A stretch of DNA of 64,000 nucleotides, from contig OZ296656.1 in assembly GCA_965655095.1 (NCBI GenBank), positions 71,796,001 to 71,860,000 of the forward strand, in the 5' to 3' direction. This DNA is from Haplodiscus bocki. Its lineage: Eukaryota. The notes below the pieces were generated by a model. That model made no database searches and was not told where the DNA came from. It worked only from the letters and a program-made list of their open reading frames with translations. This document shows, in pieces, positions 1 through 64,000 of this stretch (positions are counted from its first letter, which is position 1; each line of letters starts with the position of its first letter). Made by a program: the position numbers and the translations under genes.

Positions 1-630
1 CCCATCTCAAAACTGTTGAAAGTTGAAAAGGAAAAATGGTGCCTATCCTCGGTCAGAAGACTGCATCCAAATTCAAGTCAAGATGTTTGATGTTTTTAGT
101 GAAATTCAATGTCCTTGATATCGGACACCTGATAAACGCTTCTGTCAAAATCTTGTGCACTTAAATTTGAGAGTATTTCATCTCTCAATTCGTCTTTTCT
201 TTGCTGATTCAGACTGATTCGAAAGCGAGCCAGAGGTTAAGATAAAAATTTTGTCGTTGGGACAAGAATAAATTCCAGGTAGGTAGAAGATTTTCTTGAG
301 AACATAATTTTTTTTTCAAGGACGAGTTTTCTGCAGTCAAAACAACTGAATCTGGACAAAAGTGGAGAGATCAATAAATTCTTCCGTTGGAGACAAATAG
401 ATAGGCTGTTTTGCTGAAAACCGCAATTGTATAACATAGGACAGCATTAAACCATTTGTTTAATTTTATCAGCCAATGGGAAGTCGATGCGATTATAATT
501 AGAAAAGGATTGATTTCAGACAGTAGTGGTTAAGTTTCGGGTGTATCTGATTGTTATTGACGTAGATACTTTTGTAGCTTCGGGGCTGTTCTTAGGAATT
601 GTTGCCGCGACTCGTCTTTTGCCTTTGTTT

Positions 631-1815
631 GAGATATAAGTAAACACTATGGAAACGATATGCAGTTTGATTTACTAAAATGCAGAAAGAGTTTTTAGGC
701 GAGCTGAGCAAAGCCTTTCCGCTCAAAAACACGTCAGAATGATTTCGTTCTTTTCCCGTCTGTGACACCCCTCTGCAATTCATCTCTTTAAAAAAAATTT
801 CTCGGCACCTATTGGAATTGTTCATCCTGTTTTTGCATAAACACCACGACGGGTTCACGATGTGTTGTCATCCAAAACTTCAGCCGCCAAATTTATTTTT
901 TGGTGAGTTATCATCGAAGAAAAGTCAATTTCCAGATTTTTTAGAGGGCAAAAGGTATTTTTTGGTGTCCTGTCTTTACAGTAGGCTTAGAAATGCTAAA
1001 GTTTTTGCACTGATTGAAGGAACACTATCCAATTGACCGTTATCCAGTATTGACTTTTATCAGAAGTTTTTATTAGGTAAGTTTTTGATGGAAAAAAGTT
1101 GAATTTTTTGAGTTTTTTCGAAACGGAATCGACATTCCTCATTGCCCACCGCGTTTCTTAAGTTTGACGCTCAATTTCTTCGAACGCATTTGCAAGATCC
1201 ATTTGTTTACTGTTTAGCTACATTGAAAACGTCGTAATTGCCCGGTGCTGAGATTTTCGGCAGCCGAAATTTTTCATCGGGCGAGTTTTAGGCAGAAATA
1301 ATTGTACACCCAGATTTTTTCAGATTGAAAGTGTTAATTTTTCTTACTTCTCTGCCCTAATATCCCATGTATGGCATTCCAATGCCATTTAAGCTATGGA
1401 ATATGGAACTTCGGTTGCATTTAGTTTTCGGCCGGAATTTTCTTGATGTTTCGACAAGATTTTGGCTGAAAATTTTCTGGAAAAAACAAAATTTTCGAAA
1501 AAAGTTTTTGCATTGTCTAGAGGTCAGCGTGTTCAGCAGTCCTCGAAACTATGCATATTACTTGAATTTTAGAACAGATTCATCAATGTTTTCAATAGCG
1601 ATGTTTTGATACAAGTTACGACTCAGAACGAAAAATTAGGTTCAACATGTCCACTGGATTATCTGGTGAAACATTGGCGGGCTTTTCAGGGTACGCGCGA
1701 TCGTAGAAAGGTGAACTGGTCAAGGAAATCTCTAGATGTATATCATTTCTTTCAATTGCTTTTGCCCTTTGCGATAATTTACTACGACATTCCTCACCTG
1801 GAAAATTGCCTCAAG
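631..1815 (+). repeat. Copy 1 of an unclassified ~1.6-kb repeat unit (partial)
   Basis: Near-identical to 5577-6860 (shared ORF-track peptides 1367-1609 vs 6314-6556 and 812-1036 vs 5780-5983). Lacks the ~90-bp segment 6580-6673. Confidence 0.9.
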
Positions 1816-1924
1816 TGTTTTAATATAGCATGAAGTCAAACAGTATCCACATAAGCAACAGAATTGCAGACATAGTAGTAGCCTCAAAAACTATCCACAG
1901 ACGTCACATGTAGTCCGAGTTGTA

Positions 1925-2400
1925 ATGTTTTTTCGCTGCTTTCCTGGAAAAAATCCGTTCAGAATTCCTCTTAGTGCCGAAAAGGGACTCTATCGTGACA
2001 CAATGCCAACATCGGGTTTCCGCCAAAATAACACAATGATTCCCTGCTCGGAAATTCTGATAAATTGCAGTTGGCCCGAGTTTTTGAAGACAATGGCGGC
2101 AGCTCCGATAGTTTAATACAAAACACCTCGTCGCAAACAATTGAAACGACCAGACGATTACATACCCTGTTTCAATACCTTGCCGGTTTAAAGCTTATCG
2201 TAACACATATGCGGAAACCGTTTCTCGGGTTCCGCGGTCTACAGCCTATCTTTATAAATTGACTGGCCGCAGCCCTCACAGTCTGATGGGCTTGCTCTGT
2301 TACCACTAATGCTGTTGAGAGCCCAACCGTTGAATCCCTCAAATCTTACTTTGACATGGTTTGGCGGAGCAGAAAAATTGACCACAGCAAAATCAACTAA
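1925..2400 (+). pseudogene. Possible decayed Argonaute-like (ArgoL1/PAZ-entry) fragment
   Basis: Co-linear peptides FFRC..LSAEKGLYRDTMPT, WPEFLK, LFQYLAGLKLIVTH and ESLKSYF resemble Argonaute motifs (FF..LEAWKGFYQSVRPT, GLKVEVTH, SVAEYF). One frameshift and several stops. Confidence 0.3.
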
Positions 2401-2459
2401 TGAAGATGGTAAACACTTACAAGCTGGTGTCAACGAGGCACCTGCCTGGAATGAGAACA

Positions 2460-2755
2460 CGTGAACGTGAACTAACTCAACTGAACTGAACTGAACTGAA
2501 CTGAACTGAACTGAACTGAACTGAACTGAACTGAACTGAACTGAACTGAACTCAACTGACTTATATTAGGAGCGCTCCAAACGCTGCGCAGGAAAGTCTC
2601 GCTCCTCACGCCCTTGATCTCCAGTTGAAAGGTATGCAAGGAAAGGTGTCGTCCTGGAAATACTGTACGTCCAATCATCCAGCAAAACGCAGCTTGGTAT
2701 GAGTTGAAGCCAGATCCAGAGAGGAGGCAAGCCACATTCTGAGGAAGTGATGATA
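2460..2755 (-). mobile_element. 5'-truncated LINE 3' end with (TTCAG)n tail
   Basis: Minus strand encodes SLPQNVA..FNSYQ (like the WNSLP..SFK C-terminal motif of CR1/L2 ORF2), then a short UTR and a simple-repeat tail. Confidence 0.55.
2481..2550 (+). repeat. (CTGAA)14 microsatellite
   Basis: 14 perfect units read directly, with degenerate units on both sides. Confidence 0.98.
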
Positions 2756-5576
2756 CTATGAAAAAAATTGGTTTTCGTTAGAAGGAAAGTCGCCTCAGAA
2801 GAAATGCACTTTTTTCCATTAACTTTCCTTAGAAAGAGGGTTTATTGCCCCAAAAGATGCTCGACGTGAAAAAGATGGTTTTCACGATTTTCTTCACTCT
2901 TCGTGGAACTCTTTGGTGCTGCAGGCCAGCACTACTGGCTGGAGGAAGAAGTGCTTTTATAAAAAAAAATTTTTGACACTTTTGGCAGACATTATTGTTT
3001 TTTTTTCGAGACTCCCTCTTTTCCAGGAAAACAACATGTGTAGATTTTCCGCTGGAATCAGGTTTATCTGGCAGATTCTCGCCAAATTGCCCAATGTTCC
3101 TTGGGCGACAATATTAAAGTTTAATTTTCCAATATTCTGACTAAAAACAAATGTGGGGCAATTTTTGACAGTCGTGGAAATTTCACAATTCCCACACCAA
3201 GCAAAACATTACTTTCGTTTATGCATCCCGGAGGGTCCTCGGGAAGTGTTTGTTGGTGTAAGAGATGCAAAATTACAAATTCATCAGGGAAGGTCTCCTA
3301 TTACTAACATATTTTAGGCAGCAAAAACCACTGAGGCAAAAAAAAATGGTAACCAATTGAAACTAGAATGTAAATCAAAATATTTGGAGTTCAGTCAGCA
3401 ATAAACATCCGAATAGGTACAATGCTTGGTGGAGAAAATGGGCGGTATTGATTTTTTCGTCGGCATCACAAAATCTGCGACAAAAAAAAGTTAGTAGAAA
3501 CATGGGCTTAACAGCGTTTTAATTGAATTTTGAGGAAGTTTGCCATATACGAACAAATATTTAACATCGTCTCAAAATGGGAGTCTGTTGCCAGCCAAAG
3601 AACTTTAGGTAATGCAATTTATGCAGAAATTGTTGTCACTGGGGAATAACGTTATGAAGTCTTTCTTCGGGACTAGCGAAAGCAATAGATAGACCATTGC
3701 AAGACTTTGGTTAGTTCGGTTTGAATCAGGAGCCAGTAGGAAGCAGACGTAACTCCTGAGGAGATGATGATACCTAAAAACCATCAACCTTCGTTAACAG
3801 AAAAAGTTCTCGGAAGAAACGGTTTTTCTCTCAAAACATTCACTTTTCATTGTGTTCTGCGCAATTTCGGTCGGGACAATAGAAGCCGAATGATTTTTTT
3901 AGATCTCGTTTATTCAGTCTAACTGTTTCTGAAGCAGTGCTCGAAGGTATCCTTGCTCCAAAACAACGAAGAAGCGTTATTTTTTCCAGTTTTTCACGTT
4001 GTTTCAGAAATTGTCAAAAACGGCGAGTCCGGTCACTTCTTAGGTTGAACCAGGCACATGTATACCCAGAGCTAGCATGAGATCCGAGATATTGGTTCTT
4101 CGGTTTTTCTTCTCGGTTTCAAGAAACCTTGGGCGTTGCACAATCTGAGAAAACATTTCCTCCAACTGCTTTGAAGCAATCCCATGATGAGCAAAGAACG
4201 CTAAAATTGCACGCCGTACTTGCCAACACTATTATTTCAAACCTAAAGACTCCGTTGTAAACTTTTTCTTCAGTCAAATGAGGATTAGGCAAAAGAACAC
4301 TTACCTGGCGTTCATTGCAATAAATCTTCTCAAACAAAATTTCTGTCAATCAACGCTGAACCCTCAATTTTATGTTAGATTGCTACACTGACCCACGCAA
4401 AACAAAACGGGGAACTATGAGAAAGGTTAACATTTCAAGAAACAACCAGAAATTACCGTGAGTTCTTTGTTAATCTGTCGGGGACAAACATTCAAACCCC
4501 TCAAAAAAACAACGCAAGCACCACAATGTTTTCCGGCGATATTTGTGTAAAACAAGCTTAATGCTGAAGTTGCTAACCATTGGAAAACTGGTTAGCTTAC
4601 TCAAAAACTCGAGAAAACGAGAAAAAAAACATATTCTGATGATGTTCATAACCAAAGAGACGAAGGAAAACTGGTGATATTCCATGACTTATGAAAGTTT
4701 TTACCGGTCTCAAGACGTTCAACGAAAGTTCAAAGCGAATTCAATCAAAACATTTCCGGGCATTTTTCGATTTCAAAAATTGAGAAAACAATAATTTGAA
4801 GCTTTTGACATATTCTCGAACATTTTTTGCGGAAACTCCGCCGAGAGATGACAAAGAAGGAAACCTGACACACTATAATATCTACGTGGCTATTAAAACT
4901 TAGATATTGATTAGTTCAATCCATCCAATGTACTTGGACGCCGTGGATGTGTGACAGTTTCAGAAAACCTGAATTTTCCGACACTTTAAGAAAACAAACC
5001 CTGCGAAGACTCAATGGAAAGGAAACATCGATGGAAGTATTGACGCGCCAAGTTTCGACTTTTCCCCAGGCAGTTGGTCAGCAAGTGAATGAATTCAACG
5101 CAGGTACTTGGATGCCTTTTAAATGGCGACCTTGCCGGAAAACATGAAACTTTCCTTTTCTCGGAAGTTTTTTTCGCAAAAACAGCACCGAGAGTAAGGA
5201 GCCTAGAGACTTCTGCTGTATATTAAGCGGTTGATATTGATGAACCAGTGAAACTCCAAGCAAACTTGGTGTCCATGGAAAAAATCTAGCGGTGATCATA
5301 TCTACCTCAACAGATTGAACTCTATCAGTTTTGATCCATGGATTTTCATTCACTCAAATGAAATTTTTAGATGAATTTCCGAAAGGTGCTGTAATAAAAC
5401 CTTTCTCTTTTTAATTTTATGCTACTATAGGGATAACTACATGCCCTAGAAGTACATATTCACATATTTGAACGTTGATAACATTTTGTCCTGAAGATTG
5501 AGAAAAACTCTTCTTGACTCGTTGTATAATGCTGATGGAGTCCCTAAACGGCTCTATTTGTTCCTATCTGTCTTTT

Positions 5577-8500
5577 AGATATAAGTAAACACTATGGAAA
5601 CGATATGCAGTATGATTTAATAAAATGCAGAAGGAGTTTTTAGGCGAGCTGAGCAAAGCCTTTCCGCTCAAAAACACGTCAAAATGATTTCGTTTTTTTT
5701 CCCGTCCGTGACACCCTTCTGCAATTCATCTTTTTAAATTTAATTTTCTTGGCACCTACTGGAACCATTCATCCTGTTTTTGCATAAACACCACGACGGG
5801 TTCACGATGTGTTGTCTTCCAAAACTTCAGCCGCCAAATTTTCTTTTCGGCGAGTTATCATCGAAGAAAAATCAATTTCCAGGTTTTTTAGAGGACAAAA
5901 GGTATTTTTTGGAGTCCTGTCTTTACAGTAGGCTTAGAAATACTAAAGTTTTTGCACTGATTGAAGGAACATTATCCAATTGATCGTTATCCAGTATTGA
6001 CTTTTATCAGAAGTTTTTATTTGGTAAGTTTTTGATGGAAAAAAGTTGAATTTTTTGAGTTTTTTCGAAACAGATTCGACATTCCTCATTGCCCACCGCG
6101 TTTCTTAAGTTTGACGCTCAATTTCTTCGAACGCATTTGCAAGATCCATTTGTTTACTGTTTAGCTACATTGAAAACGTCGTAATTGCCCGGTGCTGAGA
6201 TTTTCGGCATCCGAAATTTTTCATCGGGCGAGTTTTAGGCAAAAATAATTGTACACCCAGATTTTTTCAGATTGAAAGTGTTAATTTTTCTTACTTCTCT
6301 GCCCTAATATCCCATGTATGGCATTCCAATGCCATTTAAGCTATGGAATATGGAACTTCGGTTGCATTTAGTTTTCGGCCGGAATTTTCTTGATGTTTCG
6401 ACAAGATGTTGGCTGAAAATTTTCTGGAAAAAACAAAATTTTCCAAAAAAGTTTTTGCATTGTCTAGAGGTCAGCGTGTTCAGCAGTCCTCGAAACTATG
6501 CATATTACTTGAATTTTAGAACAGATTCATCAATGTTTTCAATAGCGATGTTTTGATACAAGTTACGACTCAGAACGAACTTTTCTTGAGAATTTTTTGC
6601 TGAAAATCATCAAAACATAGGTTTCCTGAAGAGATCTAAAGACTTTTTATCCTGTTGTACAAACAATTAGAGTAAAATTAGGTTCAACATGTCCACTGGA
6701 TTATCTGGAGAAACATTGGCGGGCTTTTCAGGGTACGCGCGATCGTAGAAAGGTGAACTGGTCAAGGAAATCTCTAGATGTATATCATTTCTTTCAATTG
6801 CTTTTGCCCTTTGCGATAATTCTACTACGACATTCCTCATCTGGAAAATTGCCTCAAGTGTGTGTCTCCAAACAATACTCAGCATCTCCAGAGTGCCCAG
6901 GTAACTTCTGGGTCGCAAGAAAAATCTTCTTGTTGAATTTTCTGACAAAATTTTGGAGAAATCATCGCTTTTCTTGAAGATTTTTTGTTTCCAGATTCGT
7001 AATAACAGCCTAGCTGTCATTTTTTTGGACCTTGCTGATCTGAAACGGCAAATTGCAAACACCGGCTGGATTTTGAGATGACAAAATTTGCTTTTTCAGC
7101 TAAATTATGATTCAATTCAGGATAGTTGCCCTGAAAATCCGCTGACTTGTCATGGTTGATCTCTGCCTGACCTCTACAGTTTTTGCTACATGCTCTCTGG
7201 CATTGCATTGGCTTGCGGTCAGCAATGAATTCCAGAGGCTGAGTGTCTTGGCAAGCCTTGTCCTAAGCACTTTAGTCTCCTAAGCACTCTTTCACTCCCA
7301 AAAGCCTAATAAAAAAGAATTCGTTTTTTTTTGTTGTCCGTCACATCCCTTTGCGTTTCATGTTTTTAATTCTAATCTTCTTGACACCTACTGGTCGCAT
7401 TTAACCGTTCTCCTATAAACGCTACGACGGGTTCACGATCTAACGTTTTGCAATTTCTTGGCCGTTTTTTGGGCGAGTTTTTAGCGGAAAAGTTCGATTT
7501 TCGTATTTTTGAGTGCACAGGTTCTATTTTTGAGTCCTGTCTTTATTGTCAGCTTTGAAGTGGTGTCGTTTTTGTACTAATCGATGGAAGATTGTTCAAT
7601 TGAGCGGCGCGTTGAGAAAGAGTTTGCCAGAAAAGCTTTTCTGCCAGTTTTTGTCCAAAAAATTTCAAAACTTTAAATTCTTTCGAAAGACGTTTGACAT
7701 TCACCACTGCCCATTGAGTATCTCAACTTTTGAAGTTTTTCCAATAAAAGTATTGGGACGATCCATCTGCTTTTTCCTTACCCGCCTTGGCAACAATATA
7801 ATTGACCGTGGTTGAAGGATTTGGAAGCCGAAATTTTTCTGCCGACGAGTTTTTGCCAAAATTAAATGAAAACCGAGATTTTTCAGGGGGCAAGTGTGAC
7901 TCTGTCACAGTTCTCCGGCCTAACATCCCATGTATGGCCTTAAAGTACTGGTTAACTGATAGAATCTGAAGCGCTAGTTGCATTAATCTCTACCCGTTAC
8001 CTGTCTAGTTTTTCACATTTTTTGGACCGAAGTTTTTTCGTGGAAAAAACATGAATTTTCTAAAAACATCTGCTTTATGTCGACTTCAGCTCGTTTAGCA
8101 TCCCTGAAAAGGTTTCATGACACCTGATTTGAGGAACGGATCAACCAGTGAGTACAGCAAGGAGTTCGGTTGCATGTTTCGACTGTGCGTGAATTTCTCT
8201 CATGGGATTTTCGCCGAAAATCGTCAAAAAAAAGGTTTTTTTAAACTTTACCGACTATTCCATAAGTTTTTATCCAGCTGCACGAAAAATAGAAGTGAAC
8301 TTGGCTTCATGATTCCCACCGGATTGCCTGGAGAAGCAGTTTAGAACATTTGAGATTTGAGCGAACGCTCGGTCGTAGATGGTTTGGCGTTTGACCTAGG
8401 TACTGTTTATATGTGGAACCGTTTTTTTCAATAGTTTTTGGCCTTTGTAAAAATTTACGACTTTCATCATCTAGAAAAATGCCACGAGCGTCTGTCGCGT

Positions 8501-8910
8501 AATGACCCTAAACGTCTCTTCAGTCCCCATAGTACCTTGGCTTTGCGTGAAATTTTTTTCAGTCGAGTATTCTGATAATTTTTATCGAGGAAACACGACC
8601 TTCTTTGAACAATTTTTGTTCCCAGATTCGTATTTTTTCAACAGCGCAGTTGTCAACGTCTGTAACTTTGTTGCTCTGAGACGACATTTGCCAAACAGCG
8701 GCTGGCTTTCACTGACTTCTGAAATAAGAGATTTTTTTGGTAACTTATGTTTGAAATTAGGATACGTACCTTAAACCTCCGCCGTTATCTCATGGTTGTT
8801 CTCTGCCTTATCTCCGTATGTTGGTACATGCTCTCTGGCATTGCATAAACACTTGGTCTGCAACGTAATCAAGTGGTTGAGTTCTTTCGTGAGCTTTGCG
8901 CTGAGCACCT
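5577..8910 (+). repeat. Two head-to-tail diverged copies of the ~1.6-kb unit (~5630-7240 and ~7240-8880)
   Basis: Shared landmarks recur at ~1.63-kb spacing: acgacgggttcacgat (5793/7424), cccatgtatggc (6311/7927), catgctctctggcattgcat (7189/8828). Confidence 0.75.
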
Positions 8911-10048
8911 TAAAGTCTGAGTTTGTTTTTGATCTTGACTGACCGATAATGAGTTCTGAGAAAGTCGTAAGGTGTTCCTCGCTTATCGTGATTCGTTGTT
9001 ATGCAAAATTGATGAGACTATATATGCAACTTGCAATATCATCTTATCAACCGAAACTCGATGAGACATTAGCGAGCGTTGATCTCTCGAAAGTTTTTGT
9101 AATATTAGTAGTCAGTTGGCTGGATTTTTGCAGCTTCCTTTTTTCTTGGGATTCCAGATTACGTCGTTTTGATAATACAGCGAGTTCAATATCGAGCTGC
9201 TCGTCTTTTTGATTATGTTTGGTAAATACACTGACGCACGATCAATGTTACAGAAGCTACACTGGCTAACCGCAGGTGATCGATTAATTTACTGTTTATG
9301 TGCCTTCGTGTTCTCTATCTTTCTTCGGCTACAGCATGCTGCTAGCGTAAGTAAGTATTTCATCAGGTAACGTGGCTCCAGTTACGCTAATCGGCGTGCG
9401 AACTCTTTGCTTCTTGATGAACTCAGGACTACAAACAGTTGCGGAGACAGGGCTTTCTAACTATCTGGTGCATTTCTTTGGAATGCAATACCTGGTATCC
9501 TAAAACATGAAAAGAGAATGGTTTTGAAAGAGAACTGAAATTTCATCTTTATTGAGTGATGACCATTCTGTTTTCTAAAAGGAGGAACTACAATCAATCA
9601 ATTAAAAATTTTTTGTCTGCTGACACCTAACTAGGAATTGTTTTTACTGCTAATATGGAGGCATCTTCAACCTGAACTAATTATTCAAAGGTTCCATATC
9701 GTGGTTCAGAAGATGAAAAAAGTGTTTCATAACTCCGAAAAATTATTTGGATGTTTTTTTAAGGAAACAATAGCTAAATTTTGTCAGAATCTTTCCGATT
9801 CATAAGCCTTTCGGTAATACGAAATTTAGTTGTCTTAGTTTTTCTCAAGTAAGGTTTAAATTTTCATTACAGAACCCAGGACTACAAAGAGTTGCGGAGA
9901 CTTTCTAGACATTCAGTGCCTTTTTTGGAATGCACTACCTGATATCCGTTACAAGTCCATATTTAGGCTAATTTCAATATAAGGATAGCAAGCCCACTTA
10001 CGCACTTCTTTGGTACCAAGATTTTAGTTCCATTTTTTCAAGATTGCT

Positions 10049-10495
10049 ATGAAAGTGAAAGAAGAACCAGTCAGCCCGAGATCAAGTCCAGATACAACAA
10101 CAAACCGATCATCAAGTCGCAAACGGCCCAAATACAAAGGAAGTCATAGCAGTGAATCGCCAAGATATAGGAAGCATGGTGAAAATGTTAAGCGGGCACG
10201 TCATGAACGGCTTTTGAATAGAAAACGGGAACATGTTCTTGCCACAAAGATCAAAAAAGAGGATCTTTCTGATGGAGAATATGAGGAGCCAGCGAGATTG
10301 CGTTGGGGTCCGTCGGATATCAACCCAAATTACATAAAGAGCGAAGAAAAACCTAAGCGCAAAGAGAGACCAAACTTGGGACTTTCTGGTGCTCTAACAA
10401 AAGAAACAAATATGTACCGGGGTGTCCTAATCAATTACAGCGAACCCCCTGAAGCGAAGGTTCCGAAGAAACGTTGGAGAGTGTACCCTTTTAAG
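10049..10495 (+). CDS. SNIP1: Smad nuclear-interacting protein 1 / RES-complex FHA protein, coding exon 1 (149 codons)
   Basis: KERPNLGLSGALTKETNMYRGVLINYSEPPEAKVPKKRWRVYPFK matches the SNIP1 pre-FHA region. Phase-0 donor AAG|GTGTGT at 10495/10496. Upstream ttttttcaag could be the acceptor of a 5' UTR exon. Confidence 0.93.
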
Positions 10496-10567
10496 GTGTG
10501 TTTGTTTATTTTAACTTATAAAAAACTTATTAAACTTATTGAAAAACTTATTAAATAGTTTCATATC

Positions 10568-11433
10568 ATGAATGCTCGAACAATGAACACCAGACGGGGG
10601 ATCAGTGAAAGTGGACCCTCCCAGTGCTCCAAATGTTCGACAGATGTGAATGAGACGGACAACTGTATCCTGTGTGACAAGTGTGGATGCTGGATTCACG
10701 TCCGATGTACCAGCATACCCGCTGAAGCACTGAATGTCTTGGAACTTGATGGTGTCTTCTGGTTATGCGAGCCCTGCAGCAAGACCATGAAGAAGCTGAC
10801 AAAATTGAACACCTCACGCCGAATTCTGAGCAGAAGTGGAAGTGAGCCCGACTGAGATAAAGACTGCGATCTCCAATTTACAAGCTAAATCCCCTTCTGT
10901 AAATTTATCACCTGAAAACAATTCTAAACACTCCGACGTTGAACTAAATAGCAAACTAGATATGGAATTTACTATTTCTGCTGTACCTAAGTATGTCAGT
11001 CCTAATATGAATACGAAACCAAAATACGGTGATGTTGTGATGTATGAGAACGAAAATGTTGGTGAAATACTCAAAAGTCTGGGTGACGATAAATCATCTA
11101 TTACCAATATCCGTCGTTTGGGGAAATTTAATCTTGATAACCACATACGTCGATCTTTACTTGTTACCTTCAATAATCCTTGGGTTGTTCATCCCGTACA
11201 TATCGATAGAAAGAATACGAGACAAACAAAACGAATGTCTCTCTTAATCGATCTCTATCGAAAGAAGATCAACAAAAAAGATTGTCTTAGCAAACGATGG
11301 AAATTGATCTGCGAAGAGAACTATGATAAGTCAAAATTTAGAATAATCAATCTGAAGTGATTCTACAACGGTAACGAAATCTCGACGAAGGAAAACACAA
11401 GCCTAATTGTTGTGATAAACTTATTAAACAGAT
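10568..11433 (+). mobile_element. 5' part (PHD-finger ORF1, frameshifted) of an older CR1/L2-superfamily LINE
   Basis: CSKC..CILCDKCGCWIHVRC..WLCEPC PHD finger. After a frameshift near 10850 come IRRLGKF..RSLLVTF motifs typical of CR1-type ORF1. Confidence 0.8.
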
Positions 11434-11550
11434 TTTTCCCTTCCTTTTTCACCGCGTTGTTTGTTTATAGATAAATTGCGCGCTAGAGCCTGGACTTATT
11501 CTTCTATCCCAAGTCCCGTCGCTCTAGCCGTAGACGGGTGAAGTCTGCTT

Positions 11551-12162
11551 ATGGTGTTTAGACTGATTGGTGCCAGCTCTTTGAGAAACTGCAAGACAGC
11601 TTTTCGATCAGAGACTCTTTTCAGTCGCATCGACGCCGAGGGAGGCCTTTCCTTCAACCCTCGAAGCAAGTGCAAACTTGCCCAAGAGTGGCTCCAAGGA
11701 GAACTTACTGGAGCAAGTGGATTGGTTATCTGGCACGACGCTGTCAATAATACAATCAACAGCCACGAAAAAAACGACTTCCAACCGTGTCCCATTGTAG
11801 AGTTTATCCAAACCTTAGTATCGCTGAGATCACGCATCACAGCAATAGTTTACATACAACGAAACGACACTGATAACGTGTTGACAGCACTCAACGAAAC
11901 CGGCATTGACATCATCGACATCGAATCGAAGGTTGACTTGACGGACAAAGAATTCGAATCTGACCTCCGTAAAGTCCATCCAAAAGTTACAACGGAATTG
12001 AAGGTATTGCAAGCCGTTACAGACCAGATTAAAGAAGTGCTATCATCCAACATCACAGTTGCCCAACAGGTGAAGAAGAAAAAGAACAACCGGCCAAATC
12101 AGCGACAGCGACAACGCTTCCAGAAAAGAAACGCAGGTAGTCCTCTAATTCGAGCTCTCTGA
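11551..12162 (+). CDS. SGNH/GDSL esterase-like protein with basic C-terminal tail (LINE accessory ORF)
   Basis: Intact ATG-TGA ORF, 203 aa. LIGASS (block I-like), GGLS (II), VIWHDAVNN (III), DLRKVHP (V), then KKKKNNRPNQRQRQRFQKR. Confidence 0.6.
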   Translation: MVFRLIGASSLRNCKTAFRSETLFSRIDAEGGLSFNPRSKCKLAQEWLQGELTGASGLVIWHDAVNNTINSHEKNDFQPCPIVEFIQTLVSLRSRITAIVYIQRNDTDNVLTALNETGIDIIDIESKVDLTDKEFESDLRKVHPKVTTELKVLQAVTDQIKEVLSSNITVAQQVKKKKNNRPNQRQRQRFQKRNAGSPLIRAL

Positions 12163-12283
12163 TCTCCTCAGTGCCTCGAGAGAAGGATCTCTGTTGGCGC
12201 GAGCTTGCTCAGTGCCTCGGGTCTGATCTCTGTTGGCGCGAGCTTGCTCAGTGCCTCGGGTTCCTGATCTCTGTTGGCGCGAG
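12159..12283 (+). repeat. ~39-bp tandem repeat (~3 units) between the esterase ORF and ORF1
   Basis: Unit gatctctgttggcgcgagcttgctcagtgcctcgggt(t/c)ct read directly. Confidence 0.92.
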
Positions 12284-12318
12284 AAGAATCTCCTAGCAAT
12301 TCTGACCTCCGCCATAAT

Positions 12319-13356
12319 ATGCCGAACATCATGAGTCATAACCACAATACGAGATTGACTTCGACCAAGTACCCTTGTGGTGCATGCGCAGGTGAATGTA
12401 AAGACGGCTCGGTAGCATGTATTCTGTGCAATTCATGGTACCACGCAGGTAACTGCTCAGGATTACCATCAAGCATCTTGATGGCCATGTCAAAAACCTC
12501 GGGACTGGTGTGGCTGTGCAAATCTTGCGAAACGAAGGGTAAGGAACGGTTGTTGAAAGACGAGAAGGAAATTGACGCTAAGGTGCAGGAAACGATTGTT
12601 GCAAAGGTCATGGAAGACAAACTCGATGAGATTAGAGACACCAAAACGAAGCTGATTAAAGATAAACTGTCACTTTTCCAACAAAACCTTGAAGCTAAAC
12701 TTGAAAACTTACTTTCAGAAGACCGAAAAAGCGCACAGAGCTGGTCCGAAGTTACCCAACGGAATGCTCCCTTGGTGAAAGGTTTGGGAACCATCATGAA
12801 AGAGACGATTGAGAACGAAAGACTGGAACAAGCAGATCAAGAAAAACGGGAAAAAAACGTCATCCTTCATCGAGTACATGAGAGTGACAAATCGGAGGCC
12901 AGTGCGAGAGCTGGAGATGACATCAAGTTTTTCAAACAGCTCACCGAAGACGTACTAGGTATTGGTGACCTCAAACCAACAAAAGCAATCAGACTTGGAG
13001 CAAAGAAAACATCAAAGGACAGCGACGGTACTACTGCAGAACGAGTGAGTTCAAGACCACTGAAGATTGTATTGCCTTCCAAGGAGGATCGGGACTTACT
13101 TTTCAGAAATTTGAGAAAGTTGAGAGCAGCAGACAAATCATTCGCTTCAATCAGCGTTTCATACGACCTCTCGCAAGATCTGAGGAAGCAGCTCAAGTTG
13201 AAAATTGAAGAGGCCAAAAACAAAGATGGAGAGAATGCAAAAAACTACATGTACAGAATGAGAGGACCTCCGAACAGACTAGAGGTACAGAAACTGAAGC
13301 GGAAAGTGAAACTGTCAGCGGAGAGCCTAGACGATGCCTTCGTCGTCAATCCCTGA
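12319..13356 (+). CDS. LINE ORF1p: PHD finger, coiled coil, RRM-like region
   Basis: CGAC..CILCNSWYHAGNC..WLCKSC, REKNVILHRVHES, IRLG, RPLKI, SYDL. Confidence 0.88.
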   Translation: MPNIMSHNHNTRLTSTKYPCGACAGECKDGSVACILCNSWYHAGNCSGLPSSILMAMSKTSGLVWLCKSCETKGKERLLKDEKEIDAKVQETIVAKVMEDKLDEIRDTKTKLIKDKLSLFQQNLEAKLENLLSEDRKSAQSWSEVTQRNAPLVKGLGTIMKETIENERLEQADQEKREKNVILHRVHESDKSEASARAGDDIKFFKQLTEDVLGIGDLKPTKAIRLGAKKTSKDSDGTTAERVSSRPLKIVLPSKEDRDLLFRNLRKLRAADKSFASISVSYDLSQDLRKQLKLKIEEAKNKDGENAKNYMYRMRGPPNRLEVQKLKRKVKLSAESLDDAFVVNP

Positions 13357-16203
13357 AGTTTCTTTTTTCCAATACTGATGCGATGACAAACAAAAAGGAG
13401 GAAATCAGTGCAAGGCTAGTAAGTGAGAAGCCGGATGTTTTCGGCCTGATGGAAATAAAACCAAAAAAGCATGGCTTTGTGTTGGAGGAAGCAGATATCG
13501 CTTTTGAAGGATATGACGCATTCTACAGCAAACAAATTAGCAACAAGGAACATCGAGGTACAATAGTATACGTTAGGCAGGATATTGGGCTTCAGTCTAG
13601 TCGAGTTGAGATCAACGGATGCCCAGAAGACACTATTCTTGTTCAACTTTGTAATGGAAAAAAAGAAAAAATCTTGTTCGGGTGCGTCTATCGTCACTGG
13701 AATTCAGATACCCAAGAGCAACAGGCCTTAATGAACACTCTTAGAGCTGTATCACACATGAATTTCACGCACGAAGTTATCGTAGGAGATTTCAACTTCC
13801 CGAAAATTGATTGGTCCTTGAACTGGACACCGCTTAGTGAGAACAGTAACGAGCACTCATTCACTGAATTGGTAAGGGACTGCTTCTGGCACCAACACGT
13901 CCAATTTGCAACAAGAGGCAGAGGATCTGATGACCCTAGCATTCTTGATCTTGTCTTCACGGATGCAGATACAGAGATCGACGACATGGAGTGCCAAGCT
14001 CCTTTTGGAAAGAGTGACCATTCGGTGATTTCTTTCGAACTCTCCCAGGTGGAAAGAACACGCTGCAAAAAAGGAACAAGATGGAAGTATGCTAAGGGAG
14101 ACTACGAAAGCATGCGCGAGGTACTGTCAAACAACCACTGGGTTGATGTACTCTCTACTGCCCCAAGTGTCAACGAAGCATGGAATCTTGTAAAAGAAAG
14201 AATCAGCGCAGCAGTAGAAAAGTTTGTGCCAAAAGCCATTTCCGGATCCACAAAACAGTTTTCGGTTCCCTTGGATAAAGACCTCTTACAACAAATCCGA
14301 AAGAAGAACAGCCTCTGGAGAAAATACCTCAGAGTCAAAACAAAAACAGCTTACAACGAGTTCTGCAGAGCGAGAAATTACATCCGGAGTCGAACAAGGT
14401 CCAAAGCTAGAGAAATTGAAGATGAAATTGCCCGGGAAGCAAAACGAAACCCGAAGAGATTTTGGACCTTTGTGAACTCAAAAGTTAAAGCCAGAACTGG
14501 CATAAGTGACCTCGTCTTGGAAGACGGAGAGGTAGTATCCTCAGACACCAGAAAGGCTGAAGTCTTGAATACCTACTTCAGCAGTGTTTTTGTAGAAGAG
14601 AAAACCCCTCCCCCGGAAATTGACGAATTTGTTGTCGACTCATACATTGAGGAGCCCCTCATAACTGAATCAGCCATCAGAAAGAAGTTGGCAGAATTAA
14701 ACAGGACAAAGTCACCGGGCTTTGACGAAATCCATCCTCATGTGCTTGCCGAACTGTCAGAAGTTTTGACTGAACCACTGCAGATCATTTTTTCAAGCAC
14801 CATTGCTGAAAGCGAGCTACCCGAGGACTGGAAGGAGGCGAGGGTGACAGCACTCTTCAAGAAAGGTGACAAAAAGAAAGTGGAGAACTATCGACCGGTC
14901 AGCCTAACATGCATCGCATGTAAAGTACTAGAAAGCATTATCAGAGATGATATCATTTCCCACATGACGTCGAACAACTTGATTTCAGATAGACAATATG
15001 GCTCCGTGAAAGGAAGATCGACGAGTCTACAATTGCTGAAAGTCTTAGAAGAGTGGACACAGATTCTTGATAGAGGAGGAGGCATTGACTGCGTTTATTG
15101 TGACTTCCAAAATGCCTTCGATAAGGTTCCATATAGGAGACTGATGGCAAAGATCTGGTCATACGGAATTCGAGGAAAGTTATACCGATGGATAGAAACT
15201 CTCCTAACAAACAGGAAGCAACATGTGGCTGTCAACGGTCAAAAATCTAGTCTTGAGTGGAGTCCCGCAAGGAAGCGTTCTAGGGCCACTTCTTTTTGTG
15301 ATCTTCATAAACGACCTACCTGCAGCTGTTGAGAATGAAGTATGGATGTTCGCAGATGATACAAAGATCTACCAAGAGGTGAACTGTAAGGAAGATGGTG
15401 AATCGCTTCAAAATGACCTCTACAGGCTTGAAGATTGGAGCAAAAAATGGCTACTGCCGTTTCATCCAAAAAAGGCAAAGCTCCTAAAGTTTGGAAGAGC
15501 CAAGAAGCTTGAACGAGAGTACTACGCCGAGCGAGGGAAACTACTATCGATCTCAAGCGATAATACTGAGACGGACTTAGGAGTGACATTTGACTCAGAC
15601 CTGAAATTCGAAAAACACATTGTGAATAAAGTCAATAAAGCCAATCGATTGGTTGGCCTCATCAAACGGACCTTTCAATTGGATATTTTGAAGTTCAGGT
15701 TCCTCTTCCGAGGCATTGTTAGACCGCACCTAGAGTACGCCACTTCTGTATGGAACCCCACGTCAGTCAAACTCCAAAACCTCATCGAGAATGTGCAAAG
15801 AAGGGCTTCAAAACGTGTACATGAGTTAAAAGACCTATCTTACGAAGAGAGACTGAAAAAACTTGACATGCCAACCTTAGCATATAGACGCTTGAGAGGA
15901 GATATGATTGAAGTCTTCAAAATGCTTACCAACAACTCTGGGTACGATCAATCTGTGACGACAAATCTGCTGACCCGTGAGGGGCACAATAGGAGCAGAG
16001 GCCACGCATTGAAGCTGAAAATGAATAAAAGTCGAACTAGCCTTAGGAAGCATTTCTTCACACAGAGGGTGGTGAAAGAGTGGAACAACCTCCCTAGAGA
16101 GGTTATCGAATCCGTTAACACCACTACATTCAAATCAAGGCTGGACAAATGCTGGGAGAATAGAAAATTCATGTTGAGACCAACTCAGATGACGTTGCAG
16201 TGA
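13350..16203 (+). pseudogene. LINE ORF2p (AP endonuclease + reverse transcriptase), one frameshift near 15255
   Basis: LFSNTDAMTNK, VGDFNFP, SDH, KSPGFDEI, NYRPVSLT, DFQNAFDKV, GVPQGSVLGP, FADD, WNNLP. ORF-track pieces 13383-15332 and 15223-16203. Confidence 0.93.
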
Positions 16204-16288
16204 GGTCCAGTAACACTTGCAGTGAAAGAAGTCACTAGCACTGGGAGCTGTGAATAGAGGACTACCTGCTCACAGTACTGAACAGATG

Positions 16289-19170
16289 AACAGATGAAAA
16301 CTTTCACAACCAATGACTATGCATTCTGCAACCAGACGTGTTATTTCTCGCTTTCAATGTTGGAGATTTACAAAACCATGATAAAACTTACTTTTGCCAA
16401 CAAAGTAAACCAGCTTCCACTTATATTTTCAATGATTACTGAAAATTGGTTGTACAGCACTGTTTTTGATTCGGAGTTCTTTATCCACGTTTACTTTTTT
16501 ACAGATCAGAAAGAGAAGCAAATAATGCAAAAAAAAGTAAACATGGGGGAGTCTTGATTGGTATACGATCTGATCTAGTTTCACAATTAGTTCCAAATGA
16601 AGACGCACCAGTTGGCTTGCATAGTGACATTGGGAGAGCGATGTGTCCTTTTAGCCTGCTTGTGTAATCCACCATAGGGTAGCCCGTATTTCATGGCACA
16701 ATCGGCTTTAAAGTCACTACTCAGGAACATTCTTGAGTACTCTTCACAAGTTAATTCCACTATTGTGTACGGAGATTTCAATTAACCAGTCATTACTTGG
16801 AAAGATTACTCCTCCAGCATTCCAGATAACCAATGTTTCATTGATTTGATGGTGGACAACGAGTTGAATCGGGTAATAGATTTTCCCACCGCTGCTACCG
16901 CTATATTGGATCTTATCTTCGTTAGCAAAGACCTCGAAGTTACTTCATGTAAGCTTGGTGGCGATCAAATGAACTATTCATCCAACCACTACAGCATTTT
17001 AACTGAAATTAAAATTCAGGATTTTAAGTCACTTTAATTTAGACCGGGAAAGCCAACCGCTATCTTCAGTTGTTGCAATGGGGGTTCGATGAGCTTAATT
17101 CCCTTATCGAGGAAAAACCGTTCTCAGGGGTAAGTTGGAGCAATGTAAACGTTCTTATTCAACAATGGATTAATTGGATTAAATTGTTCGTTTTCCAGAC
17201 AGATCCCCTTAGGAAGAAGCATCGGTTCCATTTGTCGCCTTGGGTTACTCCCTGTACTTCGAATCTAATTAAACTAGAAACGACCAAACGCAATCAAGCT
17301 ATAACCATACGAAAATTCGCTGTCTTCAAAAGTCTTGCGAAGATAGTCCTGAACCAGCTGGAGCAAATTTCGAAACTAAGCTTTCCGACACAAGATCTAC
17401 ATGTCAACTTTTCAAGTACTTTCGAACCTTCAAATCAACTCGTCTTCCTAGTTCAATCTTTCACAGAAATGAAATTGCGACTGATTCAAAATCGCAAAGC
17501 GACCAGTTCTCTAATTTCTTTGCTTCCATTTTTGCCGTATCTACAGACTTCATCCCAATGGAAGAATGCATTTCTGAGAAGCTTTTGCTCGTTTTTAGCG
17601 TCTCTGAAGAGCAAATTCAGCTCATCTGTGAAAATCCTAATATTAAAAAGCGACTGGTCAAGATCAATTACCCGCCATTGAAGAACTATCAGCAAATCTT
17701 TGGCCAAGTTGTTTTACAGAATTAAACAGAGATCTCTTCCCTTATTGTTGGAAGAACTCGATTGTTAGTCCAACTTTCAAAAAAAGGTCGAAATCGAATG
17801 TAGAAAAATATTGAAAAGTCTCTCTCGAGCATCCTATCGAAAATCTTTGAGCGCTGTCTTTTATTGACCTGTACAGTTTTCTGAACCATTCTTCCAATTT
17901 GGATTTCGAAAACAACGTTCTTGCATACTTCAATCACTGATTTTTCTCGACCAAGTGTACAATTCCTTAAACTTTGATGACGAAATTCACGTAGTTTACA
18001 CAGATTACGAGAAAGCTTTTGATAATGTCGATCACGGCATTCTGCTGGAAAAGCTCTACAGAATGAGTATACGAGGAAAAGTATTCAAATTGTTACGCTC
18101 CTACTTAGCCATCAGAACACAGCGTGTTAGAGTTGATGGAACATTTTCACAAGAAGTTCTAGTTACAATTGGCGTACCACAAAGGTCTATCCTTGCCAGT
18201 CTACTCTTCGTTATTTATATCAACGACCTGCCAAACACCTGTGAGTCGTGCCAACCATTGTTATGCGCTGACGATGCAAAATTCATTTCGATGAATAAGT
18301 CTACCTGGCAATTCCAAATAGACTTATCACGTATTAAAAGATAGAGTGACCGATACAAATTACCACTCAACATAAGAAATTGCTCTCACACTGACTTTGG
18401 CAGTAGCGACAAAACGTTTTTCGTCTCCGGTGATGAAATGAAGAAATAGATCGTGCAAAACGATTTCAATTTTTTGATCTCTCATGGCCTCAAGTGAACT
18501 GATCATATAAAAGCAGCTTGCAGCAAAGCACCCAGTGTTCTCTTCTTTTTGAAAGGAAGTTCTCCCCTCGTTACAATGCCAGCTAAGTTGAACCTATTTA
18601 AATCAATGATTGTTTCCGCCCTAATTTACGCAAGCACTTGTTGGTATGCTAATGTCGACAGATTAAAAGCCTTGGAATGCGTCCAGAAATGATCTCTGAA
18701 ATGGGTCTGCTGGGAGCAGAAAAGCACCTAGAAAGAACTTCTGTCAAAAGTAGAAATTTTACCGCTCCTCTTATACATGCAATTACAGGATCTGCTCACT
18801 CTTTCTAAGTGTACGACGAGTTTTTATGACTACGATTTTAATTCATACATTTGTTTGAGGAACTGCCCTGGAGAAATTCGATCTTCTAGTGAAGTGAGAA
18901 TCGACTATCGCAAACCTCGAAAACGCCAGTATGAGCAAAACTTCTATCGTGCAGGTGCCCTCGTGAATAGGCTGCCGACAACCATTGATATCTAACCCTA
19001 CTGGTCTCAAGCAACGTCTACTTCGTGCTCCTTGGTCATTCTTCAGCGACATACAATGAACTCGTCAGTGCTAATTGGAGAATGTAGTTAGCCGGCTTTC
19101 AACGACACGACCATAAAGGAAGACGATCCCGGCGCCAGAAGATTCTGGCCAAATCCCAATTACTACTACT
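16289..19170 (+). mobile_element. 3' part (decayed APE-RT ORF2, 3' stem-loop, (TAC)n tail) of the same older LINE
   Basis: ITENWL, GDFN, ILDLIF, YTDYEKAFDNVDH, GVPQRSILASLLFVIYINDLP and CADD across frameshifts. Hairpin GCCAGA-AGAT-TCTGGC at 19134-19149, then tactactact. Confidence 0.85.
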
Positions 19171-19989
19171 GCATTACATCATAAAACCTTCAGAACCTAC
19201 TTTGCATTGTAATTTTATTGGTGTTTGAGTCAAATGAATCATTTTTGGATTGGAAAGCCATTCCGTTCCGCTCATTGGTGAATATTGGCTTATCATATGG
19301 TACATCTTCGTTCTTTCATGTCGTTTGCGAGTTCAACCAGTTGTGCTTTCCATTATCGAGTCTGTGACGTTCTAAAGCTTCCGTATAAGACCTTCCTCAA
19401 TTTTTTCCGATTAGCCGTTAATATGTGAGTAGGATTGTTTCCAGTATCTCCCAATCTACTGAAAAAAAAAGTATTCCCTAGCAAGTACATACTTGGGGGT
19501 GGGGGTTTCTGGAGAACACAGAAACTCCCCTGCTGTATAACTCCCCTGGTAGCCTTTTCCAGTTGGGCTGTGTCGATGAAAGGAAGGCGATTTTTGGGTA
19601 CCCTTTTTTAGCATTCGAAAGACATGCCCTAAATATTTCTGGACCAAGTGAAGAATCTCACCCCTAACTACTACTAAGGGGAAATTGTTGACTAGGTTAG
19701 TTGAAGCAAACAATACATGAGCATTCATTCTTCGTATCAGGGCTATTCACCTAAGAGCATCACTTGTTACTAGTGACGCTAGGTATGTATCCCCAAGAGT
19801 AGCGAGAGACGGTGCAGTTGTGCTGAAGGCACCGAATCCAGTACTCATCAACTATAGGCATACACGGTTCCCTCAGAAAAAGAAATTGATTAATACAGAA
19901 GAGAAAACAATCAGAGCTATCCAACTGAGTATCAGTTGTTACTACTGACGCCAACTACGTATCCCAGAGAGTAGCGCGAGCATGCATCG

Positions 19990-22100
19990 TCAAGAGGAAA
20001 CAGCTATCACGGGAAAGCACAACGTAAGGTGGCCCCTTCGCAATGGCGATGTACGGCATGGCAATTCCCCACTAATTGAAAAAATTGAAAACGAACGAAC
20101 CACGCAGATATGGTACGCAGATGACGGATCAGTGGGAGGGAAGTTGAAAAGTCCTTGACAACGTCATCAAATATGGAAAACACTCTGGCTATGGTGTGAA
20201 ACTTGGCCTCAGTAGAAAACACACGAAGCCAGCTGATTGTCCTGGCGCTGACAAAATATGGCTTAAACCTGAAGAAGTCAGGTTTTTGAGAGGGATTGCT
20301 TTTACGATATGTGACCGAGTCCTGAAAGGCACCTAAAGTGTGACCACCATTATTTTAAGATTGCCCATACACTGCATTGTGCCGAAACTGGATGTACACA
20401 CATGCTTCAAACGTTCCAATGGTAATGAGGCACAATTTAGCAGAAGTCTTGGATGAAGTGTGCTAAGATGTCGAAATCAAACTTCTTCCGCAACCATTGC
20501 AAGTCGAAAATTTTGACAAGTCAGTCACAGCCGAAGATGAAGAACATCGCCTAGACACTAAAGCAAATGGTCTATAGCGGCACCGTTTTAGACGATACAC
20601 GATGTTCTTTGATGTAAAGATCTTCAATCCGTTTGAAGAACAGTCAAAAATATTGTCAGATCACTGCATATTTACAACAAAGCAGGTCAAATTTATTACG
20701 GACGGCTTTCGTTCTTTTTCTATGCGTCTCCAGCTCCATCAAATTGAAGACCACTAGCAGTGTGCAAGCTTTCAATTTTTCTGGTTAAATCGTTAAACTT
20801 CTCGAGTAAGGAGTCTCGCTTACCACGCTGACATTCCCAAGTGTGCGCTCTCACATCCCGCGCATAAAATGGCAAAAAGATAAACTTAAGCTGATGAAGT
20901 AATAAAAATAGCATGCAAGATGAATTCTGATCGCACCCGGCAATAGTTTTTTTCTGAGACTTCCCATGGATTCTTCCATTAGTATTCTTTCGAGACGAGA
21001 GAGTGTTGTTTTCCGTAATTCCAGGCGAAGGTAAATGTTGAATTCAAATTTTCCTTTTTCGATGTTTTGGCAATCCCTTATTTTTCCATCGAATATATGA
21101 CGCCAATGCCTTTCTCTACGCCCCTGGATTTTTAATAAGAATCAACGGAAGTTTCTGTTGTGTTTTTGGCTGGGTGATGGAAAACTTTTGACACGGTTCG
21201 ATTATTTCAAGCGATGGTTGCAAAAAGTTTTGAAGACAAGGATTTTTTTGAAAGAAAATGGCACGAAAACGTTCCTCCACACCTATAGTTGTCATTGTGA
21301 GAAAAACCTGATGTTCTGGCAGTCTTCTTGTTTCATTTTGTGCACGATGCTTTGCAATGGAAACCTCAGAAGAAAGAACACGAAGCCAGCTGGTTGTCCT
21401 GGCGCTGACAAAATATAGCTTTAACCTAAAGTCAGGTTTTTGAGAAGCATTGATTTTACGATATGTGACTGAGTCCGGAAAGGCACCTAAAGTGTGACCA
21501 CCATTATTTTAAGATTGCCCATACACTGCATTGTGCCAAAAGTGGATGTACACACATGCTTCAAACGTTCCAATGGTAATCAGGGACAATTTAGCAGAAG
21601 TCTTGGATGAAGTATGCTAAGATGTCGAAATCAAACTTCTTCCGCAACCATTGCAAGTCGAAAATTTTGACAAGTCAGTCACAGCCGAAGATGAAGAACA
21701 TCGCCTAGACACTAAAGCAAATGGTCTATAGCGGCACCGTTTTATACGATACACGATGTTCTTTGATGTAAAGATCTTCAATCCGTTTGAAGAAGTCAAA
21801 AATATTGTCAGATCACTTCATATATCGAACACTTGAAAAATTGAAATACCAGCAACGACTTTTGGATATCAAACGAAGCAGTTTTTGCGCTAATATTCTG
21901 CACAGGTGATGCTGCGCCGGGTGCAACAAAAGCAATGCATGATCCCGTGGTGAAGATAAGAGAAGACGATCGGAATCAGTGACTTATGAACGAAAATGAG
22001 CTTTGCTCTGCTCAGTAGAGCGACACTTTGTTGGAGGGGTTTTAGATGGATGAAAAGGATCGAATCGGCAGAAAATCTGGGTGGAGCGATCGTAGAAAAG
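19990..22100 (+). mobile_element. Degraded, internally deleted CRE-clade (RLE-type) non-LTR retrotransposon pieces; 20221-20670 duplicated at 21378-21820
   Basis: GPFAMAMYG and IWYADDG (RT), then HTLHC, AEVLDEVC.DVEI..QPLQ, RLDTKANGL and FFDVKIFNP (CCHC/RLE region typical of CRE). Confidence 0.65.
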
Positions 22101-23103
22101 AAGAGGGCGCGAAGCCAAGTCCAATTTTTTTAAAATTCAAAACCTCCTCATGGGGTGCAGTGAATGCTTGCTGCCTCCAACTTGTGTTTATATGAACAAT
22201 GGAATCGCTCCATCACACTCTATAACAGGGGTACGGCATGCAGCATATAAGGCAACCGCATCTTGAAGTCTTCCCTATAATATAATAGACTTCTTCAACA
22301 ACTCCCAGACTACACTCCTTTCAAAGATCACATATCTTTTGAGCGCAGCTGACGTCTATGCAAGTCATCGTTTTTAATTTGCTTGACATACCGACTTGCA
22401 CGGTCCCCTTAGAGATAGAAATTGGTTAATTAGGAAGAGAAGTTAATTAGAGCTTTTCAACTAAGAGTATAGCTTGTTATTATTAACGCCACTTACATAT
22501 CCCCAAGAGTAGCGAGAGAATGCATGCGGACGATGTATTGGTGCTGTAGGCACGACTAAATACTGATCCACTACATGTGGCGTTTATAGTCTGCGGTGAA
22601 GTTTGTATTCATTGTCACTTTTGCCGGTAAGGGCATTGTTCACTTAGTCTTTCGTTTTTCTCTGGTGAAGACTACTGGTGTTTGATAATTGTTTCCATCA
22701 ACGATAAATTCATGAACTTTTGTTTTACGGTGCGTGATTATGTTTTCTCTCTGGCATGGTCGTCATCATTGTGAACACAACCATTTTTTATTACTTTGAC
22801 ATTTCGGTGTTGTGGAATAATGCTGAAAACATAATTGATAGATTATATAAGGAACAAATTATGAAAGCAACTTGAATACGGGCAATTATTTGACGTTACT
22901 TCCAGCAGAAAATCCATTATTGTAATCGGAAGCTTCCCCCAATTGCTTTTGTACTATACTAATTTCATAGTTCTTAATGCTGATCATGGTTGCTGTCTTA
23001 ATTTAATTTCACCAAAAACTTACTTCAACTTGTTATTTCTCGAGTGTTGCTAAGAACCGCCTCGTGTCTGTGTGACACTTGCTATAGGAAATGTCATGAA
23101 CAC

Positions 23104-24723
23104 TGTGAGCAGCCTCGCCTGGGTCTGAATCAACTGAGTGATGGAACTGATAGACTGAGGAAGTTACTTCAGGATGAGAATCATTCTGGGAACGATCCCA
23201 ATTTGGTTGCTGTTTTTTTACGTCTGTGTTCCACAACGTTTCCGGAGTGTGTCCGTACCCGTGGATTCAGAGAAATTCGTCTAGTTTGGACAGAGCACCC
23301 AAAAATCGGGACTCTGTCCTGCTAAATTCATGGGACAGCTTTTTAGTGACCCTGCCTTCAATCTCCTCGGAGACCTGTATTATGTTTTCCTCGTTGATTC
23401 TATAAACGCACGCGACTGGCCCTTCCAAGGATGTTCCTCTTGTGTTTCCCCTGCAACGGCTGCCAACTTTTGCTTGTTTCTGAATGTCGCCATCTTTTGA
23501 AGGGAAAATGTTAAAAGTAGTGAAGACGAATTATTTTTTGTACTTTCTAAGCAAATTTAAGAGTACAACACAATGTAGCTCTCCGAAATAAAAACTAGTG
23601 TCATTATTGAAAGTCAACTGAATAATAAAATGAAAATAAGATTCTTGATTATTAGTACTTTCGTTTCTATTTGTACCTTTTCCTTGGTGGAAAACATAAT
23701 TGTTTACACGCCAAGTCAAGGTACAAATAGGAAGAATACTTTAGTTATATTATCTATGAAGAGAAAATGCCGACTCTGCTGGGAAATGAACGCATTTCCA
23801 TCCATTTGTTCCCCTCATAGGCCGCGTCTTTTCCATCTTTCGGTGGAAAATGTACGGTCTTAATCCATGACAAATGGACATCAAAGTGCTTATTCCGGCG
23901 CCGACTCAATGAATATCGGTATAAACAACAGATCAGAGGGATTTTCCATAATTGGAAACTAGTAAAAAAATTCATGGATAAAACAAAATTCTCAGAATAA
24001 AAGTTCAGCATTTCTTGCCTAAATGTGTAACAAATACATGTCTGCTTAGTGCGCTTTATTTAGGACGGAAATTGGAGTGGAACTAATAGTGCTCCTAGTC
24101 TGTTCCTCATTTCTACTGCTCAATTTTTTGTTTCTACTGGGATGTTCCGGAACGGTTCCGTATTCGCTTGTAGCACTGCTTGTGGCAGTGCTGCTGAATG
24201 AGTGAAATGAGTGATTACGGAACTGTTCCGTAATTGGCCAAAACGGCCCAGCATCATAGCACAGCAGTTGGAATGATTTTAGCGACGTCACCAGATTGGT
24301 AGCGACGGAACACGTACGGAACAAATATTCACTTTTGATGTCACTTTTTGTACGCTATAGTTGCTTTTAATACATCTCATTGACAGCGTCAATTTAACTA
24401 ATTTACTGCACTCTAGCTCTTGATAAGGTAGATTTACATTAAGTAAACGCGTAAATTAATATAAATATAGCACTTTTTAATTTCTAATTAACTCTTGAGT
24501 GAATATTTTTTTTGTTCCATAACGGTTCCGACCCAATCTGGATCAGTACACTAGGATGATACGTATATACTACGGATCAGTTACATGACATGAAATTAAT
24601 ATATACATAAAACGTAAAGTTCATTTTTTTATGTAGTCTTATCTACTTAGTTTCTTGACGATCCGGGGATATTCCTTTCTTTCCGCAGCACTTGCCCCTA
24701 GGCTTCGCATATATGCTGCGACA
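23104..24723 (-). mobile_element. Solo Gypsy-type LTR (1620 bp) carrying a decayed Gag-N-terminal ORF at 23493-23104
   Basis: Minus strand TGTCGCAG...GCTCACA. 5-bp TSD AACAC at 23099-23103 and 24724-24728. Same TGTCGCAG start as the LTRs at 44999 and 60555. Confidence 0.85.
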
Positions 24724-26039
24724 AACACCTATACGGTGTTACTTCCGTCCGTAATCAGTTGCACACTGCAAGCAACTTCTCGCTGGAACTTTTAAGGTGT
24801 GAGCACACACGTCCTGCATGTGGATTGGATAGATTGAGGAAGTTAAAGTCCAAACTAAGTGCAAGTGAGTACAGGAAACTCACGCAAAAATTGGCAGTTT
24901 TTGTGTTTAACCAATTTTGTTTAATTTCGATAACCAAATCGACATTTAGCTCTAAATTTAAATGAAGTATTACAAACGTACGTTTTTCGAAATGTTTGCG
25001 TTTTATGCTGTGAAAAAACCCAATTTCTGCTCGTTTGATGTACGAATTAGCTGGTTTTGGACGTCCCGATCTTTTAATTTTTTGCCTGCTAACTCAGCTT
25101 TTAGTTGAAAACGCTTCAAAAGCCAATAATATAGAACACATTTAGCAAGTTCCATAACCTAATAGGCACTGTGTCAGGAGGGGATCATTTTTAGTTTGTG
25201 TTCTTAAGTCGTTTAACACATATATTTTGCTGTGTTTTTCAACTTTGGTGACTTTTGCCTTCCAAATCAACTTTTTATCAACAAATAAATGACGTTCGGT
25301 AATCACGCACATGCTTCTGCTCTGGAAGCAAACTTCAACAGAGTTTTGTGGATTCCTTTTTGTCAAATTGTCTACTTTCCGAGTCAAGCACGGGTCACTT
25401 AAGCCCTAGTTTGCCTATATTTTCTTGTTCAGTTTCTCAGTGGCTGTGTTGTATTGGCAGGTGTTTACGAAGCACGCTTCCGCCTCTGCGTATAATATGC
25501 AATTATAGTAGTTTCTTTTCAAGTACACTTTTTTTGGGAGGCCTCCAAAGATGGTGACAGCTTTCGAGAATTTTCCTTAGCTCTAGGTACCCAATAACCA
25601 TTGTTCTTGATTCATGGTGTGTTTGAGCATTTCCAAACTATACATGCTAGTCAAGGTCTCGCATATGATGCAGATTTTTTCAGCTCAAAGGCCCAGCTCC
25701 TGTTCGCCAACTCATGAACTTGTAATAATTTGCCACCGCCTATATATTTTCTCTGACAGAAGCATTAAAATTGTGAGCTGGGCCATACTTTATAAGATTG
25801 ACCACTCGGTAATTTGGAGGAACGCTCGAAACATAAGTGATAGTGAAGCAGCAAATTATGAAACCGATGTTCATGGACAGATGTCGAATGTGAATTCAAG
25901 TAAAAAAATTTTATTGTAATTGGAAAGTTTTTGAGGTATGACTTTCAATATGTCACAAATATCATGACGAATGCGCAAGCAAGTGTTATTACAGAGACTT
26001 GAATTTCCGATTTGTTTACCCTGACAATTTCCTAGGTTT

Positions 26040-26127
26040 TGATCAAATAGGTGGGAGTGGCCTAGGCTGGAACCTGGAACCGTTCGCGCTGCAGTCGCAT
26101 ATTCTGCTGACTGTGCCATTGTGTCGC
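26040..26127 (-). mobile_element. tRNA-derived SINE-like head
   Basis: Minus strand TGGCACAGTCAG (A-box-like) ... GGTTCCAGCC (B-box-like) at tRNA spacing; degenerate. Confidence 0.4.
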
Positions 26128-26249
26128 TTGAGAATCAGTGTTTTTGTTTAGAATATCAAGCGAATTAAATATTATTGTGTTTATTGCGCGTAAATGTGCA
26201 AGAAATAACTCAGTTTCTGTACACTTGTTATCAGTAGTATTCATAGTAT

Positions 26250-26680
26250 CGTGACCCCTTCGAAAATCAGTTATATTTGGTCGATTTGTTAGTTAGTATT
26301 CCGTCGGCGCAGGTGTTGCGAAGCACAGCTTCGTCTCTGTGTTAGTTATTCTGTCGTGATATGTCCCTTCAAGAAAGGCACGGTTGTAGAAAACTTGTAA
26401 TCTTCTCTTTGTCCTGCTTTGGGTTCCAGGTTTCACACCTGTACAATAGGACAGACATTACAGTCGCATTGAACATTGAACACTCGCAATTTAATTTAAT
26501 TTTTTTGGCTGATATTTATTTTGCATGAGAGGAGCCGCTGATAATAACCAATTTTTCGATATTCGGTTGAGAATTCCTTGCGTACCGCTACCATCGCTGG
26601 CGGTGATGCTTCCAAGGAAGTGGAAGGATTTCAAATATTCGGTTTCTTCATTGCTATTGCGTAGTGGTACGGGGTTGGCG
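26250..26680 (-). mobile_element. RTE-clade LINE ORF2 C-terminal fragment
   Basis: FHFLGSITASDG..ILNRISK and FNATVMSVLLYRCETW (YLGS and LLYGCETW motifs). Confidence 0.7.
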
Positions 26681-27128
26681 CAGGTAACCATATTTCGCAT
26701 TTGTCGCAGTGGAGTTTTAATCAAATCGTTTTCGATATGTTATCGATACTATTGATCATTTCTTGCATGTTGGGCGCCGAGTCAGACAGGAGGGCAATGT
26801 CACGTGCATGAGAGATTTCTTGGGTTCCAGTCTGACTGCAACATGATACCCGACTGCAACAGCTTGCTTGAGAACGCAGTCGATTGCGATGATAAAGAAA
26901 TTATTTATAAATTACGCACCACACAAATAAATTATATTGTGAAAGTGATACACAGTGAAAAATTTGAAAATTGTTCAGTAAATGAGAGCTCTGTGATGCG
27001 ATTAAGATAGGAATTTCGCAACCCGTTTGAATGCAATTTTGCATGATTTGTTTTAACTTGCAGCAGATTCAATTTCAACTGGTGTGGTTTATGAAAGACG
27101 TATTTTCACGAAAATGTTTGTTGCACAG

Positions 27129-27476
27129 GGCACGGAAGAGTTCAAACCTTTATACCTTCACAGACAGAGTGCTTACCTGATTGGCCGCGACAGACATATT
27201 TGTGACATGCCTCTTCTTCACCCATCAATATCTAAGCAGCATGCTGTTTTGCAGTACAGATCAGTGGCATACACTAAACCAGATGGTACTGCAAGCAGAG
27301 CCATACGACCGTATATCATTGACCTAAATTCACCCAATGGCACCTACCTCAATGGATCCAAGATCGAACCTCAACGCTACTTGGAGCTCCGTGAAAAGGA
27401 CGTCCTCAAGTTTGCCTTCAGTTCCAGAGAATATGTTTTGCTGCATGACAAGTCAAAGGATGATGACTCCGATTAG
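27129..27476 (+). CDS. SNIP1: SNIP1 coding exon 2 (FHA domain); spliced product 264 aa
   Basis: Acceptor ttgcacag|GGC, phase 0. LYLHRQSAYLIGR..HPSISKQHAVLQYR..PYIIDLNSPNGTYLN..LKFAFSSREYVLLH is the SNIP1 FHA signature. Intron 10496-27128 (16,633 bp). Confidence 0.95.
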   Translation, partial: GTEEFKPLYLHRQSAYLIGRDRHICDMPLLHPSISKQHAVLQYRSVAYTKPDGTASRAIRPYIIDLNSPNGTYLNGSKIEPQRYLELREKDVLKFAFSSREYVLLHDKSKDDDSD

Positions 27477-27750
27477 GTTTTCTTGCGATTATTATTTATC
27501 CTGCCAGATGCACAGTCCCGAATCGTTGAATACTGTCTACTGAAACATCGTCCTATGAAGGGAACACTACGAGTCTTTTGTTTTAATTAGTAATGCACGT
27601 GAATTGGGAGTGCAAAAAAAACTTATTTTAGATCTTTTTAAATTGATTTTTTTCTCGAATTTGTTTTCAAAATTATTTCCTAATATGCAGTCAGCCATTA
27701 TTAGTAGTGGCTTCAAGAGCCAAATGATGTTCAGCGAACTAAAGAATCCA

Positions 27751-28120
27751 TACTCAGCGGTTCCTATTAAGAGTCACCCCCCTCCCCCTCGTACTGTCGG
27801 AGCCTCAAAATTGGCAAATTGGCAACCTCTAATTTTGATACCCCTTGGAATGGATTTTTGAATTTTCAAAAATGTAGGAATAGTTTTGCCCTTTTTTGCA
27901 TAATTGAACTTAGCTTAATCTCAACTCACAAAATCTGCCGACCGCAATTGATACAAATGTTCATTGAAACTCGGGTAAATTCCTAATTTGGGACTATTAA
28001 AACTCCTGAATCTGGAAAATTGAACCCCCTTCGTATTAGAACCCCCTCTTAAATGTCAGCAGCTTTCAATCAGAACCGCATCTAAATGTAACCCCGACTC
28101 TTAATAGGAAACGCAGAGTA
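27751..28120. mobile_element. MITE with 25-bp terminal inverted repeats (TIRs) and TA ends (Tc1/mariner-type)
   Basis: TACTCAGCGGTTCCTATTAAGAGTC (27751-27775) vs the reverse complement of 28096-28120 (TACTCTGCGTTTCCTATTAAGAGTC), 23/25 identical. Confidence 0.85.
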
Positions 28121-28326
28121 CTTTATAGTGAAGTTTGCCGAAATCTTCAAGCAATAGTAATTTTAAAATGAGAAAACATACTTTATTTACAATGAGTTAT
28201 TGAGCACGCGAGTAAGCCCTAGATAGATATTGATAACGTTAGAAGGTGCCGTGAAAATGAAATTCAACTGGCATTCAGTTGAAGGAGCAGACACTCCTCC
28301 CGATATGCCTGTAGCTGTCTTTTGTG

Positions 28327-30053
28327 AGTGTCGTCTCACAGCTCCGAACGTTCACGGCTCCGAAAATAAATAAAGTGTAGCTTAACTCCGAATATTTTCA
28401 GTCACGTGAACCACGCGGTGTTAGTTTTCGAACTTCATTTTAAACATTATCGGTCTGCAAAAAAGTACACAATGTTTGAAATTCTTGAAGGTATACGTGG
28501 AAAATTGATTTACCACGAAAATTTGAAAATTTTTTGTATAAAATTAACAAGAAAACCACGCAAAAAATATATTTGGAATGCAATCGCAAATGCGGTACAA
28601 GAATGATAGTTGATTCAAATATTACCAATATTTTATCGCTCCCAACACCTCATAGTCACCCGAAGGAATCTCTGGATGATCTGGCCATGGAGAAAAATCG
28701 AGAAAAAATGAAAAAAGTAGTGAAAAAAGACACAACTCAAAACTTGAAAAATGTTTTCGACAACGTTCTGAAAGAAAATTCCAGACAACTGGCCCGGATT
28801 ACAGATCAGTAAGAAGCAGCCTATACCAAATCAGGGCAAAGAAAGTCCCATCCGTACCACATGAGGTATTTTTCACGTTAAAAATTTCGATATTTTTCTC
28901 TCGAAATATTTTTTAGATCTCTGAAATCCGCATTGAAGGAAGATGGGCAAAAACTTTGGATGGCAAGTGCTTTTTGCTCAAACATGATGCATCAATAGGT
29001 GTTACAATTTTCGCAACCAGGAAGCCCATCTTCTGAACCTTCTGGGGCGATGTACTTCGGTTTTGGGTGATGGTACTTTCAAGGCTACCCCAAAGCCTTA
29101 CGATCAATTGTGCATAATTTTCGGAGATGTTGACGAATATAAACTGCCATTGGTATATTCGTATATGAATGGAAAATCTGTCCCCCAGAATCGATTTCTG
29201 TTGCCAACTTTGGAGAGAAAAAGCAATTTTCGACTCGAAAAATTTTACTGATTATGAAAGAGGAATGATCAGTGCTGTTGAAACTGATTTGCCCGATACA
29301 CACCATCTGGGTTGCCATTTTCACTTTTCTCAGGCAATTTTTTGAAAATTTCAGGAATTGGGACTACAGCATGAATATGGTCAAAAGAATCAATTGCAGC
29401 ACGCAGTTCTAATGATAATGGCCACTGCGTATTTGCCCCCGGCCGAAGTTTGCCCAAAGATGGCTGATTTTTGTTCCCGCCCCACGACCCAGTTATTGGT
29501 TTCGATTTACCCAGGATTCGCCGAAATTTTGAGATATTGTCACCGAACCTGGGTGTGCACTTTCCCGATTTCCATGTGGAACGCTTTTGTTCGAAACGAA
29601 AAAATGAGGACAACAAATGCTTGTGAAGGATGGAACAATTCGTGGAATCGAAAAAATAATCGTACAAGGCCTAATTTTTGGGTATCGATGCGTTTTTTTC
29701 AAATTACAGGAACGAGAAACCCGAAATAAGATTGCCGACCTCAACCGCGGACGCGCCCTTGCCTTGCAAAAAAAAATGGCGAAAATGTAAGTCCCAAATT
29801 TTGGCGCTCAAGAATTCCCTTACCTTGGGAAATAGATCTGTAGATAGCTATTGGGATACGATGGCCCAACTTTGTAATATAATTTGATACCAATAATAAA
29901 AAAATTGCAATATTTTCCGTATGTATTTAATAATTTTCAGTCAATATTTTTCGGAGTAAAGCTACACTTAATTTTTTCGGAGCTGTGGATCACTTTTTCA
30001 AATTTCGGAGTTGTGAACTACTTCTATTATTTTCGGAGTTGCGGTATGGAATC
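28327..30053 (+). mobile_element. Decayed MULE (Mutator-like) DNA transposon with FLYWCH-type finger and MULE transposase (~28472-29887)
   Basis: YLECNRKC..HSHP, GDGTFK, DYE, GCHFHFSQA, RTTNACEGWN. 51-bp GT-AG intron at 28866-28916. Imperfect TIRs built from CTCCGAA repeats. CTTTTGTG at 28319-28326 and 30054-30061. Confidence 0.85.
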
Positions 30054-33000
30054 CTTTTGTGCATGAGAAACTTTTGCAGAACTCATGCAAAGGCACATCG
30101 CATATTAGTCTAGGTAAATGAATCGACAGCACGAATGTTACAGTCAGCTACTTACTGAGTACAAGTATTGGATTCGTGAAATAAGATGTCAATCGTTGAC
30201 TATTCCTAATGGAAAAAACTTATGTGTAATGCGCAGTATAGCAAAATATTCAAATCAACAGTTGCCTTTTTCTTTGTTCTGTCAATTTCTTATTCTGCTG
30301 TCCACTGTCATCTCTACTTCAGTATTCATCTCCCGTTCCTTTGTATATCATAGTATGGAAGGAATCCGCCGGGCTTTTCAACGGGTTTCCTTTTTCAAAA
30401 AATTGAGGTCTTTTGTAAATGGAAAGAACTGCGAAGCCGTAACTACTGGTGAGTGTAATCTGTGTCTATTATTACGTCTCTGGTCTGCACTCGTTAAAAT
30501 CTAATTGTTGCGTTGTTGCAAATCTCGGGGCTACTATATGTAGCACCGAATTGAACTTCTCTCGGATTGCAGTAATCCCTTGTTGCGCGCCTGCACATGT
30601 TTGGAGAAAAAGTCGAGTTGTTATCATAACAAGACAGCCGGCTACAACCGGCATATTTTGCGCCCTCCAATGCTGCTAAAGACGCCTTTTGAAAGGCCGA
30701 AAGCGTTTTTAAATCAAAATACTCAATCATATTTTCCACTTTTTCCAACATTGAAAACTTTTAACCAAACAAACCTCACAAAAAAGGTTGAAAGGCATTT
30801 CTAAGAAATAATACCATGAGACGCATTCTACGAAAAACTTGTCGCATTTAGGGATTTTGAAAAAAAAATTCAAAAAAATCATCCATTTTTCCAAAAAAAC
30901 CCCGAATTTTAAACGTTTTTTAGAATCTTACTAATCCAGTCGCATTCTGCGGCAAATTTGCTCCAATTCGGTTAAAAGTTTTACGCTGATAACTGTGAAC
31001 AAACATCTTTTAACGTGAACACAAATAGCAAACATCGGGTTAAAATACGCACCCATTTGAGTTGATGATTTTGTTCCCATATTATATAATATGGCGCAAA
31101 CTAGTAAAACTATATTGTGAGAATGTTTTGAGAAGAATACTTGTAGTGATGTAAAGAACTAAAAAAAAATGAATCCTAAAGATATCCATGTAATCAACGT
31201 CCCTACATTTTTTCATCGACTGTCGATCGACAAAACATGTTTTTGAGGTCCAAAAATTCTATTCCAAGTTTTTGTTATGCTCAACACGGAAGTACTAGTT
31301 TGAACTGTAATTTGGAACAACTACAAAGCTGGATGAAAGGGAAAACAGCTATCAATTGCGAATACCTGTACAAATGTGTTAAAGTTTTCAAAATGCTTGT
31401 AACTTGGTGACGAGCAAGAAATCTTAGGAAACTTTCGAGACCTCTGAATGGGGGTATGGGACTACGAGTTTCGAACGATTGTAGTCAGCTTCCACTCGTT
31501 TAGTGAATTGAAAGGTTTAGGCTAGACAAAAACTTGATCATTGATTTTCAATGTTTAACTCAATTACTTTGTAATGTAAAAGATTAGGGAACTCTTCTTT
31601 CCAAACTTCAAAGAAAACTATTCGGATGCTCAAAAGCACAACGATGCTCGATTCTTTTGTAATCAAAAACAATGAAAGAATTCATGGCAATGATTCAGAA
31701 AGTGGTTTTTCAAAAGTTTTCCACGCTTGCTTTGTTAGCCTGTGAACGTTTCCTTTCTGCAACTTAACTGTTTTTGCTGAAGGGGCCAAAAAAATCAGAC
31801 CTATTCTGCTATTTTTGAAGACTGATCGCGAATTGAAAGAGCTTAGCTGTCCCTCAGTTAAAGAACTTAAAAAAACGTTCGTGTCCGAATCACCCTGAAT
31901 TCGAACATTGAAAATACAACGAGAAATTTCGTCATTGTCAATTAAAGTCAGCCTTGTGTAGCTAGAAATTTTGAAAAATGGAATTACAGACAAGAACGAG
32001 TCTTGTATTTAATGCTGACTCAATTTTTGAGCGTTTATATCCAACATCAAATAGTTGTCTGATCATATTGACTACAATCGAAAATTTTTCTTCAATTTTC
32101 AATATCTGAGTATTAACCTGAAAAATCAGCGTCTGGTGCTTTGAATTAGAGGAAAATGAGCCAAAGTCAGTAAAATCAGAGACCCAAGAGACGAATTTAT
32201 TCGACCGACATGAAGCAAAAATCACTGTTTATCTTTTCGTGAACAACTCCTCGCCTATGCCAGGAATGCAGAAAAATTTTCTGAAGTTCCCCACCGTAGA
32301 GAAGGAATTGTGAAGAAGCAGAAAGAACAAAAAATGTTTGTTCTGGATTCTGCGAAAACAACTCAAGTTTCAAGTTCAATTTGGAAACTGATGGGTCAAA
32401 ATGAAAGTTGCTTAATTTCTACTTGCCACCAAAGAAGTGGTAGTGAATTAACTACCAGCAGAACCTTACAGAAACCACTGTAACATGTGCCTGATGTACT
32501 TCATATGCTTTTCATTTTCTCAATGAAATTTGCAATGTATCTACTTGCGCCTTCGAGACTTTTTAAATGTTATTCGACCACAATCCCCGACCTCGCCGAA
32601 CTAAAACCTTGGCGCAAAATATACACAAGGGCTGTCATTTGTTTCAGTTTTCGGGAAATGGTGCATACTTTTCTGTAGTATCCTTTTTCTTGTAATTTGA
32701 TTTGTTTTGAATTGTTTTCTGATCAATTCAGCTTGAAAAGTTCATTTTTTTTGTCAGGCATATTCTCTCAACCATGTTTCTAGAACCACCTAACACACCA
32801 GACGCTTTTACTTGCTGGGAACGAAAAAAAATTGTGCAGACGACTTTCTTTGAAAAGTTGTAATTAAACAAAAAATACTGAAGTCTGAAGTGGTATGTTT
32901 TGTTCAAGCATTCCTAGTTTTCATTTTGATTCGATTTTGTTCGCTAAAATTAGTCTTTCTTGAATACTTTGTGAAGACATGCCATTTCGGAATTCAATTT

Positions 33001-36000
33001 TTGCAAGAAAATTCCGACTACTTTTCTCTATCCAAAAACAAAGAGCAAGAAAGTGCTTAAAACGAATTAATTTCTTATGTCTGAAAAACCGCTCCTGATT
33101 TTGTGAGAACGGGTCTTCTTTGTTGGAAGCTCACATCCAAAAATTTCACACCACAATCCAATAAATTAACCAGTTTAATGGACACCATCAGCGTCAATGG
33201 AGGAGATTGGAGACAAAATTAAAAACGAGTTTATCAAAAGTTTATCAAAAGTCAACTAAAAATTGATAAAGATGCTGCAGGGCTCTACTGACGTCCGAAT
33301 TTTTCTGCGATTTTTTTTGTTGTTCAGATGGAGTCTCCAAAAAACTGCTATTTTTGTTGAACAAAAAGCTGTCTTTTGTCCAGCGAAATCTGCAACAAAA
33401 CGGGTGTTGGCTTACTCTTGACCTAAATATCAAACTTGTAATTCCCTTCACATCTCTTCGCAAAAATTTAGAAATCCAGTTTTCGGTAGGCAATAAAACA
33501 AGGCTAATTTTCTGACAGATTGTTGTACAGTCGTGGTAGCCGAGACATTTGCTCAACTACTCAATGATTACTTGCATCCCAAAACAAGTAAGTTTTTTTT
33601 TGTTTTTTAAAAGGTATAGGCCTTGGATCAGCCGCGCTTCATTGGCCTTCTGTACAAGCTAAAAAGAGGGAAAGTGACCTTGGCGAGAGTAGGTCGCGTG
33701 CATTTGCTGACTCGAAAAGTTGACTTGATCTTAGCAAAAAAGTTGAGAAGTGTGACAAGGAGGTTCTGAGTTTCGTTTGTGAGTGTGCAATCGGTGTTCA
33801 TAACGCCTCAATTGGAATCAATTGGAAAGAGTTACGACCTTATCAAAAAAATCTGAAACTACTTCGTAGGAGATCTATCTCAGGGAAGAGTAAGAAAAAC
33901 GTACTACCCTCCAAAAGTCATGGGTCGGCATTTTTGGAACAGTGGCTTTGGTTAACGTTATCTGACGCAAAACTTTTAGTTAGGAAGACGGAAAAGTTTT
34001 TAATACACCGAAAAGTTTTAGCGCTCAACAAAACAACTGAACGCTAGGAATTTCATCTACACAAGTTGAATAGACGTCAAAGAGTCCCACGTTACTCCAA
34101 AGAAACTTTAACGATACCTCAACTGCAGACAGGAAAAAAGTACAAAATAAAAATTTTCAGGTTTTTGATAATTTTGCAGCAGCACAAAATAAAAAACGAA
34201 GAAACTATGAACGAAACTGGAGTCTCTGACGCGGTGAATTTCACAGTGAAATAACTGTGAACCGAAATGAAAAAAGAATTTCATTTTAAGTTCTGTGTTC
34301 TGAAACAGTGTTCAAATCTTGAGCAAGTCAGAAAACTAGCACAATTGAAACTTTGTCTGCCCAAGAAGACGCTCACATAACATACCAATTTCCAAAAAAG
34401 TGTTCACGATTGAAAATTGAAGTTTGAAGCTCATCCAGACATTGAAATTCGGTAAATCGATGTTGCTTATAGGGACAAAAATGAAAAGTATAATTTTTTT
34501 ACTGGTTTTGAAAATGTTGGCAGTTACAGTTGATGTTCCGATTTCTTCGAGCGGAACCCACGAAAACGAAAATCAGCAGATACCACGTATGAAATCAAGA
34601 AAACACAACTGAAAATTGAATCTAAAAAGCTGAGCTGGGACCGAGATGTGAAGCGATTTCATTAGTTTTGTGATTCCAGAAGGCTTGAAAGTAACAAAAC
34701 CCTTTGTGAAAAGAAGTTTGTTCATCTCAGCAGAAGCGAAATGTTCTAATTGTGTTAAAAACGAATAAACATCTGGGGAAACTGTGGTTATATTCTTTTG
34801 TCATTCTATCACTAAACGTCATGTTTGTTGCTCTTAGCACAAGAGAGACAAAATCGTAACTGAATTGGGTCCGAAAGAAAAAACTCGAAAAATGTCTCAC
34901 TAATCAGTATGTCTAGTCAGACCACCAGAAGTTTGCAAAGGCTAAAATTCAAGCAAGTTGGTTTTGTAACAGGGAAAAAACTGATCAAAATTGTTATAAA
35001 AGAACTTTTAACTTCAAGGTTTCTGAAGATGACGAAGTTTCTAATCGCAAACCCCCAAATTACATTTTAGAGGGTTATGTTGAAGCAGTCTTTTTGGACA
35101 TGTCCTAATGATCACATTGAAGATTTTGCGCAGATATATTTGCATTTAAAGTACACTTAATGCTGAATGCATCAAGGGCTAATTTTTGGCCTTCTTTGAC
35201 AACTTAACCCCACATAGTAAATCCTTAGGAGGTGACCGGCGCTTTGCCATGATGCAGAGACTTTTTATCACACATTCAACATTCCAATGAAAACGCCATT
35301 AATCCAGAGAAGATCAAAATAACAAGGAGGTTGCAATGGAAAAACTGTTTGAGTAAGAAGACGAAGTAGCTACCCCGCCGTATCAACAATTGAGGGTCGA
35401 GGGTACACAAAAATTAAAATTTCATCACCTGAACGGCTTATCCCGAACTTGGATGATGCCCACTCTCGAACTTCTTTGAGGGTAGAGTTGGGCTTGACTT
35501 TATTGCCAACGCTAGCTACATTTATTATAAAAGTATCCCGAAACACTTGGTTTTTGAAGAAACGAGGCCCCTCTTTGCAATCTTCTCAATTGAATAATTA
35601 GGAGAAACTAGGATATATTGATATATTTGGCACATTTTTTACATGAGATTTCTAGTTCTACCAAAATATTCGGGAACACTGGAACACTAATTTGGATGTT
35701 CATCATTTCAACGGAGAAGTGAAAGCATCAATTCTCTCATTACTCGACTTCGGAAAACGAGTGGTTGAATGAAGTCTCGACACAAAAGTTTAAAGAAGAT
35801 ATCACTTTGTGACTTGCAATGAAACAACAGTTAGTAGAAAACATACAAACAAGCCAGTATTAGCAACAAACAAAAATCATTCCAAAACCGAACGCAGGCA
35901 ATCTGAAAAGCTTCAAAAATTCGGAAATATTATCAAAGTGTTTTTGCAAACGTATCACACAACTCACTGGACAACTTAGAGCGATCAACCGTCTTCTTTG

Positions 36001-39000
36001 ACTAAAAAGTACACCCCAATTCACACCCATTTGAAACAATTCACTCGCGTAGAGGGCTAAAGTTAAAAGTAAATGTTTTTGGAGATTGAATTGACATTTT
36101 CGACGAACAAAAAGTTTTATCGAGAAAGAGCTCAAAATATTCCAATCTGCTGGAACAAGATGGCAAAATGATGCAATTAATGCCACAGAGAGACTGTTTC
36201 TGCCTTTTGTCGATCATACACTACGCTCTCTGCTGTAGGATTGTACCGTCACATCTAATGAAATAATTCGGATGGTGTTTGTGCTAACACGGTTCGAATG
36301 AAACAAAACATTCCAAGGAAAGGCAGGCAAAGAAAACAAAAACTGGAGACAAAACAGCTTGTCCAGGACCAGGAAAGAAAATGAATCTAAAGAGTGTCAG
36401 CAGGTTTTCACTATTAGCCGACTTGTCCCGTAATCTTTTCATGTGAAAGAATTGATCAGTGAAATTGGATTGAATTTTTTAATCATTAGCGTCAGGCCAG
36501 AATTTGATTTTCCTCAACAGCAAAATACAAGAAAATACGAAATCACCATAAACCAAGCCAACTTTGTTGATCACAAAATAACTGTCTGTGATCAAATTTG
36601 TACCAACCCTGAAACGATCCTGATTGATGCAGATTACTTTTGACGCTACACTGTGGTTTTGCTGAATGCACTGAAGTCCAAAGGCAGTTTAAATTGGAGC
36701 AATGACAAGGCTTCTAACCTACAACCATTTGTATTCTTTGGTTTGATTCTGTTTCCAAACCAGGGTTTTATTAGCCTAGAATTGACAAACGCACTCCTTA
36801 ACCAAAAATCTATCTTGAATGTAATCAGTCTTCCAGGTTGCACATTCAGTAGCTGGAATTTTTTAAGCGCTGTAATTTACGTTTGACTAATCAAAGTTTT
36901 TCAGAAGACTCCTCAAAACAGGTGTTGAATTTACAGAATCTTTAGATGCATTACTGTTTTGAAAATATCAGCAATGGTTGTTGATGACATCCTTTGGGCC
37001 CATGCTAAACATCCTCCGAATCCTGCATTGTTATTTTTCCTCGAAAGAAAACGGAGTAGAAAAGATTAACATCAGTAGTGGTTTTCCTCTTCATAAAAGC
37101 CTGTGACGTACAGATTTTCTTTACTGTTTACATAGCTGAACGTCAGCGTGCACTTCCAGTTGATACAAAGTAGAACAGACGTCTAGGTTCCCTGAGTAAC
37201 ATAACATTACGCTGTCACCGCTGTTCAGATGTCGGCAAGTGGCGCTTTCGAATACCGATATGAGCCGACATTTAATTCTATGACTTTTTGCAAAATTGTC
37301 TCACCTCGTTTTTTTTCAAGAGTTGATGAAAAAATCCTTGGTTTTTTGTAAAAAGAACGCCGATTATGTTCTCTTACAGTTCTCCTAATTTGAATTCAGA
37401 ATCGACCTTTATTAGAAGTTTTCTCCAAAAGTCGAAAAAAAATTGTAAAACGTTTTCAATAAAGGTATGGTTGATTACAACAATTTCTTCTTTTTGGTGT
37501 CATAAACTTTTGACTATACTGGTTTATCACAGGTCAAAAATTACAAGTTCACATCGAACTTGCTTTTACGGGACATCTCGGTCTTTGTTCTCCACTTCGA
37601 GGGAATTCCACAACACGCAATAATGGGTGATGTTTTTATAGCTGAAAATCGATTGTCTCCAAAAAGCGGCTTAGAATTTTCCATGAGGGTTTCAACCGGC
37701 AATTTTTTGTGTGAAAAATTCCAGTGGGTTGAAAAATTTTTGACTTGGCTCCTTGCGTTGGAAGTTTGATTGTCCCAATACGTCAACAATACCAAAAATA
37801 TTGAGATACATTGCCATTCAAAGTCGGATTTGCCCTTATATGCAGCTTTGAATTCTTTCATCAAATTTTCAGTGGATAATCGTCTCATTTTCGAAAAGTA
37901 ACTTCATTCAAAAAACCACTTGTTTCGATCTTTGTGTCGTTCTTCCGATATTCCGATTTTGCCGAGGAGCATTCTATAGTTTTGAGGACGCTCGATATTC
38001 AACGTCAGTTTTCATTGGCATTTGCTGAACTTTTTCCATGAAAGTCCCAAAAGGCAACGTTAGAGCTCTAGAGTTGTTTTCCCTAGAAACTAGTGATTTA
38101 GTTTCTTGATTCCAAATTTTATCAGATGAGAGCAGCTTGAATTCATTAGTAGTTTTGCATAGTTAAGAATTGATTTCGTACACTGAATTAACAGCTGAAA
38201 CTAAACTTTTCTATTAAAATGGGAGTGTTTGTTGAATAAAAAACGTTAAGTTTTTTCCTGCGTGGAAATTCGGATAGCCTGTAGTTGCCAAAAAACTCAT
38301 GTTAAAATAACTTCTCGTTCAGACCGAAAGTTCTGCCTAGCTACCGGCTTTCCTTCTTCCATTATGGCTTTATTCAACAGACTTCTACTTCTGAATCTTT
38401 ATGCAAAATCAAAATCATTGTTTTTGAACGATGCACCGGAATCTTGAGGGTCCAGAAAAACCAGGACGTGCTACTAATCTTGACATAATTCGACAATCAA
38501 TCTCATTTTTCGTGTTGGTTTCAAGCTTGATTTCTTCCCTCGAGATTTCCAGGGACCGCTTGTTATTTGCCGAAGCTTGTTTCAATGGAAGGACCAAGAA
38601 ATTTGTTCTGTACATTGGAAACCTAATGGACATAAATCGAAAATAGTCTAAGGTAATGGTATTACTGGCATATTTCGAAATTCAAACTCATCTTTGTCCA
38701 TTAAACAGGGTTAAAAATCTCCACAAAAGTGTCACATGACAGTTTTTTACTTTTGACGGAGTATCCAGTTAAAAACAATCGTTTATTTTATTTGCGTGGC
38801 AGTCTTGATAGTAAGAAAATGTTAAAGCGCGCTATCGGTGCTGAAGTTTTTCGCTTCTCAAATCCATCTTTTTTTTTAATATAGATGAGAGATCTTCTCT
38901 GTTGAGAAAACTCTACGTGCTGAGGTTTGTTTTTGAAAAAAAATCACAGATTTTGTTCCGTGCAAAGGATTCTAGTTGTCCTAGAAGTTGAAAAACAGTG

Positions 39001-42000
39001 CTTTTAGTCGAACTCTGTTTTTTTCACATTTCTTCGTGATTTTATTCCTTCGATGTCTCAATCGACTGCCTTGTACGTATAAAACTTTCATTGTGTTAGA
39101 GTTTTGGGGTATTTTCCTTTTGTCAGACTCCTGCTACTCTAACATCTCCACAACTGCAACACTTAAACTTTCGTTGAGTTGTTAAAGCTCCCCTTTGGGC
39201 CACAGTTATGAGCTGGACGTCTTCCAAAGTGTATCAATCGCTATTTTCTTAACTGAAGGTGGTTAATCGAGAAAAAAGTCATCAAGGTCAATATCAACAG
39301 TTTTGTACTCGTGGAAATAGTTTTGATCTACCTTTTAACAATTTCGCTGCTAGCGTAGGAGTTTTGATAGATCAAAAGTACCAAATATTCAAATTGTTTT
39401 CAAATTTCTTTATGTCTGAACTTATGTCAGTCGAAAACTACTGATTATTTTTTTTCAATCATTGTTTCTAGTTAAAGTTGTTTGTAAAAGTTATCCAGTT
39501 GACTAGTTCCATGCTTCGTCCCTCGAATAAGATTTTTGAATATCTGGAATTCGTTTTTTTTCTCCTGGTGTTTCATCAAAATTAAAGGGTTTTTACTGTG
39601 GAAAATGTCACTTTGATCAAGTCTTTCTGTGCCGCTTTGCTGCTCCATGCTCCTGTGCTTTTTGTTGTTTTGCTTAGCCCAAAATGGACTTGCACGGCTT
39701 TGCTGCATTTCTGTTCTCCGAAATTGGTTCAAGAGTTAATTTTTTGGCTTTCTTTCCCCGGTAGATGGGTGCAAAACACATTTATTTTGGACATTTTGAA
39801 TCAATGCTCCAAAATTCTCCGCAATGGATTCCTTCAACAGAAATTTTTGTCGCTGTTTGACATCAATAACACATAAATTGTTTATCGAGTTAAATGTTGA
39901 TTGGAATGTTTGTCGTTCCGAGAACGTAATAGTGGTCGTCTGTTTGACCGTTGCAAAATCCTTTGTCCACGGGAGACCGCCTTTCCAAGAAAATACCGTC
40001 TCAGAGAGGAAGCCAACGCCATGTTTGGGTGTTTTCTCGAATGAGGAGCAGATTTTTTTGGCCAAATTTCCTCAAATAATCAGAAAAAAGTTCAAAGAAT
40101 ATTCCTGTTGCATTTTTGTGAGGTTAATAGATTTCTTGTTGGTCTCATCCTCGTCCTAATCCTGACTATTTATTACCAACTGACACCGGCGTTTTTGAGA
40201 CATGTTTTGGCTTCCATTTTAAAGTTGCAGGCAACAGATGTTCTGGAACTGACTTGACTCTGAGAAGTATCTTTGAAAATGCTATTAATGTGAGGTTGAT
40301 CTTTTGGGCAAAATCACACTCGTAGTCCTCCCTCTTTTTTGAATAGTTGATAGAAAAATTAGTTGTTCCTATTGCGAGAGCTCTTCAGAGTAACTTGGAC
40401 TTGTGGGTTTGAACTTCGTTTCTCTAAATATCACAATTATGATCATTTTTAGTAGCTCACTTTGACGTGGGTAAAATCATCACAGAAGGTCTTACTCAGA
40501 CCTGCTAACAGAATTGTGAACTTGACGAGAAAAAAAATCCATGGATGAGTTCTTTTTATAATGGAATAACTTTGTATTTTAATCTTTTCGGGGTGGGTCC
40601 TTTCACCCTAGGTACAAAAATTTTAACAGTGGGTTTTGCAGCTGTGATGTTCTTTATTATGCGTTATGATATTATGAAAAAGGGTATTTTTCAGAGGCAC
40701 AAAAATTAAACAATTGAACTTTTTGCACGAAAGACAAGAAGAATAATTACTAGACGTAGAGCATAAAATAAAAACTCAAACAAGCTGTGACAACACCAAA
40801 ATCTTTTTTACAAATTTCAATGCTCCGAGCTAATACTTTCCAGTCAATATGGCTCTCCGGGAAACGAAAAGCTATTCTGACAGCAAAAACGTTTTTTAAA
40901 GTCAACAGTCCTTCAACTTTTCAAGTTTTGGTCAGTCGTTTTGCTGCAATTATTCAATCTTTGTATAATTGAGTACCGGTAGTCAATCGAGGAATCCATG
41001 TAGGCCGACAATTAATGAAACTGGGCTGGGAAAGATCGAAAAGAATTCTCATAGAGCGCAATGCTGATGGTATTTTGAGCCATGCGTTGTCCCCTAGACC
41101 ATCAAGTTTGGCTCCGGAAAGAACGACAAAGATACATTTCGTCGACTGCGACTTTCAGAATCGCTCAAACTTGGAGAAGACTCTTTATTGCGAGCCACTG
41201 TTGGTACCATTGAAAATCAATCCTTTCTTGTGGAAGTGGTTGCTCAATTGGTACTAAAAACGCACAAACAAATCTACAAATCTGAGTGTGGAGAGTCCAA
41301 GTCACTAAAAGGCTTCTGGGACTCAGAATGTTAGCTTCGTCTCTGCTTCAACAACTAATTTTTCCGGGAGATGGAGGCTGTACATAGGACGAAGATGTTG
41401 GTATGGGCGAGGAAATGAAGGTGGTTGCAAAAACGGTAACGCTTGATGGTACTTGGTTGACAATTAGCCACCATCATCAGTGGGAAAAGTGAAAAAAATC
41501 AGACCAGGCAGTCTTTAAAACGGAATTACAATACTAATCTTTTGAACACGCTCACTAACTTGGAAAAACGGAGTGGACAAAACCGTTTTCTGCCATCAAT
41601 TGCATTTTACAGACATCGGACGGTCCCCCGAAGCCAATTGGAAAATGGACAGGACAAGAAATCTTCACTACTCCTCATAGAAGTGAGTTTTGAAAAACGC
41701 TTAGCTAACAGGAAAATGCGCCTAAATATTTTATAGGAGTTTCGACTAAGCTGACCAAAGAGATGAAATGATGAATAACATTGGGACTGAAATTTACTTC
41801 ACCCAGACAGTGAACGACGATAAGGCGCGTGTTGAAAATTGTGTGGCGGTAGCCTGACTGACTGATTGTAGTCAAAAAAGGCTATTTTGTGAGTGGCGGA
41901 CTCCAACGTAAAGTCATTTTTTTTCAAAAACTGTTAATTCGAGTCAGTTGAGGTTTGGTATATACTTTTGATAGTTCGAAAGAAAAAGTTTCCACCAAGA

Positions 42001-44205
42001 AACATTCCTGAGAAATGGAGAACTCAAACATAAAGTTAATTTTCTCTTTTCCATTGATCTAAATAAGCAAAACGATGAAGATCTTCCAGGAAGACCTCCC
42101 TGAAATAATTTGGGAGGTCTGTGCCACTAACGCATGGTCAATCAAGGTTTAGACTCTGTCCTCGGAGAATGGAATTTTCCAGTCATTGGGGTGAAATCAG
42201 TCAAGTTTCAGAGAATCCAGAGTCACGTGGGCTACCAAACATGTTAAACCTTTAGTAAACTACATGAGCAGAAAACTAGGGTCTCAGCAATTACTATGGG
42301 AACAATAGGGTGGGTCCCAGTGGGTGTCGAGCGTGATATTTGTTCTAAAGTTCATAGTAGTAAATGAAACTTACGCTCACAAAAGGAAACTTTTCACAAA
42401 ATACATTCCCGAGGTAAATTTTTGACGTGCTTTGAGTTCGAATTTTTGAACTCGTCTTCAATTACCCTGAAAAAGCAGTTTTAGCAAAAGCAAGGCCACA
42501 TTAAGTCAAGTCATTCTTGAATTCTATCGTAAGACAAACCTTGAACTCAGTGGTTTGTTTCATCTGTTTTTCTTTTTGAATGTATGTCGTACTATTTAAC
42601 GAAATCAAAATCGTCATATCAGTTGTCTGTTTCATCATAGACTTTATACTACCGAAACAATCTGCTGTTTCGTTTAAATGCTCCTAACCGGGCGCCCAAC
42701 ATAGTAGAAAAAGTGTGTTTTCAACGTGGCGATGGAGGCGGCAAGTTCGGGTTTGAATCCACGCAAAGGTAAACTTCTCTTGTTCGTTTTTAATTCGTTA
42801 AGAAATACCACAGCCGAGTGGACGGGACAATTTGTTTGCTAAGTGCTAGTTACGGGTTAGAATTGCAGTTTTTAACTAAACATTTTAAACTTGGCTTCTT
42901 CCACGTTGTGGAAAGTCCTGTCTTTTCTAGTGAAAAAAATCAACTGATGTTTCTTTCATTTTAGTAAAAAACATTGGAAAAAATGCTACCAAACAATGGA
43001 AATAGTTGCAGTCAAACTTTTCCCAATGTCACGCAGTCTGCTTGTGGCAGACATGTTAGCATCTTTTCTGATAATTTCATGCAATGTATTCCTGCAGAAG
43101 TCGGATTTTAAACATTTTACAATCCGAAGAACTTTTTCACAGTAAACCTTGAGCTTTGTTGGCCAAAATTCAAGTTTTCACTAGACTTTTTCTGTGCTTG
43201 TGAGTTATTTGTTTCTGTTTCCGGGAACTCTCCTTCTCTGGTGCTGACACATAACTGTTAAACCTTTCTGAGGTTTTTCAAAAAAACTATCGAATAAAAT
43301 TTTCACTGTCCGCTTAACTTCATTTTCCTGAAAAAATTAACTCCATAGAAAAAATAATGTCCAATTTGAAAAGCTTCAGTTTTTCCCTAAAGTCTCTTTC
43401 CGGTCAATATAGTTTGTTTCTTTTGGGAAGCCAAAAGTAACAATAGCAATTTAAAAACGTTTTGCGTGGAGCACGTCGTTTTGTGATCCTAAAAAACACA
43501 AAAGGCTGAAGAACATCTGCTGTAAAATTATTTAGATTTTTTTCTTAGGTGCATTTGTTCTAAACTACCAACGAAATGTTTTCCATTGAAACCTTAATCG
43601 ATACTAATATTATAGTATTTTGCGGATACACGACTAACTCTCGCTTTCGTTCGAGCCAGTCATGTATCCGACAATATACCCGCTCGCTCATTCGCTGCAC
43701 TCACTCACCGGCTCGTTCGCTTTGCTCAATCGCCTCTTGCTTGTATTATTGCTCAGCTCTATCGAGCTTCGCCTTTTTTCCAACACACGAAAGCGTGTTT
43801 ATAATTCCACATTTATGTGAACGTAAAATTGAGAAGCAACGTTAAAATGTACTTGCAGGTGTATTTTTACGTTTAAGCGAGACTGAGAAAATTATGTCGA
43901 CATAACAGAATATGTATCTTTATTCTAGTTTCTCTCTTTCTATTTTGTCTCCTATGGCTTAGTGGATATAGAATTGACTAAAATTAGGACTATGCTTGAT
44001 TGGTAGTCACAGTGTTTGGGGTTCACTGTTAGCCAACGTCCCCCAGTCTTTGTTATATCTTACATGCCGTAGGAGGATAATCACCAAATGCACAGTCCTT
44101 AAAAAGGATGATCCCTGCTGTGGAAACTCTTAGTGGAACGGACTCCCGATGGGCTTTGAGTTTACCATAGGTATGTCAATGCACATGCCTATGGATTTTG
44201 TTTTC

Positions 44206-44998
44206 ATTTCGTATAAGTTGAATTTGAATTTTTATTATATGGAATACGGTATTTTTGGCACTGTGCGACATTTTTTGGATTTTTTTTGATTTTTTGGGCA
44301 CCTGCGCCCGCCCGGGATAATTATTCCGCCGCCGGATAGCTTTTACGCCGCCGCGGGATAATTTTTCCGCCGCCGGATAATTTTCCCCCTAGTAGTATAG
44401 TGTGAGCAGAAGTGGGGGGGGGGGGGGGGAAGACGATGTCTACCGGCAATGTATTAAGGTAGTGTTTTTCATAGTGTATCAGGATATGGAATGGTCTGGC
44501 AATTTATTAGGACATGGAATAGGGTATTTTCGGTACTGTGCGACAACTTTCGGCACTATGCGACAATTTTCGGCAATGTGAGACTTTTTCGAGAGAAGAA
44601 TTTTGAGCTTTTTTCCAGTGCCACCGCGCAGATAATTTTTACGGCGCGGACTAATTATGACACCTGCGCGTATTCATACCGTCTGCAGCTACTGCTGTGA
44701 CTTGATTCTATGTGAAAAGATACTGTGGTAAAGTTTTGAGATAGGGTTTAGTTCTGTACTGTATCAAAATAAGGTATAGTTCTGTAACGTATTAGGATAG
44801 GGTATAGTTCGGTAATATGCTCAGATAGGGTTTAGTTTCGCAATGTATGAAGATAAGATATAGCTCGGTGACGCCTGGGGAACGGTAATTCACGGGAAAC
44901 TCTGAAACAAACGTAAAGTTTGTAGCAACTTCACTTTAGCAACGCAAAAGGAAAAATGACGAAAAATCTGTAGCATGTGTTGTCTATTACAGTAAACT
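44206..44998. repeat. Repeat block F upstream of the 5' LTR (copy F' at 59496-60554)
   Basis: Co-linear with 59496-60554 apart from a ~265-bp deletion. Contains ~21-bp ggataatttttccgccgcc repeats, a G-run and ~30-bp caatgtattaagatag repeats. Confidence 0.9.
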
Positions 44999-46779
44999 TG
45001 TCGCAGGCTGCCGCCTGTGACGGCATGGTCTACTCCGTTAATTACAATGGACAAAACGAGGACACACGGGGACATACTCTGCCCCTATTTGAAGATCAAA
45101 CTTATTAAACCCTCGTTAAAGAACTCGCTGGATAAAAATTCCCCCCCATTTTGAAGATATATATTTATATATTTATATGCTATTAAATATACTTATATGA
45201 TCCTACCTATATTTACGTTTTTTTGTGCAAAATCCATACAATTAGCAAAGAAGCTTGTATCATGAGAGAAAGGTTATGAACAAATGCTTATAGCGCTCAA
45301 TTCATTTGAACTCCTATACTTAAATTTGATTGGTCAAGGCAAGTATTCGTATCAAATCTTGACCAAACAACAGCGCGGCTGGAGTGTAGTCAAAATTGTT
45401 CACCAGGACCTATTTTTGATCACTTTGCTCAAAGCGAGTGGTCGCTTTTAAACAAAAGGCGAACTACGGCCAAATGAAATCAGAAGGGGCGAAGTATGAC
45501 CATATTCAAGTAAAAGACGTTGCTATGTACTTATATAAGCATATAATTATTTGATTATGTTATATTATATCACCTAGTGCTAAATATTATTAAATCCCGA
45601 GTGAAAATCATTACCTGGTCAAAAGACGGTCACAGTGTCCATGTTTGACCACTATATTTTAGCTCAAAGCTAACACCTGTGCATGAAATTCAATATCAAT
45701 ATCCTTGTCATATCTACTACATTATAACCATAAATGACCACCCATGATAGGAATTACGCATGCAAACATGATTTTATTAACTTTGAACATTTATCCAGAT
45801 TCCATAACCATATTTTTGTTAGTCATGATTTTTCGGTATTTTCCTTTGAAGCTTGTTTTGTTACTATCCTTAAATTGATGTCACGATGATGATATGTAAG
45901 ACTCGGGTTAAGCTCTTTGATGTGTTGATTAAAATTAGAATGACGATCATGACGTCAGTAGATAGAGCCACCCAATTGGTCGACGAATGTCAGGTCAAAC
46001 GAAGGAAAGGGTGATCCACTACTAACAAAACCAACACCAGAGAAAAAAATTGCCATCCTGAAAAACAGTTCATTGCAGCAATTATTCAAACTGATAGGGA
46101 TTAATCGTGGATTATTTAAATCCCCAGCAAGCATTGTTTTGTAAAATTATCATTGAGTTCTTACGTTGCTGTTAATTGTATAATCTCAGGAACAGTTCAG
46201 TTATTAAAACAAACATGGTTTCCACTCGCAAGAGAAAGCAGTCAAACAAAAGGCTCCTCAGCCAATTAAATGACTTTGATCAAGACATGATCATTGGCAA
46301 TGCCGCTAGTGAAAGACAAGAAAATACTGTAGTCAATGAAGGTACTAATGACCGGGATTTTACTGTTGGTACTTCTAATGATAGTTCGATCGTTAATGGA
46401 AATGCAATGAGTGTGAAAACTTTGGAAAGGTGTTTTAATGGAAGGATCGACAGAGAAATGAGCAATTTTGTTGATACGGTTGAAGATAGGATACAGAATG
46501 CAATTTTGACCGCTATTGAAAATATAGTTGCTCCTAAAATTGAACTAGCAATCAGGTCAATAAATGCATCTTCTGGACGGTATGCGACCAGTGTGTCTGC
46601 AAATTCAGAACGTAGGGAACACGTTGGGATTAGTACCTCTTTTGAAAACGCATCTGGAAACAACGATACATTAGGTGTATTAAATGTAAATGATGAGACT
46701 CGACAAAACATTCCGGACGAGGTAAGTGAATTGTTGGTCTCAGAAACACGTTTTTACTGGCAACCACACACTCATCACA
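44999..46779 (+). repeat. 5' LTR (1781 bp) of the Gypsy element
   Basis: TGTCGCAG...CATCACA, immediately followed by a TGG-starting primer-binding site. Direct repeat of 60555-62337. Confidence 0.88.
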
Positions 46780-47927
46780 TGGTGACAGGACAAGCAGCCC
46801 AAACAAATCAATTCCCAGAGTTTATTACAGGACGTATTTTAACACCACGCAACCCACCATCACATCAACATCAGAACCTGTCAACACAAGTATCACAAGA
46901 CAACAATTTACCAGTGGTCGAACAAACTTCAAGAAATCAAAACTCAGACGCAAGCAATTCCATTAACCACCTAGTTGATGCAATTGCTGGAATTGCAGCC
47001 CAACAACCACCACCAGCAGCCACAATGCTCAAACCCGTATCCACAAATACACTAATTTTGGATGGCAAAAATGAGAAATTCGAACTCTATGAAGACCTAT
47101 TTCACACAATGCTCAAAATGCAACCGGAAATGACAGAAGCTATGAAAATTAACCATTTTCACGCCCATTTACGAAAAGAAGCACTTCAAACATTCAGAAA
47201 CATAAGTGCATTAAACAGGAAAACTCTCGATGACGTCCTAATTGTATTTCGACGCAAATATGTTAAACCAGAATCTCAAGCTACAGCTAAACACAAATGG
47301 CACAAACTCACATTCGATCTCAACACGAAATCACTTCCCGATTTCTTAGAAGAACTCAACGAATGTGCCGAAAGAACGTTCGGTGACAACGCCCAACACA
47401 TGATTGACAGTCTACTCTACGCGAAATTGCCACCTCATTTGAAACGATCACTCAACTTAGTCTATCTGGAAAATGGCACATACGACCAAATAGTCGCACA
47501 TCTCGAAAAAGAATCAGAACTGAGTGGTTTAGAAAACGATGGGGAGCTGACAATACCCACAATGCCAGCCGTACCCCCAAATGATAATCAACAAAACACT
47601 GAACAAACAAAAGTAATATGCCACTATTGTAAAAAGCCAGGCCACGTAATCTGAGAGTGCCGCAAAAGGATGAGAAAGGAACAAGAACAAAGAAATGATC
47701 CTCCAAATCAAAACATATAACCTTCGACATCCAAAAGATTTCCACCTTGTCTTCATTGTCAACGGACAAACCACCCTCCAGAAAACAGTTGGAGCGGTCC
47801 CAACGCAGCGAATAGACCCAAGCGGTTTAAACAAGAATATCACCCAGAAAATTGAAATGACGGGCAAGAACAACGAAACTTGACCCATTCAGGACCTTCA
47901 TCAATTCTTAAAAACTCTTCAAACTAA
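46215..47927 (+). pseudogene. gag: gag (starts inside the LTR; two CCHC knuckles; premature stops at 47652, 47718, 47853)
   Basis: Single frame 46215-47927. DGKNEKFELYEDLF..LRKEALQTF capsid-like region. CHYCKKPGHVI*EC and CLHCQRTNH knuckles. Confidence 0.85.
46780..46790 (+). promoter_or_regulatory. Primer-binding site TGGTGACAG(GA), tRNA-Leu-type by resemblance
   Basis: Abuts the LTR CA end, where identity with the downstream LTR copy stops. The tRNA assignment is inference. Confidence 0.7.
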
Positions 47928-50900
47928 AAAAGCCACGACTCCAATGGGCAGATTACACATCAGTGAGACAATACGTTATATCTGACCCACCCACCATAGT
48001 ATACCACTCTCATCAAACGTCGAACACAGGAATTCCATCAGTAGTCTGGCAGCAGCAAATGGAAAAAGCCTACATTCGAAGATATAATAATATGCACATA
48101 ATCCATAAAAACTTCCCAACATACGAATACGACTACACAGACAACTTTGACACTCAATTTAGACCCCTTCCAGAAGTCGTTGCATACGACGCATATTTCG
48201 TTGACTCTCAATATGGATTTGACCCCTATTGGGATGAAGAAATATACGACCAAGACAAATTGGAGTACAAGGATACTTACAACAAACCTAACAACCAAGT
48301 TGAAAGTGATGACTTAATTACGGATGCACACGTATCAGACGCACTACGATATGCATTGATAGATTTGTGGACAGTAAACCCACATTTACCTGATACTTCA
48401 ACATTACCAAACTTTCCGCCTAGACCACAAAATCAACAAAGGCAAACAGCAGTCATTGACGACCAAATTTTACCACAGCTCCAGGTAACACCAGACGGTT
48501 TCACGAGGTTTCTCCCGCTTTCAACAAATTTGCCATTAGAGAATAAGCGAAAAATGCTTTACTTTCCAATGGCTTTCGGGGAGTTAAATATTGACGGGCC
48601 CATAGATACGGGTGCTTTGTCAAGCGCCATTCCGGAAGCCGACTTACGCAAAATCGCAAAATCCGATTACTGGCTCCACACACAATTTTAAATGAAGGCC
48701 CACCACTTGAGTTCCAAATTAAGGTTGCCAATGGACAGTTAGAAGCACCTATTGCAACAGTAGAATTGCAATTCGAAGTCGGTGACGTTACATTCAGAGA
48801 AAAGTTCATAGTCATGACAAATCTCACAAGCCCTTTGATCGGTCTTTCATTCCTACAACGCAACAGTACCATACTCGATATGCGTCAAGGAGTCCTGAAC
48901 TTTCCCTTCTTTTCATCGAAATTGAAAAATGAAGACCGGACATACCCAAATGTCATTGAACCTATACTAGACCCAGTAGAAACCACACTACAGCCGGGAA
49001 AAAGAACCACAATTTGGGTAAAGTCACAGATCTATACAGATAACGAATCGACAGGAATAATTCAACCCTCGCCACTTCTAGAGAACGACGAAGACCTTCT
49101 CATCTGTCTAGCTCTTTCATCAATCCAAAATTACAAACATATGGTCCAAATTAGCATTTTTCTAGACCACCCTTACAACCTAAAGAAAGGAACGCACATT
49201 GCGAATTTCTCAATATTAACTTCTGAACAAACAAAACACATTCGACCAGTCAACCCTACCTCAGTGAGGCACCTTCTGAACAACAGTCATGACGACGCTA
49301 TTCATTACATAAACAGCCTTCTGAAGACATCGAAAACTGACGAAGTCAATGAGACCTACTGGTTCCCAACACCACAATATTCGGGCAATGAAAAGGAACA
49401 CACGCCCATTCAATCACGTATTCTCAATGAATTACGGGAACTAGAAAAATTAGAAAAATTAAATGCATTAGAAAATACCAGCTCTCGAAACCAATTTCTA
49501 TCCAATTTCGATTGGACAAGTTCTACTTTACAACCGGAAGCCAAACAAGCCGTTGAAAATCTACTTGTGGATTTTCACGACATTTTTGCGCGGCACCGAT
49601 TTGACATCGGAATCAATACAGACTTCAAAGTACAACTCACACCGTTAGACAACAGGCCTGCTTATAGTCAAAGCTTTCATGCGCCGATCAACCTCAAGGA
49701 CAACACCCTCCTGGAACTAGCCCTATTACACAAGTATGGAATCATAACAACACTACCCTTCAGCAAATATGCTAGTCCAATTTTCGCACAAAGGAAACCA
49801 AATGGAAAGCAACGCCTTTTGGTTGACCTCCGCAAAATTAATACACTTATTGCAGATGATTACATCAACAACAATCATCCGGTCAGCACACTAACGGATG
49901 CAGCACAGCATATGGCTGGGAAAAACTTGTTCTGCAAACTCGATTATTCCCAGGCATATCACTGCCTTCAGATGGCTGACCAGCAATCAATCGAACTCCT
50001 TGCATTCAACTTTGCAAGTAGAACATTCGCGTACCGAAGATTGGCACAAGGACTTAGCCGTTCCCTATCGGCATTCTCGAGCTTCATACTTCAATACCTC
50101 GATCCAGTCATCAAAGCCGACCAGTGCGCACAATACGTCGACGATATTGGCATAGCCGCCAATACCCCGGAACAATTGATCAAAAATCTACAAGCAGTTT
50201 TCCAGTGTCTACGGAAAGCTGGTCTCAAACTCAGCATGGCCAAATGCCATTTTGGAGTACAAGAAGTAGATTTTCTTTGGACGAACAATAACAACCAATG
50301 GGGTTGCCCCTCAAAAACAAGAGATTGCCAAATTCCTCGAAAAAGTCAAATTTCCACGATCCAAAAAAGCACTTCAACGATATATTGGCTTTTTGAATTA
50401 TTACGGAAATTACATACCCAGACTGGCAGAACGACTCACACCGTTCTTCCAACTACTCAAAACAACTGACGCCAAAACCAAAATTCCGATTGCCCCTGAT
50501 ATCATGAAAGACTTCAGGGAAATAAACGAAGCTCTAGACCGATGTTGCCAGCTGGCATTACGTCAACCATTACCTGGTAAACAACTGGTCTTCATGACTG
50601 ATGCAAGCTTTCAGGCAGCTGGTTATGCAGTCTTAATAGAAGATGATCCCAACCAGAAGTACACCTCAACACGCAAAACTTACGCTCCCATAGCTTATGG
50701 CTCAAAAACATTCTCACCATCCCAAATTAAAATGTCTATTTACGCAAAAGAAGTTTTAGCCATTTAGATGGCATTCAAAGACTTTGGACATAAATTTTGG
50801 GGAGCCACCAAACCAGTGATTATCATGACAGATAGCAAATCGGTCACCAGATTCTTCCAAACAAAAATGATTCCTCCACCTCTACGGAAGCCCTGTGATT

Positions 50901-53113
50901 TTGCACTACAATTTAATTTTACTATTGCACACAATCCAGGAAAAATGAACACTGCAGCAGATTTCTTATCTCGATTAGAAATGGACCCTTATGAAAAAAA
51001 TAATCTTAAAAATTACAGAAGACTATCCAACACAACCGATTAAAGTGAACATCGAATCCACAGGCATTGCACAAGAAGAAACGGTCTTTTTCGATCCTAC
51101 AGACCAACAAGAAACCACAGAAAAAGACCTCTGGAAGCGTGAAGACGAAGCCCGAAACGCCATACCTAACGATCCACCAGTCATCACAGTGTCGTGTTAC
51201 TACGCAAATGACCTACACAAAGACACATCAATTGTGAATATAGCACAATTGACGAAACCATCACGTATACTCATCGAACAAGATTCAGATCTAACACTAC
51301 TCAATTTCAAACGCGAAATGTTGGGATTACCAATTGACGAACAAATTTTATTAAAAGATGCATGTTACTTGCATTATTCTAGAAACAAAAAGCGTATTAT
51401 CATCAAAGATGACATCCTCTATCGACAGTACTATAACGACATTGGTGAAATCAGTCACTTGCAGGTCCTTTTGCCCGGACAATTACTCAAAGTGTTATTA
51501 CAATCATTACATGGAACAGCTGGCAAACACCCAGGCATTTCAAAAATGATGCAAGAAATCCGTCAAAAGTAATACTTTCCTTCAATTGCAACTTACGTTA
51601 GAAACTGGATTCGTGACTGCGAAATATGCATTCAAGATAAACACATAAACCACACACGAATCACTCCGGATTGAATCTACATCCCGAAATGGGATCTTGG
51701 ACCGGAAGACCTCATGCAAATCGACTTATTGCCAGAATTACCGCCAAGTGGGGGTTATGAGAATATCAGAACGGCAATTGGTGTATTTTCGAGATACGCA
51801 TTTGCCTACCCAGTTTCCAACCCCACGACAGTTAACACAGCGAGAGTCATAATAGACATCATGACAGGACACGCCTACTTGCCTACACTCATTATAACAG
51901 ACAAAGGAAGCGTTTTCGTCTCCCAAGTTATACACGAGGTAGCCGAAATATTGGGCATAAATTTAAAACATGCCACAACAAAACATGCACAAACTATTGA
52001 GGTCCTAGAACGGGCCCACGCCACAATCAAGACTTCCTTGAAAATGGCATCAGGCGAAGACAGGAAACAATGGCACAAATATTTACACATTGCAATCCTG
52101 AATTACAACACGACATACCATTCCAGTATCGATTGTGAACCAAGCCGAGTATTCCATGGCCCAGTCCCACACAACATCTTAGATCACAAACTTAGCTTAC
52201 GTTTTAATCCTAATATCGCACCAACTACAGATTTTGCAGAAGAATTACTCCGCAGAACCAAAATCTTATATGACAAAACCAAGAAAAACGTCATGCAGTC
52301 ATATATCAAATACAAGAAGTATTACGACAAAAAAGCAAAAGCTTCACCTTCAAAAGAAAAAGATTACTGCTTCATACTTCAGCCAAAAGCGGACCACCAA
52401 GGGTCAAAAATACCGTTCCGTGACTTTCGTTGGATTGGACCCTATTTATTGGAAAAAGTTTTTTTGAACAATAAATACAGTGTGCGGAAACTTAATACAA
52501 ACAAAACTCAAATCCTACACAGAATCCGCCTCCGAAAATACAACCCTGAAAAACCTCCTCAAGACAAGTATCAGGAAATTCAATGGCAGGTTGACGATAA
52601 TATCGTTGTCCCACAAGATGATCTATATACAATTGCATGGGAAGCGGAATTTGGTGGACACCTATTTGATGTTCCTATCATATATACCGACCCTAATGCA
52701 ATTGATTTTGATGATAGTCATACACAGGGACCAGATACTGTTATTGTCCCACGTTCCTATTTTCATGATTCAAACAACGGTCAAAACAGGGAAACATGCC
52801 CCATTTCTGACCCATCTGTACCACAAACTCCAAAGCCTAAATTGAATGGTCAAAGTCAGGACATTGAAACCACTAGCAACCTAACTCAAAATGATAATGC
52901 CGAACACATAAATGAGTCAATCATCGATGCTGAAGTTACATGTAAACCTGTCACACAGCCACCATCAACGCACAGTTACACTTCTTTAACGCTTGACAGC
53001 AACAACCCTACAGCTGAAAATATTCCCAAAAGGAATCTAATCACTCTAGAGGAGGCAAATACAACCTACGCCGCAATCACAATCCTCATTACTCAGAAAT
53101 ATACAGATATTGA
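47918..53113 (+). pseudogene. pol: pol in the -1 frame: spacer, aspartic protease, dUTPase-like segment, RT, RNase H, integrase; several frameshifts and stops
   Basis: IDTGA, YASPIF..RLLVDLRKIN, KLDYSQAYH, QYVDD, TDAS, H..H..CEIC, QIDL/TDKGS/ERAH. Ends GGKYNLR..YRY*. T TCA AAC before the gag stop resembles a mutated T TTA AAC slippery site. Confidence 0.93.
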
Positions 53114-53315
53114 TGTGTGTAAAACTTTATTCTAGCCCCCTTTGTGTGGCATTTCTATTCTTTAATTCTATCTTTTGCACACACATCATTTAAAGCTTTT
53201 CTTTTTCTTTTTGGGGTATACACAAATTACCAATGACATCAAAAAAGCGGAAGTTACTCAACAAAGCAACAGAAGACTAATTAATAAAGCATAGTACAAC
53301 AACTTTAATTAAAAC

Positions 53316-54583
53316 TCAAGACGACTCTGCATTAGAAGTTTTGCGCTTTGATCGCAACTTCTCAGCAAGCAACTCAGCAACACCACTATGATGAGTTTTA
53401 CTAATATCAATACGTGGACGCTGTGCAGGACGACGACGTTGCTCGGGTAACCTTTCCGACACAAATACTGGCTCACTCAAAGATGAAGAAGACTCTACAT
53501 CACTCGCAACTCGTACAGCTTTATACGACTTCTCCAACTCAGCCCGAATCTTCTCGTACCCATGAACATTGACCGATTCCCAAGGATTGTAATCACATTG
53601 AAGCGCACTATCACTAAAGGTCTCCAGTAACTCCATACAAGACGAAATAGACCCAGGATCAGTGAAGAAGTTTCCTTCAGCACCACTGCTCAGCGGAAAT
53701 CCCTGAATTGGCTCTATGACTGACGACAGGCGAACCTTGGTCACTCCAACCTTGCTCGACCGAAGAGAGACATCAGGCAATTTAGGGGCAACATGGCCCA
53801 AACAAAGACAACACAATTTGAATAAATCGCAAGTATACTCTCTACGTGACATTTCGGGGCATGTTGACAGAAAAGAAACCATGTCCTCAACGTCAGGCCC
53901 AACACTTAACTCGTCAAAATAAACATGCCTCACATCGTCTTTGAATTCTACGTAATCGTCAATGTGGACGTTTCGCAACTCTCGTGCAACCCAACCCCGT
54001 GAACTGAAACTCTGGAACAAGAGCTGGTAACAATCAACAGCAACAGACTTTGGCAATTTGAACTGTACTGCATAGTCGAAGCAAGCTAAACCAATCACCA
54101 AGTCTGATTTGAACGTAGGGTATCTCATCAACTCCTTCGCTACATATTTGATATATTGTCTACCTTGGTCAATAAAGGGATCAAACGACTCTCCCATCAC
54201 CGTCTTCGCAATAGCATCAGATTTTCCCCTCTTTCCACGCTCACGTTCTACATCAATTTTTGATCTTGCAACCTTCAACACCTTTGCACGAAATTCCGTC
54301 TTCTGCATAAATTCAGGGATGCCCAAAAGCTCACTAACAGCAAAGTGAAAAGATCGCAACGCATCCCAATCCCATTCAGCAGGTAGACAACTCCGCGACA
54401 CGATCCTTCGCAGCAGACGATGGAAAAATCGCACATTTGGCCGCACAAGAAAAACCCTTGGTCACGACTGGGCACAGTTGACCGCTTGAAGGCTTCCCGA
54501 TAGTCTTGAACGATGACTTTGAACAGTTCCAGACGAGCTTCGAAGTAGGGATCCTCAGTAACTTGACTATCAAATGCTTGACC
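53316..54583 (-). CDS. Antisense accessory gene exon D (hAT C-terminal-like; 1-nt frameshift in a T-run near 54450)
   Basis: Acceptor ttgtag|GGT. DPYFEARLELFKVI joins the 376-aa ORF 53316-54446 (LFKLCCLCLGH). Confidence 0.7.
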
Positions 54584-54645
54584 CTACAATGCAAACCCAT
54601 CAACATTTGATTACTTACATGTAATTATACGCAAAATATACCCAC

Positions 54646-54780
54646 CCTTCCTTCCGCATGCTGAAACTCTTGATATTGACTGGTATTGCTGATGTATGTG
54701 ATAATTTGAGGCCAATGCGCGATCATTTCCTGAACCACAAGAAATGCAGTGGACAACTCTAACTTCCCATCCTCCACAGC
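54646..54780 (-). CDS. Antisense accessory gene exon C (45 codons; this frame is not in the ORF track)
   Basis: Acceptor tttgcag|GCT, donor AGG|GTGGGT. AVEDGKLELSTAFLVVQEMIAHWPQIITYI... Confidence 0.68.
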
Positions 54781-54853
54781 CTGCAAAACGCAAAAATATC
54801 ATTTAGCAGCTGTACTACTAGGGCAACCACAAGGAAGTATTACCAATACGTAC

Positions 54854-55339
54854 CATTCTGAAATACTGTGTCGACTGCACCCAGCGTTCATCAGGAAGTC
54901 CATTCAGACGCAGTAGAAGAGCACGCAGCATGAAACACACGTCAATTCTCCCCATTACGCTGAAGCTGGGTTTGTGTAGCAAACGCTCAAACTGCACAGG
55001 GGCCAACGCAAAAGGGTACTGAACACCCGCCATCTGACCAGGACTCTTATCGAAGACTTTCACAAAACCGGCATTTGACCCGCCACAACAGATAATTGTT
55101 GCGTCACCAGAAATGGCACTAAGCAATCGCGAAACCAGATCAATATAACTCTTTGTGGGTGGAACATCTCTTCCGCAATGCAACATGGGCATACACACGA
55201 AACGCTTGCCCTCCCAAAACCCAACACTCAATGCCCTGCGATGAGAACCCACAGATAACTCAATTGCATATGCCCCTTCACGAGCAATGACAGACGACAC
55301 ATGTTTCACTAGCTCCACGAACAGATGATGCAACAATCC
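54854..55339 (-). CDS. Antisense accessory gene exon B (hAT RNase-H-fold-like, catalytic Asp motifs degenerate)
   Basis: Acceptor tttcag|GGA, donor ATG|GTACGT, phase 0 at both ends. AYAIELSVG..LSVGFWEG and ISGDATIICCGGSNAGFV. Confidence 0.72.
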
Positions 55340-55535
55340 CTGAAACATCACAACTAACATAAAGCCAAAATACCCACCCACGAACTTACAACTTACTCCC
55401 ACATGTCAAATGCAAAACTTCCTGACCACTTCTGACACTACATATAATACTCACCCCGACATACTCGTGACCCATGGACAAACTACGGCACTATTACCCA
55501 TTTATGACCATAACAAAATATGCTCATATACTTAC

Positions 55536-57572
55536 CGAAATATAGCTCGAACTCCAATTGAAGTCAACAGTACTCGCAGAATGACCCGTCAACACTCCCA
55601 CCTGCGTCCAGTATTCTTGCAATGTCCACAATTGGCCTCCTCTTCTCAGAAAAATCAACAACAATTCAATTTGTATCAGAGTTCGTGAACTTGCCGTAGT
55701 AAAGGTAGACGGTTTTCCTTCAACAACATCGTAGAAGATGGGACGTTTATGATCCAATTCTGGCACATCCAAATGTATAAACAACTCCTTCTCAGCTTCC
55801 AACTTAGATCCATACAGAGTACGCCCATCTGATCCGCGTACTTTTGGAGGATGATACTGGGCACGAAACTTCTGATCTGCCCTCAAACGATGCTCCCGTT
55901 GGAAATGTCGCTTCAATTCATACATGCCCCGAGGTTTCATTGACACGTTTCTCCTACAATTCATGCAGTAAAAACAATGCCGATTTTTCAACGGATTTTC
56001 GGGTCCAGTAGCAAAGATTTTCGCAAAAGGGGCAATCTGCAACATCTGCTCAGTGAAAACATATCCACCGCCATCCGACCCACTAGGCGAAATTGGGTTA
56101 AGCCGACCTTCTTTTGACCACCTATACAACTCGCCCTCCTTCCGAGCATCGGAACGAATCTGTCCAAGAGTTTTCAAGCTGTCAGTATCATTAATCTCGG
56201 TCACTTCTGTTCGAGAGAAGCCCAAAGCCGCATCTGCATGCCGACTGGAACATGGTTGGTGCAAAAGATCACCCGCCAAACGATCACTATCAAACGACTC
56301 TACAATGGTCGGCAAAGAACAAAAAGAGCGTGAAGCCACACTCTCCATGATAGTGGACCCGGACCTACTGAGCGAAACAGACTTTCCACTTCCCTTCTCA
56401 CCAACATTCCTTTCAGTCTTTCTGCCGATTTTCAAAAGCACATCCTCCAACATTCCAAAAGTGGCCGAAGAAACTTCTAATCCGATTGCTCTAGCAAATT
56501 GTATCATTTGATCTGAACTCATTCCGGTCAATTGCTGATGGGGATCTAACTGTACTGGCGGATTATCGGCAAAACACACTTTCAACAGGGTTCTCGCAGA
56601 CTCGCTGGGGTAATACTTTGAACGCCCAGCACCCAAACCAGGCTGCACTGTACCTCCAGAAAAACCTGGAAGATCTGATTCTGCAGTTTCACACACCCTC
56701 CCTCCACTCAAATCGTCAACTCGCCTTTGTGCAATCGACTCCAACTCAGATGTACTATAATCTGTGTCATCCGGTCGGGAACTACTTGGGAATGACTGAC
56801 CAGCATCTGACACACCAACCAAAGTACATCTTTCAGTAAACAATCTACCACCTGCATCATCAATTTCAAATGCAACACTCTTCGAAGGTCGGTCATCTGC
56901 CACGCCAATATCCACATCACACAATGGCCGCTTGCTTCCACCACCAATAGTCTTTTCTCGCAACTCCGAACGTACAATGTCATCCACCCGACTCCTGGAA
57001 ATTTCGTCGTCAACAGTTACCACACCACTCCCTGTATTACCGCGATCCATTAAATTCGCATCCAACAATTCAAGCACTCCAGCAGGGTCAACTTCCACAA
57101 TATTCTCTATTCCTTCACCACCGGATGACTCAAGTTTATCACGCAAAAACTTCTCCAGCCCTTCACTTCCTTCATCACTACTCGACAATAGACACTCTTG
57201 ACTGCCAACATTTAAACACTCTTTATTCACATCCCCGCGTTCTTCAACCATCGCTTCTTTACCACCTGTCACTTGCAATACTGCCAGACTTTTAGTCGGA
57301 AAAATCTCTGTCTTTTCAATAACCACGATTTCAAGTTCGCTCCTCTCGGGAAGGCCTGGGTAGTTCTCAGTTTCTTCGGTGTTGTGGTCTTTTGGCACAT
57401 TGGATTCGTTCTCTAAACAATGGAAGCTAATAAAGTTACGTGGCAATTCGCCAGCATATTCGCCCTTTTCGAAACCAGATATCCGTGAAGAGGAAGCACG
57501 TGTTCGTTCAAACTTAAATCTATCACCTGTTATCTTACTAGTGAAGAGAGAAAACTTGCTCTGGCCAAGCAA
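55536..57572 (-). CDS. Antisense accessory gene exon A: acidic low-complexity N-terminus and BED-like zinc finger (true start uncertain)
   Basis: 679 open codons. FYCMNCRRNVSMKPRGMYELKRHFQREH. Phase-0 donor TCG|GTAAGT at 55536/55535. Confidence 0.75.
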
Positions 57573-58421
57573 CTAAATTGCCTTCACTCATCAAGTAGTT
57601 CTTGATTCGACATATTCCAACACAACAAAAAGTATCAAAAACCCAACACTCACCAATTTGTTAACAGCAACAAATTCTTTTGACGCTTTGTAGAATTTGG
57701 CTCCTTCTCCACTCGATCGGAACACAAATTGACAGCAGTCCAAAACAAGTCCAAGGCACGCGGTAAACAATCAATATACAAAACAATCAACAATCCAACA
57801 AACAAAATAATCAAATACAATAAAAATTCAAATTTAAACAATTTCAAAAGATGAGAGAGTCGTGGCTGTACAATATGGATTTTGTCACATTATGGTCATT
57901 ATTGGCACGTTATTACCCATCTAACACTATTTACATATTTACTATTCAGGTCAACTTCTGCCAGAGTTGCCTAATATTTGACCTTCAGTAATTCCATTTT
58001 TACATTGTATCTCGAAATTTTACTCATTTTCTTCATTTTCCATTAAATTTTATCTTGCTTCACGCTGATTGGCTCCTACAAATAAAAAAGGTGAGCTGAC
58101 ACTCATCAAAGTGAAGTGCCGCTTCAACTTCATCAACATGGTCACTCGTGGGTATCGATGACCACTTAAAACTCGAGTGTTAATATTGCCGTAAAATCAA
58201 TTGGTTAAAATCAAAACATGATTTCTTTTAACCTAACTGCCTTAACCCGAGAAACCCCCTTAATTCAAGGAAAGGCAAAAACCCGCATTATTTTCCCCAG
58301 GAAAACCTCTCAAATCTTTACCCTAAATTCATTCATATTTTCAATTTTCATTCCACTCAGTTGCTTCAGTTTACGAATATCTTCCAGAAACACGGCGTTA
58401 CAATATTTCAAAAAGAAAGCC

Positions 58422-59270
58422 ATGGCTGAAATGAACTCTCAATTTAGTTTTAATGAAGACCAGGAAATGGAGACACAACCCATTTACCTATCCAGTGATG
58501 AGAGTGAGATTGACTCACCTCCCCATCACCAATTCCACAGCTACCGAACAACGTCCCTGATACGTACAGTGCAATAACCCAATTAATAGCGGCACACCAC
58601 GAACAAATGTCATTGTCCGGCTCCTCTGCCCCACATTATCCAATCACCCCGCCAACCTCATTGATATCTGATCACGAAGATGATGACATGCTCACCCCGA
58701 TAACAGGCAACCCCGCCCAGTTCTTACCCTATACACCGAACCGCCACCATATCCCAATCCAGTTATGCCAACAAATAACACCCATCCCAGACACGCCAAA
58801 AACTCCGACGCCAGAAAATCGTGGGCTATCAGACCTCTTCCGTCCCTACAACACTCCCAACCAACTGTCAGCAAGTTTATTACACAACGCCCCCCCCCAT
58901 TATCACGACAGTCACTGATGGATTACAAAACTTGACATTGCACCCCCATGCGCAGCACAATGAATGGGTGACAGGGTGTTTGATATGCGGAAAATACTAT
59001 GACCAAGTAATAGAAGAAACTGTTGCCGACTATCTCAACCAGACAGCACATCCAGGTGAAACAGTACGGGAACGGCAAATCAAAAGAAACGCTTTCATTG
59101 ATGGCATTCAGAGCGCAATCTTCACTTTTATCCCCGCCGGGAGTGTCATGGCTGTCGCCTGTGACAACCTAGTTTACTCCGTTAGCCCTAATGGACAAAA
59201 CTCGGGAGGACAGGGATATGCTTTGCCCTCATTCCAAAATCAAAAACTGACAAAACTTTCATTTGAATAA
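58422..59270 (+). pseudogene. Sense accessory ORF X (~280 aa; Pro/Thr-rich, then CLIC and a helical domain), overlapping U3
   Basis: Three ORF-track pieces join through frameshifts in two C-runs (~58522, ~58895). The C-terminal peptide is conserved in the diverged LTR copies. Confidence 0.6.
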
Positions 59271-59495
59271 CCAGCTAGACAAAACTCCTCCCCCCTTTTT
59301 TAATAAAATTTGATACATATTTTTTTATTTGGATACTTATTTCATTACTGTGCAAAATCCATACAAATAGCGAACAAGCTTGTATCATGAGAAAACGGGT
59401 GAACAAATGCTTTTGGTGCTCAATTAATTTGCAGTCGTATACTTGTATTTGATTGGTCGAAACAAGTATTCTTGTCAAAATAACTAACACTTATA

Positions 59496-60554
59496 ATTTC
59501 GTATAAGTTGAATTTGAATTTTTATTATATGGAATAGGGTATTTTTGGCACTGAGCGACAATTTTTGGATTTTTTTTCAAATTTTTGAGCACCTGCGCCT
59601 GCCCGGGATAATTATTCCGCCGCCGGATAGTTTTTACGCCGCCGCAGGATAATTTTTCCGCCGCCGGATAATTTTCCCCCTAGTAGTATAGTGTGAGCAG
59701 AAGTGGGGGTGGGAAGACGAGGTCTCCTACGGGGGCTCGAACCTGCGCGGACGGAGTGGAAAAGTAAATCCGTTCGGCGGTCGTATCCGCGGCGCCACGG
59801 GAGCTATTAATCGGCGCGGACGGAGTGCTGGACGCCATAACTTCTTTGAGCTACGTAAAAAGATTGTGGTAAAGGTTTGAAAAGTTAACTAGAGAGTATA
59901 AAGTTGAACAAATACATTGTATAAATTGAAGGGATAGGGTATTAATGTATTAAGATAGCGTATAGTTTCGGCAATGTATTAAGATAGAGTATAGTTTCGG
60001 CAGTGTAATAAGATAGTGTTTTTCATAGTGTATTAGGATATGGAATGGTCTGGCAATGTATTAAGACATGGAATAGGGTATTTTTGGTACTGTGCGACAA
60101 CCTTCGGCACTATGCGACATTTTTCGGCAATGTGAGACTTTTTCGAGAGAAGAATTTTGAACTTTTTTCCAGTGCCACCGCGCAGATAATTATTACAGCG
60201 CGGACTAATTATGACACCTGCGGGTATTCATAACGTCTGCAGCTACTGCTGTGACCTAATTCTATGTGAAAAGATACTTTGGTAATGTTTTGAGATTGGG
60301 TTTAGTTCTGTAATGTATCAAGATAGGGTTTAGTTATGTAACGTATTAAGATAGGGTATAGTTCATTAATATGCTCAGATAGGGTTTTAGTTTCGCATTG
60401 TTTGAAGATAGGATATAGCTGGGTGTTTCTTGGGGAACAGTAGTTCAAAAGGAAACTCTCAAACAAACGTAAAGTTTGTAGCAACATCACTATAGCAACG
60501 CAAAAGGAAAAATGGCGAAAAATCTATAGCATGTGTTGTCTATTACAGTATACA
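59496..60554. repeat. Repeat block F' (longer copy of F)
   Basis: Co-linear with 44206-44998 plus an extra ~59725-59990. Confidence 0.9.
59721..59804 (-). other. tRNA-like (pseudo-tRNA or SINE-head) sequence in F'
   Basis: Minus strand GCTCCCGTGGCGCCGCGG...GCAGGTTCGAGCCC..GGAGACC has A- and B-box-like motifs. Acceptor and anticodon stems are imperfect. Confidence 0.45.
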
Positions 60555-62337
60555 TGTCGCAGGCTGCCGCCTGTGACGGCATGGTCTCCTCCGTTAATTA
60601 CAATGGACAAAACGAGGACACACGGGGACATACTCTGCCGCTATTTGAAAATCAAACTTATTGAACCCTCGTTAAAATAACTCGCTGGATAAAAATTCCC
60701 CCCCCCATTTTGAAGATATATATTTATATATTTATATGCTAATAAATTTACGTATATGATCCTACGTATATTTACGTATTTATGAGCAAAATCCATACAA
60801 ATAGCAAAGAACCTGTATCATGAGAGAAAGCTTATGAACAAATGCTTATAGCGCTCAATTCATTGGAAGTCCTATACCTAAATTTGATTGGTCAAGGCAA
60901 GTATTCGTATCAAAATTTGACCAAACAACAGCGCTGCTGGAGTGTAGTCAAAATTGGTCACCAGGACCTAATTTTGATCAATTTGCTCACAGCGAGTGGT
61001 CGCTTTTAAACAAAAGGCGAACTACGGCCAAATGAAGTCAGAAGTGCCGAAGTATGACCATATTCAATTAAAAGACGTTGCTATGTACTTATATGAGCAT
61101 ATAATTATTTGATTATGTTATATTATATCACCTAGTGCTAATTATTATTAAATCCCGAGTGAAAATCTTTACCTGGTTAAAAGACGGTCACAGTGCCCAC
61201 TTTTGACCACTATAATTTAGCTCTAAGTTAAAACCTGTGCATGAAGTTCAATATCAATATCCTTGTCATATCTACTATATTATAACCATAATTGACCACC
61301 CATGATATGAATTACGCATGCAATTATGATTTCATTAACCTTGAACTTTTATCCAGATTCCAATACCATATTTTTGTTAGTCATGATTTTTCGGTATTTT
61401 CCTTTGAAGCTTGTTTTGTTACTATCCTTAAAGTGATGTCACGATGATGATATGTAAGACTCCGGTTAAGCCCTTTGATGTGTTGATTAAAATTAGAATG
61501 ACGATCATGACGTCAGTAGATAGAGCCACCCAATTGGTCGACGAATGTCAGGTCAAACGAAGGAAAGGGTGATCCACTACTAACAAAACCAACACCAGAG
61601 AAAAAAATTGCCATCCTGAAAAACAGTTCATTGCAGCAATTATTCAAACTGATAGGGATTAATCGTGGATTATTTAAATCCCCAGCAAGCATTGTTTTGT
61701 AAAATTATCATTGAGTTCTTACGTTGCTGTTAATTGTATAATCTCAGGAACAGTTCAGTTATTAAAACAAACATGGTTTCCACTCGCAAGAGAAAGCAGT
61801 CAAACAAAAGGCTCCTCAGCCAATTAAATGACTTTGATCAAGACATGATCATTGGCAATGCCGCTAGTGAAAGACAAGAAAATACTGTAGTCAATGAAGG
61901 TACTAATGACCGGGATTTTACTGTTGGTACTTCTAATGATAGTTCGATCGTTAATGGAAATGCAATGAGTGTGAAAACTTTGGAAAGGTGTTTTAATGGA
62001 AGGATCGACAGAGAAATGAGCAATATTGTTGATACGGTTGAAGATAGGATACAGATTGCAATTTTGACCGCTATTGAAAATATAGTTGCTCCTAAAATTG
62101 AACGTGCAATCAGGTCATTAAATGCATCTTCTGGACGGGATGCGACCAGTGTGTCTGCAAATTCAGAACGTAGGGAACACGTTGGGATTAGTACCTCTTT
62201 TGAAAACGCATCTGGAAACAACGATGCATTAGGTGTATCAAATGTAAATGATGAGACTCGACAAAACATTCCGGACGAGGTAAGTGAATTGTCGGTCTCA
62301 GAAACACGTTTTGACCGGCAACCACACACTCATCACA
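60555..62337 (+). mobile_element. LTR copy (1783 bp), probably a solo LTR; its ORF 61773-62393 reads out into the flank
   Basis: TGTCGCAG...CATCACA flanked by ATACA (60550-60554) and ATACC (62338-62342). No PBS after it. Confidence 0.85.
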
Positions 62338-62699
62338 ATACCTTATATGGAAAGATCATAAAAAGAAAGACCAGCCATAAAAGCAAAGACTAACCATAAA
62401 AAGAAAAACTGCACGAGCTGTCAATCACTTTTTGTGACGCCTGCCGATACTGTTTTGACCTAATGCTACGTAAAAATATTGATTCGAATTTCGAAAAGGT
62501 TAGTTAGAGAGTACAAATGTTATCAAAAACATGGTATAACCTGCACATTTACAAGGACGCAGTCTGCAAAAAACATGACTTTTCACGCCTGTATTGTACG
62601 CGTGCAGGTACTCATTTACTATGTCAACACACGTTTGCAACGTATTTTCAATAGATTTTGTCAAAAAGTCTCTGTTTGAATGTTGTTTCTGATCCGTGC

Positions 62700-62900
62700 A
62701 ATGTATTGAGACACAAGCAAGGACATCTGACAATGTGAAAAGTTGGGTTTTTATTTCGCTCAATGTACAATGATGGAGTTTTATAGACAATGTTGTGTAC
62801 TGCAACATTTTACGTTCAATGAGAGCCGCATTTTTTGAACTAGAAAAAGCTATGTTTTCCGTTGCAACTGCTGTTCGCATGGTAACTATCATCACTCCTG
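62700..62900 (-). mobile_element. Possible highly decayed hAT dimerisation-domain remnant
   Basis: TMRTAVATENIAFSSSK..RKMLQ resembles TLPVTVATAERSFSKLK..RSTMLQ. Confidence 0.3.
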
Positions 62901-63589
62901 GTCCTTAGACTCACAGTAAGCAATCAGACATTTCCTGCTAAATGTAACATGAAAGCAATTTGTGAGAAAAAATGGATATGATAACCAAAAGTGGTTGTAT
63001 GAGTGTTACAGATCTCAATCATGCAGTCAGACATTTATGCCATGTAGTTGACGTTTTTTCTGAATTGCTGAAGGATTTTCATGACTATTGCCTCTTTAAC
63101 ATGTCTGACCAAATAGTCGTGGGAATTGTTTTTAGTTGTTTCTGGTTGATGAACTACAAAAACATAGTTTTGCGCTACAGCATGACCAGTAAGCAGTACT
63201 TTTGCGTCGGAGAGTTACTCAACTATTAAAAAATGGTTTGAACGCACAGCAATGATGACTGCACCACTGTAAGATACCACACAAAAATTTATGAAAGTTG
63301 ACAAAAGAACTGTGTTTTCAGACTTTCTTTGGGTTTGTCTATACTTGTCTATACCAATGATGGAGTTTAAGTACAAGCAAGCATACAAAATGATTGAAAC
63401 AGGAGTCCTACTTTGAAAATCAAAGAACATGAAATCATATCGATCAATTTTTTTTCTTTGGTAGCAAAATGCCTAAAGCTGAATGATGAATTCACGTGTC
63501 TTACGACTTCTCCTAATTTGAATGGCAAATAATGTTGGGACTATTTGCAGCAAGGTGACCAAAAATATTGCATTACCGAAATTTACCCC

Positions 63590-64000
63590 GTCTTAATACA
63601 TTGATGGGTAGTGTACGCTAACTTTTTACTTTGCTGAAGTACAGCCTGTTTCATTACATTGTTGAGCTTTACCCAACCTTTTTACAATGCTGAGCTATAC
63701 CCAATTCTTACAGATTGTTGAGGTATACCGTATCTTATTACATTGCTAAACAATTCTCAAAGACTAACACTTTGCTGAGCTATACCCAATCTTAACGCGT
63801 TGCTAAGATATAGCCTATCTTAATACATTGCTGAGCAATTCCCAATTTGAAAACATACTGAGCTATACTTAATCCTAGCATATTGTTGAGGTATACCCTA
63901 TTTCATTACATTGCCAAGCAATTCCCAAATACTAATACATTGCTGAGCTATACCCAATCCTAACACATTGTTAAGATATAGCCTGTTTTATCACATTGCT
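63590..64000 (+). repeat. Degenerate ~30-bp minisatellite
   Basis: Units like acattgctgagctatacccaatcttaat; reverse complement of the caatgtattaagataggtatag motif in F/F'. Confidence 0.85.

What the first reader, a model, noticed from the sequence alone, without database searches (positions are those of the whole stretch)
23104..23493. A second, diverged LTR family encodes a homologous peptide at the same LTR position
Seen: the solo LTR in the SNIP1 intron has a decayed ORF (MATFRNKQKL...) ending at the LTR CA. Its segment IEGRVTKKLSHEFSRTESRFLGALSKLDEFL(L)NP aligns without gaps to FNGRIDREMSNFVDTVEDRIQNAILTAIENIVAP from the 46215 ORF: 8/34 identical with a matching hydrophobic pattern (one frameshift repaired). 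Both ORFs begin with a basic NLS-like tract and both LTRs start TGTCGCAG, yet the DNA is otherwise not obviously alignable. Inference: an LTR-encoded amphipathic helical domain conserved by selection across the lineage.
Basis: partly seen in the sequence, partly recalled or inferred. Interest (0 to 1): 0.7.

Follow-up and report, generated by a model that had tools for sequence, protein, structure and literature searches.

The report
Retrotransposon Gag starting inside its LTR
The peptide is the decayed front end of a retrotransposon's capsid (Gag) protein, which in this whole group of elements begins unusually far inside the terminal repeat, so every left-over repeat carries a stub of it.

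Summary
23104-24723 is a solo LTR (TG..CA, 5-bp duplication AACAC) of a high-copy Ty3/Gypsy family (B). In full-length relatives its ORF crosses the LTR end and PBS in frame (H|MVTG) and continues into Gag capsid, as the 46215 ORF (family A) does. Seven families with 46-85% capsid identity share one layout: basic tip, long helix, disordered spacer, junction after 114-195 codons. Ty1 has about 13. The helix is under purifying selection in replicating lineages (pN 0.08, pS 0.75), not in inserted copies. Held-out profiles recover the same register weakly (p about 0.01), partly through amphipathy, so homology is likely but not proven by sequence alone. New here: both families carry variable tandem PBS-type units in frame. 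One B subfamily's LTR ends one unit further into gag, and one unit is shared between A and B. This suggests how gag creeps into the LTR. Oligomer state and expression are untested.

The parts
23104..24723 (-). Solo LTR of family B (1620 bp), TGTCGCAG...CA
   Evidence: collinear with the family-B LTR of L001
23099..23103 (.). Target-site duplication AACAC (left)
24724..24728 (.). Target-site duplication AACAC (right)
23104..23493 (-). Decayed LTR-located N-terminus of gag (about 130 codons), broken near 23,410, 23,270 and 23,240, ending at the LTR CA
23446..23493 (-). Basic N-terminal tract of Gag B
   Evidence: pN 0.12, pS saturated vs L001; 4-7 K/R in the first 15 aa of 8 of 8 representatives
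23273..23389 (-). Unbroken part of the long amphipathic helix (39 codons)
   Evidence: pN 0.079, pS 0.75 vs L001; helix 32-76 in a low-confidence model of relative P0268
44999..46779 (+). 5' LTR of the family-A element (1781 bp)
46215..47654 (+). gag ORF of family A (479 aa); first 188 codons lie inside the LTR
46413..46571 (+). Long helix of Gag A (residues 67-119)
   Evidence: AlphaFold2 block pLDDT 66-82 amid disorder; hydrophobic period 3.83
46780..46790 (+). Primer-binding site TGGTGACAGGA, read in frame as part of H|MVTG
   Evidence: primer tRNA not tested (Leu recalled as likely)
48814..53135 (+). Broken pol of the family-A element, RT before integrase
   Evidence: Pfam RVT_1, Integrase_H2C2, rve
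60555..62337 (+). 3' LTR of family A, 96% identical to the 5' LTR; its ORF (61773-62393) runs out into flanking DNA
10496..27128 (+). Host intron (FHA-domain, SNIP1-like gene) that holds the solo LTR

Best explanation
The locus is a solo LTR left by LTR-LTR recombination of a Ty3/Gypsy retrotransposon. In this clade gag starts 114-195 codons upstream of the PBS, so 22-32% of the LTR codes for the Gag N-terminus: a basic tip, a 45-50 residue amphipathic helix and a disordered spacer. SHOWN: boundaries, in-frame continuation into capsid in relatives, shared junction frame, purifying selection on the helix between subfamilies, decay after insertion. INFERRED: (a) the A and B helices descend from one ancestral helix (about 0.8). 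(b) Transcription starts upstream of the ATG, so the coding part is R/U5 and is copied to both LTRs with minus-strand strong-stop DNA (follows from the standard mechanism; start site not mapped). (c) The helix most likely works as a Gag-Gag assembly element, a slightly right-handed bundle (period 3.7-3.85 in A, B, C, D), with the basic tip binding nucleic acid, membrane or import factors (about 0.5, no direct test). (d) The LTR end moves into gag when priming shifts to a downstream tandem PBS unit (about 0.5). This copy itself is most likely inert.
For: 7 of the 120 listed relatives of the solo peptide reach the capsid motif. Gag A vs Gag B align 8-450/3-413, 31% identical, E 2e-59, with helix and HMVTG junction in register. 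10 of 10 representatives (7 families, capsid identity 46-85% between families) have an H/D/N|MVTG-type junction after 114-195 aa. Solo vs L001 helix: differences by codon position 7/1/19, pN 0.079, pS 0.75. Family F (25 sequences below 80% identity): helix columns 0.72-0.85 vs flanks 0.25-0.55; A/C/D helix 0.37-0.47 vs 0.10-0.13 just upstream. B vs F: 0 of 400. Both models show the same order of elements.
Against: Pairwise A-B not significant; across representatives A/A2/C/D vs B/B2/B3 p runs from 0.013 to 0.77 (1000 shuffles). hmmsearch with the A/C/D helix HMM finds no B sequence. Reversed B sequences score 16-18 against 16-25 forward and 19.5 vs 25.8, so amphipathy explains much of the signal. 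A/C/D vs F is no better than reversed and lands 15 residues off. F has period 3.57. The family-B model is low confidence (mean pLDDT 40). Capsid fold matches are weak (best E 0.019). For families C, D, E, G the LTR location is inferred from the junction motif only; no DNA was in hand.
Confidence: 0.82

Rival explanations
1. Both peptides are Gag N-termini, but the A and B helices are analogous: long amphipathic helices arise repeatedly upstream of capsid in metaviruses and align by periodicity.
For: Non-significant pair and HMM tests; high reversed scores and a 15-residue register slip for A/C/D vs F; PMC10516033 section 9 reports dissimilar, helix-plus-disorder N-termini across metaviruses.
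Against: The same offset comes from four methods; collinear basic tip, helix and junction in Gags with 55-59% capsid identity; shared period above 3.7.
Confidence: 0.17
2. A free-standing LTR accessory peptide (like MMTV sag or HIV nef in U3, recalled), or a peptide co-opted by the host at this locus.
For: The ORF has its own ATG and is carried by thousands of LTR copies (4223 and 668 protein clusters); selection on the helix.
Against: There is no stop at the LTR end: the frame runs into capsid where internal sequence follows and into unrelated flanking DNA otherwise. This copy has three breaks. Inserted family-A LTRs differ by 10 non-synonymous to 1 synonymous change.
Confidence: 0.05
3. Intact solo and 3' LTRs make capsid-less Gag stubs that bind full-length Gag through the helix and damp retrotransposition (copy-number control in the manner of Ty1 p22, recalled). 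This is an add-on to the best explanation, not true of this broken copy.
For: 99 of 120 listed family-B ORFs and 105 of 120 family-F ORFs keep the start and basic tip; only 7 of 120 B ORFs reach capsid.
Against: No evidence of translation or binding; the hits were selected for resemblance to the query, so intactness is biased.
Confidence: 0.15

Closest known systems
Ty1 (Saccharomyces) GAG start in R-U5
   Same: Gag start codon upstream of the PBS, so the PBS is translated: 5' UTR nt 1-53, PBS nt 95-104 (PMC5454406, passages seen).
   Different: About 13 codons precede the PBS in Ty1 (a Copia-type element) against 114-195 here, including a selected helical domain; tandem in-frame PBS units do not appear in the passages seen.
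Metaviral (Ty3/Gypsy) Gag N-terminal regions; Arc, PEG10/RTL, PNMA ancestors
   Same: Single long helices and disorder upstream of capsid, no retroviral matrix fold (PMC10516033 section 9); best fold matches of the core are PNMA2, Copia, dArc1 and Ty3 capsids (E 0.019 or worse).
   Different: No sequence match of the helix in PDB or Pfam; here the region lies in the LTR and is a live or decayed transposon part, not a domesticated gene.
Drosophila Gypsy and Ty3 second PBS
   Same: More than one primer-binding sequence per genome (PMC1635307, passages seen).
   Different: [quoted passage not shown]
LTR-encoded genes of retroviruses (MMTV sag, HIV nef; recalled, no call)
   Same: Coding sequence inside an LTR.
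   Different: Those are separate genes in U3; this is the start of gag at the U5 end.

Membership tests
Ty3/Gypsy LTR retrotransposon (Metaviridae) | LTR with TG..CA ends and 4-6 bp target duplication | tested here: met
   Solo LTR: TG..CA, AACAC both sides. No matching duplication could be assigned to the family-A element.
Ty3/Gypsy LTR retrotransposon (Metaviridae) | PBS directly after the 5' LTR | tested here: met
   TGGTGACAGGA at 46780 and in L001; primer tRNA identity not tested
Ty3/Gypsy LTR retrotransposon (Metaviridae) | Polypurine tract before the LTR | tested here: inconclusive
   13/15 purines before the L001 LTR (family B), only 7/15 before 60555 (family A)
Ty3/Gypsy LTR retrotransposon (Metaviridae) | pol order RT before integrase | tested here: met
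   RVT_1 at 48814, Integrase_H2C2 at 50991, rve at 51714; family A only
Ty3/Gypsy LTR retrotransposon (Metaviridae) | Gag with two-lobed capsid and CCHC knuckle | tested here: inconclusive
   Retrotrans_gag E 0.0018 below cut-off; top folds are retroelement capsids but E 0.019 or worse; PF00098 on 7 of 120 relatives
Ty3/Gypsy LTR retrotransposon (Metaviridae) | RT phylogeny placing it in a named clade | not tested
   Only a 10-sequence capsid tree among the families was built
Retroviral matrix domain | Globular four-helix fold with basic patch | tested here: not met
   One short and one long helix in disorder; no PDB sequence match
Separate LTR accessory gene (sag/nef type) | Own stop codon, ORF independent of gag | tested here: not met
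   Frame continues through PBS into capsid
Domesticated gag-derived host gene (Arc/PEG10/Fv1 type) | Intact ORF under selection at a fixed locus | tested here: not met
   Three breaks in this copy; thousands of dispersed relatives
Domesticated gag-derived host gene (Arc/PEG10/Fv1 type) | Expression and orthologous copies in other species | not testable with these tools
   No genome held; no RNA run listed
Right-handed coiled-coil oligomer (VASP-tetramer type, recalled) | Hydrophobic period about 3.67-3.8 | tested here: met
   A 3.83, B 3.73, C 3.81, D 3.85; F 3.57 does not fit; no null was computed
Right-handed coiled-coil oligomer (VASP-tetramer type, recalled) | Self-association | not testable with these tools
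   Needs biophysics

The most novel reading that the evidence does not exclude
This clade has a ratchet that feeds gag into the LTR. Short in-frame units (11 or 14 aa), each beginning with a PBS and ending in an LTR-like CA, pile up behind the 5' LTR and are swapped between distant families through their shared PBS. When a downstream unit primes reverse transcription, the LTR grows by one unit and the old PBS decays. Over time a whole selected Gag domain came to sit in the LTR, so thousands of solo LTRs are ready-made ORF starts that read into host DNA and may (about 0.15) yield capsid-less Gag stubs that restrain the element.
Probability: 0.45. Interest if true: 0.72.

Novelty: new variant of a known kind. 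Interest (0 to 1): 0.48.

Why it matters
The peptide itself is ordinary Gag. The architecture is not. A tenfold longer coding stretch in the LTR than Ty1's, conserved over seven families, means each solo LTR carries an ATG and a folded helix that runs into flanking DNA. That is a source of false gene calls (thousands of protein clusters) and possibly of new genes or copy-number control. The tandem PBS units and the subfamily whose LTR ends one unit later offer a directly testable model for how LTR boundaries move and how distant families exchange sequence.

Tried and rejected
Four-copy complex prediction of the family-A helix (residues 62-119): no answer, score 0.11 against a mark of 0.32, alignment not used; it counts neither way. 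No RNA holder listed for the solo LTR. ESM Atlas with the B and C N-termini: best scores 0.78, below lead level. Pfam: nothing for the peptide. PDB sequence search of the helix: 0 hits to E 10. No relatives in viral contigs or prokaryote genomes; 1 locus of 117 candidate stretches in JGI metagenomes. No earlier scan findings. Paper searches for gag starting in the LTR or tandem PBS gave 0 papers. One search gave 11 papers (10 listed), one relevant; one search gave 5; one search gave 5 (2 listed; PMC8121366 seen as listing only). These are phrase searches of an open-access library, so absence from print is not shown. Supplements (e.g. Figure S8 and Table S3 of PMC10516033) were not read and may bear on how common such helices are. 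Rejected: a repeat start at 44206 or 44444 as the family-A LTR start (loose ends point to 44999); LTR-end creep in family A (12 of 12 ORFs that leave gag homology do so at the first junction). My unit-parsing pattern failed on 46 of 119 A and 153 of 162 B proteins (mostly ORFs with no gag continuation), so B counts come.

Full report
1. Observation. The window is animal DNA with introns, LINEs and LTR elements. No call names the host (runs are 'organism A'). From memory these Gags resemble those of acoel worms, whose genomes are dominated by LTR elements (PMC9911081, passages seen); this is a lead only. The finding lies in a 1620-bp solo LTR, - strand 24723 to 23104, with TG..CA ends and AACAC on both sides, inside one 16.6-kb intron of an FHA-domain gene. 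An ORF relic starts at 23493 and ends at the terminal CA, with breaks near 23,410, 23,270 and 23,240. Both LTR types start TGTCGCAG. For B this is shown by the duplication and by L001, where the motif follows a purine tract. For A it is shown by 169 contigs with unrelated loose ends before 44999 in run X2. The two LTRs do not align as DNA (best E 0.17). The cited segment is 7/30 identical in the unbroken frame, but the pair is not above chance: p 0.08-0.13 by shuffling, 0.35 over six frames.

2. What it is. The 48-residue unbroken piece has 4223 relatives among 4232 candidates. Of the 120 listed, 99 start with the same basic tip and 7 continue into the capsid motif. HMVTG is the LTR's terminal CA plus the PBS TGGTGACAGG read in frame. 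So both peptides are Gag N-termini. The family-A element has RT before integrase, and its core folds nearest to PNMA2, Copia, dArc1 and Ty3 capsids, though weakly (E 0.019 or worse).

3. The lineage. A search with the capsid core gave 1167 representatives; I fetched 24 of the 150 listed, chosen for long upstream regions. Ten representatives of seven families (46-85% core identity between families) all have an H/D/N|MVTG-type junction after 114-195 residues, and 8 of 8 checked have 4-7 K/R in the first 15 residues. For A and B the LTR location is shown on DNA. For F it is supported by 81 of the 91 ORFs with the end motif diverging right after it (29 of 120 lacked the motif). For C, D, E, G it is inferred from the motif. 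Coding takes 22-32% of the LTR. In Ty1 the AUG follows a 53-nt leader and the PBS is at nt 95-104 (PMC5454406, passages): the same principle, with about 13 codons.

4. Selection. Solo LTR vs L001, helix, 39 codons: differences by codon position 7/1/19, pN 0.079, pS 0.75. In family F (25 of 121 sequences kept below 80% identity) helix columns are 0.72-0.85 identical against 0.41-0.55 before and 0.25-0.36 after. Across A, C, D the helix is 0.37-0.47 against 0.10-0.13 upstream; within A it is 0.84 vs 0.75. These sets were found by similarity, which favours conserved parts. After insertion the constraint is gone: the two family-A LTRs differ by 10 non-synonymous and 1 synonymous change, and the solo copy is broken.

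5. Are the A and B helices homologous? A, C and D clearly are (p below 0.001). hhalign gives the same register, 2 of 150. A PSSM gives p 0.0005 and 0.0075 for two B Gags but 0.38 for a third and 0.20 for the solo piece. B matches F (0 of 400; 10 of 150). Against this: hmmsearch finds nothing, reversed sequences score almost as well, A/C/D vs F is no better than reversed and slips by 15 residues, and the solo copy read with X at its breaks does not recover the register. With collinearity inside homologous Gags I put homology at about 0.8. AlphaFold2 gives short helix, long helix, disorder, short helix, capsid for both A (helix 67-119, pLDDT 66-82) and B (helix 32-76, low confidence).

6. How it most likely works. 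In a full element, transcription from the LTR starts upstream of the ATG (inferred), Gag is translated through the PBS, and the coding U5 is copied to both LTRs. LTR-LTR recombination leaves solo copies whose ORF runs into host DNA. The helix has a hydrophobic period of 3.73-3.85 in A, B, C, D (3.57 in F), which suggests a slightly right-handed bundle that helps Gag assemble (about 0.5, inference). Long helices in disorder upstream of capsid are typical of metaviruses (PMC10516033, section 9), so the domain type is not new.

7. Both families carry tandem in-frame units that each start with a PBS-type MVTG and end in H/D. In A, 70 of 119 proteins showed 1 to 7 junctions, with units mostly of 11 or 14 residues (46 unparsed, 3 with none). 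In one B subfamily (31 of 162 proteins), 4 ORFs leave homology at the first junction, as the window's copy does. Another 22 leave one unit later, nearly all with a decayed first junction (12 of the 22 are from one 90% cluster), 1 leaves two units later, and 4 run on into gag after that unit. The LTR end has therefore shifted by a unit within the reading frame; the direction is inferred from the decayed PBS. Family A shows no shift (12 of 12 at the first junction). The unit core SEEFRNGH-like occurs in 8 of 119 A and 2 of 162 B proteins (4 with a looser pattern). One A-B pair is 14/21 identical there against 28/126 over the LTR-coded part, which points to exchange between families. All of this rests on protein translations; DNA of those copies was not available. 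Drosophila Gypsy has two PBS, but at opposite ends of the RNA (PMC1635307, passages). Phrase searches found no paper on tandem in-frame PBS units or long gag-in-LTR overlaps.

8. Verdict. A real but ordinary relic (solo LTR with a broken Gag N-terminus) that exposes an unusual clade architecture. New variant of a known kind; interest 0.48. The ratchet-and-exchange reading has probability about 0.45 and would merit 0.72.

Noticed in passing
P0011, P0059, P0061, P0104, P0137, P0210, P0217, P0224; window 46768-46800: Variable tandem in-frame PBS-type units behind the LTR end in both families; a B subfamily whose LTR ends one unit later; one unit shared between A and B.
   Followed up: partly
window 44206-44998 vs 59496-60554; L001 4400-4596: The family-A 5' LTR is preceded by a copy of the element's own 3' internal end (with a 270-bp gap), and the L001 LTR has a purine tract before it and PBS-gag after it: head-to-tail, shared-LTR arrangements in both families.
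   Followed up: partly
window 59144-59481: A 70%-identical older copy of the family-A LTR start lies 1.4 kb upstream of the 3' LTR, preceded by GGGAG as in L001's purine tract, while 60555 has no clear purine tract: the LTR's 5' boundary may also have shifted by duplication.
   Followed up: partly
window 53316-57251 (-): Three antisense ORFs (330, 180, 575 aa) inside the family-A element after integrase, with no Pfam match at E 0.001; the longest has a Cys/His zinc-finger-like motif.
   Followed up: no
window 44999-45100 (+); L001 4536-4680: A reading frame runs across the LTR start in both families (S-Q at TGTCGCAG; CxxC follows in L001), so U3 may also hold a coding relic.
   Followed up: no
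window 23494-23520 (-): A pyrimidine run and AG directly before the solo LTR's ATG resemble a splice or trans-splice acceptor; weaker in L001 and not evident in family A.
   Followed up: no
window 628-1818, 5573-6861, 7312-8912: Another repeat set (1007 bp at 96%, 188 bp at 98%, and a 65% diverged copy), possibly a further LTR or split-repeat element.
   Followed up: no
window 12319-16203 (+): A LINE with PHD-finger ORF1 and endonuclease-RT ORF2 in the same host intron.
   Followed up: no
window 20207-20679 and 21364-21831; 44720-44866, 60274-60420, 63631-64000: A 473-bp direct repeat (94%) near the solo LTR, and 28-bp tandem arrays in the element's 3' internal region and at the window end.
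   Followed up: no

Follow-up and report, generated by a model that had tools for sequence, protein, structure and literature searches.

In LTR retrotransposons, the border that separates the 5' LTR from the primer-binding site (PBS) is commonly regarded as a fixed landmark that lies upstream of gag and is non-coding. The window analyzed here, a 64,000-nt stretch of the Haplodiscus bocki genome, holds an element in which this boundary falls in the middle of a gene and under selection, raising the question of whether Gag is translated from within the LTR and, if so, how the LTR end came to lie inside a coding region. The explanation that we consider best, with a probability of roughly 80% on comparative sequence evidence, is that a long Gag would start in the LTR, that its predicted disordered linker gathers cassettes made of the LTR end and the PBS, and that the LTR boundary would shift along these cassettes.

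The end of the 5' LTR was fixed independently of the reading frame, through target duplications in relatives of the window copy, which is itself truncated at its 3' end; the LTR start at 44999 is the point where the similarity of 20+ other loci sets in. In 13 of 20 relatives whose 3' ends were fetched, the homologous ends are flanked by exact 5-bp target duplications, and in two more the duplication has a single mismatch; the remaining five were unjudgeable owing to N gaps, truncation, or the lack of a 3' LTR in range. The main features of the element are the following.

44999..46779, + strand: 5' LTR (TG...CA), 1781 bp, with ends common to 20+ loci and 5-bp target duplications in relatives.
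46215..46779, + strand: LTR-coded Gag N-terminus, 188 codons plus 1 nt, comprising a basic tail, a long predicted helix (aa 57–119), and a predicted disordered linker.
46779..46790, + strand: last LTR base plus the PBS (46780–46790), read M-V-T-G, with a second in-frame ATG at 46779–46781.
46791..47654, + strand: rest of gag (linker, capsid, and the start of the first zinc knuckle), with an early stop in the window copy.
47912..53135, + strand: pol in the order PR-RT-RH-IN according to Pfam, broken by stops and frameshifts.
59139..59490, + strand: short GGGAG purine tract and the diverged, truncated start of the 3' LTR (from 59144).

This element is an env-less Ty3/gypsy retrotransposon. Its TG...CA LTRs with a short target-site duplication, a tRNA PBS directly after the 5' LTR, and a Gag with a retroviral-type capsid fold and zinc knuckle are all as expected of that group; the PR-RT-RH-IN order is shared with Ty3, and the best PDB match of the relative P0301 was Ty3 Gag-Pol (E 1.8e-43). 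All 11 nt of the PBS are complementary to tRNA-Leu(CAA) of the same genome, over its 3' end plus CCA; an initial tRNA search had returned only Arg, Lys, and Thr genes, none of them matching the PBS. Full elements are ~15.9 kb long, and the 3' LTR of the window element is a remnant from 59144 to ~59490, ~74% identical to the best other copies. In this family (family 1), the candidate polypurine tract is just GGGAG behind a pyrimidine run; a second large family in the same genome (family 2) has a normal purine run.

The reading frame crosses the LTR end without interruption. From the ATG at 46215 it runs for 479 aa through the capsid region to a stop ending at 47654, and 565 nt of it (188 codons and one base) are LTR sequence. 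The LTR terminus CATCACA reads through into the PBS as H-H-M-V-T-G, the last A and the PBS TG forming the second ATG; thus, the capsid frame, the LTR end, and the junction ATG were all placed correctly by the initial annotation, which had been made from the bare sequence. The window copy stops early, and the Gag of database relatives extends to 570 aa. Shuffling 46215–46778 yielded 188 stop-free codons in 0 of 20,000 trials, which excludes a chance open frame. The first ATG is present in 43/43 copies of the first set and in 63/69 of a wider one, the other six reading ACG (14 of 90 loci had been dropped beforehand from the wider set as solo LTRs or duplicates, among them L209, mistakenly and just as an overlap, and five more for poor cover). 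The length of the LTR part is 3n+1, and hence in frame with the capsid, in 35 of 43 copies and at all shifted boundaries. An older set picked by DNA contained 17 of 25 5' copies that are open beyond the LTR end, with the other eight broken within the LTR part; of the 13 elements for which an LTR pair was located, 12 have a Gag free of breaks from the LTR ATG on, although these loci came from a protein search biased toward intact frames.

The initial annotation had named frame disruption in young intact copies as evidence against its reading. Copies whose LTRs are 99–99.9% identical still have an open frame, being protein-search picks with the same bias toward intactness, but a young lineage without pol (LTRs 99.1–99.7% identical) has spread with its first ATG replaced by ACG and with a stop close to codon 62 in five of six copies. 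Gag is open in that lineage from M65, upstream of the PBS, and the lineage may have moved in trans or may be using a later start. On this sequence evidence, we regard it as very likely that Gag is made as one long protein from the ATG at 46215, inside the LTR.

That the frame matters is shown by the purifying selection on it and by the cassettes described below, which keep it. Between-element dN/dS was estimated for 17 elements with both LTRs, at codons where the two LTRs agree, a restriction that removes most post-insertion decay; the intervals are codon bootstraps over non-independent pairs. The gag frame in the LTR gave 0.27 (0.19–0.38), the shifted frames of the same region 1.08 and 1.31, and pseudo-frames in the upstream LTR 0.70–0.84. 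Raw 5' copies gave 0.37 for the LTR part and 0.27 for the capsid. The antisense frame with common third positions reached 0.31, which we read as a shadow of sense-frame selection because the sense frame alone continues into the capsid. Ten young copies representing more distant lineages gave 0.22, with 0.11 over aa 61–130, and differences between the 5' and 3' LTRs within elements gave 0.72 (0.54–0.99; 16 pairs, the discordant L013 left out). Across lineages, a comparison proposed as a check on the original reading, dN/dS was thus 0.22–0.27 in family 1, and it was 0.13 in family 2, with dS between lineages of 0.18–0.44. Judged by these substitution patterns, the 188 LTR-coded codons are under purifying selection.

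The predicted protein offers a place where a boundary could be accommodated. A structure model of a natural 570-aa Gag, built from a 45-sequence alignment, contains a long confident helix at aa 57–119 (pLDDT 81–92 over aa 61–120), a disordered stretch at aa 122–246 (below 50), a confident helical capsid domain at ~281–440, and two Cys/His knuckles; a first fold from a shallow alignment had been uninformative (pLDDT 35). The best Foldseek match was the PNMA2 capsid (E 0.0027, probability 1.0), with dArc also among the top rows; the top 10 rows were capsids throughout, none at E 0.001 or better. Pfam Retrotrans_gag matched the window Gag at E 0.0018, under Pfam's own cut-off, and the PF00098 zinc knuckle was detected on some relatives. 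A search of the ESM Atlas with Gag aa 1–190 found no usable match. In the model, the LTR end and the PBS fall in the predicted disordered linker, which would tolerate them as M-V-T-G, while the LTR-coded part would form a family-specific N-terminal domain consisting of the basic tail and the long helix.

Many copies carry extra cassettes of LTR end plus PBS past the first junction, read as repeated HHMVTG. In 26 loci selected by DNA pattern (30 fetched, four overlapping ones dropped; the genome holds 434 pattern matches), all 32 cassette units are multiples of 3, in seven lengths of 33, 42, 72, 84, 114, 117, and 156 nt. These lengths reduce to about three modules (33, 42, and 30 nt), and the 3n result therefore rests on few independent events. 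Such frame-keeping is needed only if ribosomes arrive from upstream of the PBS. The LTR end itself varies accordingly in position. In family 1, it lies at +565 in seven of 13 pairs and at +598 in the other six, where the extra 33 nt starts with a decayed PBS in five of six; a similar 33-nt unit lies outside the LTR, behind an intact first PBS, in L108, L006, and L013, an intermediate state. The lineage without pol ends its LTR 42 nt further in four of five copies, and L110 ends at +565 with its sisters 42 nt further, from which the boundary may move both ways.

The same layout recurs in family 2: in 11 of 14 pairs, its LTR terminates at +388 or, for a copy that has lost 9 nt, at +379. Its LTR codes 129 codons that cannot be aligned to family 1 (dN/dS 0.13, 0.08–0.20), and its Gag becomes alignable only from HMVTG on, at 40% identity. 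One family-2 copy, with a truncated 5' LTR, ends at +418 with a relic PBS at +388; L223, whose repeat extends 42 nt further but whose target duplication is mismatched, was not counted, and L199 and L227 are truncated or rearranged. Some lineages in both families thus end their LTR one cassette further, by +30, +33, or +42 nt, with a decayed PBS inside. These observations make it likely that the LTR boundary shifts by cassettes. A cassette of LTR end plus PBS would first duplicate in frame, the upstream PBS would then decay, and priming would move to the next PBS, so that U5 would gain 10–14 codons. Repeated steps of this kind could account for part of the LTR's reach into gag; among the copies compared, no step earlier than the present LTR boundary was found. 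The layout is common to at least two families, in which the LTR ends were verified. Diverged Gags with less than 50% identity, that of family 2 among them, carry an internal MVTG at aa 115–196, suggesting that the layout may be clade-wide, with the LTR ends of five other families placed by the MVTG motif alone; genome searches with these five diverged Gags returned no close copy in Haplodiscus bocki.

If Gag starts at 46215, the RNA must begin ahead of it, and four candidate sites in the LTR may bear on transcription and processing.

46197..46202, + strand: TCAGTT, candidate transcription start (or splice acceptor), in at least 63/69 copies.
46203..46208, + strand: ATTAAA, alternative poly(A) signal candidate, in 58/69 copies, with AATAAA in two more.
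46559..46564, + strand: AATAAA inside the ORF, candidate poly(A) signal, intact in 52/69 copies.
46719..46727, + strand: GAG/GTAAGT donor-like site in phase 0, probably not required, exact in 37/69 copies.

Divergence falls from 0.24–0.28 to 0.05 at TCAGTT, and family 2 has TCAGTC 34–40 nt ahead of its ATG in 11/11 loci. The motif resembles the initiator (Inr) consensus, and we lean toward transcription starting at 46197. Four contigs of unrecorded kind that cover the whole stretch show neither a start nor an end. With the RNA predicted to start at or before TCAGTT, the LTR-coded part would lie in R/U5, and reverse transcription would need an unusually long strong-stop DNA of ~580 nt. The arrangement also raises the question of how the 5' LTR silences a poly(A) signal in or near coding R/U5. 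The signals AATAAA at 46559 and ATTAAA at 62117 are located where the initial annotation had put them. Compared with 86 synonymous sites of the same kind, the two in AATAAA 46559 fall within the best-conserved 13% and 24%, indicating mildly raised conservation; the signal has no counterpart in family 2, and when copies with a poly(A) tail following it were sought by pattern, none turned up, which does not imply absence. ATTAAA at 46203 is as good a candidate. Near 46500, 25 copies had shown a linkage break that was considered for the R/U5 border; it did not recur in the set of 69 and was rejected. The donor-like site was likewise rejected as a required element: its synonymous positions are at or below median conservation, not above background, and it is absent from the 633-aa lineage and from family 2.

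The start of the RNA also separates the long-Gag reading from a variant in which Gag begins at 46215 while transcription begins far upstream, TTCAG at 46196–46200 serving as the acceptor, in cis or in trans, for splicing out a leader rich in ATGs, with R much longer. The conserved block opens exactly at TTCAG, many conserved ATGs lie upstream between 45683 and 45987, a TATATA at 45532 is conserved in 38 of 43 copies, and the available part of the Cer1 study describes TTTCAG-like acceptors ahead of the initiator ATG (PMC10309623). However, the sequence upstream of the site in family 2 is A-rich rather than a pyrimidine tract. The bases after the AG (T, then T or C) are moreover conserved in both families and fit the TCAGTY consensus better than an acceptor, leaving splicing rather unlikely. 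A short Gag from the LTR/PBS ATG at 46779, made alongside the long one as the initial annotation had proposed, is less probable still. The second ATG occurs in 23 of 25 5' copies, but CA directly before TGG always spells ATG, and with the PBS closing one of the three frames, its chance of being in frame was about one half; it sits in cacATGG and the first ATG in aacATGG, 17 ATGs intervene between the two, and frame-keeping cassettes would be needless for a start at the PBS. The best support for a short form is the lineage without pol, in which the first ATG is lost and the capsid is still open, but its open frame also takes in M65, which lies upstream of the PBS. In Ty1, p22 originates from an internal start. 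Also on the side of a short form, titles cited in PMC4974528 present Ty1 p22 as a shorter, Gag-derived restriction factor. Overall, the isoform proposal does not hold up well, and we consider it decidedly unlikely that both forms are made.

Two further readings would detach the LTR frame from Gag altogether. Accessory genes of the sag or nef type, encoded in U3, have an ORF that ends within the LTR and is independent of gag. Were the LTR ORF such a gene, read from the 3' LTR, Gag proper would start at the PBS ATG; in 25 copies, the first ~95 codons did have the same genealogy as U3, but the linkage break was not reproduced with 69 copies. The ORF here has no stop inside the LTR and is in frame with the capsid, the 3n+1 length is kept as described above, and the cassettes downstream of the LTR are 3n, which makes a U3-type gene highly improbable. 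The second of these readings, that a young repeat is open in this frame by chance or neutrally, agrees with the near-neutral within-element dN/dS of 0.72 and with the eight broken copies among 25; such decay after insertion is expected anyway, and the reading is refuted by the between-lineage dN/dS of 0.13–0.27, alongside the shuffling result. A single long Gag started within the LTR is the reading that we retain as most likely.

Among known systems, the arrangement corresponds to the Ty1-like placement of the PBS in gag, but it belongs to a gypsy element, is roughly ten times larger, and has its boundary at several positions. The overlap between gag and the LTR in Ty1 is about a dozen codons, whereas it is 129–199 codons in the Haplodiscus elements. 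In both, the PBS lies within the gag reading frame; for Ty1 of Saccharomyces cerevisiae (Ty1/copia), the accessible text places the PBS inside the GAG ORF, with primer-binding nt 94–104 of the RNA (PMC4974528). Ty1 combines tRNAiMet with the copia domain order, and the Haplodiscus element, with tRNA-Leu(CAA) and gypsy order, has neither IN before RT nor a tRNAiMet primer. For Ty1, neither arrays of PBS cassettes nor an LTR end that shifts came up in the open-access full text. As far as the same source reports, Ty3 differs in that its PBS segments adjoin the 5' UTR and lie in the 3' UTR (PMC4974528). The PBS of Mag-lineage elements is for tRNA-Leu or Ser, and tandem repeats occur in the 5' UTR of some of them (PMC3286476, in part); the tRNA-Leu PBS is a likeness that is not diagnostic alone, and in the portion of that paper available, the repeats are described as 5' UTR, not as coding PBS cassettes. 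One acoel genome paper, in its accessible part, describes LTR elements as abundant without structural detail (PMC9911081). Exact-phrase searches of open-access full text turned up neither this layout nor arrays of PBS cassettes. New here are the in-frame arrays of LTR end plus PBS and the lineages with an LTR ending one cassette further.

The other end of the LTR is coding as well, and the remaining ORFs of the element are these.

45001..45108, + strand: first 36 codons of U3, the C-terminal end of the 3' sense ORF, which would be read from the 3' LTR copy.
53316..57572, − strand: three antisense ORFs of 381, 195, and 682 aa, common to relatives.
58422..59270, + strand: 3' sense ORF with its own ATG (58422), running into U3 and broken in the window copy.

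The antisense ORFs have no Pfam match above the cut-off, and the part tested against the Atlas gave none at 0.9 or more. For the 3' sense ORF, dN/dS is 0.12–0.27 from its own ATG on and 0.8–0.9 across the first 55 upstream open-frame codons; the 108 nt in U3 give 0.16 (0.06–0.35). An ORF that extends past the PPT into the 3' LTR is also described for CRM-clade chromoviruses (PMC3605345, in part), in which gag-pol ends in this way; in the present element the ORF is separate and runs 36 codons into the LTR, and the other LTR end codes too. The accessible part of the Cer1 study in C. elegans reports a spliced, Gag-linked accessory protein, CERV, and Cer1 resembles the present element in being a gypsy element with an additional non-env ORF ahead of the 3' LTR, plus a leucine-zipper motif and NLS in an N-terminal part, but the 5' UTR is placed outside its LTR (PMC10309623). 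CERV being a spliced fusion, a comparable fusion of Gag to the 3' ORF was rejected for now, as selection begins at that ORF's own ATG and the donor-like site is unconserved.

Both ends together, about 673 of 1781 LTR bases are coding. A wider picture, which we put forward tentatively and rate at somewhat less than an even chance, is that in a whole clade of giant gypsy elements, a ratchet of in-frame PBS duplication and decay has carried the LTR end into gag over hundreds of bases, turning the LTR into a heritable protein-domain cassette (~38% coding: the family-specific Gag N-terminal domain and an accessory-ORF tail), and that thousands of solo LTRs offer hosts a promoter, a strong ATG, and ~190 open codons. 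Because the boundary is caught at several positions, with intermediates, in one genome, LTR boundary evolution becomes directly testable. There are consequences for annotation: a gag model begun behind the PBS would lack one third of the protein, and gene calling on solo LTRs would yield spurious genes of 190–250 aa, as several database entries suggest. The initial annotation had gone further in holding that every solo LTR donates such an exon. Among older 3' or solo LTRs, 12 of 17 (one N-truncated copy left out) do keep the frame open as far as the LTR end, as do 12/12 mostly younger cognate 3' LTRs (two rows from unrelated neighboring LTRs left out), with predicted products of 190–250 aa, but the unconserved donor-like site renders the claim overstated. 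The window itself contains one such LTR.

60555..62337, + strand: solo LTR in a host repeat, flanked by ATACA/ATACC, with empty sites.

No PBS follows it and no purine tract precedes it, and the empty site of the host repeat is present in 8/8 loci inspected out of 77 matches; for these reasons, it is a solo LTR and not the cognate 3' LTR. About 800 bp of its left flank are shared with the first LTR. The flanking repeat was also considered as a Maverick end, a possibility dismissed when such ORFs were not found in the neighboring 14 kb. The second copy of the LTR ORF, noted from the start at 61773 as running into the flank, proved to be just that: it spans 61773–62393 and encodes 206 aa, the last 18 codons lying in the flank, before a stop at 62393.

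Both LTRs of the Ty3/gypsy element family in the window (family 1), the 5' LTR at 44999-46779 and the solo LTR at 60555-62337, are flanked by segments of a host repeat:

44391-44998, host-repeat segment
59496-60554, host-repeat segment
62338-64000, host-repeat segment

The insertion position within the host repeat is identical for the two LTRs, and an inverted copy of the repeat carrying a solo LTR (L238-L239) was found approximately 14 kb beyond. Since the host repeat frequently occurs as inverted pairs spaced 11-16 kb apart, the solo LTR has evidently been copied into each arm of a long foldback-like element.

Across the LTR pairs of 16 elements, 5'-3' divergence was approximately 0.01-0.02 in the middle of the LTR versus 0.05-0.09 at both ends. 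This pattern suggests gene conversion between LTRs, which, if true, would bias dating. Family 1 also lacks a polypurine tract of the ordinary kind. In the window (59125-59143) and its homologs, this place is taken by a run of pyrimidines and then GGGAG, and the two parts could pair as a short hairpin.

The primer match was traced to tRNA-Leu(CAA) genes arranged in tandem (L081-L082), whose intron is 18 nt long. In copies bearing the cassette, an in-frame duplicate of the LTR end and PBS (L087, L089, L158, and others), the tRNA-Leu match is often 12-13 nt at the first, used PBS versus 11 nt at the last. In L110, the PBS after the LTR differs at two positions, and priming by another tRNA-Leu might be envisaged.

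L110 belongs to a young lineage of approximately 6.5 kb lacking pol (L102/L110/L111/L112/L100, L171, and L180), in which a U3 deletion is present. Its first start is ACG and a stop lies near codon 62, yet gag is open from M65 (Met codon 65, counted from the LTR-internal first ATG). The lineage may be a parasite that retains only Gag, or it may supply a dominant-negative Gag.

Three antisense ORFs are kept in many relatives:

53316-57572, minus strand, three ORFs

No family match was found for them in Pfam above the cut-off or, for part of one ORF, in Atlas at 0.9 or more; one contains a zinc-finger-like Cys/His stretch. Other repeats were also identified in the window:

12268-16203, LINE; ORF1 encodes a PHD finger, and a frameshift splits the endonuclease-RT ORF2
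628-1632 and 5573-6579, direct-repeat pair, 96% identical
20207-20679 and 21364-21831, direct-repeat pair, 94% identical

Each direct-repeat pair is a candidate LTR pair from a small or non-autonomous element.
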